Assembly (NCBI GenBank): GCA_030141605.1
Contig: JAQGDQ010000466.1
Coordinates: 1 to 64,000 of the forward strand
Direction: 5' to 3'
From: Tubiluchus corallicola
Taxonomy: Eukaryota > Animalia > Priapulida
DNA: 64,000 bases
A program made the translations under genes and the position numbers. Below, piece by piece: positions 1 to 64,000 of this stretch (its first letter is position 1; every line of letters starts with the position of its first letter). The notes below the pieces were generated by a model. That model did no database searches, was not told the DNA's origin, and worked only from the letters and a program-made list of their open reading frames with translations.

Positions 1-413
1 GAAAAAAGTAACGTTGTTGATGACCTGAGCTTAAGACAAATTAATTAACCCCTAGTTACGCCAAGTTTGCATGCTTATCTTACAGACAAACAATTAAACA
101 GATAGTGCAATAATTATCAGTTTATACCTCATTTTCTTAAAAAAATTAACGTTTTGCCAATTTGGTAAATTTTATTACTTCTTATAATTATTATCTTTTG
201 ATATCATATAACTATGAATTGAATATTATTTTAAAACTATTCTAATATGTATGTGACGAAATCTAACATGCAATTATTATTCTTCAAATAAAATAATATG
301 TATCTATAACACTATAACACTATACACTAATAACTTATAAACTGCAAACTTGGCGTAACTAGGGGTTAATTAATTTGTCTTAAGCTCAGGTCATCAACAA
401 CGTTACTTTTTTC
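1..413. repeat. Perfect 71-bp inverted repeat (1-71 / 343-413) around a 271-bp AT-rich spacer; probably the inner part of a foldback/MITE cut by the window edge
   Basis: GAAAAAAGTAACGTTG...CCAAGTTTGCA at 1-71 is the exact reverse complement of 343-413. Confidence 0.9.
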
Positions 414-1789
414 ATGTTGTTTTACATAGATTTTGTTTTGGTTATAGAAAGTGCTCATTTTCGAATTGAATTAAATTTAATGCCTCGGAGGGACAAGGGA
501 TATTAATAGCATATCACATACAAAGTTGTAAAGAGTTAGTCCAAATTGAAGAACAATATTGGTAATGATGAATCTTAATGGTCACACAAATAAAAACGCA
601 CGCTTACAATGCGAAGTGTTTACAACAAAATTATGTTTGAGAGTTAGAAAATATAAAAAAGTATGACAAATATAACAGTCAATTAAAATGAAGAACTAAA
701 TTTATAAGACTTATTTGTAAACAACTGTAAGATTAAATAATATGAACAGATTGCTAAATTTTGAATGAATGTTGCTTTAGATAAAAATTAATTCAAGTAT
801 CATATAGATTCATATTAGGGAATTAAAGTTAATATTAGTATGTTGGTTTCTCATAGTATTTGACGAATTTCATAGAATAAATACATAACATATGATGTTC
901 AGACTGTACAGCTGGAGGAATTGCATTACATACATAAGACACAAGTTCTTTGTTTCCTAGGTATCTGTATACCATCTACTTGAACTTGTGTGATTATACC
1001 AGTGTATTTTCAAGTAAAGTGTCAAGAGTAACCTCTAATTGTCTTTAAACTAATTTTGCATGTTCAGATTTTTTGGTATGACAAAGAATAATCTTGTTTT
1101 ATGCACAATCTAGTGAATCTACTCACTACCCTTAATATCCTGAATTTATTTTTCGTTGGGGTTGTCTAAGAAAATGTTATGCTGTGGTGAATGTCAGAAC
1201 ACATATTTCAAAAGTAATAATTATATTTGGAAAAGTAAGATGTATGATGTCGCTACCAAGCCATACATATGAGTAACGCTAGGACATTAACTCAAGAAGT
1301 AATTCCTACTTTGATAACACATTATTGCATCAATCAAACACAAATTTTACTTTTCTTTGCAATCTATTGTCCAAAATTACCATCACAAACCACACATCCT
1401 TGAAGCAGACACGTTGACAAACAGACAGGCGCACATACAGCTAGACACATAGTTGACCTACACTTGGATCATTAGTTTGGCTGTGAGAATGTACACATAA
1501 CACCCTTTTTGAGAATCAAAAGTGTGAGGAAAACTTAAAAAGAATTTGTTACCAGCCAAAACCAAGTTTACACCAGTGTGTCATTAATAAAGCTTTTTAC
1601 AAACAAAACACAGCAGAAAAAACAACAAATTATTTTACATGAAACAATCGAAAACAAGCTGTGCAAAATGTCAAAAACTGCATTTCCTACAAGCAGTGAA
1701 AGGATTTTTTTTACAGTCAATGCCTGCACTCGTTGCCTCTTCCTCTCTGTTATATACTGACGGAAATATCTGATGTCGTCTGATCTAAT

Positions 1790-2100
1790 GTGCCTCATTG
1801 CACTATAAATACTTTCATTGCGCATATCTGGATCTCAATCCCAGTAATATCGCTTACTGGACAATGTATTATATCTAAGAGAATTGCAATAAAGCACTTC
1901 ATGTCATGTTCATCTATTCCTGGGTCTGTCTTGCTCTTGAACAATTCATATCGTCTGCTTTCTTCAACCAAAAGTTCATAAAATTCATTGCTAAAGATTA
2001 GTTTAAAAAGTTCTTTCCCGAAAATTTGCGATGTTTGACTAAGTTTGGCTCCAAAAACAACGGCTTGTAATTTAGAAACGGCTTATCCTTCCAGGCAGTT
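1790..2100 (-). mobile_element. piggyBac (PGBD-like) transposase relic
   Basis: Manual minus-strand translation ELFKLIFSNEFYELLVEESRRY...DMKCFIAILL / YNTLSSKRYYWD*DPDMRNESIYSAMR resembles the piggyBac transposase region preceding the catalytic core; contains a stop and frameshifts. Confidence 0.65.
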
Positions 2101-3349
2101 AATTCATGCAGCCTCTCAGTTTCCAGCTGGTGATTTTCCATCTCCCTAGCCAGCCCGTTATCCAGTTCGCCACCAAGTCGTTTGCCTTGGCTCAGGACAA
2201 CTTCAACTGGCTACACGCAACTGATTGTGTTTTACATGGATGTTTTATAAGAAATAAACAAGAACTCACCTCTAAGAAGATGCCGTCACTACACAGCTAA
2301 AAAAATGTGACTGCAGCAAAAGCCCCCAAATGCAAGTGGTAGATTGTTTTCTGCGCATTGCTGTCTCATTTTGTCTCGCCATTGTTCTTACGGGCATTGT
2401 GCTTCTTAAAAGTTTACATGAATATCCAAATAGATAATAGTATATGCCAATGTTTGCGTTAATTAATAACAAAATGCAACTACTCTGCTTCCTTACAAAT
2501 CCGAATAACGACAAACCTGTAGCAACTGGCTGTTACAAATAAACAGCTTACTTGCATTCTATTATATATAGCTTTTAGATCTTCCTTTGTTAGATCTTAG
2601 TCTTGTCGCTTAAAGGAGCTTTCAATATGGTTGTTGGTGTCAAGCAATTTAATCTAGCATTGTATAATTATTTGTTTTTTTTCGTAGTTTTACAAACATG
2701 CATTTTCTGAAAGTGTTTAAAACGAAGCCAGCCTTAGTCATGTGACCTAAGCTTTAGTAGTATACGCCACCTATCAATCACAGTTGTTCTTACAAGTAGT
2801 TAGATTTTCTGTTGCCGCTATGCTAATCATGCCGTTTGGTGATACTTGCATTACTTTGTCTATTTTGTTACAATTTAACAGTCACTAGTTGTATTTTCAA
2901 GCGAAAGTTGTCACCAGTAAATGGAAGTCACCATCTACTTTAATAATTAGTTAATAGTTTAGTTAATTGGTTAGAATTGCTTCAAATCTCTAGAATCGTA
3001 AAGTAATAATATGTGCTTCAGTCTTCTTAAATCTAATTTTTTATTTTGTCTAAACCTTTAGCACGTTCTTAAAAACTTTTTGTGATCTGTTATTTTAATA
3101 AATTTCAGGCCTATCGCACAGTTCAATACTGATTTTTGCCGTTTTTTTGCATGGACTGGGCGCATCCACAATGGTGATCACCTTCAATATGGTACCTGAA
3201 TGGGATACAATTTAGGACCTCTATTTCCTAGCAAGAATGTCCTTTAAACAAACTCGTTTCACTTAAGCACCTCTACTTGTTTTTAACATACAAAATGGTT
3301 AAAAAAATCATATAGGTATTATACGAGATCAAAAAAAATAAACAAACTT

Positions 3350-3904
3350 ACCTACTCCGGGACGACAGTTTACGCTTCCCCAGTAAAGAAGTTTTTTTGG
3401 TCGAAATGGAAGCTCTGCCAGGAGTCTCTCCATACAAACAAATACGTCATCATCAACCTTCATTAATTAAGCAATGTTGTATCTTTCAATAGCCCATCCT
3501 ATAATCCACAGTAATCTACATGCATTGTTTAAACCTGATGGGACGTACGTGAATGTTAAATCACCGTAATGAAGTTGTTCATTTTTTAGTTTCTCCATGT
3601 GCAGGTAACTGATATTTTTACCTGAATTATCATATTGATCAGTAAAAAATCTGTAAGCAATATCTCGGTTCATGTGTGAACCATTCAGCCAGGTTTTTCT
3701 GAGATTATTTCTTCTTGTAACTCTGTCTTTGAAAGCGCTGGCTATTGCTATAAAAACTGCATTATTACGCTGCCTTTTCACAATATTTATGTTATTTGAA
3801 ATCTGTAAATTTTCTTCGGAATAGAAAAACAAAATAAAAGTGATGAAAAATATGTTTACAGTTAATAAGATGCGCAATCTGTCCTTTCCTTTAACATTCA
3901 TCAT
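3350..3904 (-). pseudogene. GT31 (beta-1,3-galactosyltransferase-like) type II membrane glycosyltransferase with premature stop
   Basis: N-terminal TM segment, IAIASA...RRNNLRKTWL and EQLHYGDL motifs; TAA at 3467-3469 is followed in frame by LMKVDDDVFVC...LLYWG (GT31 KxDDD motif); sequence degenerates downstream. Confidence 0.8.
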
Positions 3905-4969
3905 TGATAAAAGGAAAAACTGATTCCTCAGTATTTATTATAACTTACAGTCAATGAAGCACCACGAAAGAAAAAAAGTATTGCACTGCATCATTTTTTC
4001 AACTACAACGGCAAGTATGAAAATGTAACAAGACAAACTCAAAGTATAGAGCACATGTTCCCAGCAAAAGCTAACCCTTTCTTTTGTCTTTCACCATAAT
4101 ACAGTCACGGTTTCAACGCATTTCTAATAATGTACCTGATTTTAATGATAATCGGGTCAACAACTAACCATCAGTTTACAAAGAACTTAATCGTGATCAA
4201 AAAACTACTGTTTATATGATCTGCAATGCCTAGGCTGAATCGTAAAATAAACAATTGTTAGTTCACAAGCGTATTACGCAGGGAGGCGGTTATGGGCAGT
4301 TTTATGAAGAAATTTTGAAATAATTGTTAAAGATGGCGGGTTTTCTTCCAATCAAAAATAGCATGCTGTTGCCAATCGTGTTCTGAGTCTATTTTTTCAG
4401 AAATAATTTTTCTTCAACATGAACTTAACCTCATTTTAACCATCAGTATCATTTCTCTCTCTCTTCCTCATTTATGTTAAACACAGGACCCCGCCATATT
4501 GAAAAATGGAACTTTACAACTGATTTATAGGTTGCCGCCTCCTAAAATAGTTGTTCGTACATATTTTCTTAAAGGTTTTGCAAGTTCCTCGTGACACTTG
4601 AATACCAATTGTTCATTGATTTCTATTTGTGGCGTTAGTTTTATATTTAAACTCTGCATTTTGGGGTTCGTGGTTAGTTTCCAGGCTGTTGGTAGGTAAG
4701 ACAGACTATCCTAACCAGTGTTCGTGATATTTGTTAGCTAGTGTGTTGTGGGTAATGGCATCTTTCATCAACTATTTCTTTAGTATTTTTATTTTTTCCA
4801 AGGACTTTTTGTTTTTGTGATGTGAACATAACGATTTCTCGTCGCGTTGTTTTCTCGGATTCAGTCTGCATGCTTTCATGGCTGCAGTCAAAGAAGCTGC
4901 TTGCAAACTTCGTTCAGAATCGAATAGCAGAAATTCGCTAACAAACTGCAACAGAATTTCGTCATGTGC

Positions 4970-5990
4970 CAACAGAACTAAATCTAGCTGATTTAGGCAC
5001 TAAGCATCCAGTGAAACCCCTAAATAAATTTTGGTTTCAAGGACCAGAATTTGTTCAGATTGAATCGTACTGGCCTGTACTCACTTGAACAAATAAATAA
5101 AGAAGTAAAACACGGAAGCTCAGTGCTTTTTGAAACGAGCTGCTTGGCAAAAACTGTACATCATACAGTACATGACTTGTCAGTTTTTGATATAAACGTA
5201 TTTTCGTCTCTTACTCCGCTAATAAACGCAACATGTTGGCTCTATAGAGCAATAGATAGGTGGATGCATAGATCACTTGCAGCGGGTGCGCTTACGGCTG
5301 CTGAAGTTTACAACGTCTAGAATGGATAAAATATATTCAGCATGAAGAGTACTTTCTTCCAGAAGATTCCTTCAACTCTTTGCATCCGTCACTTCGCGAA
5401 TTGCGAACGTTGCAGAGCGAACAGGTCTAGTCGGTTGCTTGAGTAGAGTGAAGAAAATCTGTCCAACACAAGGTGAAAATTTACCTATATTATTGCCCCA
5501 AAACAGTTATTTCACTAAATTGCTAGTAAAACAGTTTCATTGCTCAAACTGCCATGTAGGAACTGCTCAACCCTCGCTTTACTGCTGCAAAGCTATTGGA
5601 TTCCGGCAGGCAGAGCTCTTGTCGAAAACCTGCTCAATCGTTGTACTGTTTTCGCAAAATGGATGGCGGACCATATAAAATGTCTTCTATGGCAGATTTA
5701 CCACCTTACACGATTCCAATGATCAAACCCATTCACTCATATTGGGATAGACTATTTGGCCAAGATATGTACCATTGATTCTTGTAAGCCCAATCTCGAA
5801 AAGGTCTGTTTGTTTGTTTGTCTATTGGTCAGAGCCATTCACATTGAAGTGGTAACTGACTTGAAAATTGAACTTTCATTTTGGCTTTACGACGTTTCAT
5901 TGCCCATCGTGGAACATCAAAAGCAATCATCCGTGACAATGCTAGCCACTTTCATCTCGCAAAGCAGTCGCTATATCTTCTTTATGCAAT
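4970..5990 (+). mobile_element. Degenerate BEL/Pao LTR retrotransposon relic (end of RNase H to integrase)
   Basis: Fragments across several frames: FWFQGPEF, PILLP...H..NCHVG...YWIPAGR...C, MADLP, IGIDY, CLFVCLLVRAIHIEVVTDL, RRFIAHRG, DNASHF. Confidence 0.85.
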
Positions 5991-6701
5991 GTTTAGACAT
6001 GTTTAGTTTAGTTTAAGGTACGGCTGCGTCCTGTTCACAATAAAGATTTTTAAGCCAGCATATTTCTATTTTTAAAGATAATTTTCTCTCTAAGTGTCGA
6101 ATCTAAGACTTTCTACAACTATTTAGATAATTATAGTGAATTAATAGTAGTTGTATAGTGCAATCACTTTAAGTAATAACTCTATAACTGCTGTCACTAG
6201 TCCCCAAAATTTAATATAGATGTTTTTAAAGCTGTATTGTGGTCCTTGGTTTTAATTTTTTCGCTGTAGTGAATCTGTAGTAGTGTGATATTAGAAGATG
6301 CAGAGATTGAATACTTCTGCTTGACATACACAGAAATTAAAATTGCAAACTTGTGTTCCATTTTTTCAGGTTTTGAGTTTTTATCAGTTTTTAAAACATT
6401 AACAGGACTTTGAAAACTCGCTCTTTAATGATAACGCTGTTATTATACCTTACACATGTGTGTGCCACAATCTACAACAGAACCATTATACTTTGCATTA
6501 ATATACTAAAAACTTTATTTCATCAATAGCGCTTATCTGTGCTAGATAAGTGTCACAGAACTTGTGGAAAGCTTGTCATACTTAAAGAGAGTAATAAGTG
6601 TTGGCTTAAAAACTGAAAAGAAATTGTATACTGGTTATTAGGTCACCAGTATACAAACACAAATTTGAAAAAACTGTGAGTCTAACGAAGTCTAACGCTT
6701 A

Positions 6702-7420
6702 ATGAAGAGGATGTTGGAAAACAACATGCTGTCTATCAAGACAAAGTTTCAGGTGTACCAAGCCTGTGTACTGAGCACACTGTTGTACGGGAGCGAGAGC
6801 TGGACTATGTATAGCCATCAAGAAAGCAGGCTCAATGCTTTCCACCTACGTTGCCTCAGAAGAATCCTGGGCAACTCATGGCATAAGCACATAACCAGTA
6901 AGGATGTGCTAGCAAGAACTGGAATCCCTAGCATGTATGCCATACTCACCAACAGACGTCTGCGCTGGCCAGGCCATGTTTCCCGCATGCAGGACGGCAG
7001 ATTGCCCAAGGACATTCTGTAGGGTGAGCTTGCTACTGGCTCCCGACCCACCCGGAGGCCACTGCTCCGCTACAAAGATGTATGTAAACAGGACCACAAT
7101 GCAGGCGTTACACCAGCAAACTACGAGGCGCTTGCGGCAGATTGAAGCAACTGGAAATCTACTGCTAGGACAGCCATTAACAGAGCGGAGAAAACGAGGG
7201 AGACGAAAAAGTGGACAGGTGGATAAAAGGATTTGCAGGCATCAGAAAGATGAACTACCTCACTTGTATGAAACAGCCTTCCAATGTGCAACCTGCAGCT
7301 GGAACTGCTGCTCAAGGATCGGACTGCTCAGCCACAGTCGATGCTGCAGCTCTATCAATTTGATCTTTAACTGACTCTCTTGGCACACAATCCATTGCCT
7401 TCCGAGACAGAAACAACCAG
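6702..7420 (+). mobile_element. 5'-truncated RTE-clade LINE (C-terminus of ORF with C2H2 zinc finger)
   Basis: KTKFQVYQACVLSTLLYGSESW...RRLRWPGHVSRM..GRLPKDIL*GEL..G.RP...LRYKD and C-terminal CATC...SRIGLLSH. Confidence 0.9.
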
Positions 7421-7544
7421 TGTTTTTCATAAAATATGGAAGCTTGCAAATATATGTCGAACTACAGGCCTGTTTCATTGTTGTTATGCATATCTATGGT
7501 TTTAGAATGGGTAGTTTACAACAAATAGCAAAAATTACTTAATT

Positions 7545-7742
7545 GTGGCTAACAAAGTATTAATAGAATGTATTTTGGGCTTTAAAGCTGGTGATAGTAC
7601 AGATAATCAATCACTGCCAATTATGCATAAACTATACAGCAGTTTAGACAATGGAAACGAGATATGTTTTGTCTTCCTAGATATAAGCAAAGCAAAGTCT
7701 GGCATGAGTTTTATTTGTTTAAATTACAATAGTGTGACGTAA
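7545..7742 (+). mobile_element. CR1/L2-type LINE reverse transcriptase fragment
   Basis: GFKAGDSTDNQ...SLDNGNEICFVFLDISKA matches the LINE RT GF..G.ST / FLD.SKA motifs. Confidence 0.75.
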
Positions 7743-8103
7743 GTGTTCATCTAACAGAAGCACCGAGAAACGTGCAAAATAATTCAGAATCACGATAAAT
7801 GGTAAATCAGAATTACCCAATAGTGATATGCCTATGTGGCCTACTAACAAATCTGTTACAGGCTTTGCACTGCATAACTTTGGTAGAATAGGTAGAACAC
7901 ACCAAATATGATAATATCACTACTGAAAGTATTTTAAATAGCACAAACATTCTGTGAGCATGGTGTCGCTGTAATTCTCTTATCTTTCCTGAAAATTATT
8001 CAAACATTGTGTCACGACCCAAACCCGGATCCCAACCACTTGATATTAAATCCGAACTTTTTACCAAACACTCAAAGTTTAAACCAAAATACATATTAAA
8101 TTT

Positions 8104-9055
8104 TCACAAATAATATTCTAGTTTTTTCTGTATAAAGACAATATCTTGACTTAATTCGTCTTCTCGCGGAGGTAACAAAGTTACTTCCATATACAGCATA
8201 GTTTCACCAATAAATGCCCGGATGTTCTCTAACTTTGTCATTATCGCCTCCTGGTTAACATGTTTCCCATCTGTAGTATGATATTCTGTTGTCATTGCAT
8301 CAATTGTTAGTTTATCAATGGGTATTGTTTTTAAAACATCAAGTTCTGCTCCTTCAATATCGAGTGACAAGTAGTCAATGTGATTGTGACCAATGGCTAA
8401 CATTATTGAGCAAAAGGAAAACACTGAACTGTGTGAGTTCTAACATTTTCAGTGCAGTTTAACTTTTTTATCCGTTTTCTATGAACAGGATCCGTGTTAT
8501 TCTCTAACCCGCCTAACAACCCACACATTGTAAACCTTAGTCTTTCAGCCCTCTTACTAGGGCTTAAACAGGCATTGATAGAATAGGCATGCCGTTTCTC
8601 TTTTAGTAATTTATTAAACATTAGTGGGTTTGGTTCAATTAAGAGTCCTGTCCATCCGCGGTTCCTTTCAAAATACAAAGAATTGGAGATTACTCCATCT
8701 GCAGCACCACTTTCCACAAAAAAGCCTTTTCTCTTTTTTCTAAGTAGAATGTCTATAATCGTTGACTGAGACAGTTGTGAAGTATCATTTACTGGGCTTA
8801 AATTAGATTTCCGTGATGGACCAATCAGCCATGAATTTTTAATGTGATTTACTAATACCTGGTCATCTTCAGCTATCCTACCATGTTGAACATCTAGTAC
8901 AATATCAGAGCTAATAACTAAAAACAAAAGCGTACAATATTTGTTATTATCTTGGTTACGTCATCTTGAAAAACATTAATTATGCAAGCAGTTAATGCAA
9001 ACACAGCCACAGCATTAAATGCAACGTTAAATTGTTCACCACGAAATACTCTGTA
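8104..9055 (-). pseudogene. FkbM/Methyltransf_21 (Star-like) methyltransferase pseudogene, paralog of 32695-33648
   Basis: FFVESGAADG, SNSLYFERNRGWTGLLIEPNP and IDYLSLDIEGAE motifs; 1-nt frameshift near 8410 (CFPF|CSIML vs paralog CFPFYSIML) and a second break near 8920 separating a hydrophobic N-terminal segment. Confidence 0.85.
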
Positions 9056-11487
9056 AAATCGAAAAATGGACACAGTTTGATAAAATAACCCAGACTATTA
9101 TTCAACATAACGGGAAAACACGAGTAATCTGCAAAGATGATAAATTTATGGAGCAGTCTTTTCTACCATGATAAAACCTCATTCCAAAACTCATCAATAT
9201 GCTACAAAGCAGTGATGATCTTTGTCGAACATGCATTCCACAAATCTTGTAAAACAATAAAGATTTAACTCGTTTTGATGAAAATGTGTGTCGCGATACG
9301 AGTCTTTTTGAAATATGGAAAATAGGTTGCACCAAAAATTAGTAAGCTTTCGTTTGTGATCAAGATATTTTATGAAACAATCAGTTACAGTTAAAGCATT
9401 ACAAGTTGAAACATACTGAGAAACTGCGTTCAATGCAAAAGACAACGTGCAGCGTTATGTTTGAGCAGTACAACAGAAAACGGCATTCATCTTCATCAAC
9501 ACTGGAATCACTACAAACTCCATTTTCACGATTATAGGTGACCTTACGCATCTACCAGTTTCAACAGCCATTAGCAGTGTTGAAGAATTATCTTTAGTCA
9601 GCAAGTTCATCTTAGTAGTAAAGCTAAAACTTTACTACTGCCAAAAGTTGACAAGTGTAAAATTTCAATATTGATTACTGGTGTTCCTAGAGTACATAAA
9701 GAAGCCTACACAAAAATCCGTGTTAACGGGATTACAAAATGAAGCTGGTCAATGTACCAGACCTAAAACAAATGTTCATATGAGAAACTTTATGTAAGAA
9801 TGGGAGCACAGAAGGTGAATTTCACATTAGTATGCAATGCAACGTTTACTGTCAAGAAACAACTGCGTTCTTGAGTCAAGTATCAGATATCTCTCCAGAA
9901 TTCCCATCCATGTCTGATAAGGATAAGTTTATATTTTTAAAAAAAAGTGGAGATGTGGAAGTTAAGAAATTGTTGATTTACAAAGTTTAAGAATAAAATT
10001 TCAACAATACGTGATTCTAAATTAAGAGGTACTACTATTAATTTATTATTAATGAAAACGATTAATGTGATATATAAGTAGATGAATTTGTTATAAATTG
10101 TGGTATTTTTTAATCAATTGCGTTTCAAAGAGCCCTGTATTTAAACCTGTAAGGACGTGTTCCTGGGTGCGCTGTTTATTTAAGTGTGTGATTTGTTAAT
10201 TGTATTTGTTTTCATGTTTTGTAAAATATAGACAAATTAACAGACAAACACGTGTATTGCGAACTGTAAAAATTGCTTGTACCTTCATACTGTGCTTTGA
10301 ATTTTCTACCTGGTATTGTGCAGTCTACATCATAACTTTCTCTGAGCCAGCATACGTTGCAGCATCAGATGATGATAGCTGTGGCTGTGGTCGCCCACTT
10401 GGTGTGCTCAGGATAGGTACTATGGTGTTGTTTGTTCGATCCACAGTGTAAACAACTCCGAGTGGAGAACAAGCTGTTTGAAATGTTGACAAACAAATGT
10501 TAGCAACTGGAGGCTGTCCTGTCAGTAATTGCCTAAAAAATTGGACACTGGAAAAGTGATCATTCGCTTAACAGAATGCATACATTTCCTTCTAACAGCT
10601 TGTTGAGTGTTAACTTTAAACTTTGCTCTACAGATGAAGCAGACGGATGACCTGCTACTACTATGCCCCCAGGCTTACTCGCCTAGTTACGCAGATGTGG
10701 GATTTGCCGTGGCTCTGCTTTCGGCTTGGGAGTAAAACACTCCTCATCTGTTGCTTCCATGGGTACTTACCATCTATTTTAATGCACTTGCATAACCCCC
10801 TCAATCGCCCAGCTTCTGTAAGAGTCAAAATCAACCCACTGAAACAAATCTCTGTAATTTAGAAGTAACAAGTGGCACAAAGAAACACAAAAAGTTTGGA
10901 CGCATAAAAATACTCACCAAAACCTTTCAAGATATGCTATTCCGAGCAGACTATTCTAATAGGCAGTAGTTAATAAATTGCTCCACGTGATGAATTTTTA
11001 CCGGGCTCCCACCTCCGATTTTGTTGATGAGCCCATTTGTGTCCCCTTGCATGTTATGTTCGTCTTTGTGTAAGAAGATATCATTTCGAAAGTTCTCTAT
11101 GAGACATTTAAAGATATTGACACACTCAAGTAATACCTTGTATCACAACTCGCCACATCACTAGAGACATCTCCACTTTGCATTTTTTTCAGATCAGAAA
11201 GGAGCAACACTATCATCGCCAATGTCTGTAGACTGTAATTGTTAGTGGGCTAGGTGATGTTCCGGAGTGGTAAACATTCATTTTCTCACCACCAAACGTT
11301 TGTATATTTTAGCAAAGTATACTCAATGCATACATACACACTTGTGAGCAAAGTCTTCGGCAAGTGAGTTCAGCAAAGTGAGTTCACAAGTGAGTTCAGC
11401 AAAAAGTTTCGAAATTCGGCGAAATATTTTGCGGTAGCGACTCATCGCTTCCATATTTTTTGACCTGCCAGACGTTTAAAGAAAAAA

Positions 11488-12405
11488 ATGCGTCTTAAAA
11501 TTTTTAGATTTACTTGGTTAGTGTTTGTGGTGCTTCTGATATTGTGCGTGTGCAAATACAAATTTGAAAGTAAAGGTTACTTCCGAAAAGTAAATATGTC
11601 GCACATGTTGGCAACATATCAGGAGACAACAATATTTAAAATAGCAAAAGAAATAACAGCAAAAATCCTTTTAAGTCGTTTTGAACGAGATGCGCTATAT
11701 CGAACCCAGAAAATCAGCCATAGTGCTGTTATTACAGACAGGAAGGTTCTTTCCTACACTAAAGTTATCAGCTTTATTTCGTCAAAGAAAACATTTCCTT
11801 ATACAAGGTCGCTTTCTGTAGCAACTCAAACGTCTTGGGAGTACATGCATAATTTGCTGGATTTGGCTGAAATATTTGATGGACCAATATCTGCTGCCTT
11901 GTACGTTCCAGGGGAAAGCTACGATTTTGCAATTGATAGAATTTTGCTGTACCGGAAATGCAATCGGCGATTTCTGAATTTAGTTACAGTCTCCCTCTTC
12001 TTTCCTTCACACAAAAAACCTTCAATTTCAGGAAACAAAACCGCATCCAAATCAACATGTTACGATATTATGCTGCCTCCTGTTAATGGTCCTGATATGT
12101 CTCAGTATGGGCCATATCCTGTAAACGTTGGTCGAAACACGGCTCGTCAGGCTGTTTATACGGAATACATTTTGCTGTTAGATGTGGAACTCAGGCCTAC
12201 TCCAAACTTAGCAGAAAAGTTTTTCAAAATGTTAGATAGTTCATCTGTTTCTTGTGCCAATTCAGTGGGCTCCAAATTATCTTCATTCAGCAAAACTGTT
12301 TACGTTATACCGCTATTTGAAGTAGCCCTTGATAAACGACTGCCAAACAACAAGTCAGAGTTGCTTGAGTTGCTCAAAAACGAGGAAGCGGTTGTATTTC
12401 ATAAG
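11488..12405 (+). CDS. B4GAT1: B4GAT1-like (GT49) beta-1,4-glucuronyltransferase, coding exon 1
   Basis: N-terminal TM segment; SVATQ, FDGPISAALY, YPVNVGRNTAR, LLLDVELRP and VYVIPLFEV motifs; ends CATAAG|GTAATA, phase-0 donor. Confidence 0.88.
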
Positions 12406-15400
12406 GTAATATACTCACTCTCAAGTTAACATACATACTCACTCTAGTGTTGTTTTACAATACTCTTATAATGTTTAAGCATAATTATAAACATAAATGT
12501 TATGCATATTTTTTTAATCTCGTTTGGTGCAAAAACACTGGTGCCTTAAACAAACTGTGAAAGTCATGTATGAAGTTGTCGTTAAACACTTTGCAGAAAA
12601 CGAATGAACACTATATTACATATCTGCACAAAAACTGAAACACGTTTATTATACTAAATACACAGTAAAATACACAAGTAAAATGAAGATCACGACTGCT
12701 GCACTGAGAGAGTGACAGAGAGACAGTGTGTAGCACGACTGCACTGCACTGATCACTAAGATTTAGACAGTGGCTAGAAGTGAAATCCAGCCAGTATATA
12801 TAGGTAGAGAACTATGCAAAAACTTGGCTTCACATATCCCATTACAGTAAAAATAGGGGAGATCCAGTGAGTATGCATATTCACTGGACCGAGCAATTTT
12901 ACTAAGGGTGAGTTTAACTAGTAAAATGTTAAAGTGACTAATCAATAGATGGCAGCACCTAAAATATACAGTTACAACTTTCACACAAACATCACATTTG
13001 TATGTTTCTGGAAGACGATAACACATTCAGAAACCGTTTATCAAGGATACCTCAAAAACACCCAAAAACTTACTAGCAAAGCCCCGCAAAACTTTTTGCG
13101 GTATCTATCTATTTCTATTTTTTGAATGTGTCTATTTCAAAGAATAATTGCATCATCATCATTTTCCTCATCACTCATTTTCAATTTCAACTAGGATGAT
13201 GGTGAACAACATATAGGAACAAGACTTGCTTAATCGACCGACTTAATCGCATAATCATTAACGTTGAAAACAAAAACTCTTAGTCTATTAGGGTGCAACG
13301 CCAGCGTAATTTTCCCAACGTAAACTGCTATTTTCAAAACTGTTCGTTAAGATAGAGAAAAAAAAACGAACAGACAACACAAACTCTTAATACTGATTTA
13401 ATACCGAACTAATCAAAGATTTCAAAAACTGATAAAAAAGCTCATATAACAAATATATTCACTAACCTTGTGAAGTAATTACATTGATTAATTCTTAAAA
13501 GAATTGAAAATTGAAGTAAAATTACAGATGTTCCCAATTAAGGTAACTAAAATGTCAATACTATACACGTACAGTTTGGCCTGTCAAGCTTTTAGGCTCA
13601 AACTGTATGCATCAAAATTATTCTGTAATGTCATTTGCACATGTATATGCTGCATAAGAATCTTTTTTGTAATTTCTGGATAATATTGCTTTTATATATA
13701 TATATATTTACTTCGGCGGAACATTATCTGTATTTTTATTATAACTGTAAGATGCAGTGTGGAAATAAATAAACTTTAAAAAATTAACTTAAAAAACAAA
13801 CTTATATACAACTTTGCTTTGATATTATCATTTTTTTTGTATTCTCGCACTTTAAATTTTATCAATGCACAAATAATTCTTACAAATCCAGTCTATTTGG
13901 TACTCGCTCTACTCTTAAAGATCTGCGAAGTTTCGTTCACAAACGATGAGGCCTTTTTGCCAGGAGATGTGGTGATGCCACAATAGGAATAATTCCAGTC
14001 ATTGAATCAATAATAGTCATTGAATGCAGCAGTTCGTGCATTATTTTTCATTTCAGTAGTCTAACATTGTCTACTAAATTTTTTGCTTACTTGAATACCA
14101 AAATAAAAGTCTAATCCAGCAGTTTGAGGAAGGGGTTGAAGCCTTGCAGACCAGGAACTTGGGCCTATGCAGAGGTATTTTAGATATTGTGGTTTATCTG
14201 AAGTTTGTTCTGCATTTTGCACACTAGCAGCCGATAATAATTATGTACATCCATTTTGAAGTCAGACATTACTGAGGAATATGTGTAAAGCAAACAGTTT
14301 ATAAGAATTTCTATTTAGAACTAACTGTTGCATGGGACATATTTTGTTTGGAGCCACAAATGAGCTGCTGTGTTTAGGTTATGACAAGGTATCTTTTATA
14401 AGAATTAATTAATCAGGTTATAGATGTTTTGATAAGCAATTGTTTAAGCCGTTAGCGTTAATATTGTTTAATTCATATGTTAGTTTCGGTTTACAAACAT
14501 TTTAAGTGCATGTTTAATCTATCATTTCTGACTTAATTATTTGCGCGCTATGCAGCAAGTAATCGTAGGCATTATGCAGGATAACGCCTGTTTTACCAAT
14601 TCATTTGGAAGAATTAGATTTATACGATAAACTAATAAAATTTAATCATGGTCCATTCAGTGCGCTTTTATTACTTGCTTTGTGCTAGCTTGTAAAACAC
14701 AAGCGGCGGCACGTACCTAATATTAATAGGTGCTGCTTCAAAAAATTTCAGCTATTGTTTTAATACTGTGTAAAACGAACCAAATATATATTATTTTAAT
14801 GTTATAATTTACAATTGTAATTTAAATAAACAAACATACGAAATTTCATACACAAACTTGATAAAATCTTAAACAAAAAACATTTTTTGCTCACTAATAG
14901 CTTAAATTGTCGCAATTCAAGCTTGATCCACTCACGGTACTACAAACAACGAACTATGTGAGCGACAGCACTGCCAAACATTACGTTGCTGGAGTGCACT
15001 ATGCTGGTTCCGTAGAGGTATAAAGAAGTAACTAAAGAAAAGGTATAATTTTAAATATCGATAATAACGTGTGAAAATAATGCAGTTCCACAATACCTAT
15101 ACATGAGCCCCCACTGGAACTCAGTTCAACTTTAAGCCATACTACCATGGAAGGGCACCCATCGGAAAAAGAGTCGTATGTCTTGCTGAAATGCAATACA
15201 GCTTATAATAAAACTGCTTTTACTGTTTAGACAAAATTACGTGTTGCTTCACTTTGGAAGATCACGAGATCTGATTTACTCTAATGACTTGGTAGGTGCA
15301 GCTTGTAAGGCTTCTCACACATTCGTTAGGACTGTATTACTTAGCAACAGAAAGATGGGTTGTACAAATGGAATCTGAATTCAATTTTCTGCACTTTTCT

Positions 15401-16317
15401 ACCCTTTTTTATTTTTTATTTTTAGTACGTGTTTTTGAAAAGCTAGATAGTATTTGGAGAGATGTTTAACTTTCTTCTAGGTTGTCATTCTTCTAAGCCG
15501 CACTTGGTGGGGTGTGAGCATTGAGGAGATCCGCCAAATTGGCAAGACTAGCTGTGTTGTTAAGAGTGCACCACTTTTCTTAGTTTTTCCTTTTTCTATC
15601 ACCACAATTATTTATTCTGTGCATACTTGAATAGACATTAGTTCTTTGGCAAGGAATGGGTTAATTTTTAGCACACTATAAGAGAGTAAATTTGCAATAA
15701 AAATTTTCCATAATGTTGCTTACCAGATCTAAATTGCATCAATTTTCCTTAAAGTGTCAAAATCCGGAATAATGGTATGACATTATTTCTCGAATATTCT
15801 CAAATCAAGTAATGTGCCTTCCTCAACAAGCCTTGTGTGATCTCTTTCTCTTATAACTGTAGAGGCCTATTCCTGACCGACAGCGTGACTAACATGACTA
15901 TAAGAGAGACATTCATCTCCGTCTTTCATGTTTTGTCATTTCTCGGTTTCATTTTCCGCAACTGTCATGCTCAAAAATGACTGATGCTGTCTAGCAGGAC
16001 TTTTTGGCAGTAAGTGCCTGGTTATACTTGGGCTGATTTCCATGGAGTTTAATGTGAATATTTTAATTCTTGTATCCACTTGCTTTGGACACAACGGTAG
16101 CCCTAGTCAGCCTTGTGTCAGCCAAACGAAAATTTCTGATTCATTCAATTAGAACACTAAAATGGACTCTGAACTATCTGTTCTGTTTTGTTATTTAAAT
16201 TAATGAAGAAAAATAATCTTCTTATACAGTTCTTGACCACGCGTATTAAGATAAAATTCATCAATAATAAAATAATGTATTAGATTGCCTAATTTGTCTT
16301 ACCTAAATTTCTTTTAG

Positions 16318-16444
16318 AAAAATTGTGAAAAATGCCACTTGATTCCTTATGAGAACCTGTGGATGATTGGTGGTACGGAAGAAGACCTTACAGAATTCTA
16401 TATAACAAAGTGGATTCCACCCTACTGGGAGCCAGTCTACATAG
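16318..16444 (+). CDS. B4GAT1: B4GAT1-like gene, coding exon 2 (not in the ORF track)
   Basis: Acceptor TTTCTTTTAG, then KNCEKCHLIPYENLW...WIPPYWEPVYI(G), donor G|GTACTG; supplies the CxxCH and WEPxY motifs of GT49 enzymes in the correct phase. Confidence 0.88.
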
Positions 16445-18953
16445 GTACTGAAATTCAGAATCGTATATATTTAGTACAGTTATAGCACCTGAATCGCATA
16501 AAGATTTAATACCATGGGTCCAGTGGCGTCGTGCAATAGTAGGGGCTCGCCCCCCCCCAATTTTTTAGAAAATGTCAAAAATTTGAAGGGTGTCAGCGGC
16601 TCGTAATGAGACCAAAAAGATGTAAAATTGAGATAAAATGGGAATTCGTTTGAATTTCTTCAAATAGATGGCGTTGACGCAAATTTCACGCACGCGCCGT
16701 AGTTTCGCGACACCGCCACGTTTGAAATGCGTTTGCGACAAATTATTTAAATTTTCTGTGAAACTTTTGCCATTCTTTCGAGAGAGAAACATGAGAACTC
16801 GACGGCAAACGGTAAGCAAATTTATTTCCGACTTTTTGACACACAATAGCGGGCCACCGCTCCATAAATGCGAACAGTATGAGCGTTTCGGTACAGTAGC
16901 CCAATAATATTTTTTATCATTAAAGTTTGTCGCCGAGTTAAATTATTCTGACTGTTAATACGTGCCTGACCAGATGGTTTACCTGAAAGGCAGGATGTAG
17001 TTAAGAACGCTTCCGCGAGAAGACCATGCAAAATCGAAAAATTCCGGCACAAGGTTAGGTAAACCGATTCAGACCAAAGTTCGGGTATGAGGTCCACTAG
17101 TCACTAGTATTCACTATGTGAATCCGCTTGGCTCAACTCCTCATAGTAGCAGAGGTACGGCATAGGCCGATTTTCATGAAAAAATGCCTATTTTTCGCTA
17201 TTTTTTACTCATATTTGAAGAATTAGCCATGCAGCAACCACTGAGTTTTAATAGTTCTGATTCTGCACAGAACCCCCCTCTTTCGGCTCTACTGGAGGTC
17301 TTTAAGTTCGCATTATGCACAAGATGCAAATACTCAGTCATTTCAAAGTCTTATATCTCACCCACTGCGGGGGCGGGGACAAAAATATCGATATGTATGT
17401 GAATAGAGCATCCCATCTCACTATGCTGCAGTGACAATTTCGATGGAGCGAATTTCCACCAGAGCAGTATTGTAAATGACCCCTGAAAGAGGCATAAATC
17501 AGGGTGAAAATATAGGTAACAACGTTCATCAGAAAGCTTCGTGTAGGTAAACATGAGTTGTCAAAATACTTCAAAACATCACAAATATTCATCTTTGGCA
17601 ACTAGGGGCCTGTCCAGCAAATTGGCTAAACTACTGACAGGATTGGACTCCAGCATTCAAGATGGCGGCCACTGCTGAACTAAAATGTTCGTTTTCTGGG
17701 CTGTTTACCAGCGTTAAATGCGGCATTGTGACTAGTTATCCGCACGAAATGAGTATTGTGAATCTATTAACCTGTACTAAAGACACTAGACCACATTTAG
17801 AGCGCTTCCATCTTCAAACAAATGAAATATCTACGGAATGGAAATTGCTTCTTGCAAGGACTGGAAAATGTTTTATGTACTGTTTATTTTCTATGCTTTG
17901 TAGATGTTATGTACAGGTTATTACCTCGTTATTATTCATTGTCTTACATAGGCGTACAAACCAGGACACAAAGAAAATTGCCCTAAATCTGAGCGAATGC
18001 CCAAAAAATATGGGACAAACTTCCCCACAAAATATCATTTGTCCGGTGTTTTTTGACTGTAAAACATCGAAAATTTTTGTGCCATTGGCGCAATCATTCA
18101 ATCGCACTATTATCAATTTTTTGTCAGAAGTATCGATTTTATGCCACAAATAAATTTTGGGCGAAGAAAAATTTTCTGAGCTAACTATCACCGCCATCCC
18201 CCTAGAAGCGGCCCATACGCTTATATTGTCTCATGTTTAGACAGTAAGATTTTCGCTTTATCACTTTCCCCATGATATATTTGTCTATATTTCTGTATCT
18301 ATCTTCTAGTGCTAATCTACCTGCATCGATAATTCTTTCTCTATTATTTAGATATTATGGTATTGATTACCTGTACTACTCTTCAGTGATAGGATTATGC
18401 TGCTACAATAGGAACAGTATTTTGGACTTAGAGAAATTAATTCTGACTGAGTTTTGTAGTTTTTCATTTTTGTACTGATATTCATAATCTTTTATGTATA
18501 GCCATGAAGCTTATTCATATAAAAAGTATAAAAAATTAATGGATTTCTATTTTATATGTGTATACCGAATGTGGTCAGATTTTTTCGCTAGCAATGACTC
18601 TCAATCTTAACAATTGATACTTCTTTTATAATAGAGGGCTTATTGTTTATTCTTTCCTGGTATTCATTAGCGATTCAGTGTGTAGACAATGCCCTGAATC
18701 AGAGTCAGTCGGACTCGGTACTAGGGTCATGCATGATGTCCTGTCCTGAAATCCATCAGAAGAGACAATTATTTATATTTGTAGTCATATGAAAATTCCG
18801 ACCTAACTAAACCAATTTAAGATGAAATTCGCAAATTTCTAGCAATTTCCATGGCAAAGGAATCTACTGCTACTAGGAAATTAGAGCACTAGTCACAGAA
18901 AATGCAGGTTAAACGTGGCTAAATGTCTACTGTCATATATGACCTGAGCCAAG

Positions 18954-19347
18954 TGTTAAGGCCAGGGTGAACCTGACTTAATAAATTTTAATTTTGTAGC
19001 AAAGGTGGCTCCATCTAGTTAGAAAAAGTGTGGGCACTGACCTAGTTATGTTTGTCATTATGCTGTTCGGTTGAATTAGTGAACATGTCTTGTACAAGCT
19101 AGTGAAATTTTTCATTTAGATGTATGCCGCAACGATGTAAGTTTACTTCTATTAATTTTTATTTTTATTTTGATTTATTCATTGATTCATTATTCATTAA
19201 CAATCTAACTAAATTAGCCAATGTTAGTCACCTTTACCTTTCTATTTTTTGTTTTGAAATTTTGCAGAAATAAAGATCAGTGGTTTACATGAAACTCACC
19301 TGAGACTTTTGAAGATTTGTTATAAATTCCTCTCAGAGACACTAACA
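18954..19347 (+). repeat. 5' LTR (394 bp)
   Basis: TGTTAAG...ACTAACA; matches 26626-27019 with one C/T mismatch seen (GAAACTCACC vs GAAATTCACC). Confidence 0.97.
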
Positions 19348-20065
19348 TTTATTTATCGGCAAAATATCTACATGAGAAGTGTGCTATGAATGCAATAAAA
19401 CTATTTCGCCAAGCTGGGACACGGGCCGCCATTGCGAGGCTTCAAGGTCGCACGTACACTCACCTGGTTTACCTTGCTGCAAGTTGGAATTATTGATCGC
19501 CGCCTAGAGAAGCCAACGCGGGGTCAACTAGAGAACTTCCTATCTTCCACCTTGCTGCTAAAGTTAACTACTGGACAGGCAAGAACTAAAATAATTATGA
19601 ACTGAGTTAGATATTTCCCACTAAATATTAAAGTGAGAAATTAGTGAATGAACTCTGTGGTGAAAGCTGGGAAAACGATTTCAAACACTTGTTCAAATGT
19701 TTACCTCACAGTTTATGGCCTATAATGTTATTGAATGCTTGCTCTTACGCCTATTATAGCTAGTTTTGTATTGATCAGCTGTTTTAATGTTGTTGTCCGC
19801 TTTAGTTATTCTGCAGTACGTGGCCCAGATAAAATTTCTCCTATCCATGTTAAACGTGTGAAAATACCGTTATACAGCAACAGATATACCGAAAAATAGG
19901 TTGACAACTACAGTTACTAAATTGCACTTTCGTATAGGAGTTACAATATTTACTGGTGCACAATTACAGTTTGTAATTTTGAGTGTTGTACTTAATTTAT
20001 GATAATACTTCTCTTATTGATTTGCCAATAATTTTGCCAAATTATAGCAAATTAACAGGTACAAC

Positions 20066-20389
20066 ATGGATGATCTGGAAAAGAAAACTGTAAAAGAATT
20101 AAGAGAAATTCTCAAAGAAAAGGGGTTGTCCACGGCAGGCCTAAAAGAGCAGCTCATCTCACGCCTTAGAAATGCACTGGCCCAAGGAGAAAGTGACAGT
20201 GAGCAGGCAGCTTCTAGCCTTAAAAGTGCACGTAATGCTCAGAGTGTCAAGACAGTTGCTCATTCAGCTGCTTCATCTGCGTCAGTGCGGCGGGCAGCTG
20301 CCGAAGCCAAAAAAGCATCCCTCCTGATACAAAGGCAAGCTTTGGTTGATCAAGCAAAGCTTGAAGAAGAGGAACTTAAGCTTGAATAA
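20066..20389 (+). CDS. Gag N-terminal segment: SAP domain plus Ala/Ser linker and start of a coiled coil; ends at an in-frame TAA directly before the next ATG
   Basis: LEKKTVKELREILKEKGLSTAGLKEQLISRL matches the SAP consensus; same reading frame as the ORF at 20390. Confidence 0.85.
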   Translation: MDDLEKKTVKELREILKEKGLSTAGLKEQLISRLRNALAQGESDSEQAASSLKSARNAQSVKTVAHSAASSASVRRAAAEAKKASLLIQRQALVDQAKLEEEELKLE

Positions 20390-23300
20390 ATGAAGAAAAA
20401 TCTTGATTTAGAGAGGAAGCGGCTTGAGATTGACAGAAAGGTCCAAGAAGCAGAGGCACATGCTGCAATCTATGCTCAATTTGAGGAAGCACGCTCCAAG
20501 CGCAGCGACACCTTTGGTAAGGAAAAGGTCACTGACTGGGTAAATCGCGTTAAAGGCAAAGATAACGCAATATTGGATCAAGTATATGTAACTCTAGCTA
20601 CTAATGACACATATGCTAAGAGCGCTTTGGTATTAGCACAAACTCTTAAGGATAGTGGTACACGACGTAGTTTAGTCATTATGGTCACACAGAAGGGTGT
20701 ATCACCTGCTTTAGTTACTTTACTTCAGGATGTTTTTGACGAAGTTGAGGAAATTGAAGAATGGCGGAGTGGTGACAATGACGCAGTCCTCCTCCAGCAG
20801 CACCCAGAATTAGAGGTTACATATTCGAAACTCTACTGCTGGTCTCTAACACGTTATAATAAAGGAGTGTTTATGGAATCTGATACTATTGTGTTACAAA
20901 ATATTGATGAACTTTTCCAAAATGAAGAGTTTGCAGCAGCTCCAGATGTGGGATGGCCAGATCTCTTTAATAGTGGAGTATTTGTCTTTAAACCTAGTAT
21001 GGGTACATACAGACAATTGATATCCTTCGCTGCTTCACACTCCAGCTTTGATGGAGGTGATCAAGGCTTGCTCAATAAATTCTTTTCTTCCTGGACACGC
21101 CTTTCATTCGTTTATAACGTGACAACCGCCAGTACATACGGTTACTTTTTAACCCTGTCTGAGTTCAGGGACCGCTTGAAAGTTATTCACTTTATAGGTG
21201 ACATAAAGCCATGGCATTACAGCTATGACGAAAGAACTGGAGCTATTGTCTATTCATATGGGCAGGGATATGCGCATAAAGAAGAGTACGTAAGAAGATG
21301 GTGGAAAATCTTTTCCGTAAAAGTCAAACCTTTTCTTTCTAGTTATGCTCATGAAGAGGTCCTGCTATCCATGAACCCGCATGCAACTGAATATAAGCCA
21401 GAACCAAAAGCTGAATTTGATTCAGTTGAAAGGGCTTCAGCTCCTAGATGTTATAGATGCTGTGACCCTCAGATGCATGCATACCCTGAAACAACACCAA
21501 GGTTTGATGTAAGACCACATCAAACATATAATGTAAGCAGTCCACAGATGGAAAGAACTCCGCTGATGATAAGGCAGCCTCATACCGGCACAGCGTCTCC
21601 ATTAGCTTACAATTTTCCATTACCAAGCATAGAATTACCAGTGTTTGATGGAAATGAATTGGATTACACCCGCTTTATAAGAAGATTTGAAACGACAGTG
21701 GAGAACTACACTACTGACAGTGTTGCACGATTGGCACTATTGGTACAGTTCTGTAGTGAAAAAGTAAGAAAGTACATTGATTGTTGCCTTAACATGGAGC
21801 CAAACATTGGATATGAACGAGCCAAACAAATGTTAAAAGAAAGATACGGTGATGAGTTTATTATAACGCAAGCTTGGATAAGGAAAATCACAGAGTTCAA
21901 GATCATTAAGGCATCGGAACCAGAAGTGCTCAGGGATTATGCAGACACTCTAAGATGTTGTTTTAAATCTCTTGCTGCTATGGGTCACCTGGCTGAAATC
22001 AACACTCAGGGAAATTTGGCAAAAATTATTGACAAGCTCCCAGTGCACCAACATGCTACCTGGAGGAAAGAGGTGTATAAAATTCGTGCATCAGGCAAAG
22101 AACCACGTATCACAGACGTTGTCAAATTTGTTGAGATGATAGCCAAAGTGGAGAATGACCATATATATCGAAGGAAGTCACAGGAGATACCAGAGCGTTC
22201 CAAAACAAAACTAAGGTATAATCCTGTGAGAAATTTTGCAAGTTCTAGCAGTCTTCCACAACGTGAAGATGTTGATCAAAGTCAACAGAAGCAATTTCCT
22301 TGCAAGTTGTGTGAACGGTTCCATTCACTTCAGGCATGTCCCAAGTTTAAGCACTTGTCAATAAGTGAACGACAGGAGATTGTAAAACAACACAGCTTGT
22401 GCTTTAATTGTCTTAAACCAAACCACACAAGCCGTGCTTGCAGATCAACAAGACGGTGTGATGTTTGTAAACGAAAACACTCCGTTTTCCTGCACCTTAG
22501 GTCAGAAGAGCAGTGTAAGAAGTTGCAGGGTGGTCAAAAGACTGAAGTGCCAAAGGCTCCCGTTCCAGTACCTTCTGTAAAAGAAGAAAGCACAACTCCA
22601 CATCAGCGCTTTGAAAAGCCAGGCTCAAATGCTCAAAGTGGATACATCGACATTGATGCTAATCCAGGAAAGGGTACAGCTTTGCCCATATTGCCAGTGT
22701 TGGTGAATATTCCCGGAAAGCAACCAATTAAGACATTAGCACTTTTAGATAACGGCTCTACCAACACATTTTGTTCTGAGAAACTGTACCAAGAGCTTGG
22801 CATTAAAGGAAGAAATGATTTCCTGTCTTTGACAACACTTCAGGGAAAAGAATCTAAGACCCCTACCAAGATCGTTAGATTACAGGTCATGCCATGCGAT
22901 GGATCAAACTGCATCAATTTGCCAATTGTTTTTACTAGACCCTCATTAATGATGGATGCTGAATCTCTGCCAGATGTCAAACACATTGAAAGATGGCCTC
23001 ACTTGCAAGATATTGACCTGCCATGTAAGGATAATCTTCACCTAGACTTAGGTCTACTAATTGGACAAGATAACCCCGATGCATTAGCTCCTATTGAGTT
23101 CAGACGTGGACCTCTGAGTGCACCTTGGGCTACCAAAACGAGATTAGGTTGGACTTTGGATGGACCAGTTGGTTCTAATAAACAGAAAACCATCTGGTGT
23201 AACTCTATTCAGACTGGTAGCGATGACCTGGAAGAACTAGTGGAGAGGTTTTGGAAGCTAGAATCTTATACAGATGAGACTAAATTTTCGATTGAAGATA

Positions 23301-23794
23301 AAAGGGCCTTAAAGATTTGGGAGGACTCTGCTGTTCTGATGCCAGATGGTCATTATCAAATGAATATCCCATTTAGGTCAGAGAACCCTCAACTGCCAGA
23401 TAATTTAGTCATGGCTGAAACACGTCTTGAGAATTTGCGCAAAAGGCTTCAACGAGACAAAGTTCTTCGTGAAAAGTATACACAAGAAATTACCACGCTG
23501 TTGGACAGTGGGCATGCTGAACCAGTCGAAAATAACGACATTGGAATACCCGGAAAGGTGTGGTATCTACCCCACTTTGCAGTTCACCAAGAATCTCGTC
23601 CAGAAAAAACCAGAGTTGTGTTTGATTGTCGAGCCAGTTTTGCAGGAACTACATTGAACAAGGTTGTTCTACAAGGACCTGACTTTACAAATAAGCTGCT
23701 GGGTGTATTGTTAAGATTCAGAGAAAATCCAATAGCAGTCACAGCAGATATACAGAAGATGTTTTATCAGGTGAGGATTCCTATGGTGGCCTGA
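20390..23794 (+). CDS. BEL/Pao Gag-glycogenin-protease-(start of RT) polyprotein, 1134 aa open frame
   Basis: Coiled coil, glycogenin domain, capsid-like LPSIELPVFDG...F..RF (DUF1759-like), CKLC..H..C / CFNCL..H..C / CDVC..H..H knuckles, protease ALLDNGSTNTF and LLIGQD, RT start WYLPHFAV..KTRVVFD..LNKVVLQGPD..ADIQKMFYQV. Confidence 0.95.
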   Translation: MKKNLDLERKRLEIDRKVQEAEAHAAIYAQFEEARSKRSDTFGKEKVTDWVNRVKGKDNAILDQVYVTLATNDTYAKSALVLAQTLKDSGTRRSLVIMVTQKGVSPALVTLLQDVFDEVEEIEEWRSGDNDAVLLQQHPELEVTYSKLYCWSLTRYNKGVFMESDTIVLQNIDELFQNEEFAAAPDVGWPDLFNSGVFVFKPSMGTYRQLISFAASHSSFDGGDQGLLNKFFSSWTRLSFVYNVTTASTYGYFLTLSEFRDRLKVIHFIGDIKPWHYSYDERTGAIVYSYGQGYAHKEEYVRRWWKIFSVKVKPFLSSYAHEEVLLSMNPHATEYKPEPKAEFDSVERASAPRCYRCCDPQMHAYPETTPRFDVRPHQTYNVSSPQMERTPLMIRQPHTGTASPLAYNFPLPSIELPVFDGNELDYTRFIRRFETTVENYTTDSVARLALLVQFCSEKVRKYIDCCLNMEPNIGYERAKQMLKERYGDEFIITQAWIRKITEFKIIKASEPEVLRDYADTLRCCFKSLAAMGHLAEINTQGNLAKIIDKLPVHQHATWRKEVYKIRASGKEPRITDVVKFVEMIAKVENDHIYRRKSQEIPERSKTKLRYNPVRNFASSSSLPQREDVDQSQQKQFPCKLCERFHSLQACPKFKHLSISERQEIVKQHSLCFNCLKPNHTSRACRSTRRCDVCKRKHSVFLHLRSEEQCKKLQGGQKTEVPKAPVPVPSVKEESTTPHQRFEKPGSNAQSGYIDIDANPGKGTALPILPVLVNIPGKQPIKTLALLDNGSTNTFCSEKLYQELGIKGRNDFLSLTTLQGKESKTPTKIVRLQVMPCDGSNCINLPIVFTRPSLMMDAESLPDVKHIERWPHLQDIDLPCKDNLHLDLGLLIGQDNPDALAPIEFRRGPLSAPWATKTRLGWTLDGPVGSNKQKTIWCNSIQTGSDDLEELVERFWKLESYTDETKFSIEDKRALKIWEDSAVLMPDGHYQMNIPFRSENPQLPDNLVMAETRLENLRKRLQRDKVLREKYTQEITTLLDSGHAEPVENNDIGIPGKVWYLPHFAVHQESRPEKTRVVFDCRASFAGTTLNKVVLQGPDFTNKLLGVLLRFRENPIAVTADIQKMFYQVRIPMVA
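20576..21337 (+). other. Glycogenin (GT8) catalytic domain embedded in frame in Gag
   Basis: VTLATNDTYAKSALVL, KLYCWSLTRYNKGVFMESD, AAPDVGWPDLFNSGVFV, SFDGGDQGLLN, YN...Y.Y, VIHFIGDIKPW and WW.IF, all collinear with animal glycogenin as recalled from the family. Confidence 0.96.
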
Positions 23795-26535
23795 TGGGGA
23801 TTTGGAAAAGACGCCTAAAGTTTACAGAATGACTGTACATGTATTTGGGGGTGTATGGTGTCCGAGCATAACCACCTTCTCACTTCAAAGAACCGCCAAG
23901 GAGAACCGCAGTTTGTATGAAGAATCGGTCATCCAGACAATTCTTAGGAACTTCTATGTAGACGATTGTTTGTCCTCCTTTAAGACGAATGAGGAAGCTA
24001 TCCATACTGTTCAACAGTTATTAGAGCTTCTGCATCTCGGCGGATTTCACTTGACCAAGTGGAGCAGCAATAGTAAACAGGTTATCCAGTCCATACCCCC
24101 AGATGAAAGAGGAAAGCAGATCAAGGATCTAGATTTAGAAGCCAGCTCTTTACCCACTGAAAAGGTGCTCGGAATCTGCTGGAACATGGAAACTGACATG
24201 CTCACCATCCAGATTAAAGACAAGATCAAGCCAGCAACCCGTCGAGGACTTCTGAGCTTACTGTCTTCAGTATATGATCCGCTTGGTATGTATATTGAAT
24301 GCAAATATCCTTCAAGCTAAGCTACTATTCCAAGAAGAATGCCGGCAAGGCAAAGGCTGGGATGATGAACTTCAGCCTCAAGTAAGGAGACAGTGGACAA
24401 ACTGGCTATCTGTGTTGCAGAATTTGCAAGCAGTTCAACTTGACCGCTGTTATACACCTTCACAGTTTGGAGATGTAGAGGTATACCAACTGCATCATTT
24501 TTCAGATGCCTCTGAAAAGGCATATGGAACTGTGACTTACCTTCGAATGACAAATTCATCTGGAGATGTATTATGCAGTTTCGTCATAAGCAAATCCCGC
24601 CTTGCGCCTTTAAGAGGTGGAATATCAATGCCTCGTCTGGAGCTTTCAGCTGCTGTGCTGTCAGCCAAGATAGATCACATGCTCAGGAAGGAATTCACCA
24701 TAAAACTAGCTGAATCAGTTTTCTGGACCGATAGCACCTCACTTTGGGATACATAAACAATATATCCGCCCGATATAAAACATTTGTGTCAAATAGATTA
24801 GCAATCATCCATGACTTGTCTTCACCACATCAGTGGCGTCATGTACCTGGAAATGAAAGCCCTGCCAATGATGCGTCTAGGGGTCTGCCTGCAGATAAAC
24901 TTGTAGCTGATACACTTTGGCTGCACGGACCTTCCTTTTTTATGAACCAGAAGCCAGCTGGCCATGTTTCAAAGTAGAAAGGGCAATAGAAATTTCTGAT
25001 CCAGAACTAAAGAAAAATCAGTCACAGGCTTATGCAGCTGTTTGTCAACATGATGATGTCATTGACAAGTTGTACCAACATTACAGTTCTTTCTACAGGC
25101 TAAAGAAAGCAGTGGCATGGTTGTTACGCTTCAGAGATCCTAAGAAGTAGGCCTGGAAATCAACCAATCCAGCAAGCAAGATCCAAGTTGACAGTAGAAG
25201 AACTGAAAACCGCTGAGAATGCCATTATCAAGCACATCCAAAGATGTTACTTCTCTGAGGAATATGGAAGCTTGTCTATGGGACAACCGCTTCACAAAAG
25301 AAGTAAAATAGCTGCTTTAGATCCATACATCTTTACTGATGATACAATAAGAGTCGGTGGTCGACTCACTAGAGCATTTATCTGTGAGACTGCAAAGCAT
25401 CCAGTGATTATTCCCAAGGATCACCAAGTTGCCACTTTGATTATTAGAAACTGTCATGAACAAAACGGCCATGCCGGGCCAGAACACGTGGTGACACTTA
25501 TAAGGACTTCCTATTGGATTATTGGAATTAGGCCTCTAACTAAAAGAGTTCTTCGAGCCTGTCGCATTTGTCGTCGATTATTCGGGAAGTCGATGCAGCA
25601 AAAATGTCTGATCTCCCAGTAGATCGCATCACGGGAGGTCGTGCCTTCAGCTCAGTTGGCATAGACTGTTTTGGTCCCTTTGAAGTGGTCAGAGGAAGAA
25701 CAAGAGTAAAACGTTATGGTTGCATTTTTACCTGTGCCGCCATAAGAGCTGTGCATCTTGAAGTACTTGCCTCTATGGAGTCTGATTCATTTATCCAAGC
25801 CTTGCACAGGTCCATTGCTAGGAGCGGTAAACCTGACATACTAAGATCTGACAGGGGAACTAACTTTACTAGTGCCGAAAAGGAACTACGGCAATCATTA
25901 CAAGAGCTCGACCAAGAAAAGATCCCTGCAGCTTAAGACAGATGAACATCCAATGGATCTTTAATCCACCCACAGCTTCACACTTTGGAGGGTTTTGGGA
26001 ACGACTTATAAGATCCGTCAGGCGAATATTTGCGGGTGTGCTAAATCAACAGACAGTTGACGATGAGAGGTTAGCCACTCTCTTTTGTCTTGTAGAATCC
26101 ATACTAAACAGCAGACCGCTTACAGTCACGTCAAGTGATTTCAGAGATGCCGAACCACTAACTCCGAACCATATGTTATTATTGCACTCCAACTCTTTGC
26201 CAGCTCCTGGTATCTTCTCAATAGCTGACAGATACAAAAGAAAATGGCGCCAGACACAGTATCTTGCCGAAATTTTCTGGTCAAGATGGTATAAGGAATA
26301 CCTTCCAACATTGCAATCCAGAACAAGATGGCTTAGAAAGCATAACAACTTGAAAGTTGGAGATGTAGTTCTCATTTGTGATAAAGTTCCAAGGAATCAG
26401 TGGGTTCTTGGATGTGTTGATGATGTTCATGCCAGTGATGATGGGATTATTCGATCTGTTACAGTAAAAACCAGTAACAATGCTTCTTTAGTACGCCCCA
26501 TTGCTAAATTATGTTTAATTGAGAGCCTCGGATAG
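23780..26535 (+). pseudogene. BEL/Pao pol (RT, RNase H, integrase) broken by seven frameshifts
   Basis: FLWW, NFYVDD, HHFSDAS, PRLEL, FWTDS, H..H..C..C zinc finger, GIDCFGPF, SDRGTNF, FWERLIR and W..EYL motifs spread over ORFs at 23802, 24274, 24744, 24917, 25188, 25568 and 25942, each in a different frame from the previous one. Confidence 0.93.
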
Positions 26536-26615
26536 AGGCTAGTTGTAATATTTTGTTATACTGTTTTGTTATAGGCATTATAAATAACTATTGTAAATGG
26601 AGTAAAACCCCATAT

Positions 26616-26625
26616 AAGGGGGGAG
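26616..26625 (+). promoter_or_regulatory. Polypurine tract (PPT)
   Basis: AAGGGGGGAG immediately 5' of the 3' LTR. Confidence 0.9.
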
Positions 26626-27019
26626 TGTTAAGGCCAGGGTGAACCTGACTTAATAAATTTTAATTTTGTAGCAAAGGTGGCTCCATCTAGTTAGAAAAAG
26701 TGTGGGCACTGACCTAGTTATGTTTGTCATTATGCTGTTCGGTTGAATTAGTGAACATGTCTTGTACAAGCTAGTGAAATTTTTCATTTAGATGTATGCC
26801 GCAACGATGTAAGTTTACTTCTATTAATTTTTATTTTTATTTTGATTTATTCATTGATTCATTATTCATTAACAATCTAACTAAATTAGCCAATGTTAGT
26901 CACCTTTACCTTTCTATTTTTTGTTTTGAAATTTTGCAGAAATAAAGATCAGTGGTTTACATGAAATTCACCTGAGACTTTTGAAGATTTGTTATAAATT
27001 CCTCTCAGAGACACTAACA
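26626..27019 (+). repeat. 3' LTR (394 bp)
   Basis: Direct repeat of 18954-19347, followed by TSD CCAAG. Confidence 0.97.
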
Positions 27020-29882
27020 CCAAGTATGTCTACTTTTTACACATGGATGGAATTACTATGGAAAGTAAAAAAGTGTGTTGATATAGCAGTTTTTTCTAAC
27101 AGTGCCCCCTTTATATAATGTCATTCATGATATTATCTCAGCTCGTGCGTTTTCATGAAATTTAGAATATAGATTTGTCACTTATAATCCAGCATATAGA
27201 TAGAAAAAATATTGAAAAACTACAAAAAAGGCGAATTTTGCTGATTTTTGTGAAATTTTAAAATGCCAGTACTAAATACTGAAACAGGCTCCAGCGAATT
27301 TTCTTTTTTATATTATTAGTGTGGATGATGGTTAACACATACATGAAAACCAGAAGTTCTGTAGCCCCGCAGTGGGCGAGTTATGAGCCTTACAACTTAA
27401 CCTCTCCCTGGACTCTTAACAAAGGGCCGAATTTAAAAAATCCCGTTCTCTGATACTATTAATAGTATGTCAGAAAAAGTTTGGATATCAAAAGACAATG
27501 TCTGGGTCTATGTACCAGCCAACTTACATCGACCCATCTATAAGAGTTTATACAGGAGAAAAAGTTAAAATAACCCCCCCAAAATAGCGATTTTTTGCCT
27601 CTTTTGAGGTCAATTTCTCTGCCAATAGTAGCTCGATCGATTTGATATCTTGATTACATGGTTTTGGGGGGTCGCTCTTCATGTTAGAAAAAAATGATAT
27701 AAATTCGTCACCCCTCATGTGCCACCTCCTGCATGGTGCTCTCGCGGACTCGTTCTTAATAGGTGAGAAATTAGACAAGAATATAAAAATTGTGTCGCTG
27801 TATATTGCTTTTTACGCTTTAACCTCTTTGCTTTATCTTGGTGTCATACCTGTCATTGCTTTTCTACTATACCCCTATAGTCATCCCGTAACGCATTCAT
27901 GTTATGTTGTTGGCTTTGACTTGTGCTGCTGAATCATTTCAAAATAACGTTTGTTGTTTGTTCAACATCTTCATCTTGCCTCGGAATAAAAAGTTTAGTA
28001 ATTATTAAAAATATTAAGTTAAAGGTACATATGTTTTGGTAGTCGTATTTTCGCCGAATCTTTGGATTCCTGACAGCTAATAAATACTTCATTAAATTTT
28101 AATTTAATTTTTAATTTTAATTAAGTTTCCGTTGCTATAGCTTTAGGTTAAATGCCAGTTGGGAATAAATAAATCGTTTTTCTTGTACGCAAAATACTGG
28201 TGTATGAATTCAAAATTATACGTTTTTTAAACAGTTAAGTTCCGCCATTATATACAGTCGGGCCCCCCTAATTTTTTTTTTTGGTGCACGACGCCCCTGC
28301 ATGGGTCCCACATGCACCAAAAACAAAGATCTCTGCAGATAATTTGGTTCTCAATAATGCAACCCATACAACGGCTGTAGTTGTTGATAACAACGCAGAA
28401 CTTCTTATGTTTCTTATTGCTTATGTTTTAATGCAGACTTGCATCATTGTCAGAGTCTCTCATTACATCAAACAGAGCAAAAGTAAAGAAAACCACTTTA
28501 TCACCAATAGACATTGCTGTCCTGACTGTTAGCTAGAAAGGGACTTACTGGAAGCGTTTATGATTATTAGAAAAACAGCATTTTAAGATTGTGCAAGGTC
28601 AAGATAATTCCAAATGGCTGCCGACGCAGCGTTAAAGTCAAAATAACTCAATCAGCAAACATTGTTGACTGCAATAATGTATTAACTGTACAGCTGATAT
28701 AAAAGTGCATGTGCTTGCTTACACATGGTTATGGTTGTCTCTCAAGATCTCGTGATTCCTTCCGCCACTCCTGAGATGACTGTGGAGACCAGCATTGCTT
28801 GAGACAGACTGCACAGAAAACGTTGTTGCGGGTGTTACCTTTGCTCGTCACAAATTGTTGCATGTCTTGATTGCGTTTGCTGGCTAAATTTTTCAGGTGA
28901 GAAGATTCTTCGCAACACAACTTGAATCTCACTGTATGTGATCTATATTTAGGAAAACCCTCCACATTTGTTCTAGCCATTTTGAAATTCTTTTTAAAAC
29001 GCGATTTTTAGCAAAATGAGCTTATTAGACTGCGATAATGTTAAATGCGAATAACATACTGGCATATAATCGAATTAAATCTTGGTCAAAGGTCATGAAG
29101 TAGGCGGGGCTTCTTTTATTTTTCTTTAGGATCCATCTGCTCCTATAATTTTTGAGCTAGGACCACAACATTTTGCCACGATCGATTGACGTCTGACCTA
29201 TGGGTCATGGGTTAAATTGTTCCCAGTTTCGATTTTGTTGTGTAGCACAGTTCACATGTAATCAAGCAACAACACGTATTCAATAAAGTATAAATTTCGA
29301 AAAAGGCTAGCATCTTTGCAAGGAAAATGTTTCGTAGCTTTTTTTGCAACATCTTCACTTTCTGACCACAACAGAAACACTGCCACCTTATTGTTTACTG
29401 TTGTTTTAAATGTCTAATTTTATAAAGTATGCTTTGTATTAAATAAAATATTCATTATAAAAAAGAACACTGTTCGAGGGTAGGATTTTTCCTTTAAAAA
29501 TATCTGCTTCTATTGGAGTAAGTGACTCTTGTCAGGATCGACTTTGAGGGAAGACGTTGGCATAAGACTTCGATTGAATCCTGTCTCTCCAGTAAATGGT
29601 AGTACCTAAGAAAAGTGCAAACAAAGTTAGAGTGGGTTTTGAATAAAATAGCTGCTGGACAATGGGATGGGACAGGGAGTAAGAGGAAGGACAGTTGTCA
29701 CGGGATGGACATTTAATGCTCTGAGTAGTATTTTTGTTTCTTGTGTAACCCATACAACATGTTTTGTCCACATATATTGCAATTTGTTAAATTAATGTTT
29801 ATGTTAATGGATTATATTATGCTATTGGAATGATGTCTTTTAGAGACAATAAATTACAAATTTTTTGGAAAATTTATTTCAG

Positions 29883-30199
29883 GAAACAACAATGACCCAA
29901 TGTACGATGAAAGATTCAGAGGTCGAGGGTTTGACAAAATCCAGCAAGCATTTGAAATGTGTCTACAAGATTACAGCTTCCATGTCTTGGACAACACTTT
30001 TCTTGTTCATAAGGGAATAAGGCCAACTGAAAAGACATGCCGATATGAAGTCTGCCAGCTCGAAAAGAAAAACTTGAGGCTTTATAACCAGTTTAAGATG
30101 GAAATTGCGTCACGCTACACGAAAGATCCATATTTGGTGAAAAGATGCAAAATAAAGCACTTTGCAAGAGGTTGTTTTCCACAAAGCAGAAACAAGTAA
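29883..30199 (+). CDS. B4GAT1: B4GAT1-like gene, final coding exon (joined CDS 1362 nt, 453 aa)
   Basis: Acceptor TTTATTTCAG; phase matches exon 2, giving WEPVYIGNNNDPMYDERFRGRGFDKIQQAFEMC..F.VLDNTFLVHKG. Confidence 0.9.
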
Positions 30200-32006
30200 A
30201 GTGAAACCAGTTTTGTGCTTGTTGTACCACTGAATCCGAGACAACATTGTAATGTTGCAGAATCTAGTCATTTGTAATTTGTAACATTTCCATAATAGGA
30301 TTTTAATGGTGACGTATAGTAGCAGGATCACAAGCACGGTTGATTTTATATAGTAGTAATTTACAAATAAATTGAGGTCTTACAGCTGACCAGATGTTTT
30401 TACATGCTTTGAAGTCTAAACAAAAACAAGCCGTAATGGTTTGAGTACATTTTGGGCGAGTATACATTCTCGTTGTCTGCCATGGTTTACGCAAAGTAAA
30501 AAATGAAAACGGGTGAAAGGGGATTATCGTTCTTGTTCCTGTTTGTTTCTGTTTTTAGAATTCTTCCCCTAAAGACAAAGGAAATTTCACTTTGACAGGA
30601 ACAACCCATCGAAGATGTACAAATGCTTACTTTAAAATTTTCAAATTTTGTTATTCGTACTTTTCATTTTTTGTAGGTGATGACAAATTATGTTGCGATA
30701 TTCAGTAACAAAACGAAAATGAACTGTAGGGAAATTGGCGTTCGAATTTGAAGAACAAGCGTCTATGAATTTGCATAGCAGACTTTACAGGCTAATGTGT
30801 AATGTAAATTAACTTTAAAAAAACAAAAATGTAAAGTTAAACCTTTCACTTATATTTTCTTACTTATATGAATTTTAATTTTAGGACTAACCACTATTAT
30901 TATTGTATCATTTAGAAGTATGTTATTACACGTATCATTAATTTATTTATTTGTAGACCTATTAGATTTTAGGTGAGCTGTTGGCACAGTTGTAAAAGTT
31001 ATTGTATTACTCCATAATAACGTTTCTTTGATTATAATTTGTTTGATTAGAAATTTATTCGCTTGTTTAGATTGTTGTTACCATTAGCAAAATTGTAGTT
31101 GTTTCCATACTTCAAAATTTATTTTTTGTAAATTCAATCAACAGCATTTAATTACAAGTGGATTGTTAATAAATTTTTATTAATCTATAACCTGACAAGT
31201 AAATTTTCACCGTCGGCTTAGCCATATTTAAACACTATGACAAAACTGAAAATATTTCATTTCTTCATATAATCAAAACTTAACTTTACCTTCTGTACTC
31301 TGGTCTGGCATTTCTGCTCTGTCTGTAACACCAGGAAGATAGAAAATATTTAAAAAAGGAGCTACGCTTTGTGTTTTATGATTCTCGAAGTCAGTACGCG
31401 GTGCTTCTAAATTGCGCTAATCTATCCACATTACAGGTGCCAAGGTGCAAATCTATAGCTAAAATAACATATAAAATGTTTAGTAAACATGGACGACCTT
31501 ACAAATAATCCTTGTAACCGTGTCCAAAGGTCAAGAAATAATCTTTTAGTTATTTTTTTCACGTTTAGTCAATCTTTCACGTTTCTGAATCGCAGCTTTT
31601 GGATAATAAACTTTACAAGTTTATGTAAATACAGTTGGACCTACTGTTCAACAGTAGGACTGTGTGAGGACAGTGGTTAACATTTTGTTTCTGTCTAATC
31701 TGATTGAACACTTATAAGTAAATTTGAACTCTGTAGAGCAACGCTTTATGATAAATTTTTACACGAAATCAGTATTGCCTAATTTGAGTGTTCATTTTTT
31801 ACAGCTATATTGTAATGTGTATTTAAAAAGTATTAAATGTAGTGATATAGGTATTTAATTTAATTACATTAAAAGAGATCATTATGGCTAGTGTTTTTAT
31901 GTAAATAATAAACTGAAAATAAATGTTTGCTTACGTTTTTGGCTGTTTAATAGTAGCTATCCTGTTAATATGCTGCAGAAAAAAACTAATTATTTATAAT
32001 TTCAGG

Positions 32007-32010
32007 ATTA

Positions 32011-32095
<85 letters not shown>

Positions 32096-32123
32096 TATTA
32101 TTATTATTACTATTATTATTATT
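32007..32123. repeat. Compound (ATT)n(ATC)n(ATT)n microsatellite
   Basis: Directly visible trinucleotide run. Confidence 0.95.
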
Positions 32124-32130
32124 AATGATA

Positions 32131-32320
32131 GAATAAATACAATTGTTGAATTTGAAACTAAATTTGGCCCAACACCGGAAATGTGAAAAGTTTTATGGAT
32201 TTGAACCTGAGACATAGCGATGCCTTCAAGATGTCCCTGATTCAAATCTGATCCAGCTTTTTCCTATTTCCTGTTTTGGGGAAAATTTGGTTTCAAAATT
32301 CAACAATGGTGGATTTGTTC
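32131..32320. repeat. Diverged palindrome with arms of about 85 bp (MITE-like hairpin)
   Basis: ATTGTTGAATTTGAAACTAAATTT..GGAAAT..GATTTGAA..GACAT is mirrored by ATGTC..TTCAAATC..ATTTCC..AAATTTGGTTTCAAAATTCAACAAT. Confidence 0.6.
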
Positions 32321-32694
32321 CATCATTGCAGAAAAACCTTCTGAACAGATTTCTTTTTGAAACAACTTGTGGGGTTTTCTGCAGAATGTCTTCTTTGAAT
32401 CTTTGATATGTATCCAGGATGAGGTTACTGAACGAACATTTCATTGAGTGGTGAATATGTGTGCTGCCTTTGAAAGATTTCCGCGCAGTTTGCAGAAGCG
32501 TGCATAAAATATCATGAACATTGCCATCTCTTCATGACTTCAAATGACCAGAAATTACTAAAATATTACTAAAACATAGTTTCATTACTGTTGAAGTTAC
32601 ACATCAAACAGTTTATGCTCTGAAATTCTACAATGTTGTCAAATTCTGACTACCATGTGGTTATGAAATAAGCAATTGTTTTATTGACGAAAAA

Positions 32695-33648
32695 CTATTC
32701 AAGTTTACGCAGAAATATTACATCACGGCCCACAGTTATTTCATCTCCTGGAGGGATAGTTGCCACTTCTTCGTAAAGTTTTGTCTTAGCCATGAATTCG
32801 CGAATGCTGGCCAATCTTAACTTGGTTATTTCTGTGTCTAAACTTTTCCCATTTGTTGAAGCATATTCTATTGTCATGATGTCTATCGTGAGTTTATCAA
32901 AAGGGATAGTTTGAAGTACTAAAACTTCATCACCTTCGATATCCAATGAGAAATAGTCAATGTGGTTGTGCCCAGTAGCTAGCATTATAGAGTAAAAAGG
33001 AAAACATTGAACAGTTTGAATTTGTGCAAAGCCCCTAAACCAACTTCTGATCCTTCTGTCACGATTAGGGTCCCTTGCATTTGTTAAGCCTCCGAGCTTG
33101 CCAGCTGCAGTAAAACTTAGTTTATCTGCTCTTTTGTTTGGACTTAAACACGAATTTATTAAATATGCATTCCGCCGTTCTGCCAGCAATGTCTTAAAAA
33201 ACAAAGGATTTGGTTCCACCAAAATACCCGTCCAACCTCGATTTCTTTCAAACAAAAGAGAATTGGAATTGGTTCCATCAGCTGCACCTGATTCAACAAA
33301 GAATCCACCTTTTCTTTGTCTCAGCAAATTATCAATAAATGTTGCTGTTTCGTATTCTGACGTATCGCTCACCATTCCTTTTCCTGGGTTATTAGGTGGT
33401 CCAATCAACCATTGTTTTTTTATATGAGTGACAAGCAATTTGTTATCATACTCAGTGCCTCCATGCTGCAGCAACAATATTTCGTCTGAGTTATACAGCC
33501 TTTCAAAACAAACATCTTCTGTTTCTAGTGTCTCGATTTTCCAGTTCACAACGCAAATTGAAGCAATAGTTGCACTTAGTACAAATATTAATTTAGCGTA
33601 GTTAAAAATATAGCTAGTTAATAGCCTTTTTGTTGCTGCTTGAGTCAT
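32695..33648 (-). CDS. FkbM/Methyltransf_21 (Star-like) type II membrane methyltransferase, intact single coding exon, 317 aa from the first ATG
   Basis: TM segment LIFVLSATIASICVV; FFVESGAADG, SNSLLFERNRGWTGILVEPNP and HIDYFSLDIEGDE motifs. Confidence 0.9.
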   Translation of the reverse strand: MTQAATKRLLTSYIFNYAKLIFVLSATIASICVVNWKIETLETEDVCFERLYNSDEILLLQHGGTEYDNKLLVTHIKKQWLIGPPNNPGKGMVSDTSEYETATFIDNLLRQRKGGFFVESGAADGTNSNSLLFERNRGWTGILVEPNPLFFKTLLAERRNAYLINSCLSPNKRADKLSFTAAGKLGGLTNARDPNRDRRIRSWFRGFAQIQTVQCFPFYSIMLATGHNHIDYFSLDIEGDEVLVLQTIPFDKLTIDIMTIEYASTNGKSLDTEITKLRLASIREFMAKTKLYEEVATIPPGDEITVGRDVIFLRKLE

Positions 33649-35464
33649 AATAACAGTTTCTGCCCAATAAGATTTACAGATTTTAGGTAGAAACGTACTA
33701 CTTAGGCTAGTTATAACTTTGTTCACAGGTCAACGTAATGACGAGTTAATTCATAAAACGAAAGAGCTAAAATATCTTTACCATGTCATCTAAGATTTAT
33801 TTTTATGTCACAGTTACAAAGACATGTCTCAGCGAGGTAATATGTAAGGAGATTATCAAATACTGTAAAGAGTCTCCACTAGCCGCTTGATCATTTAGAG
33901 GCACTCAACGGCTTTCCTCGTCTCTTGTGTAATAATGTTACAAACTGCGTCAGGGAATTGTACTATTGGGACGAATAAAGTAAATCGAAACAGCTAAACG
34001 TAAAAACACGCACATACATACCTACGAACTGGAACAACGCAATGTTGCGTAAACCTAGAAAAATAAAACAATATTTTTTCTCTATAATCGCGAAGAATTT
34101 AATGTTAGTAAGTTGTACCAGTATTTAAGGTCAAGCTGTTCTGCCAGGTGCTTAAAGAATTTCAGGATATTAAATTTATCGTAATATACAACATTGTATA
34201 GCCACAATATGACGAAAGTAATAAATCAGTCAATAAATAAATAATAACGCGTGCCCGGCATTGACCAGCAATATTAAACCTTAGGCTAAAACTGCTGCCA
34301 CACTCGCATACTTACACATAATCTGTTATCGTAACTGATCACGTAATCCTGTTATTACTCTACGGGTTCAATTTAACGCATTTGTTACCGGAAGTGCCTG
34401 TTCTTATATAACCCCACATTTAAATGCTACTAAGCAATTATGCAATTAATTTGTATTTTACAGCTGCCATTTTCGACAGTTATACTTTATGTCTAGAATT
34501 CTGTGTGTAACGAAAAGAATTGTTCATACGCGTAACTACAAGTGTTGCTAGGCTATTCAAAAACAGGATTACATGAGACGATTTTTTTATTTTTTTATCA
34601 TGAGACTCTTGAAATAGAAAAATAATAGAATAGAAATTGACTTTTCCTTGTGTACATATAAAACACGACACAAATGTGTTATTTTCAATATGGTCCAAGG
34701 GTTAGAATGCATACAAAAGTGAAATTACAAATAAATAAAAAAATACATTAATACTACTAAAAATGCCGCAGTATACTACCTTAAACTAAGATTACAAAAC
34801 TCAAATAATTCAACTCAAATAATTATAAAATCTTGTAATTATATAAGCTAAATCTTAAGTATTGTATAAGTCATTGACTAATGTCAAACACAACTAATCA
34901 TCAATTAAGAAAATATAAATGAAATAAAAGAATAAAACGTGCAAACTATGTTGTACATTACAACTAGGAATGATTTGCATGAATAACAAAAAACTGTAGG
35001 ACCAGATTTTCGCATAAAAGAATGGGTAACCAACTGCACTGCAGATGAAATCGTAATCTCCACAAGGACACCTGAAACTGTAAAAGTTGGCTTAACTTAG
35101 CTTGCTTACTCACAAAGGGTGCTGCATCAAGTGCCTTGAGCTGTGCCCTTTACAATTTTGGCATAGCCGCATCTGTTAACCCACGAGGAAAAAGGTTAGT
35201 GCAGAAAACGTGGTTGGCCAATTAATCGGATTAGGATGAACTGGGATGGTTTAAAGAGAGAATGGTGCGAGTGGTTCACGAACTTGCGAAAGCAAATGAA
35301 AGAGATGAATTAGTCGGGCTGCCTTACAAACATTGCCGAAAAAGAGTTAGAAGGGGTAATTTGTGATGCAAACAGAGATGCATTTTGTTGAATAAAAATC
35401 ATGCAAGCTTACACTTCTTGACATCTACTATTTTATGAATGAACTTTACGTTTTCTTATAATAT

Positions 35465-35878
35465 TGCACTGCAGGGCTGTGATGAGATGAAGTGTAATGC
35501 TGGCAGGGGAATACAGTTGACTTCTCAGGTGTGCGTGTGAACGTGGCCTTATCTAGCACATAGACTCCTATTCTGACCATGTGTTAGTAAAAGCCACTAG
35601 CCACGTGCACACCTGAGCTTATAAAAAGGGAAGGTCTGCTGCAGATCCTTGTCAGTGGTCGTATCTTTCATTGCAGCTCTGTTCACATTTCACAGGCCGC
35701 AAACCCCGTTCTTTTAGGTAAGCTATTTGTAATATTTTGTAATAAATTGTCATTTCGACTTTATTATTCGGTTCTGTTTTGGTTTGGCATTGAGCAACTT
35801 AATTGAAACATGTCGCACGGTGTAGGCCGCGGTGCCATCCATCCTGCCTCCTTAAAAGTGGACAGCAGTCCAATATCA
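35465..35878 (+). mobile_element. Solo-LTR-like repeat, copy 1
   Basis: Direct-repeat homolog of 60277-60688; TG...CA ends, TATAAAA near 35620, AATAAA near 35741. Confidence 0.65.
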
Positions 35879-36369
35879 TTAAGAGCTATCATGAATGTAA
35901 CAGCTAAATTGGTCATTCGTGTGTGCAGGAGCCTGTAAGACAGTGCCCTGGAGTACGTGCAAAATACATGTGTTAAAAGTCAATAAATTGCTGCTATAAA
36001 GTTGTCTGGGGAGTCGAAGGATTCAGGGAAATGATTACCTTGTGTGACAGAAGTTAAACAGCGTCGAGTGTGCCAGTAAACAGAAAAAGACTGCTGGTAC
36101 GCTTTTTGTGCATGCAGTTTCGCCTGTCAATACTTTCCTTATTGGCGCGTGAGAATATCTCCTTCATAATCGTACATAGCTAAAAATAGGTATTATTAAC
36201 TGATAGGAAAATGCATTGGAGGATTCGAAATATGCTGCCATTTTTCGTCTTTGACGTAATTATGACGTAACAATACCATTATTACATAATTAAGAATATC
36301 GCTGCTTTATTTGTGTTACTGGAATTGATTATTGATTATCACACTTACAATAGAAATTAAAATCAGTTA

Positions 36370-36925
36370 CAAATTGACCTTGCATGTCATCTGTGAAAGT
36401 GACAACATCAAAGATGTCTGGAACTCTCCCAGAAGATTTAATATTATGAATCTCTTTCCTCCAGTGAGAATGAATGCCAATGGGCAATTTGTCAACGATT
36501 TATACGAGATTTCCTTAAGCATTAATCTCGGACAAATAACCTAAACTTGACAGAATTTCATAACAAGTGCGCAACAAATTTTAATATTCCTGTAATGTCT
36601 GATATTCCGCAGCCTTCATGGGTTTGAAATCCGAAATCTGTTTGATCCATGCTTGAGTGATATTAAATTCATTTCCAAACCGCTTCTTTAGCATACGCTT
36701 TGCTTTTGCGTAACCAACAACTGGGTCCACAACACACAGCAGTCAATATAACGTTTTACTTTGTCACTGCAAAACTGAAGAAGGAGTGTCAATCTGGCAA
36801 TGTTGTCAGTTGTGTAATTCTCAACCGTTGTTTCAAACTGTTTAATGAAGCGGCAATACTGCAATGGGCTACCATCGAACTTCTCTATCTCGATACCAGG
36901 CAATGGAAAACCATAAAACTGGTAG
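36370..36925 (-). mobile_element. Isolated BEL/Pao gag (capsid) relic related to the 18954-27019 element
   Basis: FPLPGIEIEKFDG..FETTVENYTTDNIARL..QFCSDKVKRYIDCC, then ITQAWIKQI..IVDKLP..WRKEI..PDIFDVV; collinear with Gag at about 21610-22140; contains stops and a frameshift. Confidence 0.88.
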
Positions 36926-37820
36926 TGCACTCCTGAGAGCACAGAAAAACTATTTATGCAAGTTTAAAATCAATAACAAAGATTAAATTTAAGAACTTCT
37001 TTCAAAGTATTTACACTGAACAACTTTATATATTTACAGAAATCTGCAGTTTTATGAACCATGATCTCCAGTTTTGTATTAACTCAAAAGTTTAGCGAAT
37101 TTTACTCATCGAAGATATTAAATTTTGACTATAATCCAGCAGTACTATTATAAAAAATCATGAGTAATAAATTAGCGTTTTTGATAAAACAGTCCTCTTT
37201 GAGACGTTTTTGACCACGAAACAATCCTGAGAACTTTGATTTTTTTTGTGAAACCCCGTGAAATTGTGCAATAAAAAATATTAAATCTCTGGCAAAGGAG
37301 AATTACAAAGTGTCAGTAAGTTGCAGATGTGTTAATACCGTGTAGTACAATTTAGTTAAAATGACCTTCTCATGGGAATGTTTAAAGTAGCTCTAATTTT
37401 CAATATTTTGCATGTGAAACGTAGTCCTACTCCAAATCATTGGTGATTATTATGTGCCTTTCTTAACTGCAGCAAAGTGTTTGCTTTCCATCTTTTGTTA
37501 ACTCTTCCTCTGGGAGTTCAAGGTAAGCATCTTAACCAAACAAAAAAGCTTCTACATTCTATTGACATTCTTGTCTGTATTTGCTTTCCAGCTTTTGTTA
37601 ACTCTTCCCCTGGGAGTTCCAGGTAGGCAGCTTAACCAAACAAAAAAGCTTCTACATTCTAAAGAAATTCTTGTCTGTATTTGCTTTCCATCTTTTCTTA
37701 ACTCTTTCACGGGGAGTTCCAGGTTGGCAGCTTAATTAAACAAAAAAGCTTCTCCCGTCTATTGATAATATTGTTTGTCTTTTAACTCATTCTTTCCAGT
37801 ATTTAGACAGGGTGCAACAA
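36925..37820. repeat. About 0.9-kb dispersed repeat containing three 100-bp tandem units (about 37480-37780); inverted copy at 55675-56478
   Basis: TTGCTTTCCA recurs at 37481, 37581 and 37681; reverse-complement match to 55675-56478. Confidence 0.85.
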
Positions 37821-38599
37821 GTTTACTTAAGAATTCGGAAATATGTGAAAACATTTTTCAGAGGTTAACTCAAAGAAGTAAACTATTCGACTCTATTTAA
37901 AAACAAATATAGACGTACAGAATTTAAAGGGTCTTTGAAAGACGTTCTAAATTTGTTGGGTGCAATTAGTAGAAAAATATTGATCTTTTCCACTTCTTGC
38001 CCACGAATTATGTTCACAAATCGTACTTCAGAAATTCAATTCACCCAAAGTTTAACCTTCAAAAGAAATTCTTAGCTTGGCTCATTTACTCAAATTTCCA
38101 CTGCGATTGGCTTTATCGATCTTGTGATAGCATGATAAAAAAAAACAAGACACTGCATAAGTGAATCTAGTCTCCTAAATGCAAAATGCGATATCGTAAT
38201 TTTTATGAAGTTACTACACCACCAACCTGAAATACTGGGCGAAATTGTTAAGACTCTGCTGTGATGGAGATGGCAATCTGGTAACATAACCATATCTTAA
38301 TTACATAATAACAGCCACATGCAGAAATTATGCTTTAAAAGCGATTTATCAAGCACGTGATTTCAAACTTAATCAAATGTATCAGAAAAGTATTAGACAA
38401 TTAAAAAAAGTTAGACACTAACCTAAAATTAACTGAAACTTGATTACAATTAAAAAAACAACCAAATTCAGATAATCACTTTATAGTTTGACGTCCTTGT
38501 TCGAACAAGTTTGAAACCTATTTTGAACCTCATTCAAAGGTTACCACTTTGAATCAAATAAACATTGTTAAATATAATCACCTGCCAAAATAGTCAAGT

Positions 38600-38672
38600 T
38601 AAACAGCTCAGTGGTACCGTGCTCGCTCTCTGTGCGAGAGGCGGGGGTTCAATTTCATGTCTCAGCAGAGGT
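38600..38672 (+). mobile_element. tRNA-derived SINE-like head
   Basis: A-box-like AGCTCAGTGG, stem CTCGC..GCGAG, B-box-like GGTTCAATTTC; no acceptor stem seen. Confidence 0.4.
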
Positions 38673-40699
38673 TTTGTAAAATGGACTAGATCAAGTAACG
38701 TACTTGCAACAACATTTATTGTTATGTATATTTAGGTCTCTAGTTTTAATCACTTGGCAAAGCATAATGTAATATTGTATATATAATAACAAATATAATA
38801 ATAAATATAATAATATAGACACCCTTGGAGACAAGCATCTACAAGTGCAAAGTTTGCTTTATTCCAGGTGGTATCAAAATACCAACATATAATTAGGTGG
38901 GCCAGTTATGTTAGTATTTGTTGTTTTGTTTCATGTGCGCCTTGTAGTCTAAATTGTTCATGGCTTCCATCTATGAGAAATAATGACAGTTTACGTGACA
39001 CGATAAATGAATAATGAAATAACCTACCTTTGACACCCATGTAGGTTCACACTTGAAGATCAAAAAGTTGATTTAACTTTATAATAACCCAACTGGTGTC
39101 TGCACAAAGACTCTTAAAGGCTGCACAGTTATAATAATATTATTGAGATTTTCTTTAACATCACATTAATTATAAGCTGTTGATGTTTAGTAAACAGCTT
39201 GGAATATACTTGCATATGGGTTCGATACTCATTTTGGGTGGTTTTATTTGCCATGCTCATCTTGACTGCTTACATCGTACAGAGACAGAATTCCTCATCC
39301 GCATTGGCTGGTTGATTTTTATAATAAACCAGGCCACAAACATCTCAGTTTTTTGACTTTCAACATGCAATTATGTTCTTAGTGTATCCTAATTTCAGAA
39401 GCAATTTGTTGTGGAGCATCAAGTAAAATAAAGTGGAGATACCTGTATAAGACGCAGCCTGTTTAGAAAATCACCTATAAATAAATAAAATTTAAACTAA
39501 AATAATGTTAAAAGCAAGATCTGAAGAGAGAATTTATATATATATAACTGTGTAATCATTGGTTCATGATAATTTGAAAAACTCGAGAAATGTCGTAAAA
39601 GTTTGATATTCTTTCAAAGCCGTTCAGCACAAAGAGCTTTTAAACACAACATTTCAACATTTGTTTTATAACAATTTTTGCGTGTGATAGAGACGCAAAA
39701 AGATTTTTGAAATACAGCTAAAATCTTGCATCAATAAAACAGCCTGGGAACTTGATAAAGTCGCCTGGGTAAGGGCTAAGAAATTAAAGCAGAGTGATTA
39801 CACACTTGACTTTCAAAGCCTGCATTTCACACGTTGGAAATATTTACCAAAACAACAAGGGAGATCTGTTAGGGGCTGGATTAATAATAGAATGCGTCAT
39901 TAAAATTGACAAAAGCTTTTCTACAGAGGAATGTGAAAGCAAGCCATTTCTCATTACTGCATTATTTTCTGGCAAAACAGCCTCCCTCAAGTTAGGTTTC
40001 ACCATAAATCTACTTTAATATCTGTTTATATCACGTTGTGCCAGAGGGAACCTTTAAACTGTTCTACGTGAAAAGTCAAACCTCTTTATAATGCCCACTT
40101 TATGACTGGAAAAAATTGCTGCTATAGCGAGTTTGACGTTACAACAAGGAGAGTTAAATTTAAAATAAAAGACGAATAGACGATTCACATAGAATTGTTT
40201 AATAATTGGTGACAAATAAAAAGTTAACCATTTGTTGTTTGCTGGTCCTATTCTTTTTGTCACCATAATACAGCACAGTGTTTGACATTCTCGTTGAGAT
40301 TCTGTTTCGATATGCAACTGTTTCTTTATTGCTCTGTAGTAATTCAAAAATAACAATGTAGAAACAAGACTAGTAATTATAATATTAATGATAATGACAA
40401 AGAAAATGACAATCACCATGATAATGGCGTAAAAAGCCACAGTTAATAAATTTTCAATACTCCCAAAGGCAGTAACTGTGTGGAAATGTTGGAATGCAGT
40501 TCGTCTTTAAAATATGTAATAGGCTTTTATTTTCTGATGTCCATCTCCTTTGCTATTTCATGTGCATTTTTCGTGCTAATGTTCGCTGTTTGGGTACATT
40601 TTGCTGTATTAATCATGTTAAAATGTGTACTTTTTATCGTACTTGAAAATTAAGTAAAAATTTGTTGAGTCAATAAACATATAAAAATTTACTGTGAAC

Positions 40700-41030
40700 C
40701 AGTTCTGATTCACCTGGCTAACTTGCCGTCTTGTAATGGACTTTTTATGGTAACATATTGTAGCTGCTGCGTTAGTTGTGATTTCCTACACTAGATGGCT
40801 GACTGATATTAATCAAAGCTATTCAGCAAGATGGAACGTCCGTCATTACTAGACATGCATGCTGCACTCCAGGGCTGTCAATCCCTCTTACCCATGAGCT
40901 ATCACGTGTAACGTTGCTTCCATGCACGCGTCACTACACTCACTGCTCCAGCATTAATGTGAGTGCACCTTGTGTCTCCTACGCTGTACACAGACTTGCA
41001 TGTTTATGTAAAATATTTTCACCATCCATG
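40700..41030. repeat. About 330-bp dispersed repeat; inverted copy at about 57255-57575 and an older partial copy at about 54135-54250
   Basis: For example TACACTAGATGGCTGAC, CAGGGCTGTCAATC..TTACCCATGAGCT and GACTTGCATGTTTATGTAAAATATTTTCACCATCCA are reverse-complemented at 57255-57575. Confidence 0.85.
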
Positions 41031-43187
41031 TGCACTAACCAAAAATGAAAGTGAAGAAATGACGACAACAACAAAAACACTTTGAAAATGATAATGATGC
41101 CAGAAATAAATAAATAACATTTTAAAATGTTGTAATTCAGCCTGTATTTTTGAACCATGTAACTCTGTGTCTGTCTGAGTGCACTAGGAATAAAGCTTTG
41201 TTAACAAAGCAAGTGTGTGTTCCATGATGTGTTTGATGCTATTTGCTTAGTGTGTGTATATGGGGTGGAGTAGTGTATTGTGGGTGTTTTGGTGTGAGTG
41301 GAGTGCTGTGATGTAGTGAACTTGATGAGGGTGGTGTGGTGTGGTTTGTCATTGTGTTTTTTGTCATGTTCAAATGTTTGCGGTTGCTTCTGGATTCATT
41401 ATATATAATGCATAAAGATCTCTCATCGCATCGTCTCATTAATTTTTTATTTATCCAATTTGGCCCAGCAGGGAAAAGCCTTTTCGCCCCTTTTTTGCAA
41501 AATTTATACCTCTCATTTCTAGAGATTGGAGATGGCCATAGCGCAGTGCTGGTAAAGGTTTGATAGGCATATATTAAATTCGCAGGCAACCATTAGTGGG
41601 CGTTTTCACGGGCACAACTCCCGATTTTTAAATATTTTTTTTTAAAATTTGTCTCAGATTTTTAAGATAATTAACATAGTGTATGTAAGTACTAGACATT
41701 AAAAGATTAAGCAAAATCTGAACTAGCTACGTTGATATGACCAATGCAAGCTCATTACGTTGTATAATACTAATGTATAAGCTGGGAAAGATGCTTAGTG
41801 AATAAGACTTCTCATTTACTTTCTGGATGGTGGGTTTGTGATGAAAGTTCAAGTAGTTATATTACTAACAAAATGTTGTTTAGTACGAGTAAATCTTTCC
41901 AAATATGTGAAAAAACAACTGTTTTCTAACGATTTTCCTGGATGCCGTCATTATACTTTTGCTAGTACAATTCTCTTTCGTCCACCCCTCTGCTTCGTGA
42001 AAATAGTTTCATCCAAAACAAGCCACTGATTAGCGATTAATCAGCAACTTTATTGATGCATAATTAATTGGTTTCTTCGTTTGCTGGGCAACTGACGCCT
42101 GGCTAGTGTGCCAATGAAGCTCTTGCATTTCGTAAATGGAATCAGTTTAATAGACGACATGATCAGAATAATAATAACGGAAAATAACGAACTTTTTTGT
42201 CCAAATGTTTGATGCTTCCTTGTTTTGTTGCGCCATCTAGTAGCCAAAATCGAAAGATTGTATATAGCCAATGTAAACCAGACTGTGTAAGAGAGAGAAT
42301 GTAAATATTTAATTTGTTCCTATCTGCTCACATATGATAATCTCTCAGTTTCTGGCTTTGCTGAAGGACGAATACCTCGACGTCATGGAAGGAATAATCC
42401 CTAATATTTCCCTAACATTGGAATGCTTCTCGATGTCGTTAAGCAATGGCCGGTTAGGCGTGATTTCCACTAAAAACCTTGGTATGTTTGCGCATGGAGC
42501 ATCGCATTTTCATCTGGCAATGTACCAAGGATAGTTTTTGTACATGCATTACTGCACTTTTGATACAAAAATTCTTAAAATAAATTGTAGAATTATTAAT
42601 TCTTGTAATAAATTCTCGGGCGGTCTTCTGTTGTTAGGGCATAATAAAAAATTTCCTTATGGTTGCGAGTGACTACAGATATGAAATAGAAAGCATTTTC
42701 TATTCACTGTAGAGAGCGATGATAATGCGCATCTAGTTTATTATTTAAAGGAAAAGACTAGCGTTCTGGCAAGTTGGGCTTTCATTGCAAAAAATGTTAG
42801 AAGGATTTAGTAATAAAAATATGGCAAATGCCTCATGTAATTTGTAAAATTACTTGACAATTTCACGATTTGTAAACCCAATCTTCAACCAATGATGTCG
42901 TTCATCGACTGAAGAAAAGTTGCTGTCAACTTTTCTCAATAGTATAATTCTGATTTCGTGATATTTTTTGCACGAAAACTAGACAAACTGCAAAAGTTTG
43001 AATTAATTTAAGGAGCTCTCACCTACAGGAAAGCTTTAAGACTTACTGTTCATTATAAATCTGTTTTCTCTTCAATACCGTCAATAATAAGCTTGCTATT
43101 TAAAAAGAAGGACAATACTGATCACAGTTTTAGTGTTATTAGACAACAGGACTAGACGTCACGAGTTACAATGGTTCAGAGACATTC

Positions 43188-44101
43188 TTACACGCTGTGA
43201 TTCACATACTCATATATAGAACTAAATTTATAGTCAAACATTTCGAAATCAACCATAAACGTCCGATAAACACTCCGGATCAACTCTAGTGGCACGTTTG
43301 CGTAAAACTTTCCCATTACGTCCACTGACTTTTTCTTCTGGTATCGAGAGTTCCGTTTGGGTAGCTGAATTCTGTCACCAAAACCCAGCGCTCTGAGAAT
43401 GGCGTTGGTTTCTTCTTCAAGATTTTCAAAGACACCCACGTAGTCATAATCCGCTCCACACGGATTGCACAGATCCACATAACGGGCCCAGTGGATGTTT
43501 CTGTGTGAAAGGTCCGTCTCCGTGGCGTATGTCAAGAACTGTATAAAGTTTGCGTACTCTGATGTTCTATTGGATAAGTGCTTGTACATCTTTGCTATCT
43601 GGATGGATTCGGCTTTGTCTGGACCGTTTTGAGAGTGTTTCATCAGTTTGTCCCTGTAAGCTGACAGCAGTCTCTCGAACGGATTCCTGACGAAGAAGAC
43701 TTTGGTGAAAGACTTGAGAAAGCTCCTCTGTGCTGTAGCATTGTAATGATCCAGTCTTTTGAACTTTCCGTCAGCAATTTGCAGCAGCTGAGAAATGAGC
43801 AGTTTGTTCACCAGGAATTCTGGTTTGTATTCTTGCTGAGTCTCGTTTGTGTCGATCAGTATTAAACTTGCCAAGATCTTCTTCCAGGTTGTGGATGCGG
43901 TTTTGGGGACAGAACAGAATAGTATCCTGTGCGCCTCGTCCACGCTTATGTGGTGTATCCACTTGTCAGATTGTGGATCAAATGTGGAGTTAGTCTTCCA
44001 GTTCCAGCGGTTGCAGTATGCTTGTATTTGTTCTCTTCGATATTCGAAGATATCAACCTTGGTGTTTTTGAGCTCACTGTTCTTTTCGCTTTGATTCAAA
44101 T
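43188..44101 (-). CDS. Carbohydrate sulfotransferase, HNK-1/CHST8-14 family (Sulfotransfer_2), catalytic last exon; 5' TM exon not located
   Basis: 5'-PSB CSVPKTASTTWK, 3'-PB FVRNPFERLLSAYRDK, HW, LCNPC and DFEMFDY motifs; acceptor TTTTCTTATTTCAG ending at 44102. Confidence 0.92.
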
Positions 44102-44133
44102 CTGAAATAAGAAAATCAACTTTTAGTCTCGAC

Positions 44134-44250
<117 letters not shown>

Positions 44251-47200
44251 AGATTTTGATGAGAGGAGAGGGGGAGGGAGGCAAACAGACCACACCAACT
44301 TTCACACCAAGTTTTGATGACATGATAAATTCATTACTATTTGAACAATTCTGTGATATAATAAATTGAGTAAATATTTCTATTATTTACTATTTCTTTA
44401 CTATTTCTTGTTGCATTTGTACTCCCCTCGCAAAAGGTTACGTACCGTCTCACATCGTCATTTTCTCACATTGTTTTAATTTTTGCAAATTGAAAAATGC
44501 AATTTGAAATCGTCTTCTATAATCTATTTACAAATTGCTCTATCTGACATTCCTACTTTAATAATTGAAATTATTGTTAAGCAAGTAGTTTACTGAGCTA
44601 TAACCATTACCTGACAAAAACATTAGTTCAGCTAATCTTTATGGTAAAAGGTTTTTCTATGTAACATTTTATGCAAAACTTCAACTAACTAGGAATGAAT
44701 ACGCTTTTTCAATTCTAGGCAGTTCAATCGAATATCTTTAAATTAACCGTCATCAATGATAATTATAGTTTATTTGCCTTAAAAGTAAATAATAGAAGTT
44801 TAGCAAATACTGATAACTCAAACCAAATTGAGCATAATGCTTTATGAAAAGTTAACGAAGTTCTAAACTATCACCTTGTTTGTTGCAAGTTAGTTTTAAA
44901 TAAAATTTAACCTCCAAACTGAGATAATTGTTGCAAAATTGTAGCAAAGCTTATTTGGGGTGATCAGAATAGTTCATAGGTCAGTTTGCACTATGTATCA
45001 GTATGAACTATGAATAGTTCATAGGTCAGTTTGCCAAATTCAGCTGCGCTGAATTTGGTTTTCAAATAGATAATTGACCACCAAAAAGACTGGGCAGTTT
45101 CGTCAGACACACTATCGCCTTTAGATTACGTAATTGAGAAAGGACACCCGCATCGGCATTGCGATTTGCCTCTGAATGTGGCCCAGATGCTGTTGCCGAT
45201 TTATTCTCCCCATCTTAGAGGATTGTTCTTGATGATAAGACACATTCAGTCTCATGTATATCTTCGTTAAGCTTGCATTGTGTAACTTAGTGCAGGTTAA
45301 TGTTTTAGCTGGCTGTTTGACTGACATGATCATAAAAAATATAACTGAAACATCTTTCAATACTCACTGAAACGTACGGACCGATCTAAGTTAATTGAAT
45401 GCAAAGCTTGTTTGCTTAGTAAACCAGTTATCCGCTGAATTGTTACAATGTTCACATCACTGTAATGAGAAATCGTCAGCATCATTACAATACTGGCTAT
45501 CACAATTAATTGAAAGTATTCAATGGTTATGGCACATCCTTTTTCTTCCATGGTCATCAGTCACACAATACGACAAAATCACGTTCAGCTTTTTATCGGA
45601 TTTCTCTTTCACCAGAATATTCACCACCCACAAAGTTTAAACCAAATGTTTGTTCTTTTCCACTGATTTAGATTTCTGCCAGTAGACTTTATTTTCTGCG
45701 AGAAAATTAAATTTTCATTTTAAGAGTTTGCCTAAACAAGATTTCTAAAACCAGACATTTCTATCTTTGCCACCAGGTGGTAAATTCCAATTGCAAAATA
45801 ACTCGTAGTTCTATTTTAATTGCAAAAGCAGCAAATTCACATTTATTATTTATTTATTTACTTATTTTTTATTTTCACAAATACAATTAGGACAAAAATT
45901 GAAGAGTAAGTTTTCTTTTTTCCTCACAGTGCTTAACAGTAAGTTTTCTTTTTTCCTCACAGTGCTTACATTCTATGTTCTTTTTACTAATAATTAGTAA
46001 TTATTATTATTAATTAGTAAGTATTTGTATTAATTGCTTCGTTTAGTGATTTCTGAAAAGACATTCACAATTTTCTCAACATTTGCACTCAAACAATAAA
46101 CGTAAAACCTCTTTCTCCTTGCATCAGTCTAATTCTCTGCCCCTGTTTAATTTATCATAAGTGAATGTAGAACTTAAATTTTGAGATCCAAAACGTTTTC
46201 ACAAGTAAAACTATTCTGCGAATCTGTCTACAAGCGTAGAGCACAACATTGTGCACATTTGTGATGCAACATTTTATAACAGCAAATCTTCACAGCCTTT
46301 CAACGGAATATGAGCAGTGCAAGCCCCGACCGTATGCCCTTCATTGGACTGATTGGAGAACAACTTTCACGGTCTAATGATACTTTCACGGTCACAATAC
46401 ACACTTCCCAGTACAGGCACAAGTTACTTTCCCTTCTCATAAATGCACAGATAATGGATTCCTCGCATAATGGTAAACTCTCTTACTAAACTGCTTTCAC
46501 CACCTAGCCTAAGTGCAATTTGCAAAGAGATAGTGTGACTGGAGTTGTCCTTTTGTGTTGAGACAATTATTATCAATGCTAGAGGTCACTGCACTCTAGT
46601 CTTACGACAAAGATTTAAGCATGTATCTATTGTCACCTTTAATTGCTGAGACACTATTTTATACGAATTTGTTAAAACTGATTAGTGTTACTGTTTGCAT
46701 TATATTCTTACACGGACTTCATGTTGCTTAGAGTTGTTACATCGCAATGTTACATTTTTACACTGTCGAAGGTTATTAAATAAATTCAATTATACAGGTG
46801 TAACAACTCTGTGTTGCATTTTTACACTAACAAACCTTATTAAATAAACTCAATTTTAGAAAAGAAAGCTGTTGTTTTGGCTTGATTTTTTAGCAAAAAA
46901 TGTCAATGAAGTTTTCCTTCTATAAAATTTAAACCGGTTCAATTCCCTGCTTTGTAAGTAGTACTGTTATGTGTCATTTTGGATTGTTTTGCTTTCTTAC
47001 GTACAGGACAAACAAAACAGGTCCCAGCACCATGCCCTGCAGAGCGCCTTAACTAACGAATGTTTGTTTTCCAGACTTTTGTCACCACGGGAGCTGTCAC
47101 AAACGTATGCTGTTCATTGACTTCTGTGGCATTGTGATGGAAATGTTCTCAGGCAGAACTTTCTTACCTATCTGTTGGAGCTGCACCAAGATGCAGTGCC

Positions 47201-47945
47201 CAATTTCAGGTAATTAGCATAATCAACTGTAATTAACCTGTAATCAACTTCAGCACTCGGTTAAATGGCGATGCCTGTGGGAAAAGCTTATGGTACATAT
47301 TGTATCCTAGAACACCTTAACATTTAAGATTAAACATCTAGGCCATTGTAAACTTAGTTTAAATATTTTTCTATACTATGTTTAAAAGTTGGTAATTCTA
47401 ATTTTATTTTGCTATGTAATAAATATGCCGAGGCCATCTGTTGGTCAATATGTATGTATGCTGAGGCCATCTGTTGGTCAGTACTTATGTTGTTCTTCAC
47501 TTAGTTTCTGGTTTAATTCATTCAGTTCTGTTGAACAAAAGGGTGAATAGATAATTTTTTGCCTTTCTTGAACGTTACATTTAACTATACCACACATGAT
47601 ATGGTATTGAAAATTGCAAGATTATGTCAACGTGCAATCCTTGTTTACCATAGATTAAGTGTGTGCAATACTTTACCAAAGTTGAAATCGATTAAGTACT
47701 TGCCGGAGGACCGGGGTTTTCTGCAGATGTTGGAATCATGAGTGCATGCAATGATGATACATGAAACTGACGCGGTGAGAAAGGTTGATCGATTGATTTT
47801 GCTTTCCCCGAATTTTGTTATTGTAAATTATTCATTGTATTCATTTTTCACTTTTAAAATAACATCAGTAGTTGGAGCGTCTCAGTGGGAGCCAGTTTAC
47901 AATGTCTATGTAAAGTACAGACTTAGTAGTTTAGATCGTTGGGCC

Positions 47946-48110
47946 TGAACGTTTTCGTTTCCATTTAATACAAAAAAGCCTCAAATGTGCACTATTGATG
48001 ACCAAACAGAAAGGAAAATTATCTTATGAACGTTTTTGTTTACATTTAATACAAAAAAGCCTAAGTGTGCACTATTGATAACTAAATAGAAAGTAAAATT
48101 ATCTTATAAG
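47946..48110. repeat. Two-copy tandem repeat of about 80 bp
   Basis: TGAACGTTTT..CATTTAATACAAAAAAGCCT..TGTGCACTATTGAT..AAAATTATCTTAT occurs twice. Confidence 0.8.
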
Positions 48111-51100
48111 TTAGCGATCTTCAATTACCCTCTGATAATTAAGTGACACAAAACTACGAATGATAATTGATACTAACTATTCAGTAATTGTTCAACAAAT
48201 ATTTGTTCTAAAATTATGCATTTTTGACTGTCTTGTTGATATTCACGATTTGCTAAGCATCTTTCGTGAAACGTACTATAAGGACTCATCACGTTGACAG
48301 TTTATTCATCTTCAGTTTCTGTTGCCTCCCCAAGACACATTCCTAGATTTGGAACAGTGGCTCATCAATCCAGTTTTTCTTTGCACTGCTTATCTATGGA
48401 ATTATTTACGTTAAAGTTGTTTTCCTTTTAATTACCATCTCATATTCTCATTCCAATATTAACAAATTTTGTTATTTCGAAAGTCATGTTCATATTTCCG
48501 CATCTGTGCTCTTAGCATATTGCAACTGGCTTTGTTTGGAGGAATTTCTATAAACTTCTATCAAGTGTAAACACACGTTTCGAACATGTAAACAACTATA
48601 AACACGTATAAAGTATGTATTAGTCAATAATATAAGAGAAATAATATCTTTATTACAATCAATTACAATTACAGACTTTTGTGTTTTTTAAGCTATAATT
48701 GAATTGGATCACATAGGAGTTCTAATGAAGCCGGCAAGTTTGTTGTTCTTTTTGTGTAATCATTTATCGTTAGTTCCTAAACGCCACAACAAATTAAGAG
48801 TCACGCATGGAGAAGTGAATTAACAGATTTTTAAATTAGCTCTTCGTGCAGTCATGATTTATGAGAAGTGTGTGCATTCAGTGCTTTTTCCTAATGGATG
48901 TGTTCCAGTTCTCTGAGTCACTTCCGTTCCTGACGGCATTGGAAGTCACCCAGAAAATCTCGTAACTAAGTTTTGCAAGTTTCGGAAGCGACTCATACTC
49001 CTGTGAAAAATAGCACTGTTGCTGCTGAATAGATCCACTTTGTAACCCTCTGTACAATTTCGTTCAGTCAATACAAGGTTCCCACGGGCAGGGAAAATTC
49101 TGGAAAGCCATGGAAAAGACAGGAAGAAAGATAAATTGGTAAAATGTCAGGGAAAATGATGAAAATGGGCGAAAAGTCAGGGAAATTGGAAAGGGTGAAC
49201 TGATATTTTTGGCAAACATATTTTTCAGCAATTCGTATTCAGATAAAATTTTGCTAGCTCCCAGTTTCAATTTCTGTTCCAAAAATAACAATTAGCCAAC
49301 ACATATGTATGACTGTCCATCCACAAAAATGGTTGAATATGTATACTGGTAGTGCAATTTCTGCTGATCTTGGTCATGGAAAAGTCTGGAGTTATTTTAA
49401 AATTCTGTGGGAACACTAGTTATGACTACAAAAAACAGCGATAAAGATTTTGTAAAAGTTTGGTTTTCCTAGTCCAATTCTTGATTTCTTGTTGTGGTTC
49501 TTCAGAAAACAAAGCTGAAGTTTCTGGACGAGGATGTGGATGTAGTTCACTCCGATATGGTTTGTAAGTTCCGTTGAGCTTGTGCTAGCTGTTGTATAGA
49601 GCTCATTTTGAGGAAGTTCTATGACATCAGGAAATTTCAAGACAATATTTCTTGGTTTAGGTTAACAAGAAAATCAGCTGCAGCAGTGGCCCAAGAACAC
49701 TTCAATGAGGAACTCCAGACAAAGCTGGTGCATGTATTGTTTTAATGCGTTGGACCTTAAGGTCCTGGCAAAGTCTACAGCCCATAGTCTAATTGGCTTC
49801 TTTTTAGATATTTATACACATATTTTCTTAAAAGTACAGGTTGCCCTGATTAAAATAAATGAGTCCATAATATCTTCTTTCTCTATGTTTCGTACATTGC
49901 TTCTATGTTTCTGAGCAAAAACATCAAGCTCTAACAAACGTTTGATTTTTTTGCCTAAATTTGAGTCAACTGGTCATCAGGGTTGTAATCCTTTTGTATT
50001 GGTCTGAGTATGTTGTCCATTGCAAAATATTTGAGTACAAATTAGGGATTTGTAGCATAATCATATCTCTGTCTTCTTTGTGAGTAATTTATCATAATAA
50101 CCCACTAGAGTCAAATCACTGAACATTCAAGTTTGCTGGTTTTGGGCTAGATTTGATTCACAGCTTAGAATCTCATCTAAAGTGACTCATTTCCATGAAG
50201 ACCCTTTCCAACACACTGGGAGTTCGCTCAGTGTGGGTCGACGTCCATTGCATTTATGCAGTGATCCTCGCCAGGTAGCACCCCGAGCTTCGTTTGCATA
50301 CTTACAATACTTACCATGATCCTACGCAAGCAACGTAGTAAACGAAACCAGTAATAGATAAATTTGTTGAATGATAACGCAAAAATTAGAAACAGTTTGT
50401 ACAATATACATAAACTTTGTCTCTAAAAACAATGTTGTTTGTCATCATGTTATAAAAAAATGTTGAACGCTAAACCAAGTAGAGAAGAGCTGAAACCTGG
50501 CCAGTACACGCTTAAACATATATTTATAGTCAAAATATATTTATTCAGCAATTCCAAGTCTTGCGTGCTATAATGCTCAAATATTCGCGGTACATAGAGA
50601 AGCTTATTTCCCATTAAAACCAAATGTTTCTCATTCCGAACGAAATCACACATTCTGTAATTCAAAAACATTTAATAATTGAACTTTACTAGAGACTTTA
50701 TAATAAGCACTATTAACAAGTTTTGCAAGATTGCACAGTAAATTATCTGCATAGTCATGCCCATGAAAGTGATAACAGTTGTTCAGTATGGCACGCATGA
50801 CAATAACTGCAGCTGCTGTTTAAATCCGCCACAAACTTTCGCGCACTAGAAATTTTGTTTGGAATTTAATAATAAGTTAAATCTTGTGAATTGTTGATCT
50901 AAGATGTAGTTTACGCTCTGCACAGAGAACGATTCCAATCCTTAATAACTGCCATTTATTACATGATGTAATGACTGAATGAATGAAAACCCAGGCATTA
51001 ACAGTTCTGTATTGATTCTGCAAATCTTGGCAGCCTGTGAAACAGTGGATAGTGCCCGACCTGCAAGCGCTCATGATAAACCGTTTACACAGACATTACA

Positions 51101-52979
51101 AATTTTTGTTTGTTTTAAATCTCCCGCAATACTATTCCGACCGCGCCATTACATGACGTAATACACGCTCTACGTAAATCAGGGGAAGAAAAGGAATGTT
51201 ACATTATGTCCCAAAAAATTTTTCCATACAAATCTATATTGCTAAGCTTTTCGCTTACCCGCTTTAAGGACATATGTAACAAGAAAAAAAGATTTTTAAT
51301 TATTAAAATGTTTTCACCAATTGGTAATATGTTGCCGACTCTCTCTCCAGGGTGCGTCACTCACTAACCAAAAACGTATTTTTAATCTTTTTGACAAGAT
51401 ATAGTAATTCAAAATTTTGCTCAGGCAGTGACGTATGAGCTACAAATTCTTTGCTTATTTTACAAAGTTTACACAATGTTATCTAAACTTGTTTCAAATG
51501 GACATGTCGTCAAAATGGCTGCATCTAACGGTTTTCTCTTGAGTTTAAATTTACATGCTTTGTACAGCGAGACTGTCGATTTAAGTCGAGTACGTAAAAC
51601 GGCAGTAAATAAGTGATATGAAATTTCAAGACGAATTTTTTAAGCTTTATGTAGGTGGAGTGTTTCCTTGCGCTTTAAAGTATCTCAAGTGTTGGTAATT
51701 TTAGAAAACTTTTTGACACAGCTATTGTCTATGTGGTCACTGTTTCTAATTACTGCTTAAATGATTCTATTATCATTCTATAATATACAAAACCTATGTC
51801 TGCATAAAGGCTTTAGTAGTCTGCACAACTATAATAATATTAAACAAATCTTTTGTAAATAAGTTGTGGTCATGTTCACTTGCCTTACATGAACGACTTG
51901 TGAGACATGGGTTCGATTCTCGTGTAGAAAGTTTCATTTGCCATGCAGATTTTGGTTGTTTTCATAGTATAGAGAGGATGTTTCACGCATGAACATAGCC
52001 GAGACACCTCTGGCAGTCCAGTGGCACATCATCAGGGACTGCACTTGATAATGAACCAGACTCAACTCAGATCATGTTAAAAAACATCTCAATTTTCTGA
52101 TACCATTAATTCAATACATATTTACACAAAATCTTGTGTGAACAGAGCTTAGAAAATGGTGCCAGGGAAAGGGTTAAGAAAATAAATACAGACAAGACTA
52201 GTAATAGTGTACGACATTCCAGTAAAAATGACATAGCGTTTTCTACAAAGGAGTGTGAAGCAATAACATTTTTAATGATTGTGCAGTTTTCTGGCACAGC
52301 AGCCCCCCCCCCCAAACCCCCCAACAAGAGAAACTTTAAAGCACATGAAACCTTCCAAGTCTTTCGAGAAAATAAGCGAAATGCCGCCAAATAATATAGA
52401 TTTAGATGGAAAGTTTTTTGAGACCTAATTTAACAATGCCTTTCCTAGCCTGAATCACTTTTTCGTAGGTGACGTCATGTAATGGCACTCTCGGAACAGT
52501 ATTGAGGAAAGCTTAAAATTAAAGACAAACAAAGATTTCTTTTATCGCGAGTACGATATATGCATAAAGTTGCAGTAAAGTAATATGATTTTTAAGGCGG
52601 TTTTTCTGAAGCCCTCTTCTTGTCTTTTAACCTGTTTTACACGAAAGCACAACAACATTCTTTTAAATGTAATTGACTGGCCATCACTGATCGATGCACA
52701 AAGCAAAACACAACGTGGTTTTCTAAATCCTGGTCCGCTGAGTGCAAAGGTCAGAAATCCGTTTGCTGACCAGTTTCTTTGTTGCTTAACCTTGCAAATC
52801 ACAGCCTAAAATCATCCATACTGTCAGACATGCCATTATTTTTTTCTCCTTGAAGTAAGGCTTGTAATAACATAACCACCTGGGAAAAATGATGTTTAAG
52901 ACTAAAGGGATTTACAAGCACAATAAGCGAGTTTGAGTTTTCAGATTTAAAAGCATTTTAAAGTATTTGTATTGAAAAC

Positions 52980-53890
52980 AAAGAGGGAAAAACCAGATTA
53001 TTTTACTGTCACAACAAATACGAGGCTGCGTGATAATAATAGCTGTTTAAACAAGACACAGACAATTTTAATTGTTCAAACATAGGCAAACATGGCTCGA
53101 ATCGAAAAGGGTAATCCTCTAAAGTGATTTGTTTACTGAAGACAGAAATTGTCCCTCTCTGGCGCCAACTCTGTTATTATTAAAACTCAATGACAACAAA
53201 TGATTTTTGCCCGCTCTTTAGTATGAATACAACTGCTTTTACATTGCTTTCGTTGATTTAAAGTGTCCTGTTGTTATTGATGGATGCTGCGAATAAAAGG
53301 TCTCTTAGCCATATTTAAGTATTTGATACTTTGACAGAAATTATGAGTAATTTAGATCACCGAGAGAACATTTTGTGTTGCAGACACTGTGTCACAAAAT
53401 TATGTAGCAAAAATGTACCCAGGCAAAGAAAAAAATTCTAGTTTTGGCTGTAGAACAGATTCGTGCAGATAAAATAATTACCTGCGAATTAAATGAAAAT
53501 ACGAGACTACTGATGCAGTTTATACCACTACCACAATTCACAATTAAATGTGCCAGTGTATCAAGGGGGGAAAAACCAGATTCTTTTACCATCACAAAAA
53601 AGACACGGTGGGTGGTAATAATAACCATTTGAACAAGACCCAGACAATTTTAAGCATTCAATCACACAGGCTCGATATAAAAGAGTAAATCTCTAAAGTA
53701 ATTTGTTGCTGAAGACAGGAATTATCCTTCTAAAATCAATCTCCTGCCACCAACCCTGTTTCATTAAAGTGATCTCGGCGAACCGATGAACTCAATTACA
53801 TTGTATTGTTTTTGTCTGCTTTTTTGTAATAATCCTGCTTTTACATTGTTTTCATTGATTTGAAATAGTTTTGTTATTATTTATTGATGT
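52980..53890. repeat. Old tandem duplication with a period of about 580 bp
   Basis: GGGAAAAACCAGATT.TTTTAC..AACAAGAC.CAGACAATTTTAA..CTCTAAAGT.ATTTGTT..CTGAAGACAG near 52985 and 53567. Confidence 0.7.
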
Positions 53891-55674
53891 TTCAAAAAAA
53901 TCTCCTACACCATCTCGTACAGAATTAAAGCAAAACACAAGACTAGTGATGCAGTTTTACCGCCCCCCCCCCCCCAAAAAAAAATATATTTGCCAGTGTA
54001 ACAAGAAGACACAGATTTATTTAAGTAAAAGGTTTTGTTTGCTTTCATCCTTGAAATTTACTAAAACAGTTTTCATTATGCAGCTCTTTCTACTACTTCT
54101 CGACATTCGTTATTGGATAGTGTAGATTCAATAGATATTTTACCCAAGTATGCCTGTCTGTGTAGAGCGTGGCAGAGACGTGTTGTATTAGCACACATGC
54201 TGGAGCACTGAGTGTAGCGATGCGTATGGAAGCAATGATGCACATGAGTGGTCTTCTTCAAACAATTCACTTTAGATATTACACTTTCATATCGAGCCAT
54301 GTTTACTCAAGTGTTAGAGCACTTTAAATTCCTCAACTCTTATCTAAACAGCTAATATTATTAAACAGCCTCTCCTTTGTTATCATGGCAAAAGAGGCTG
54401 ATTTTTACCCATATGTTTGCAGAAATTCATTATAAACGCAGGCTTTGAAATTCAAGTGTGTAAATACTCTGCTATGTTTTCTTAAATTTTTCCCAGGTGT
54501 GGAATGCAGGCTTTGAAGTTTAAGTGTGTAATTGTTCTGCTTTATTTTCTTAAATCTTTCCCAAGTGCATAATGCAGTCTTTGAAAATTTTCTGGTTTAT
54601 TTTCTTAACTCTTTAGGTGGCGTCTTTCTTTAGGCTCCTAGGCTGATTTATTGACACAAGACAATTTTAAGTAAATTTCAGAAATTTTTCGCATCCCGAC
54701 ACAAACAAAACAAATTCTAAGACGAATATTTATTGGCCTCGGATTTGAAAGCTCTTTCTTTTCACAGGGGTAGCAGTTCTTGAGTGGTTGATTTGCCCAT
54801 GAACTAAATAATATGGAAAAATATTTTTATTCACTGCAAGTTTACAGGAAACTATTAATCCTTTTAAATCAATGGCAGATAGAATTTGAAATGACGCTGA
54901 AATAATTTACAAAAATTTTCCCCCCAGCATTTTCAGTAAAATCTGGTTAAAACTGTTTCACATGTAACGGTATCAGCAGATTTGGCAAAATGTTAATTTT
55001 TCACTGGAAAAAAACAAAAATGTCCCGAAAAAACAAAAACAAAACGAAAATCTTTATCATTTATAGGGCATTCGGTTCATTCAATTTTTCTGACTTAAAT
55101 CTTTCCTGGGATCATTCCCAGGTGTTCAAGTGAGGGTAAATTGCACAAGATGTTAAAATGTGGGAAAATATTTTTCTTTACTTCCGAGCCACTTCCAGCA
55201 ATTTAACCCTGCTCAAAATCAATAAGAAAACTTGAATAAAACAGAAGGTAAATAGTCCTTTGTTAACATTGCTGAGCACTTAAGACTTTCTCCATCTTGT
55301 AAAGAGCCTTTTGTTCAGGTGGCTGAGCACTTAAAACTTTCTCCATTTTATCCAAACAGCAATTATTATTAAGCAGTCTCACCCTTTATTATCACAAGAA
55401 AAGCTTTTAGCCCAATTTTTGCTATACAAACACTTTGGAAAACTTTCAAATCTAAAAAGACATTCCTTTCAATCTTAACAAAACATCTTGTTGCGTGTCT
55501 CCCAGGGCGATATATTATTACACGCATAAACTTCCAACAAAAATAATAGAACACACCTGTGCTTTGATAACAAAGCTCTATTCCCAGTGCTCTCAGACGG
55601 AACTGCATTTGATCTGCAGGTGGCGTGAAGAATATCTAGCGATAAAATCTATGCACTATAGGACTGTTTTGCCC

Positions 55675-56478
55675 TAGTTGCGCCCTGTTTAAATACTGGA
55701 AAGAATGGGTTAAAAGACAGACAATATTATCAATAGATGGGAGAATCTTTTTGTTTAGTTAATCTGAAACTCCAAGTGAAAGAGTTCAGAAGAGATGGAA
55801 AGCAAATACAGACAAGAATTTCTATAGAACGTAGAAGCTTTTTTGTTTGGTTAAGCTGCCTACCTGGAACTCCCAGGGGAAGAGTTAACAAAAGATGGAA
55901 AGCAAATACAGACACGAAAGTCAATAGAATGCAGAAGGTTTTTTGTTTGGTTAAGCTGCCTACCTGGAACTCCCAGGGGAAGAGTTAACAAAAGATGGAT
56001 GATTTGGTGAAGTACTTTCTATGCGAACTATTAAAAATAATAGCGACTCTAAACTTTCCCTTGAGAAGGGCATTTGAACTAAATTGTGCTGCACGATAGT
56101 AACACTTTTACAACTTATCGACATTATGTAATCTCTTTTGTCAGAGTTTTAGTATTTTTAGTTCTACAAATTCACGGGGTTTCACAAAAACATCAAAATT
56201 CTCAGTATTGTTTCCCAGTCAAAAATGTCTCAAAGAGGGCTATTTTATCAAAAACGCTAATATATTATTGATGATTTATTATATAGCACTGAACTATAGC
56301 CAAAATTTAATATCTTGGTTGAGTAAAATTTGCTAAACTTTTGACTTAACGCAAATTTGCAGACTTCCTAAAACTGCAGCTTTCTCTAATATATAAAGTT
56401 CTTCAGACTAAAAACTTTCAAAGAAATTTGAAATTCTATCTTTATCAATGATTTTAAACATGCATCGACAGTGCACTC
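55675..56478. repeat. Inverted copy of 36925-37820 with three tandem units of about 100 bp
   Basis: TTTTTTGTTTGGTTAAGCTGCCTACCTGGAACTCCCAGGGGAAGAGTTAACAAAAGATGGA repeated; reverse complement of the 37480-37780 units. Confidence 0.85.
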
Positions 56479-57254
56479 ACATTTAAAATTAACTTAAAGA
56501 AATCAACACATGAGAAAACTCAGGAAGAGGCGCCAGGAATAGTAACAGAAAATAATTTCTTCTTAATATAGGACGATTTTCGAAAGTTTCTTAAAAGATC
56601 GAGAATAACCCCAAAGGTTTATGCTAAGAAAAGATATTCTACTTTTTTGGGTAAATCTAACAGGTAGTTACTTTTTGGGTAACTGCGGGCGATGAATTTT
56701 GCTCAAATCCAATTCATGATTGACAAGTAAGGAGGTATGAACGAATGTTATTGCAAATGTTGTGCACAAGAACCTTGTATACACTTTATTATGAATACTA
56801 CTACTTTTATATTGTTTTTGTTTATTTGCAATTACATTGTAGTTAGAGACGTTGTCAATTAATTGTCTGTTAGTATAGGACACTTAGACAGGAATTGGAA
56901 ATAATTTAGATCATAGAGAGAATATTTTGTGTTGCAGACAGTGCTCCACGAAATTTTGTAGCGAAAATGTAACCAAAAAAGAAAATTTCTTGTTTCGATA
57001 TGAGAACAAATTCTCATGCTTTCTTGTACAGAGACATATAGATATGTGCGAATTAAAAGAAAATACAAGACTAGTGACGTAGTGTTTACTGCCTCAGTTA
57101 TATTTGCCAGTATATCAAGAAAATGATTTTTTTAGAACCAGGTATTGTTGGCATTACTTTTCATTCTAGGAAATACTAAAGCAGTTGTTAGAAAGTTTCA
57201 TTATTCAGCCTTTTCTGCTACTTCTTGACATTCATTATTGGGTAGTGTACATAC

Positions 57255-57575
57255 TCTGGATGGTGAAAATATTTTACATAAACATGCAAGTCTGTATACA
57301 GCATAGGAGACACGAGGTGCACTCTCATTAATGCTGGAGCAGTGAGTGACGCGATGCGTGCAAGGAACCAGCGATACACATGGGAGCTCATGGGTAAGAG
57401 TGATTGACAGCCCTGGTGTGTAGCATGCATGTCTAGCAATGGCGGGTGATCCAAGTATAAAATATCATCGGGTAGCATCGGTCAGCCATCTAGTGTACAA
57501 AATCGCAACTAATGCAACTGCTACAATATGTTGCAATAGAAAATCAACAAGTTAGCTAAGTGAATCAGCACTGCT
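57255..57575. repeat. Inverted copy of the 40700-41030 repeat
   Basis: Reverse-complement similarity across the whole stretch. Confidence 0.85.
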
Positions 57576-60276
57576 ACGCAACATGTTATCACTTTTTGTG
57601 CACATGGCAAAATCTGGCAAAAATGTGAACACTACAATAAAAGCTTACTGTGGATGCATCCAACCGCTGTTAACAAAAACGGCAATACGGCTTTGATTTG
57701 GTGCGATAAACATGAATTAAATTTTGTCTAGTCTACTAAATAGTTACCTATAGTTTGATGTTGTTTTTGTTTTACAATAACATTCAAAATATTTGTTCAT
57801 TAAACAGATATATGATTAATAATGCATGAATGTTCCACAGATTGTTTATCAACCTTTTTGGTGTTCAATTTGGAGAGACTGAGAAATATACAAGCAAAAA
57901 TGATAATCAGCGCTACACAATTTTACAAGCAAGAATTTCGTGAAATGGAATCTCGAACTAACTCGTAGTTGTCTGTCAAGGTGGAGATAACAAAAAAGTG
58001 GTACAGCAAAAAACTGTGTTGAAGCACAATTTCCAAAGCAGAGTTAAATTAGACAACTAAAATTATCCCCCCCCCCCAGTATAGCCCTAACAATAAACAC
58101 ATAGTATGTTATTTTCCCCTGTGCCATTTTTTGTTGTGCCATTTTTCCTGTACTCTATTTGTGAAACATGCTCTATAAAAATGTTTAACAAGAAACAATA
58201 TCAACAACAAAAGCAACAAGATTTACAGCTTTTTGAAAACTTATAGTGTACTAGCTTATTTTACCAGTGGTTAGAACAGGTTAGATTGCAAAACACATTA
58301 TTTGTAAAGTTCTGTGTAATGGTTATAATTGAGATATTGAGTTATGTATCCTTGAATGTAAAAACTGCATTTTTTTCTTTTTGACATCTTCATATGACAT
58401 ACTTAATAAAAATGTCAAAATAATCTCGTTTAGTCTACGAAATTGTCTAACTTTGCGCTATTCTATTTCTCAAATCTTTCACTGGCATCTTTTATAAGAT
58501 GTTCAGGTTTGCTTAAATTAATCAAGAATTTTAAAATGAGGGAATATATTTTTTATTATATTGGGTGTAGAATATTTACAGATCAGATTAATTTCACAAG
58601 AAGTTTAATCTTCCAGAGAGTCCGTTTATACAGCGCATTTGTTCAAATTTCTGATGAGACTCCTAGGTAACATTTACTCTATGAACAACAATTGATTGTT
58701 TCCATTAAGATTTAGACAACAAAATGCTGCATTAAGCAAACTGTTTAAAGTGCAACAAAACTATTAAAATTAACATAATTATGGAAATAAAATGTAAAGA
58801 AACTTGATGAGTAAAGTCTTGTCTTGAGATTCTCCTGTGCTGGAGATGCCGAGCTATGTAACATGCTTACAGTATTGTTTAGTTTTCGGTCCCTCCACAA
58901 CCTGCTGATGGGTGATTCGACGGCTGATGACACTAAATGATTTGCGTCTTGGCAATTTCATGTCAACTGTGCCACATTGTGTCTTTCTAGAGAATTTCTT
59001 TTTTTTTGAAGCCACTTTAGTTTTTAAACAGTTTTTATAATTCGTCTTTTATGATGCACCTTTTTATCATTGAAAAGTTTGCAAACAAATAATTTTTCAA
59101 ACAAATTTGGTTTGTTTTGTTTCTTAAGAACTCCAGTTTGTTTAAGTATTTGAACCGCGAGCTACAGACAAAGCACACGCCCTAGATACTAAGAGTTACC
59201 TGAAATAAGTGATTCTAGTTTCTAATAATTTAAGTCTGAGAAATAATTCTGATTGCTTTGCAGCCGCCTAACAAAGAGATGCATGAAATTTCACAATAAG
59301 CTGCTGTGATTATAGTTGTCTGCAAACATCTTAAAGCTGACATTGAATATTAAAGTGAACAGAGCTGTCAGACAGCTGCATTTTGCCGGATTAAATTAAG
59401 AACTGATTACTCAAGATTCCATGAGAAAAGAAATCTCATAGTTTTGTTTTGTCTACAGTTTAAAAGGATATGTAGAGTATTACTATAAAACTACTTTTTG
59501 TATAAGCAAGAACATTTTTTGGCAGTGGAGGTAGAGCGATATAATCTTAATTATCATCATCATTATCACTATCAGCAGCAGGAGCCGCAACAGCAGCAAC
59601 AACAACAACATGGAGAGTACAGCAGAGCTGCAGCGATAAGGTCAAGAGTCATGAAAACACCGCTGCTGTGAGAAAGATTATTTTAAAAAACAGTTGTAGA
59701 CACAAAAGTTCCCTCAATAATTAGAATGTTTCAAAATTTTCTAAATGGTGTTGCATTAATTGGAACTTCAGTGTTTAGTTTGGTGAGCATTTAAAATCTG
59801 GTCATTACCCAGTAGTTCTGCTAAGTATTTTTTGAAATTTGCTGAACCACTTCAAAAAATTACATTATCATTATCAGTCATTATTAAATTCTAGACAGAA
59901 TTGCGAGGGATTAAAATCTTCCTTTCTTGTAAGGCATAATCTGTGTGTCACACAGTACTTCAAATGATGCCAATGACTAAATTGAGGACAGAATTATTAA
60001 GGAAGCAAAGACCTCAAAATATTTTGTGCATAAATCCACTTATAATCAACAATAAGTGAACGTCTACCTTTTGTTCCTTTATTTACCTAACGCCAAGCCA
60101 GCAGCAGGGGTGGGCCCGTCGGCACTCGTCGGTGGGCCCGTTTCGAAGAATAAACTCCCAGGTGCGGTTCGCGGAGACCTTTCATTTGACGTATAGATCG
60201 TCAATAATACTGCTGTCATCAGAGCTGTAGCCTCCACGGTTATATATCCATATAATATATATATATATATATATAT

Positions 60277-60683
60277 TGTACTACCGGGCTGTGATGAGAT
60301 GAAATGTAATGCTGGCAAGGGAATACAGTAGACTTCTCAGGTGTACATGTGAACGTGGCTTTATCGACCACAGACTCGTTTTCTGCCCTTGTGTTAAGCC
60401 ACTAGTCACGTGCACACCTGGTCTTATAAAAAGGGAAGGTCTGCTGCAGACCCTTGTCAGTGGTCGTGTTTTTCATTGCAGCTCTATTCACATTTCACAG
60501 GCTTTGCGGCAAACTCCTTTCTTCTAGGTAAGCTGTTTGTTCCTTATTGGGGGTGTGATATGTGGTAATAAATTTTAATTTCGACTCTATTATTCGGGTT
60601 CTGTTTTGGTTAAGGCATTGAACAACTTAATTGAGACATGCCGCACGCCGCGGTGCCATCTGTAAAAAGCAGACAGCAGTCCA

Positions 60684-60688
<5 letters not shown>
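60277..60688 (+). mobile_element. Solo-LTR-like repeat, copy 2, inserted in a (TA)n microsatellite
   Basis: TGTA...TACA ends, TATAAAA at 60425, AATAAA at 60567, (TA)n on both flanks; homologous to 35465-35878. Confidence 0.75.
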
Positions 60689-60714
<26 letters not shown>

Positions 60715-61539
60715 CCACCGAAAAACTCACAACAACTCACACCACATCACACCATCTTACCACGCCAATCTCAATACACCATACCACACACACCATACTA
60801 CCCTTGGAATAGCAAACCAATCCTCATCACAGCAACCAAATGCTCCACTCACAGCACACCACACATCCACCCACAACACTACACCAACACCATCCCACCG
60901 GACTTTCCACACCACACCACTAGGTAGGAAACTTGGTACGATTCGTGGTTAGAAACGTGGAAACACAGTATGCGGGCGAATGCGTGGTAGGAACATTGCT
61001 GTTGGTATGAATCTCCCTGCACAGTTATGCTGGGCCCAGCCATCGTATAGTTGACTAAAAAATGTTAAATTTCATTAGGTTTATCCAGCTGAGTTTTTTT
61101 TTTGAAGCATTTGAATTGACTATGTGAACCATTTCTATATTGTCACGTTAACTCTTATTGCGTTTTGAAAGCGTTTGTTTACAAAAGAACTTTTACGCTG
61201 GCATTAGTTTTTTTTTGCGAGAATCGAAAATAATTAAATATCCCCTTTATTATTATTATCATTAAAAATCCTGTTGTTTGGGTGATTGTATTCCTAGAGA
61301 ATTAAGGTAAAACCTAAAGCATTGTTCACACTGTCTTACGCGGACTTATGTGCTAATTTTTACTAAATTTTGGTCAATCAAGGTATAACTCGTGACAGCG
61401 GGACTGCTTGGCAAAACATCCTAACAACAATTTAACATTTTCTTAGACACGCTGTCACAAGGTTATAACCGCTACACCTATTGTCACTAATGAGCCAAAA
61501 ATGGATGCAGAAACAGAAATTCTTGAGAAAAGCATCCTG

Positions 61540-62230
61540 GAATTTTTGTGTTGTGTTGTAACAAGATCACAGGCTCAAATTAACGAAGATAGCAGCTCAG
61601 AAGAAGTGGAGGACAAAGATAGTTCACCACTGTCTACCTTCTCAAGAGAGAACCAAAGTGGTTCAACGGCTTTAAGCCACACGTCTTACACCAACATTAT
61701 CTCTGAATCAAGAGGAACTTATTAAGGCACAGCTATTTTCTCTTGTCATGTCACAAGAGAATGTTTCAGAAGGCAACTACATGCAGTCCAAAGTGCTCAT
61801 GACAAAGTGGAAACCAGCAGATGCTCCTGCAGATGAAGATTGGCATCTACACCACCAAATTGTAGTATCACAATGTTACCTCAAAGTCAAGGAGCTTTGG
61901 AGCACTACCACCAAACTTTTAAAACAATGAAAACTTACTGCATTTAATATGCAAAGGATTGGGATAAAGGCATCAATTTCCTTATGTTTGCTACGCATGA
62001 TATTACTTCGGGACATTGGGTTTTACCCCCCTTTGAACTGGTGTTTGGCCACCGTGTTCGTTAAAGAACAATGGCATCAGGAACAGTAGCCAGAAAGCAA
62101 TCTGCTAGATTATGTACGCAGCTTTAAAGAAACACTTTACAGGGCGTGTGAATTAGCCAATGAGAACTTGAAAACGTACGACAAGCATGCTCAATGTAGC
62201 TCATTCACAGTAGGTGATAAAGTACTCATT
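61540..62230 (+). mobile_element. Gypsy/Ty3 integrase-region relic, internally deleted
   Basis: CVVTRSQA, VLMTKWKP..DEDW..HQIVV, KDWDKGINFLMFA, GFTPFELVFGHRVR, NLLDYVRSFK..RACELANENL, YDKHA..FTVGDKVL. Confidence 0.8.
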
Positions 62231-62402
62231 TATCAATGTCAACTGCGTTATCCAAAAATGACATCATAACCCTGTTGATACCCGACTACCGATTTCCGAT
62301 ACCAACAATACCAAGGGATTCTTGCTATGCCTACAGACACAACAATTTATACATATTAACAATAAACCATTCAAACACGACGTATATAAACACCTCCTGA
62401 AA

Positions 62403-63529
62403 CTAGTTTGTCCCTAAAACTATCTTAACATTTGGGTGCTGATTGTAGCCTGCAGTTCTTAAGTATTCATTACACTCTGTGTTGATAACATGTAAATCCG
62501 CTGCACTCAAATCTGACGACCAGCTCTCGGAGCGCAGTTTCATCTCAGAGTTAGCAACCTCATTTCTCTCTCTCATTTCATAATCTAACCAAACTTTCAG
62601 CTGATCTGTTTCTTGGAGACCTGTAAATAGTAGCAGCTTTTTTCCCATGCCAACAGGATCCCTGTCTAGTTCCTCATAGCGTAGCAGCATGTACTGTTTG
62701 GGATATTTCCTAGCAATTACTTTGGTTGTTTCCAACTCTTCTACCATATATCTGCACAAATCTGAAACGTCTGAAATAAGTTTTGTATTGCCTTCTTTTG
62801 CATGACGAAGCCATCCCCGAGGGTCACGGATGAGGTGTATGACTCTGACATCTATCAGTGGGTCATTAAATAAAGGAACCACGTCTATTAGTCTGGCACG
62901 TATGGTTTTAATCGCCACGTGTTTGTACATCTTGCACAATTCTTTATATTTTGTGTGATTTGTCACCAAGCCTTTTGCAACCGGTCTCAAACAGACGTTC
63001 AAACGTCCGAGTTTTTTCTTCCCTTTCGTTCCACGAGGAGACAATGGGCCTGTCAGGTGACAGTATCTCTCTGCATGATTAACATTGATAAGAGAAAGTT
63101 GCATTAGAGCCAGCGCCTGTTTGTAATGCAGTGGCAGTGGCCAGAAACCATTAGGTTTACACTGTACAGCATCAGCGAATATCATAGACTTCACTTTACT
63201 CAAAACTGATGCATTAGTTTTTGCTTGATCTATCAGGTCTTTCATGTCTCCACCTGTTTTTCTTGCCATTTTGTCTAACCAGTTAAAATCTGGTGCTAAT
63301 GTCCTCACATTGAACCCTGCGTGTAGAGGCTCGTATATGTAAGACACGTCGCCATGGTTATTAAAGAAGCTGCCGGTAAATGTTGATCCGGAGTGAAATC
63401 GACTTAGCACAATTATTCCCTTCTTTCTAGATGTCAGGTGATCTGAGAGACTCAACTGACCTAGTTCCAAGTGGTCTTTTTTATGATTGTTCTCTTCTAA
63501 CAAAAGGCCTCCTGCTTTTCTAGCAATAT
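62403..63529 (-). CDS. Carbohydrate 6-O-sulfotransferase-like (CHST1-7 family), catalytic last exon; 5' exon probably beyond the window
   Basis: IIVLSRFHSGSTFTGSFFNNHGDVSYIYEPL, AIKTIR, VIHLIRDPRG and LRYEEL motifs; acceptor CTTTACTTTGCAG ending at 63530. Confidence 0.88.
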
Positions 63530-64000
63530 CTGCAAAGTAAAGTCCAGACAACTTTAAACAGGCTTGCCTGCTGCTTCATAGACCGTAATATTTTTGATGG
63601 GGAATGCTGTTAGAATAAATACTTGTTAAAAAAGTAAAACACCAAAATATTATGACGAATTATCATGTCTAGTTGACAATTTTAGGTTATATAAGGTGAA
63701 CTAAACTAAGAATGAAAAACAGCATAGCAGCTACACCACTAAAACATGTTTATTTATTAACTCGAAATTTCAATTATTTTATGCTCTTACTTTCATGCAT
63801 TTAAAATTTAGAATAAAACAAACAATTGCATTAGGCAGCAACACTAGAATACGTAAAATGATAACAATCAAAGTTAAATTATTTACGTAATGCAGAAATT
63901 ACAGTGGGTGTTTTATCAGGTAGCTCTACTATCCTTATTAAGAAAACAGCTGATAATAACTATTTTAGCAAATAAATATAAGCACGTAAATTTGTGCATT

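Follow-up and report, generated by a model that had tools for sequence, protein, structure and literature searches.

A glycogenin catalytic domain carried in frame within Gag by a BEL/Pao retrotransposon family of Tubiluchus corallicola

Glycogenin is the protein that initiates glycogen granules. An intronless glycogenin catalytic domain lies in frame inside the Gag of a BEL/Pao retrotransposon of the priapulid Tubiluchus corallicola, and the fusion is a trait of the element family rather than an artefact of assembly. The window, i.e., the whole stretch of DNA analysed (64,000 nucleotides of contig JAQGDQ010000466.1), carries one copy of 8,066 bp at 18954-27019. The favoured reading, held at a little under an even chance, is that of a BEL/Pao family with an old, host-derived domain that is putatively kept for Gag pairing, self-glucosylation and tethering to glycogen granules. 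The features of the window copy are as follows:

18949..18953, no strand: left target-site duplication, CCAAG
18954..19347, + strand: 5' LTR, 394 bp, TG..CA
19348..20065, + strand: 5' leader
20066..20389, + strand: start of Gag (SAP domain, Ser-rich stretch, first part of the coiled coil), closing at the in-frame stop 20387-20389 (Pfam)
20072-20179, + strand: SAP domain (PF02037, E 7e-12)
20390..20575, + strand: remainder of the Gag coiled coil and a short linker, resembling N-terminal coils of related Gags
20576..21337, + strand: glycogenin catalytic domain (GT8), 254 codons, intronless and in frame (Pfam, PDB matches, fold model)
21338..21619, + strand: Gag linker with an LNP/MNP-x-A motif, also present in related Gags, which we take to be PAM2-like
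21620..22075, + strand: capsid region, DUF1759 (Pfam)
22301..22495, + strand: nucleocapsid with three Cys-His zinc knuckles
22709..22933, + strand: aspartyl protease (Pfam E 0.0025, below the curated cut-off)
22934..24735, + strand: reverse transcriptase and Pao Peptidase_A17 region, with frameshifts near 23780 and 24300 (Pfam)
24736..26535, + strand: integrase region, with frameshifts near 24740, 24935, 25130, 25600 and 25927 (Pfam)
25422-25577, + strand: integrase zinc finger
25679-25906, + strand: integrase core
26242-26517, + strand: DUF5641
26616..26625, + strand: polypurine tract, 10 nt
26626..27019, + strand: 3' LTR, 394 bp
27020..27024, no strand: right target-site duplication, CCAAG

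The initial annotation had described a BEL/Pao element with paired LTRs, a polypurine tract and a 5-bp target-site duplication, and these boundaries hold: the two LTRs differ by a single mismatch (393/394 identical) and end in TG..CA, a 10-nt purine tract precedes the 3' LTR and CCAAG flanks both sides. For the Belpaoviridae, LTRs of 0.2-1.2 kb, a total length of 4.2-10 kb, a polypurine tract of about 10 nt upstream of the 3' LTR and an 18-nt primer-binding site for tRNA-Arg or tRNA-Gly are described, along with a Gag composed of capsid and nucleocapsid and a Pol comprising protease, RT, RNase H and integrase in that order (PMC8742986). The LTR size, total length and polypurine tract of the element agree with this description, as do the capsid and nucleocapsid of Gag and the domain order of Pol, which is colinear with three of three full-length relatives (tblastn). 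No tRNA primer-binding site was recognised 3' of the 5' LTR, where the first TGG occurs at 19415 (no host tRNA set was available for comparison). Superfamilies (BEL, Pao, Sinbad, Suzu, Tas, Dan and Flow) are delimited by RT phylogeny (PMC8742986). Pao-specific Pfam profiles are present (Peptidase_A17, E 2e-37; DUF1759, E 1e-5; DUF5641, E 7e-29) and the closest named relatives are echinoderm elements (36-38%). Pfam also matched SAP, Glyco_transf_8 (E 5e-18), the aspartyl protease and integrase, so that SAP, Glyco_transf_8 and DUF1759 were all found as anticipated; a search of Rfam gave no matches.

One reading frame runs through the glycogenin domain, capsid, all three Cys-His knuckles and protease. 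The distance from coil to capsid is 382 aa, compared with 57-168 aa (median 97) in relatives (pattern placeable in 14 of 30). Since the Gag linker thus exceeds the median of the relatives by about 285 aa and every gag and pol domain is still present, glycogenin represents an insertion and not a replacement of element ORFs.

Both junctions of the insert are spanned in two samples, drawn from two studies, with contigs of X1 (20120-20615) and X3 (20104-20934) at the 5' side and of X4 (21094-21709) and X3 (20956-22137) at the 3' side; hence the fusion belongs to the family and the junctions predicted by the initial annotation are genuine. The idea of an assembly chimera, or of a one-off insertion in the window copy alone, draws on the many private differences of this copy, several of them within short homopolymer runs. 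Nevertheless, contig cover is continuous through gag, glycogenin and pol in addition to the bridged junctions, and one X1 contig is identical to the window at 21240-21343; such a reading is largely refuted and scarcely credible. Furthermore, in a deleted element copy with about 10% divergence, the leader of the element is connected to glycogenin sequence. One contig departs from the element at 20570. Two other sequencing runs, X5 and X6, contained almost no matching sequence words, a result that does not demonstrate absence there, and no RNA run with a match was listed.

The window copy itself is dead. It cannot be autonomous, because the stop at 20387-20389 splits the SAP domain from the remainder of gag and pol undergoes about seven frame changes, although part of these breaks may be assembly errors. 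It is a defective member that likely moved recently with the proteins of an intact sister. The gag stop and pol frameshifts, the altered metal motif and missing tail of the domain (see below) and the want of an evident primer-binding site are additions to the initial annotation.

The stretch 20576-21337 matches human and rabbit glycogenin-1 across the whole catalytic domain at E ~1e-79 (PDB search), without introns, and its fold model (pLDDT 88) superimposes on glycogenin with a TM of 0.91; its base composition is uninformative. This upholds the claim of an intronless domain in frame within Gag, while its description as “complete” needs qualification: the catalytic domain is whole, and the glycogen-synthase-binding C-terminal tail is absent, a profile built from 112 host tails, which detects 307 of 366 glycogenin proteins, giving no match in a six-frame search of the window (best E 1). 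Catalytic and dimer residues are kept at 12 of 13 positions, including the equivalents of Tyr195 (the acceptor), His212, Lys218, Asp160 and Asp163 (numbering from alignment to glycogenin-1). The metal-binding DxD motif reads E-S-D, a non-canonical form, in the window copy, whereas the canonical DxD is found in sister contigs of both samples, along with the acceptor Tyr and all metal and sugar ligands. Two loops are shorter than in animal glycogenin-1, and the short C-loop lacks the equivalent of Pro238, a residue linked to autoglucosylation (PMC12267440). A 6-residue deletion of the domain is shared with 15 of 360 host glycogenins; the short loop was considered as a donor marker and rejected, having arisen in several unrelated host lineages.

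The origin of the domain appears remote. Its identity to any glycogenin found is at most 52% (361 host domains), and at most 51% among the best 120 of 805 matches in a separate glycogenin search. A quick tree of 114 of the 361 rows, subject to a long-branch warning, gives the element domain an end branch of 0.95 and leaves the donor lineage unresolved. Among the contigs of the two samples (a set with some records filtered), no DNA near-identical to the domain was found besides element copies, contrary to a one-off, near-identical retrocopy, and the donor glycogenin gene was not seen. Non-element glycogenin-like DNA at 80% or above is confined to two short pieces of 71 nt (matching 20929-20999) and 34 nt (matching 21044-21077). 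One of these glycogenin-like DNAs is deeply covered and occurs in both samples, its depth being a hint only and not a copy number.

The main rival to functional retention is a neutral in-frame passenger, i.e., a glycogenin retrocopy lodged in a tolerant Gag linker, open only for the sake of Gag-Pol translation and decaying slowly. Production of Gag-Pol would in any case require an in-frame insert to remain open. Compared with host glycogenins, near-invariant columns are kept at 64 of 75 positions and variable columns at 16 of 77. Retention of invariant residues is lower than in 99% of 360 host glycogenins; therefore, constraint has been relaxed, which suits a passenger, as does the failure to reject a uniform-loss model (P=0.09). 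The same retention rejects neutral drift if the donor was at least 13% apart in DNA (P 0.008; P 2e-6 at 21%) and is compatible with drift if the donor lay within about 10%. Within the domain, differences among young copies (10 synonymous and 17 replacement, with 27% synonymous expected under neutrality) are indistinguishable from neutral variation (P=0.18). The linker length of relatives, ranging over 57-168 aa, and the routine capture of mRNA by LTR elements, Pao and BEL included (PMC5131818), also favour a passenger. Against it stand the lack of a near-identical donor among the contigs of the two samples, insert boundaries that coincide exactly with the catalytic domain and the persistence of the 762-bp insert in copies about 10% diverged. 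On balance, a passenger is somewhat unlikely. An old capture followed by constraint fits the 52% identity ceiling and the residue retention, and the alignments suggest that the enzyme residues are probably constrained and the domain probably maintained by selection. Of the proposal that a spliced host glycogenin was captured and kept, capture and carriage by the family are borne out by the bridged junctions and the diverged deleted copy, while selection does not emerge from the young copies.

The favoured reading, of a domain retained for Gag function, proceeds from an in-frame intronless domain in an element whose gag and pol lack no domain and whose copies occur in two samples. A spliced host glycogenin mRNA would have been captured via template switching within the particle, following which the enzyme residues were probably constrained and Gag would pair through a glycogenin-type dimer. 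The homodimer model of the domain scores 0.47 against 0.01 for the best of three controls, and at least 74% of contacts are shared between runs, at pLDDT of at least 81. Among microbial proteins, 21 of 30 solved as pairs (0 of 23 single-chain) attain the score mark; among eukaryotic ones, 17 of 29 do so (7 of 16 from animals; 0 of 30 single-chain), and only 1 of 7 where no older solved relative exists. Because the glycogenin dimer is already solved, the model indicates likeness to that dimer only, and its score may reflect memory of solved structures.

In the retroviral Gag layout, domains N-terminal to the capsid face the cytosol. By this layout, the glycogenin domain would be exposed to the cytosol, the site of UDP-glucose, and Gag could add glucose to its own tyrosine on what is predicted to be the exterior of the particle. 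The host synthase might then lengthen the short glucose chains; as the element is devoid of the synthase-binding tail, it would have to be reached indirectly, via free primers or through host glycogenin paired with the element domain. Particles might thereby be localised or shielded in glycogen-rich cells such as oocytes. Association with oocyte glycogen is one of the putative roles raised in the initial annotation, the others being a glucan coat, evasion of defence and help with Gag assembly. A bolder version, in which particles bearing hundreds of surface glycogenin domains act as glycogen primers and acquire a host-built glycogen shell for hiding and delivery to the egg, with the second glycogenin-like DNA as a sister family, is unlikely, and the missing tail weakens the notion of a self-sufficient “glycogen seed”.

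Two further readings dispense with priming. The element protease could free the domain as an effector or decoy that pairs with host glycogenin or uses up UDP-glucose, altering glycogen metabolism. The domain does lie between linkers in a polyprotein that includes a protease, retains its dimer residues and lacks the synthase-binding tail, as expected of a dominant-negative; moreover, human GYG2, a poor glucosylator, suppresses the synthase (PMC12267440). However, the acceptor Tyr and the ligands kept in sister contigs are more than a decoy requires, making this account improbable. Alternatively, the domain could be a structural module that only aids dimerisation for Gag assembly, catalysis being irrelevant. 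The predicted dimer through the known interface (subject to the same memory of solved structures) and the loss of the canonical DxD in the window copy would agree with this. Nevertheless, active-site residues outside the dimer contacts are retained, DxD is intact in sister contigs and 54 of 54 relatives do without the domain, so a purely structural role is more improbable still.

The fusion is known from one family only, in two samples. GT8 was found in none of the 54 nearest (best-scoring) Gag-Pol relatives (top 8000 candidates scored), and none of 366 glycogenin matches contained Gag or matched the SAP, coil, linker or Gag-Pol parts of the element. Gag or Pol profiles were likewise missing from the best 120 of 519 proteins of 623-1985 aa, a range that a full-length fusion (estimated at ~2150 aa) exceeds. 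Fused relatives were absent from the best 120 of 805 and the best 150 of 10,931 matches, retroelement domains from 22 of the latter that were scanned, Gag and Pol from nine metagenome loci and the fusion from viral contigs; the Atlas gave no match. Among the titles and abstracts listed for glycogenin combined with retrotransposon, transposable element/gag or LTR/transposon, none mentions a glycogenin-Gag fusion.

The domains that LTR retrotransposons are known to have captured mostly serve DNA, RNA, chromatin or ubiquitin pathway functions. If the favoured reading is true, a carbohydrate-storage enzyme in Gag would be the first link of a retroelement particle with glycogen metabolism, in a group about whose particles little is said to be known (PMC8742986). 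The element also provides a natural experiment on a glycogenin without its synthase-binding tail; even as a neutral passenger, it would be an unusually clean capture of a whole domain that left gag-pol complete.

Among known systems, CopiaMBD of a centipede and spiders (PMC6673714) likewise combines an LTR element, complete in other respects, with a host domain joined in frame to its polyprotein; that domain sits on a long branch of its host family's tree and retains key residues. It is, however, a Copia element with a DNA-binding reader of obvious use, with Ka/Ks < 0.1, several species and demonstrated activity, whereas the present element is a BEL/Pao with a metabolic enzyme, known from the sequence of two samples. 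The LTR-mediated retrocopies of animals, with Pao/BEL among the carriers, similarly consist of intronless partial mRNA copies within LTR elements, and by analogy such retrocopying is the likely route of glycogenin capture; those of Drosophila replace part of the element ORFs, are non-autonomous and remain near-identical to the parent gene (PMC5131818), while in the present element gag and pol have lost no domain, the insert keeps the frame and a close parent has not been seen. The giant Gypsy element Burro of planarians and rotifer elements with extra ORFs hold accessory host-like domains in or beside the Gag-Pol frame, their cargo being MATH, SUMO-like, BCL-2, dUTPase, nucleases and esterases (PMC6431247; PMC5408684); no glycosyltransferase appears in the passages of PMC6431247, where three of three “glyco” mentions concern fusion or envelope glycoproteins. 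With animal glycogenin-1 (PDB 3u2t, 3t7m and 1ll2; PMC12267440 and PMC11046441), the domain has in common the fold, the acceptor tyrosine and the active-site and dimer residues, but it is about 50% identical, resides inside Gag, lacks the synthase-binding tail and has two shorter loops. GT8-fold enzymes also occur in giant viruses and as baculovirus p13 (BFVD), yet these are at most 24% identical among the top fold matches, belong to large DNA viruses, are not glycogenin orthologues and do not lie in Gag. The capture of a host domain is of a known type, while the metabolic cargo is unprecedented.

The BEL/Pao element and the glycogenin catalytic domain carried within it are placed as follows.

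18954-27019: BEL/Pao element, bounded by LTRs
20576-21337: glycogenin catalytic domain, in the Gag frame, aligned end to end with that of human and rabbit glycogenin-1

The match of 20576-21337 to human and rabbit glycogenin-1 spans their catalytic domain (E about 1e-79) and is far beyond chance, and an AlphaFold model of the domain (pLDDT 88) superposes on glycogenin with a TM of 0.91. The domain has no introns and shares its frame with the capsid, three zinc knuckles and the protease. The element retains its acceptor tyrosine and active site, as well as Trp128, Asp160 and Tyr197 of the dimer, while the C-loop is altered and the metal-binding DxD motif of the window copy is non-canonical. The complete, intronless, in-frame catalytic domain described in the initial annotation is confirmed. 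The C-terminal synthase-binding tail is absent: a profile that detects 307 of 366 stored glycogenin matches gave no match in the window.

The anticipated paired LTRs, purine tract and 5-bp target-site duplication are all present: the LTRs are 394 bp each with one mismatch between them, the purine tract lies directly before the 3' LTR and CCAAG stands on either side of the element. The Pfam order is that of BEL/Pao (SAP, Glyco_transf_8 and DUF1759, as expected for the Gag region, then protease, Pao Peptidase_A17, integrase and DUF5641). Every ICTV BEL/Pao feature tested (PMC8742986) was found except the primer-binding site, none being recognised in the element. PHD fingers, named in the initial annotation as accessory domains of such Gags, are not mentioned in the main text of PMC3118150. 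The nearest Gag-Pol relatives found, with echinoderms among their sources, are 38-41% identical and share the order of coil, variable linker and capsid; a SAP start also occurs in 2/27 scanned relatives, and GT8 in 0/54 (top 8000 candidates scored). Since the coil-to-capsid distance is 382 aa in the element versus 57-168 aa in 14/30 measurable relatives, the glycogenin domain was added to the variable Gag linker with every core part kept. Three protein searches with the domain or Gag region showed no fused protein among the matches listed (best 120 of 519, these covering proteins of 623-1985 aa where a full-length fusion is estimated at about 2150 aa; 120 of 805; 150 of 10,931). Retroelement domains were seen in 0/22 matches scanned, and 0/366 stored proteins resembled the SAP, coil, linker or Gag-Pol parts. 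No Gag or Pol fusion with glycogenin was found in 9 metagenome loci, viral contigs or the Atlas. In the stored protein P0383, a BEL/Pao Gag relative, the Gag part is followed by the N-terminal domain of a carnitine palmitoyltransferase (E 7e-21); the fusion is either real or an artefact of the gene model.

Contigs of four public runs (X1-X4; two samples, two studies) were compared with the window, X1 and X3 more closely. The window copy is defective: gag has a stop at 20387-20389, and the pol frame shifts about seven times. The main contigs carry the canonical DxD and differ from the window at the gag stop (X1, X2, X3) and at the pol frameshift places (7/7 in X1, 5/7 listed for X3). Because near-identical LTRs enclose a damaged interior, the copy looks like a defective template that an intact helper element mobilised recently; some breaks could be assembly errors, as they are sited in short homopolymers.

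Contigs in each of the two samples span both Gag-glycogenin junctions, and an artefactual fusion is hardly credible. X1 and X3 contigs also connect the left flank to the right one over the site of the element; as these flanks belong to a deeply covered repeat, the contigs are evidence of an insertion but do not identify its carrier. At least two sub-variants of the domain occur in X1, and one of them is identical to the window at 21240-21343. A deleted copy in X1 and X2 joins the leader to mid-glycogenin and is about 10% diverged in X2, so the cargo is older than the youngest burst. The fusion was observed in one element family, and capture of glycogenin and its carriage by the element are very probable. 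The host repeat around the element (about 18708-18953 and 27020-27300) is very deeply covered, and the LTR bins (18954-19347, 26626-27019) in X1 reach about 12,000-18,000 versus 500-1,400 in the interior, which may point to numerous solo LTRs or to related families. A decayed relative in X1 (20501-20570) tracks the Gag linker and departs only a few nucleotides ahead of where glycogenin starts; it is the one candidate for a sister lacking glycogenin, unless it is simply truncated.

Against 361 host domains, the identity of the captured domain does not exceed 52% (median 48%; host-host 58%), and in the tree the domain forms a long, unplaced branch. No close donor gene was seen in the record-filtered X1 and X3 contigs, as only two short glycogenin-like pieces at least 80% alike occur besides the element copies (71 nt with 14 differences, 34 nt with 4; 15/31 pieces and 12/13 loose ends inspected). 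The near-identical host DNA that would have spoken for a one-off retrocopy was therefore not seen there. A second glycogenin-like DNA (21044-21077; X1, X3) matches a conserved motif only; its contig depth is 485 versus 13-18 for the element in X3 and, by back-calculation, about 1440 versus about 580 in X1, depth not being copy number, and its source may be a further repeat family with glycogenin cargo or else an amplified host gene. A third (20929-20999; depth 170 in X1, 38 in X3), whose likeness over 71 nt is about 80%, is a candidate host gene or older sister family. Ahead of the acceptor arm, 15/360 host glycogenins have a loop shortened by 6 residues, a deletion that apparently arose several times; they come from crustaceans, an annelid, a tardigrade, a rotifer and an aphelid (stored proteins P0107, P0132, P0138, P0140, P0214, P0217, P0244, P0264, P0330, P0339, P0340, P0344, P0353, P0361 and P0365).

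Constraint on the enzyme is likely, judged from its residues. Retention declines with column conservation (64/75, 27/38, 24/62, 16/77), and 12/13 key residues are kept (P 0.012 if 60% is retained, 0.10 if 73%). Under a neutral null with stops excluded and donor DNA difference varied, 60% retention is expected at 21% difference and 73% at 13%, versus 85% seen (P 2e-6 and 0.008), but the null fits at 9% (P 0.21). Counting against selection are the copy-to-copy differences (10 synonymous, 17 replacement; P=0.18), a uniform-loss model that is not rejected (P=0.09), invariant-site retention lower than in 99% of hosts and an open frame that Gag-Pol requires in any case. Of the suggestion that a host mRNA was captured and kept as cargo, capture accords with an intronless domain carried in both samples, but selection among copies was not distinguished from neutrality.

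Glycogenin glucosylates its own tyrosine with UDP-glucose as donor, and its C-terminal domain is the part that binds the synthase (PMC11046441, PMC12267440). With the tail absent and the C-loop altered, the sequence argues against an efficient stand-alone glycogen primer. In retroviral Gag, the part before the capsid faces outward. By analogy, the domain, N-terminal to the capsid, would be exposed on the particle outside, where Gag might glucosylate itself and particles might associate with glycogen granules; this is our tentative preference, given the outward-facing layout and the kept tyrosine, active site and dimer residues. Oocyte targeting and defence evasion, raised in the initial annotation, are speculative. 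A neutral passenger is unlikely, a released decoy quite unlikely and a pure dimer module very unlikely. A two-copy model of the domain passed with 0.47, whereas the best of the 3 controls gave 0.01; at least 74% of contacts agreed between runs, and pLDDT was at least 81. The passing score was attained by 21/30 pair-solved versus 0/23 single-chain microbial proteins, and by 17/29 versus 0/30 eukaryotic ones. As the glycogenin dimer is already solved, this pass shows likeness only.

Elsewhere, the window holds decayed remnants of further BEL/Pao elements, namely part of a capsid (36383-36903, minus) and part of an integrase (5346-5872, plus), and is rich in long single-exon glycan-modifying ORFs (3467-3934, 8403-8960, 11464-12429, 32695-33729, 43188-44132, 62403-63575), including a weak galactosyltransferase-like piece, GT49, an FkbM-type methyltransferase and two sulfotransferases; 8403-8960, without a Pfam match, was judged by eye a look-alike fragment of the FkbM-type methyltransferase.

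At the level of titles and abstracts of the papers listed, no glycogenin-Gag fusion was found in the literature. Ordinary LTR retrocopies in Drosophila replace element ORFs (PMC5131818), in contrast to the element described here. CopiaMBD, whose study offers the proof of selection and activity that our element lacks, is alike in carrying a host domain in frame within a complete element (PMC6673714).
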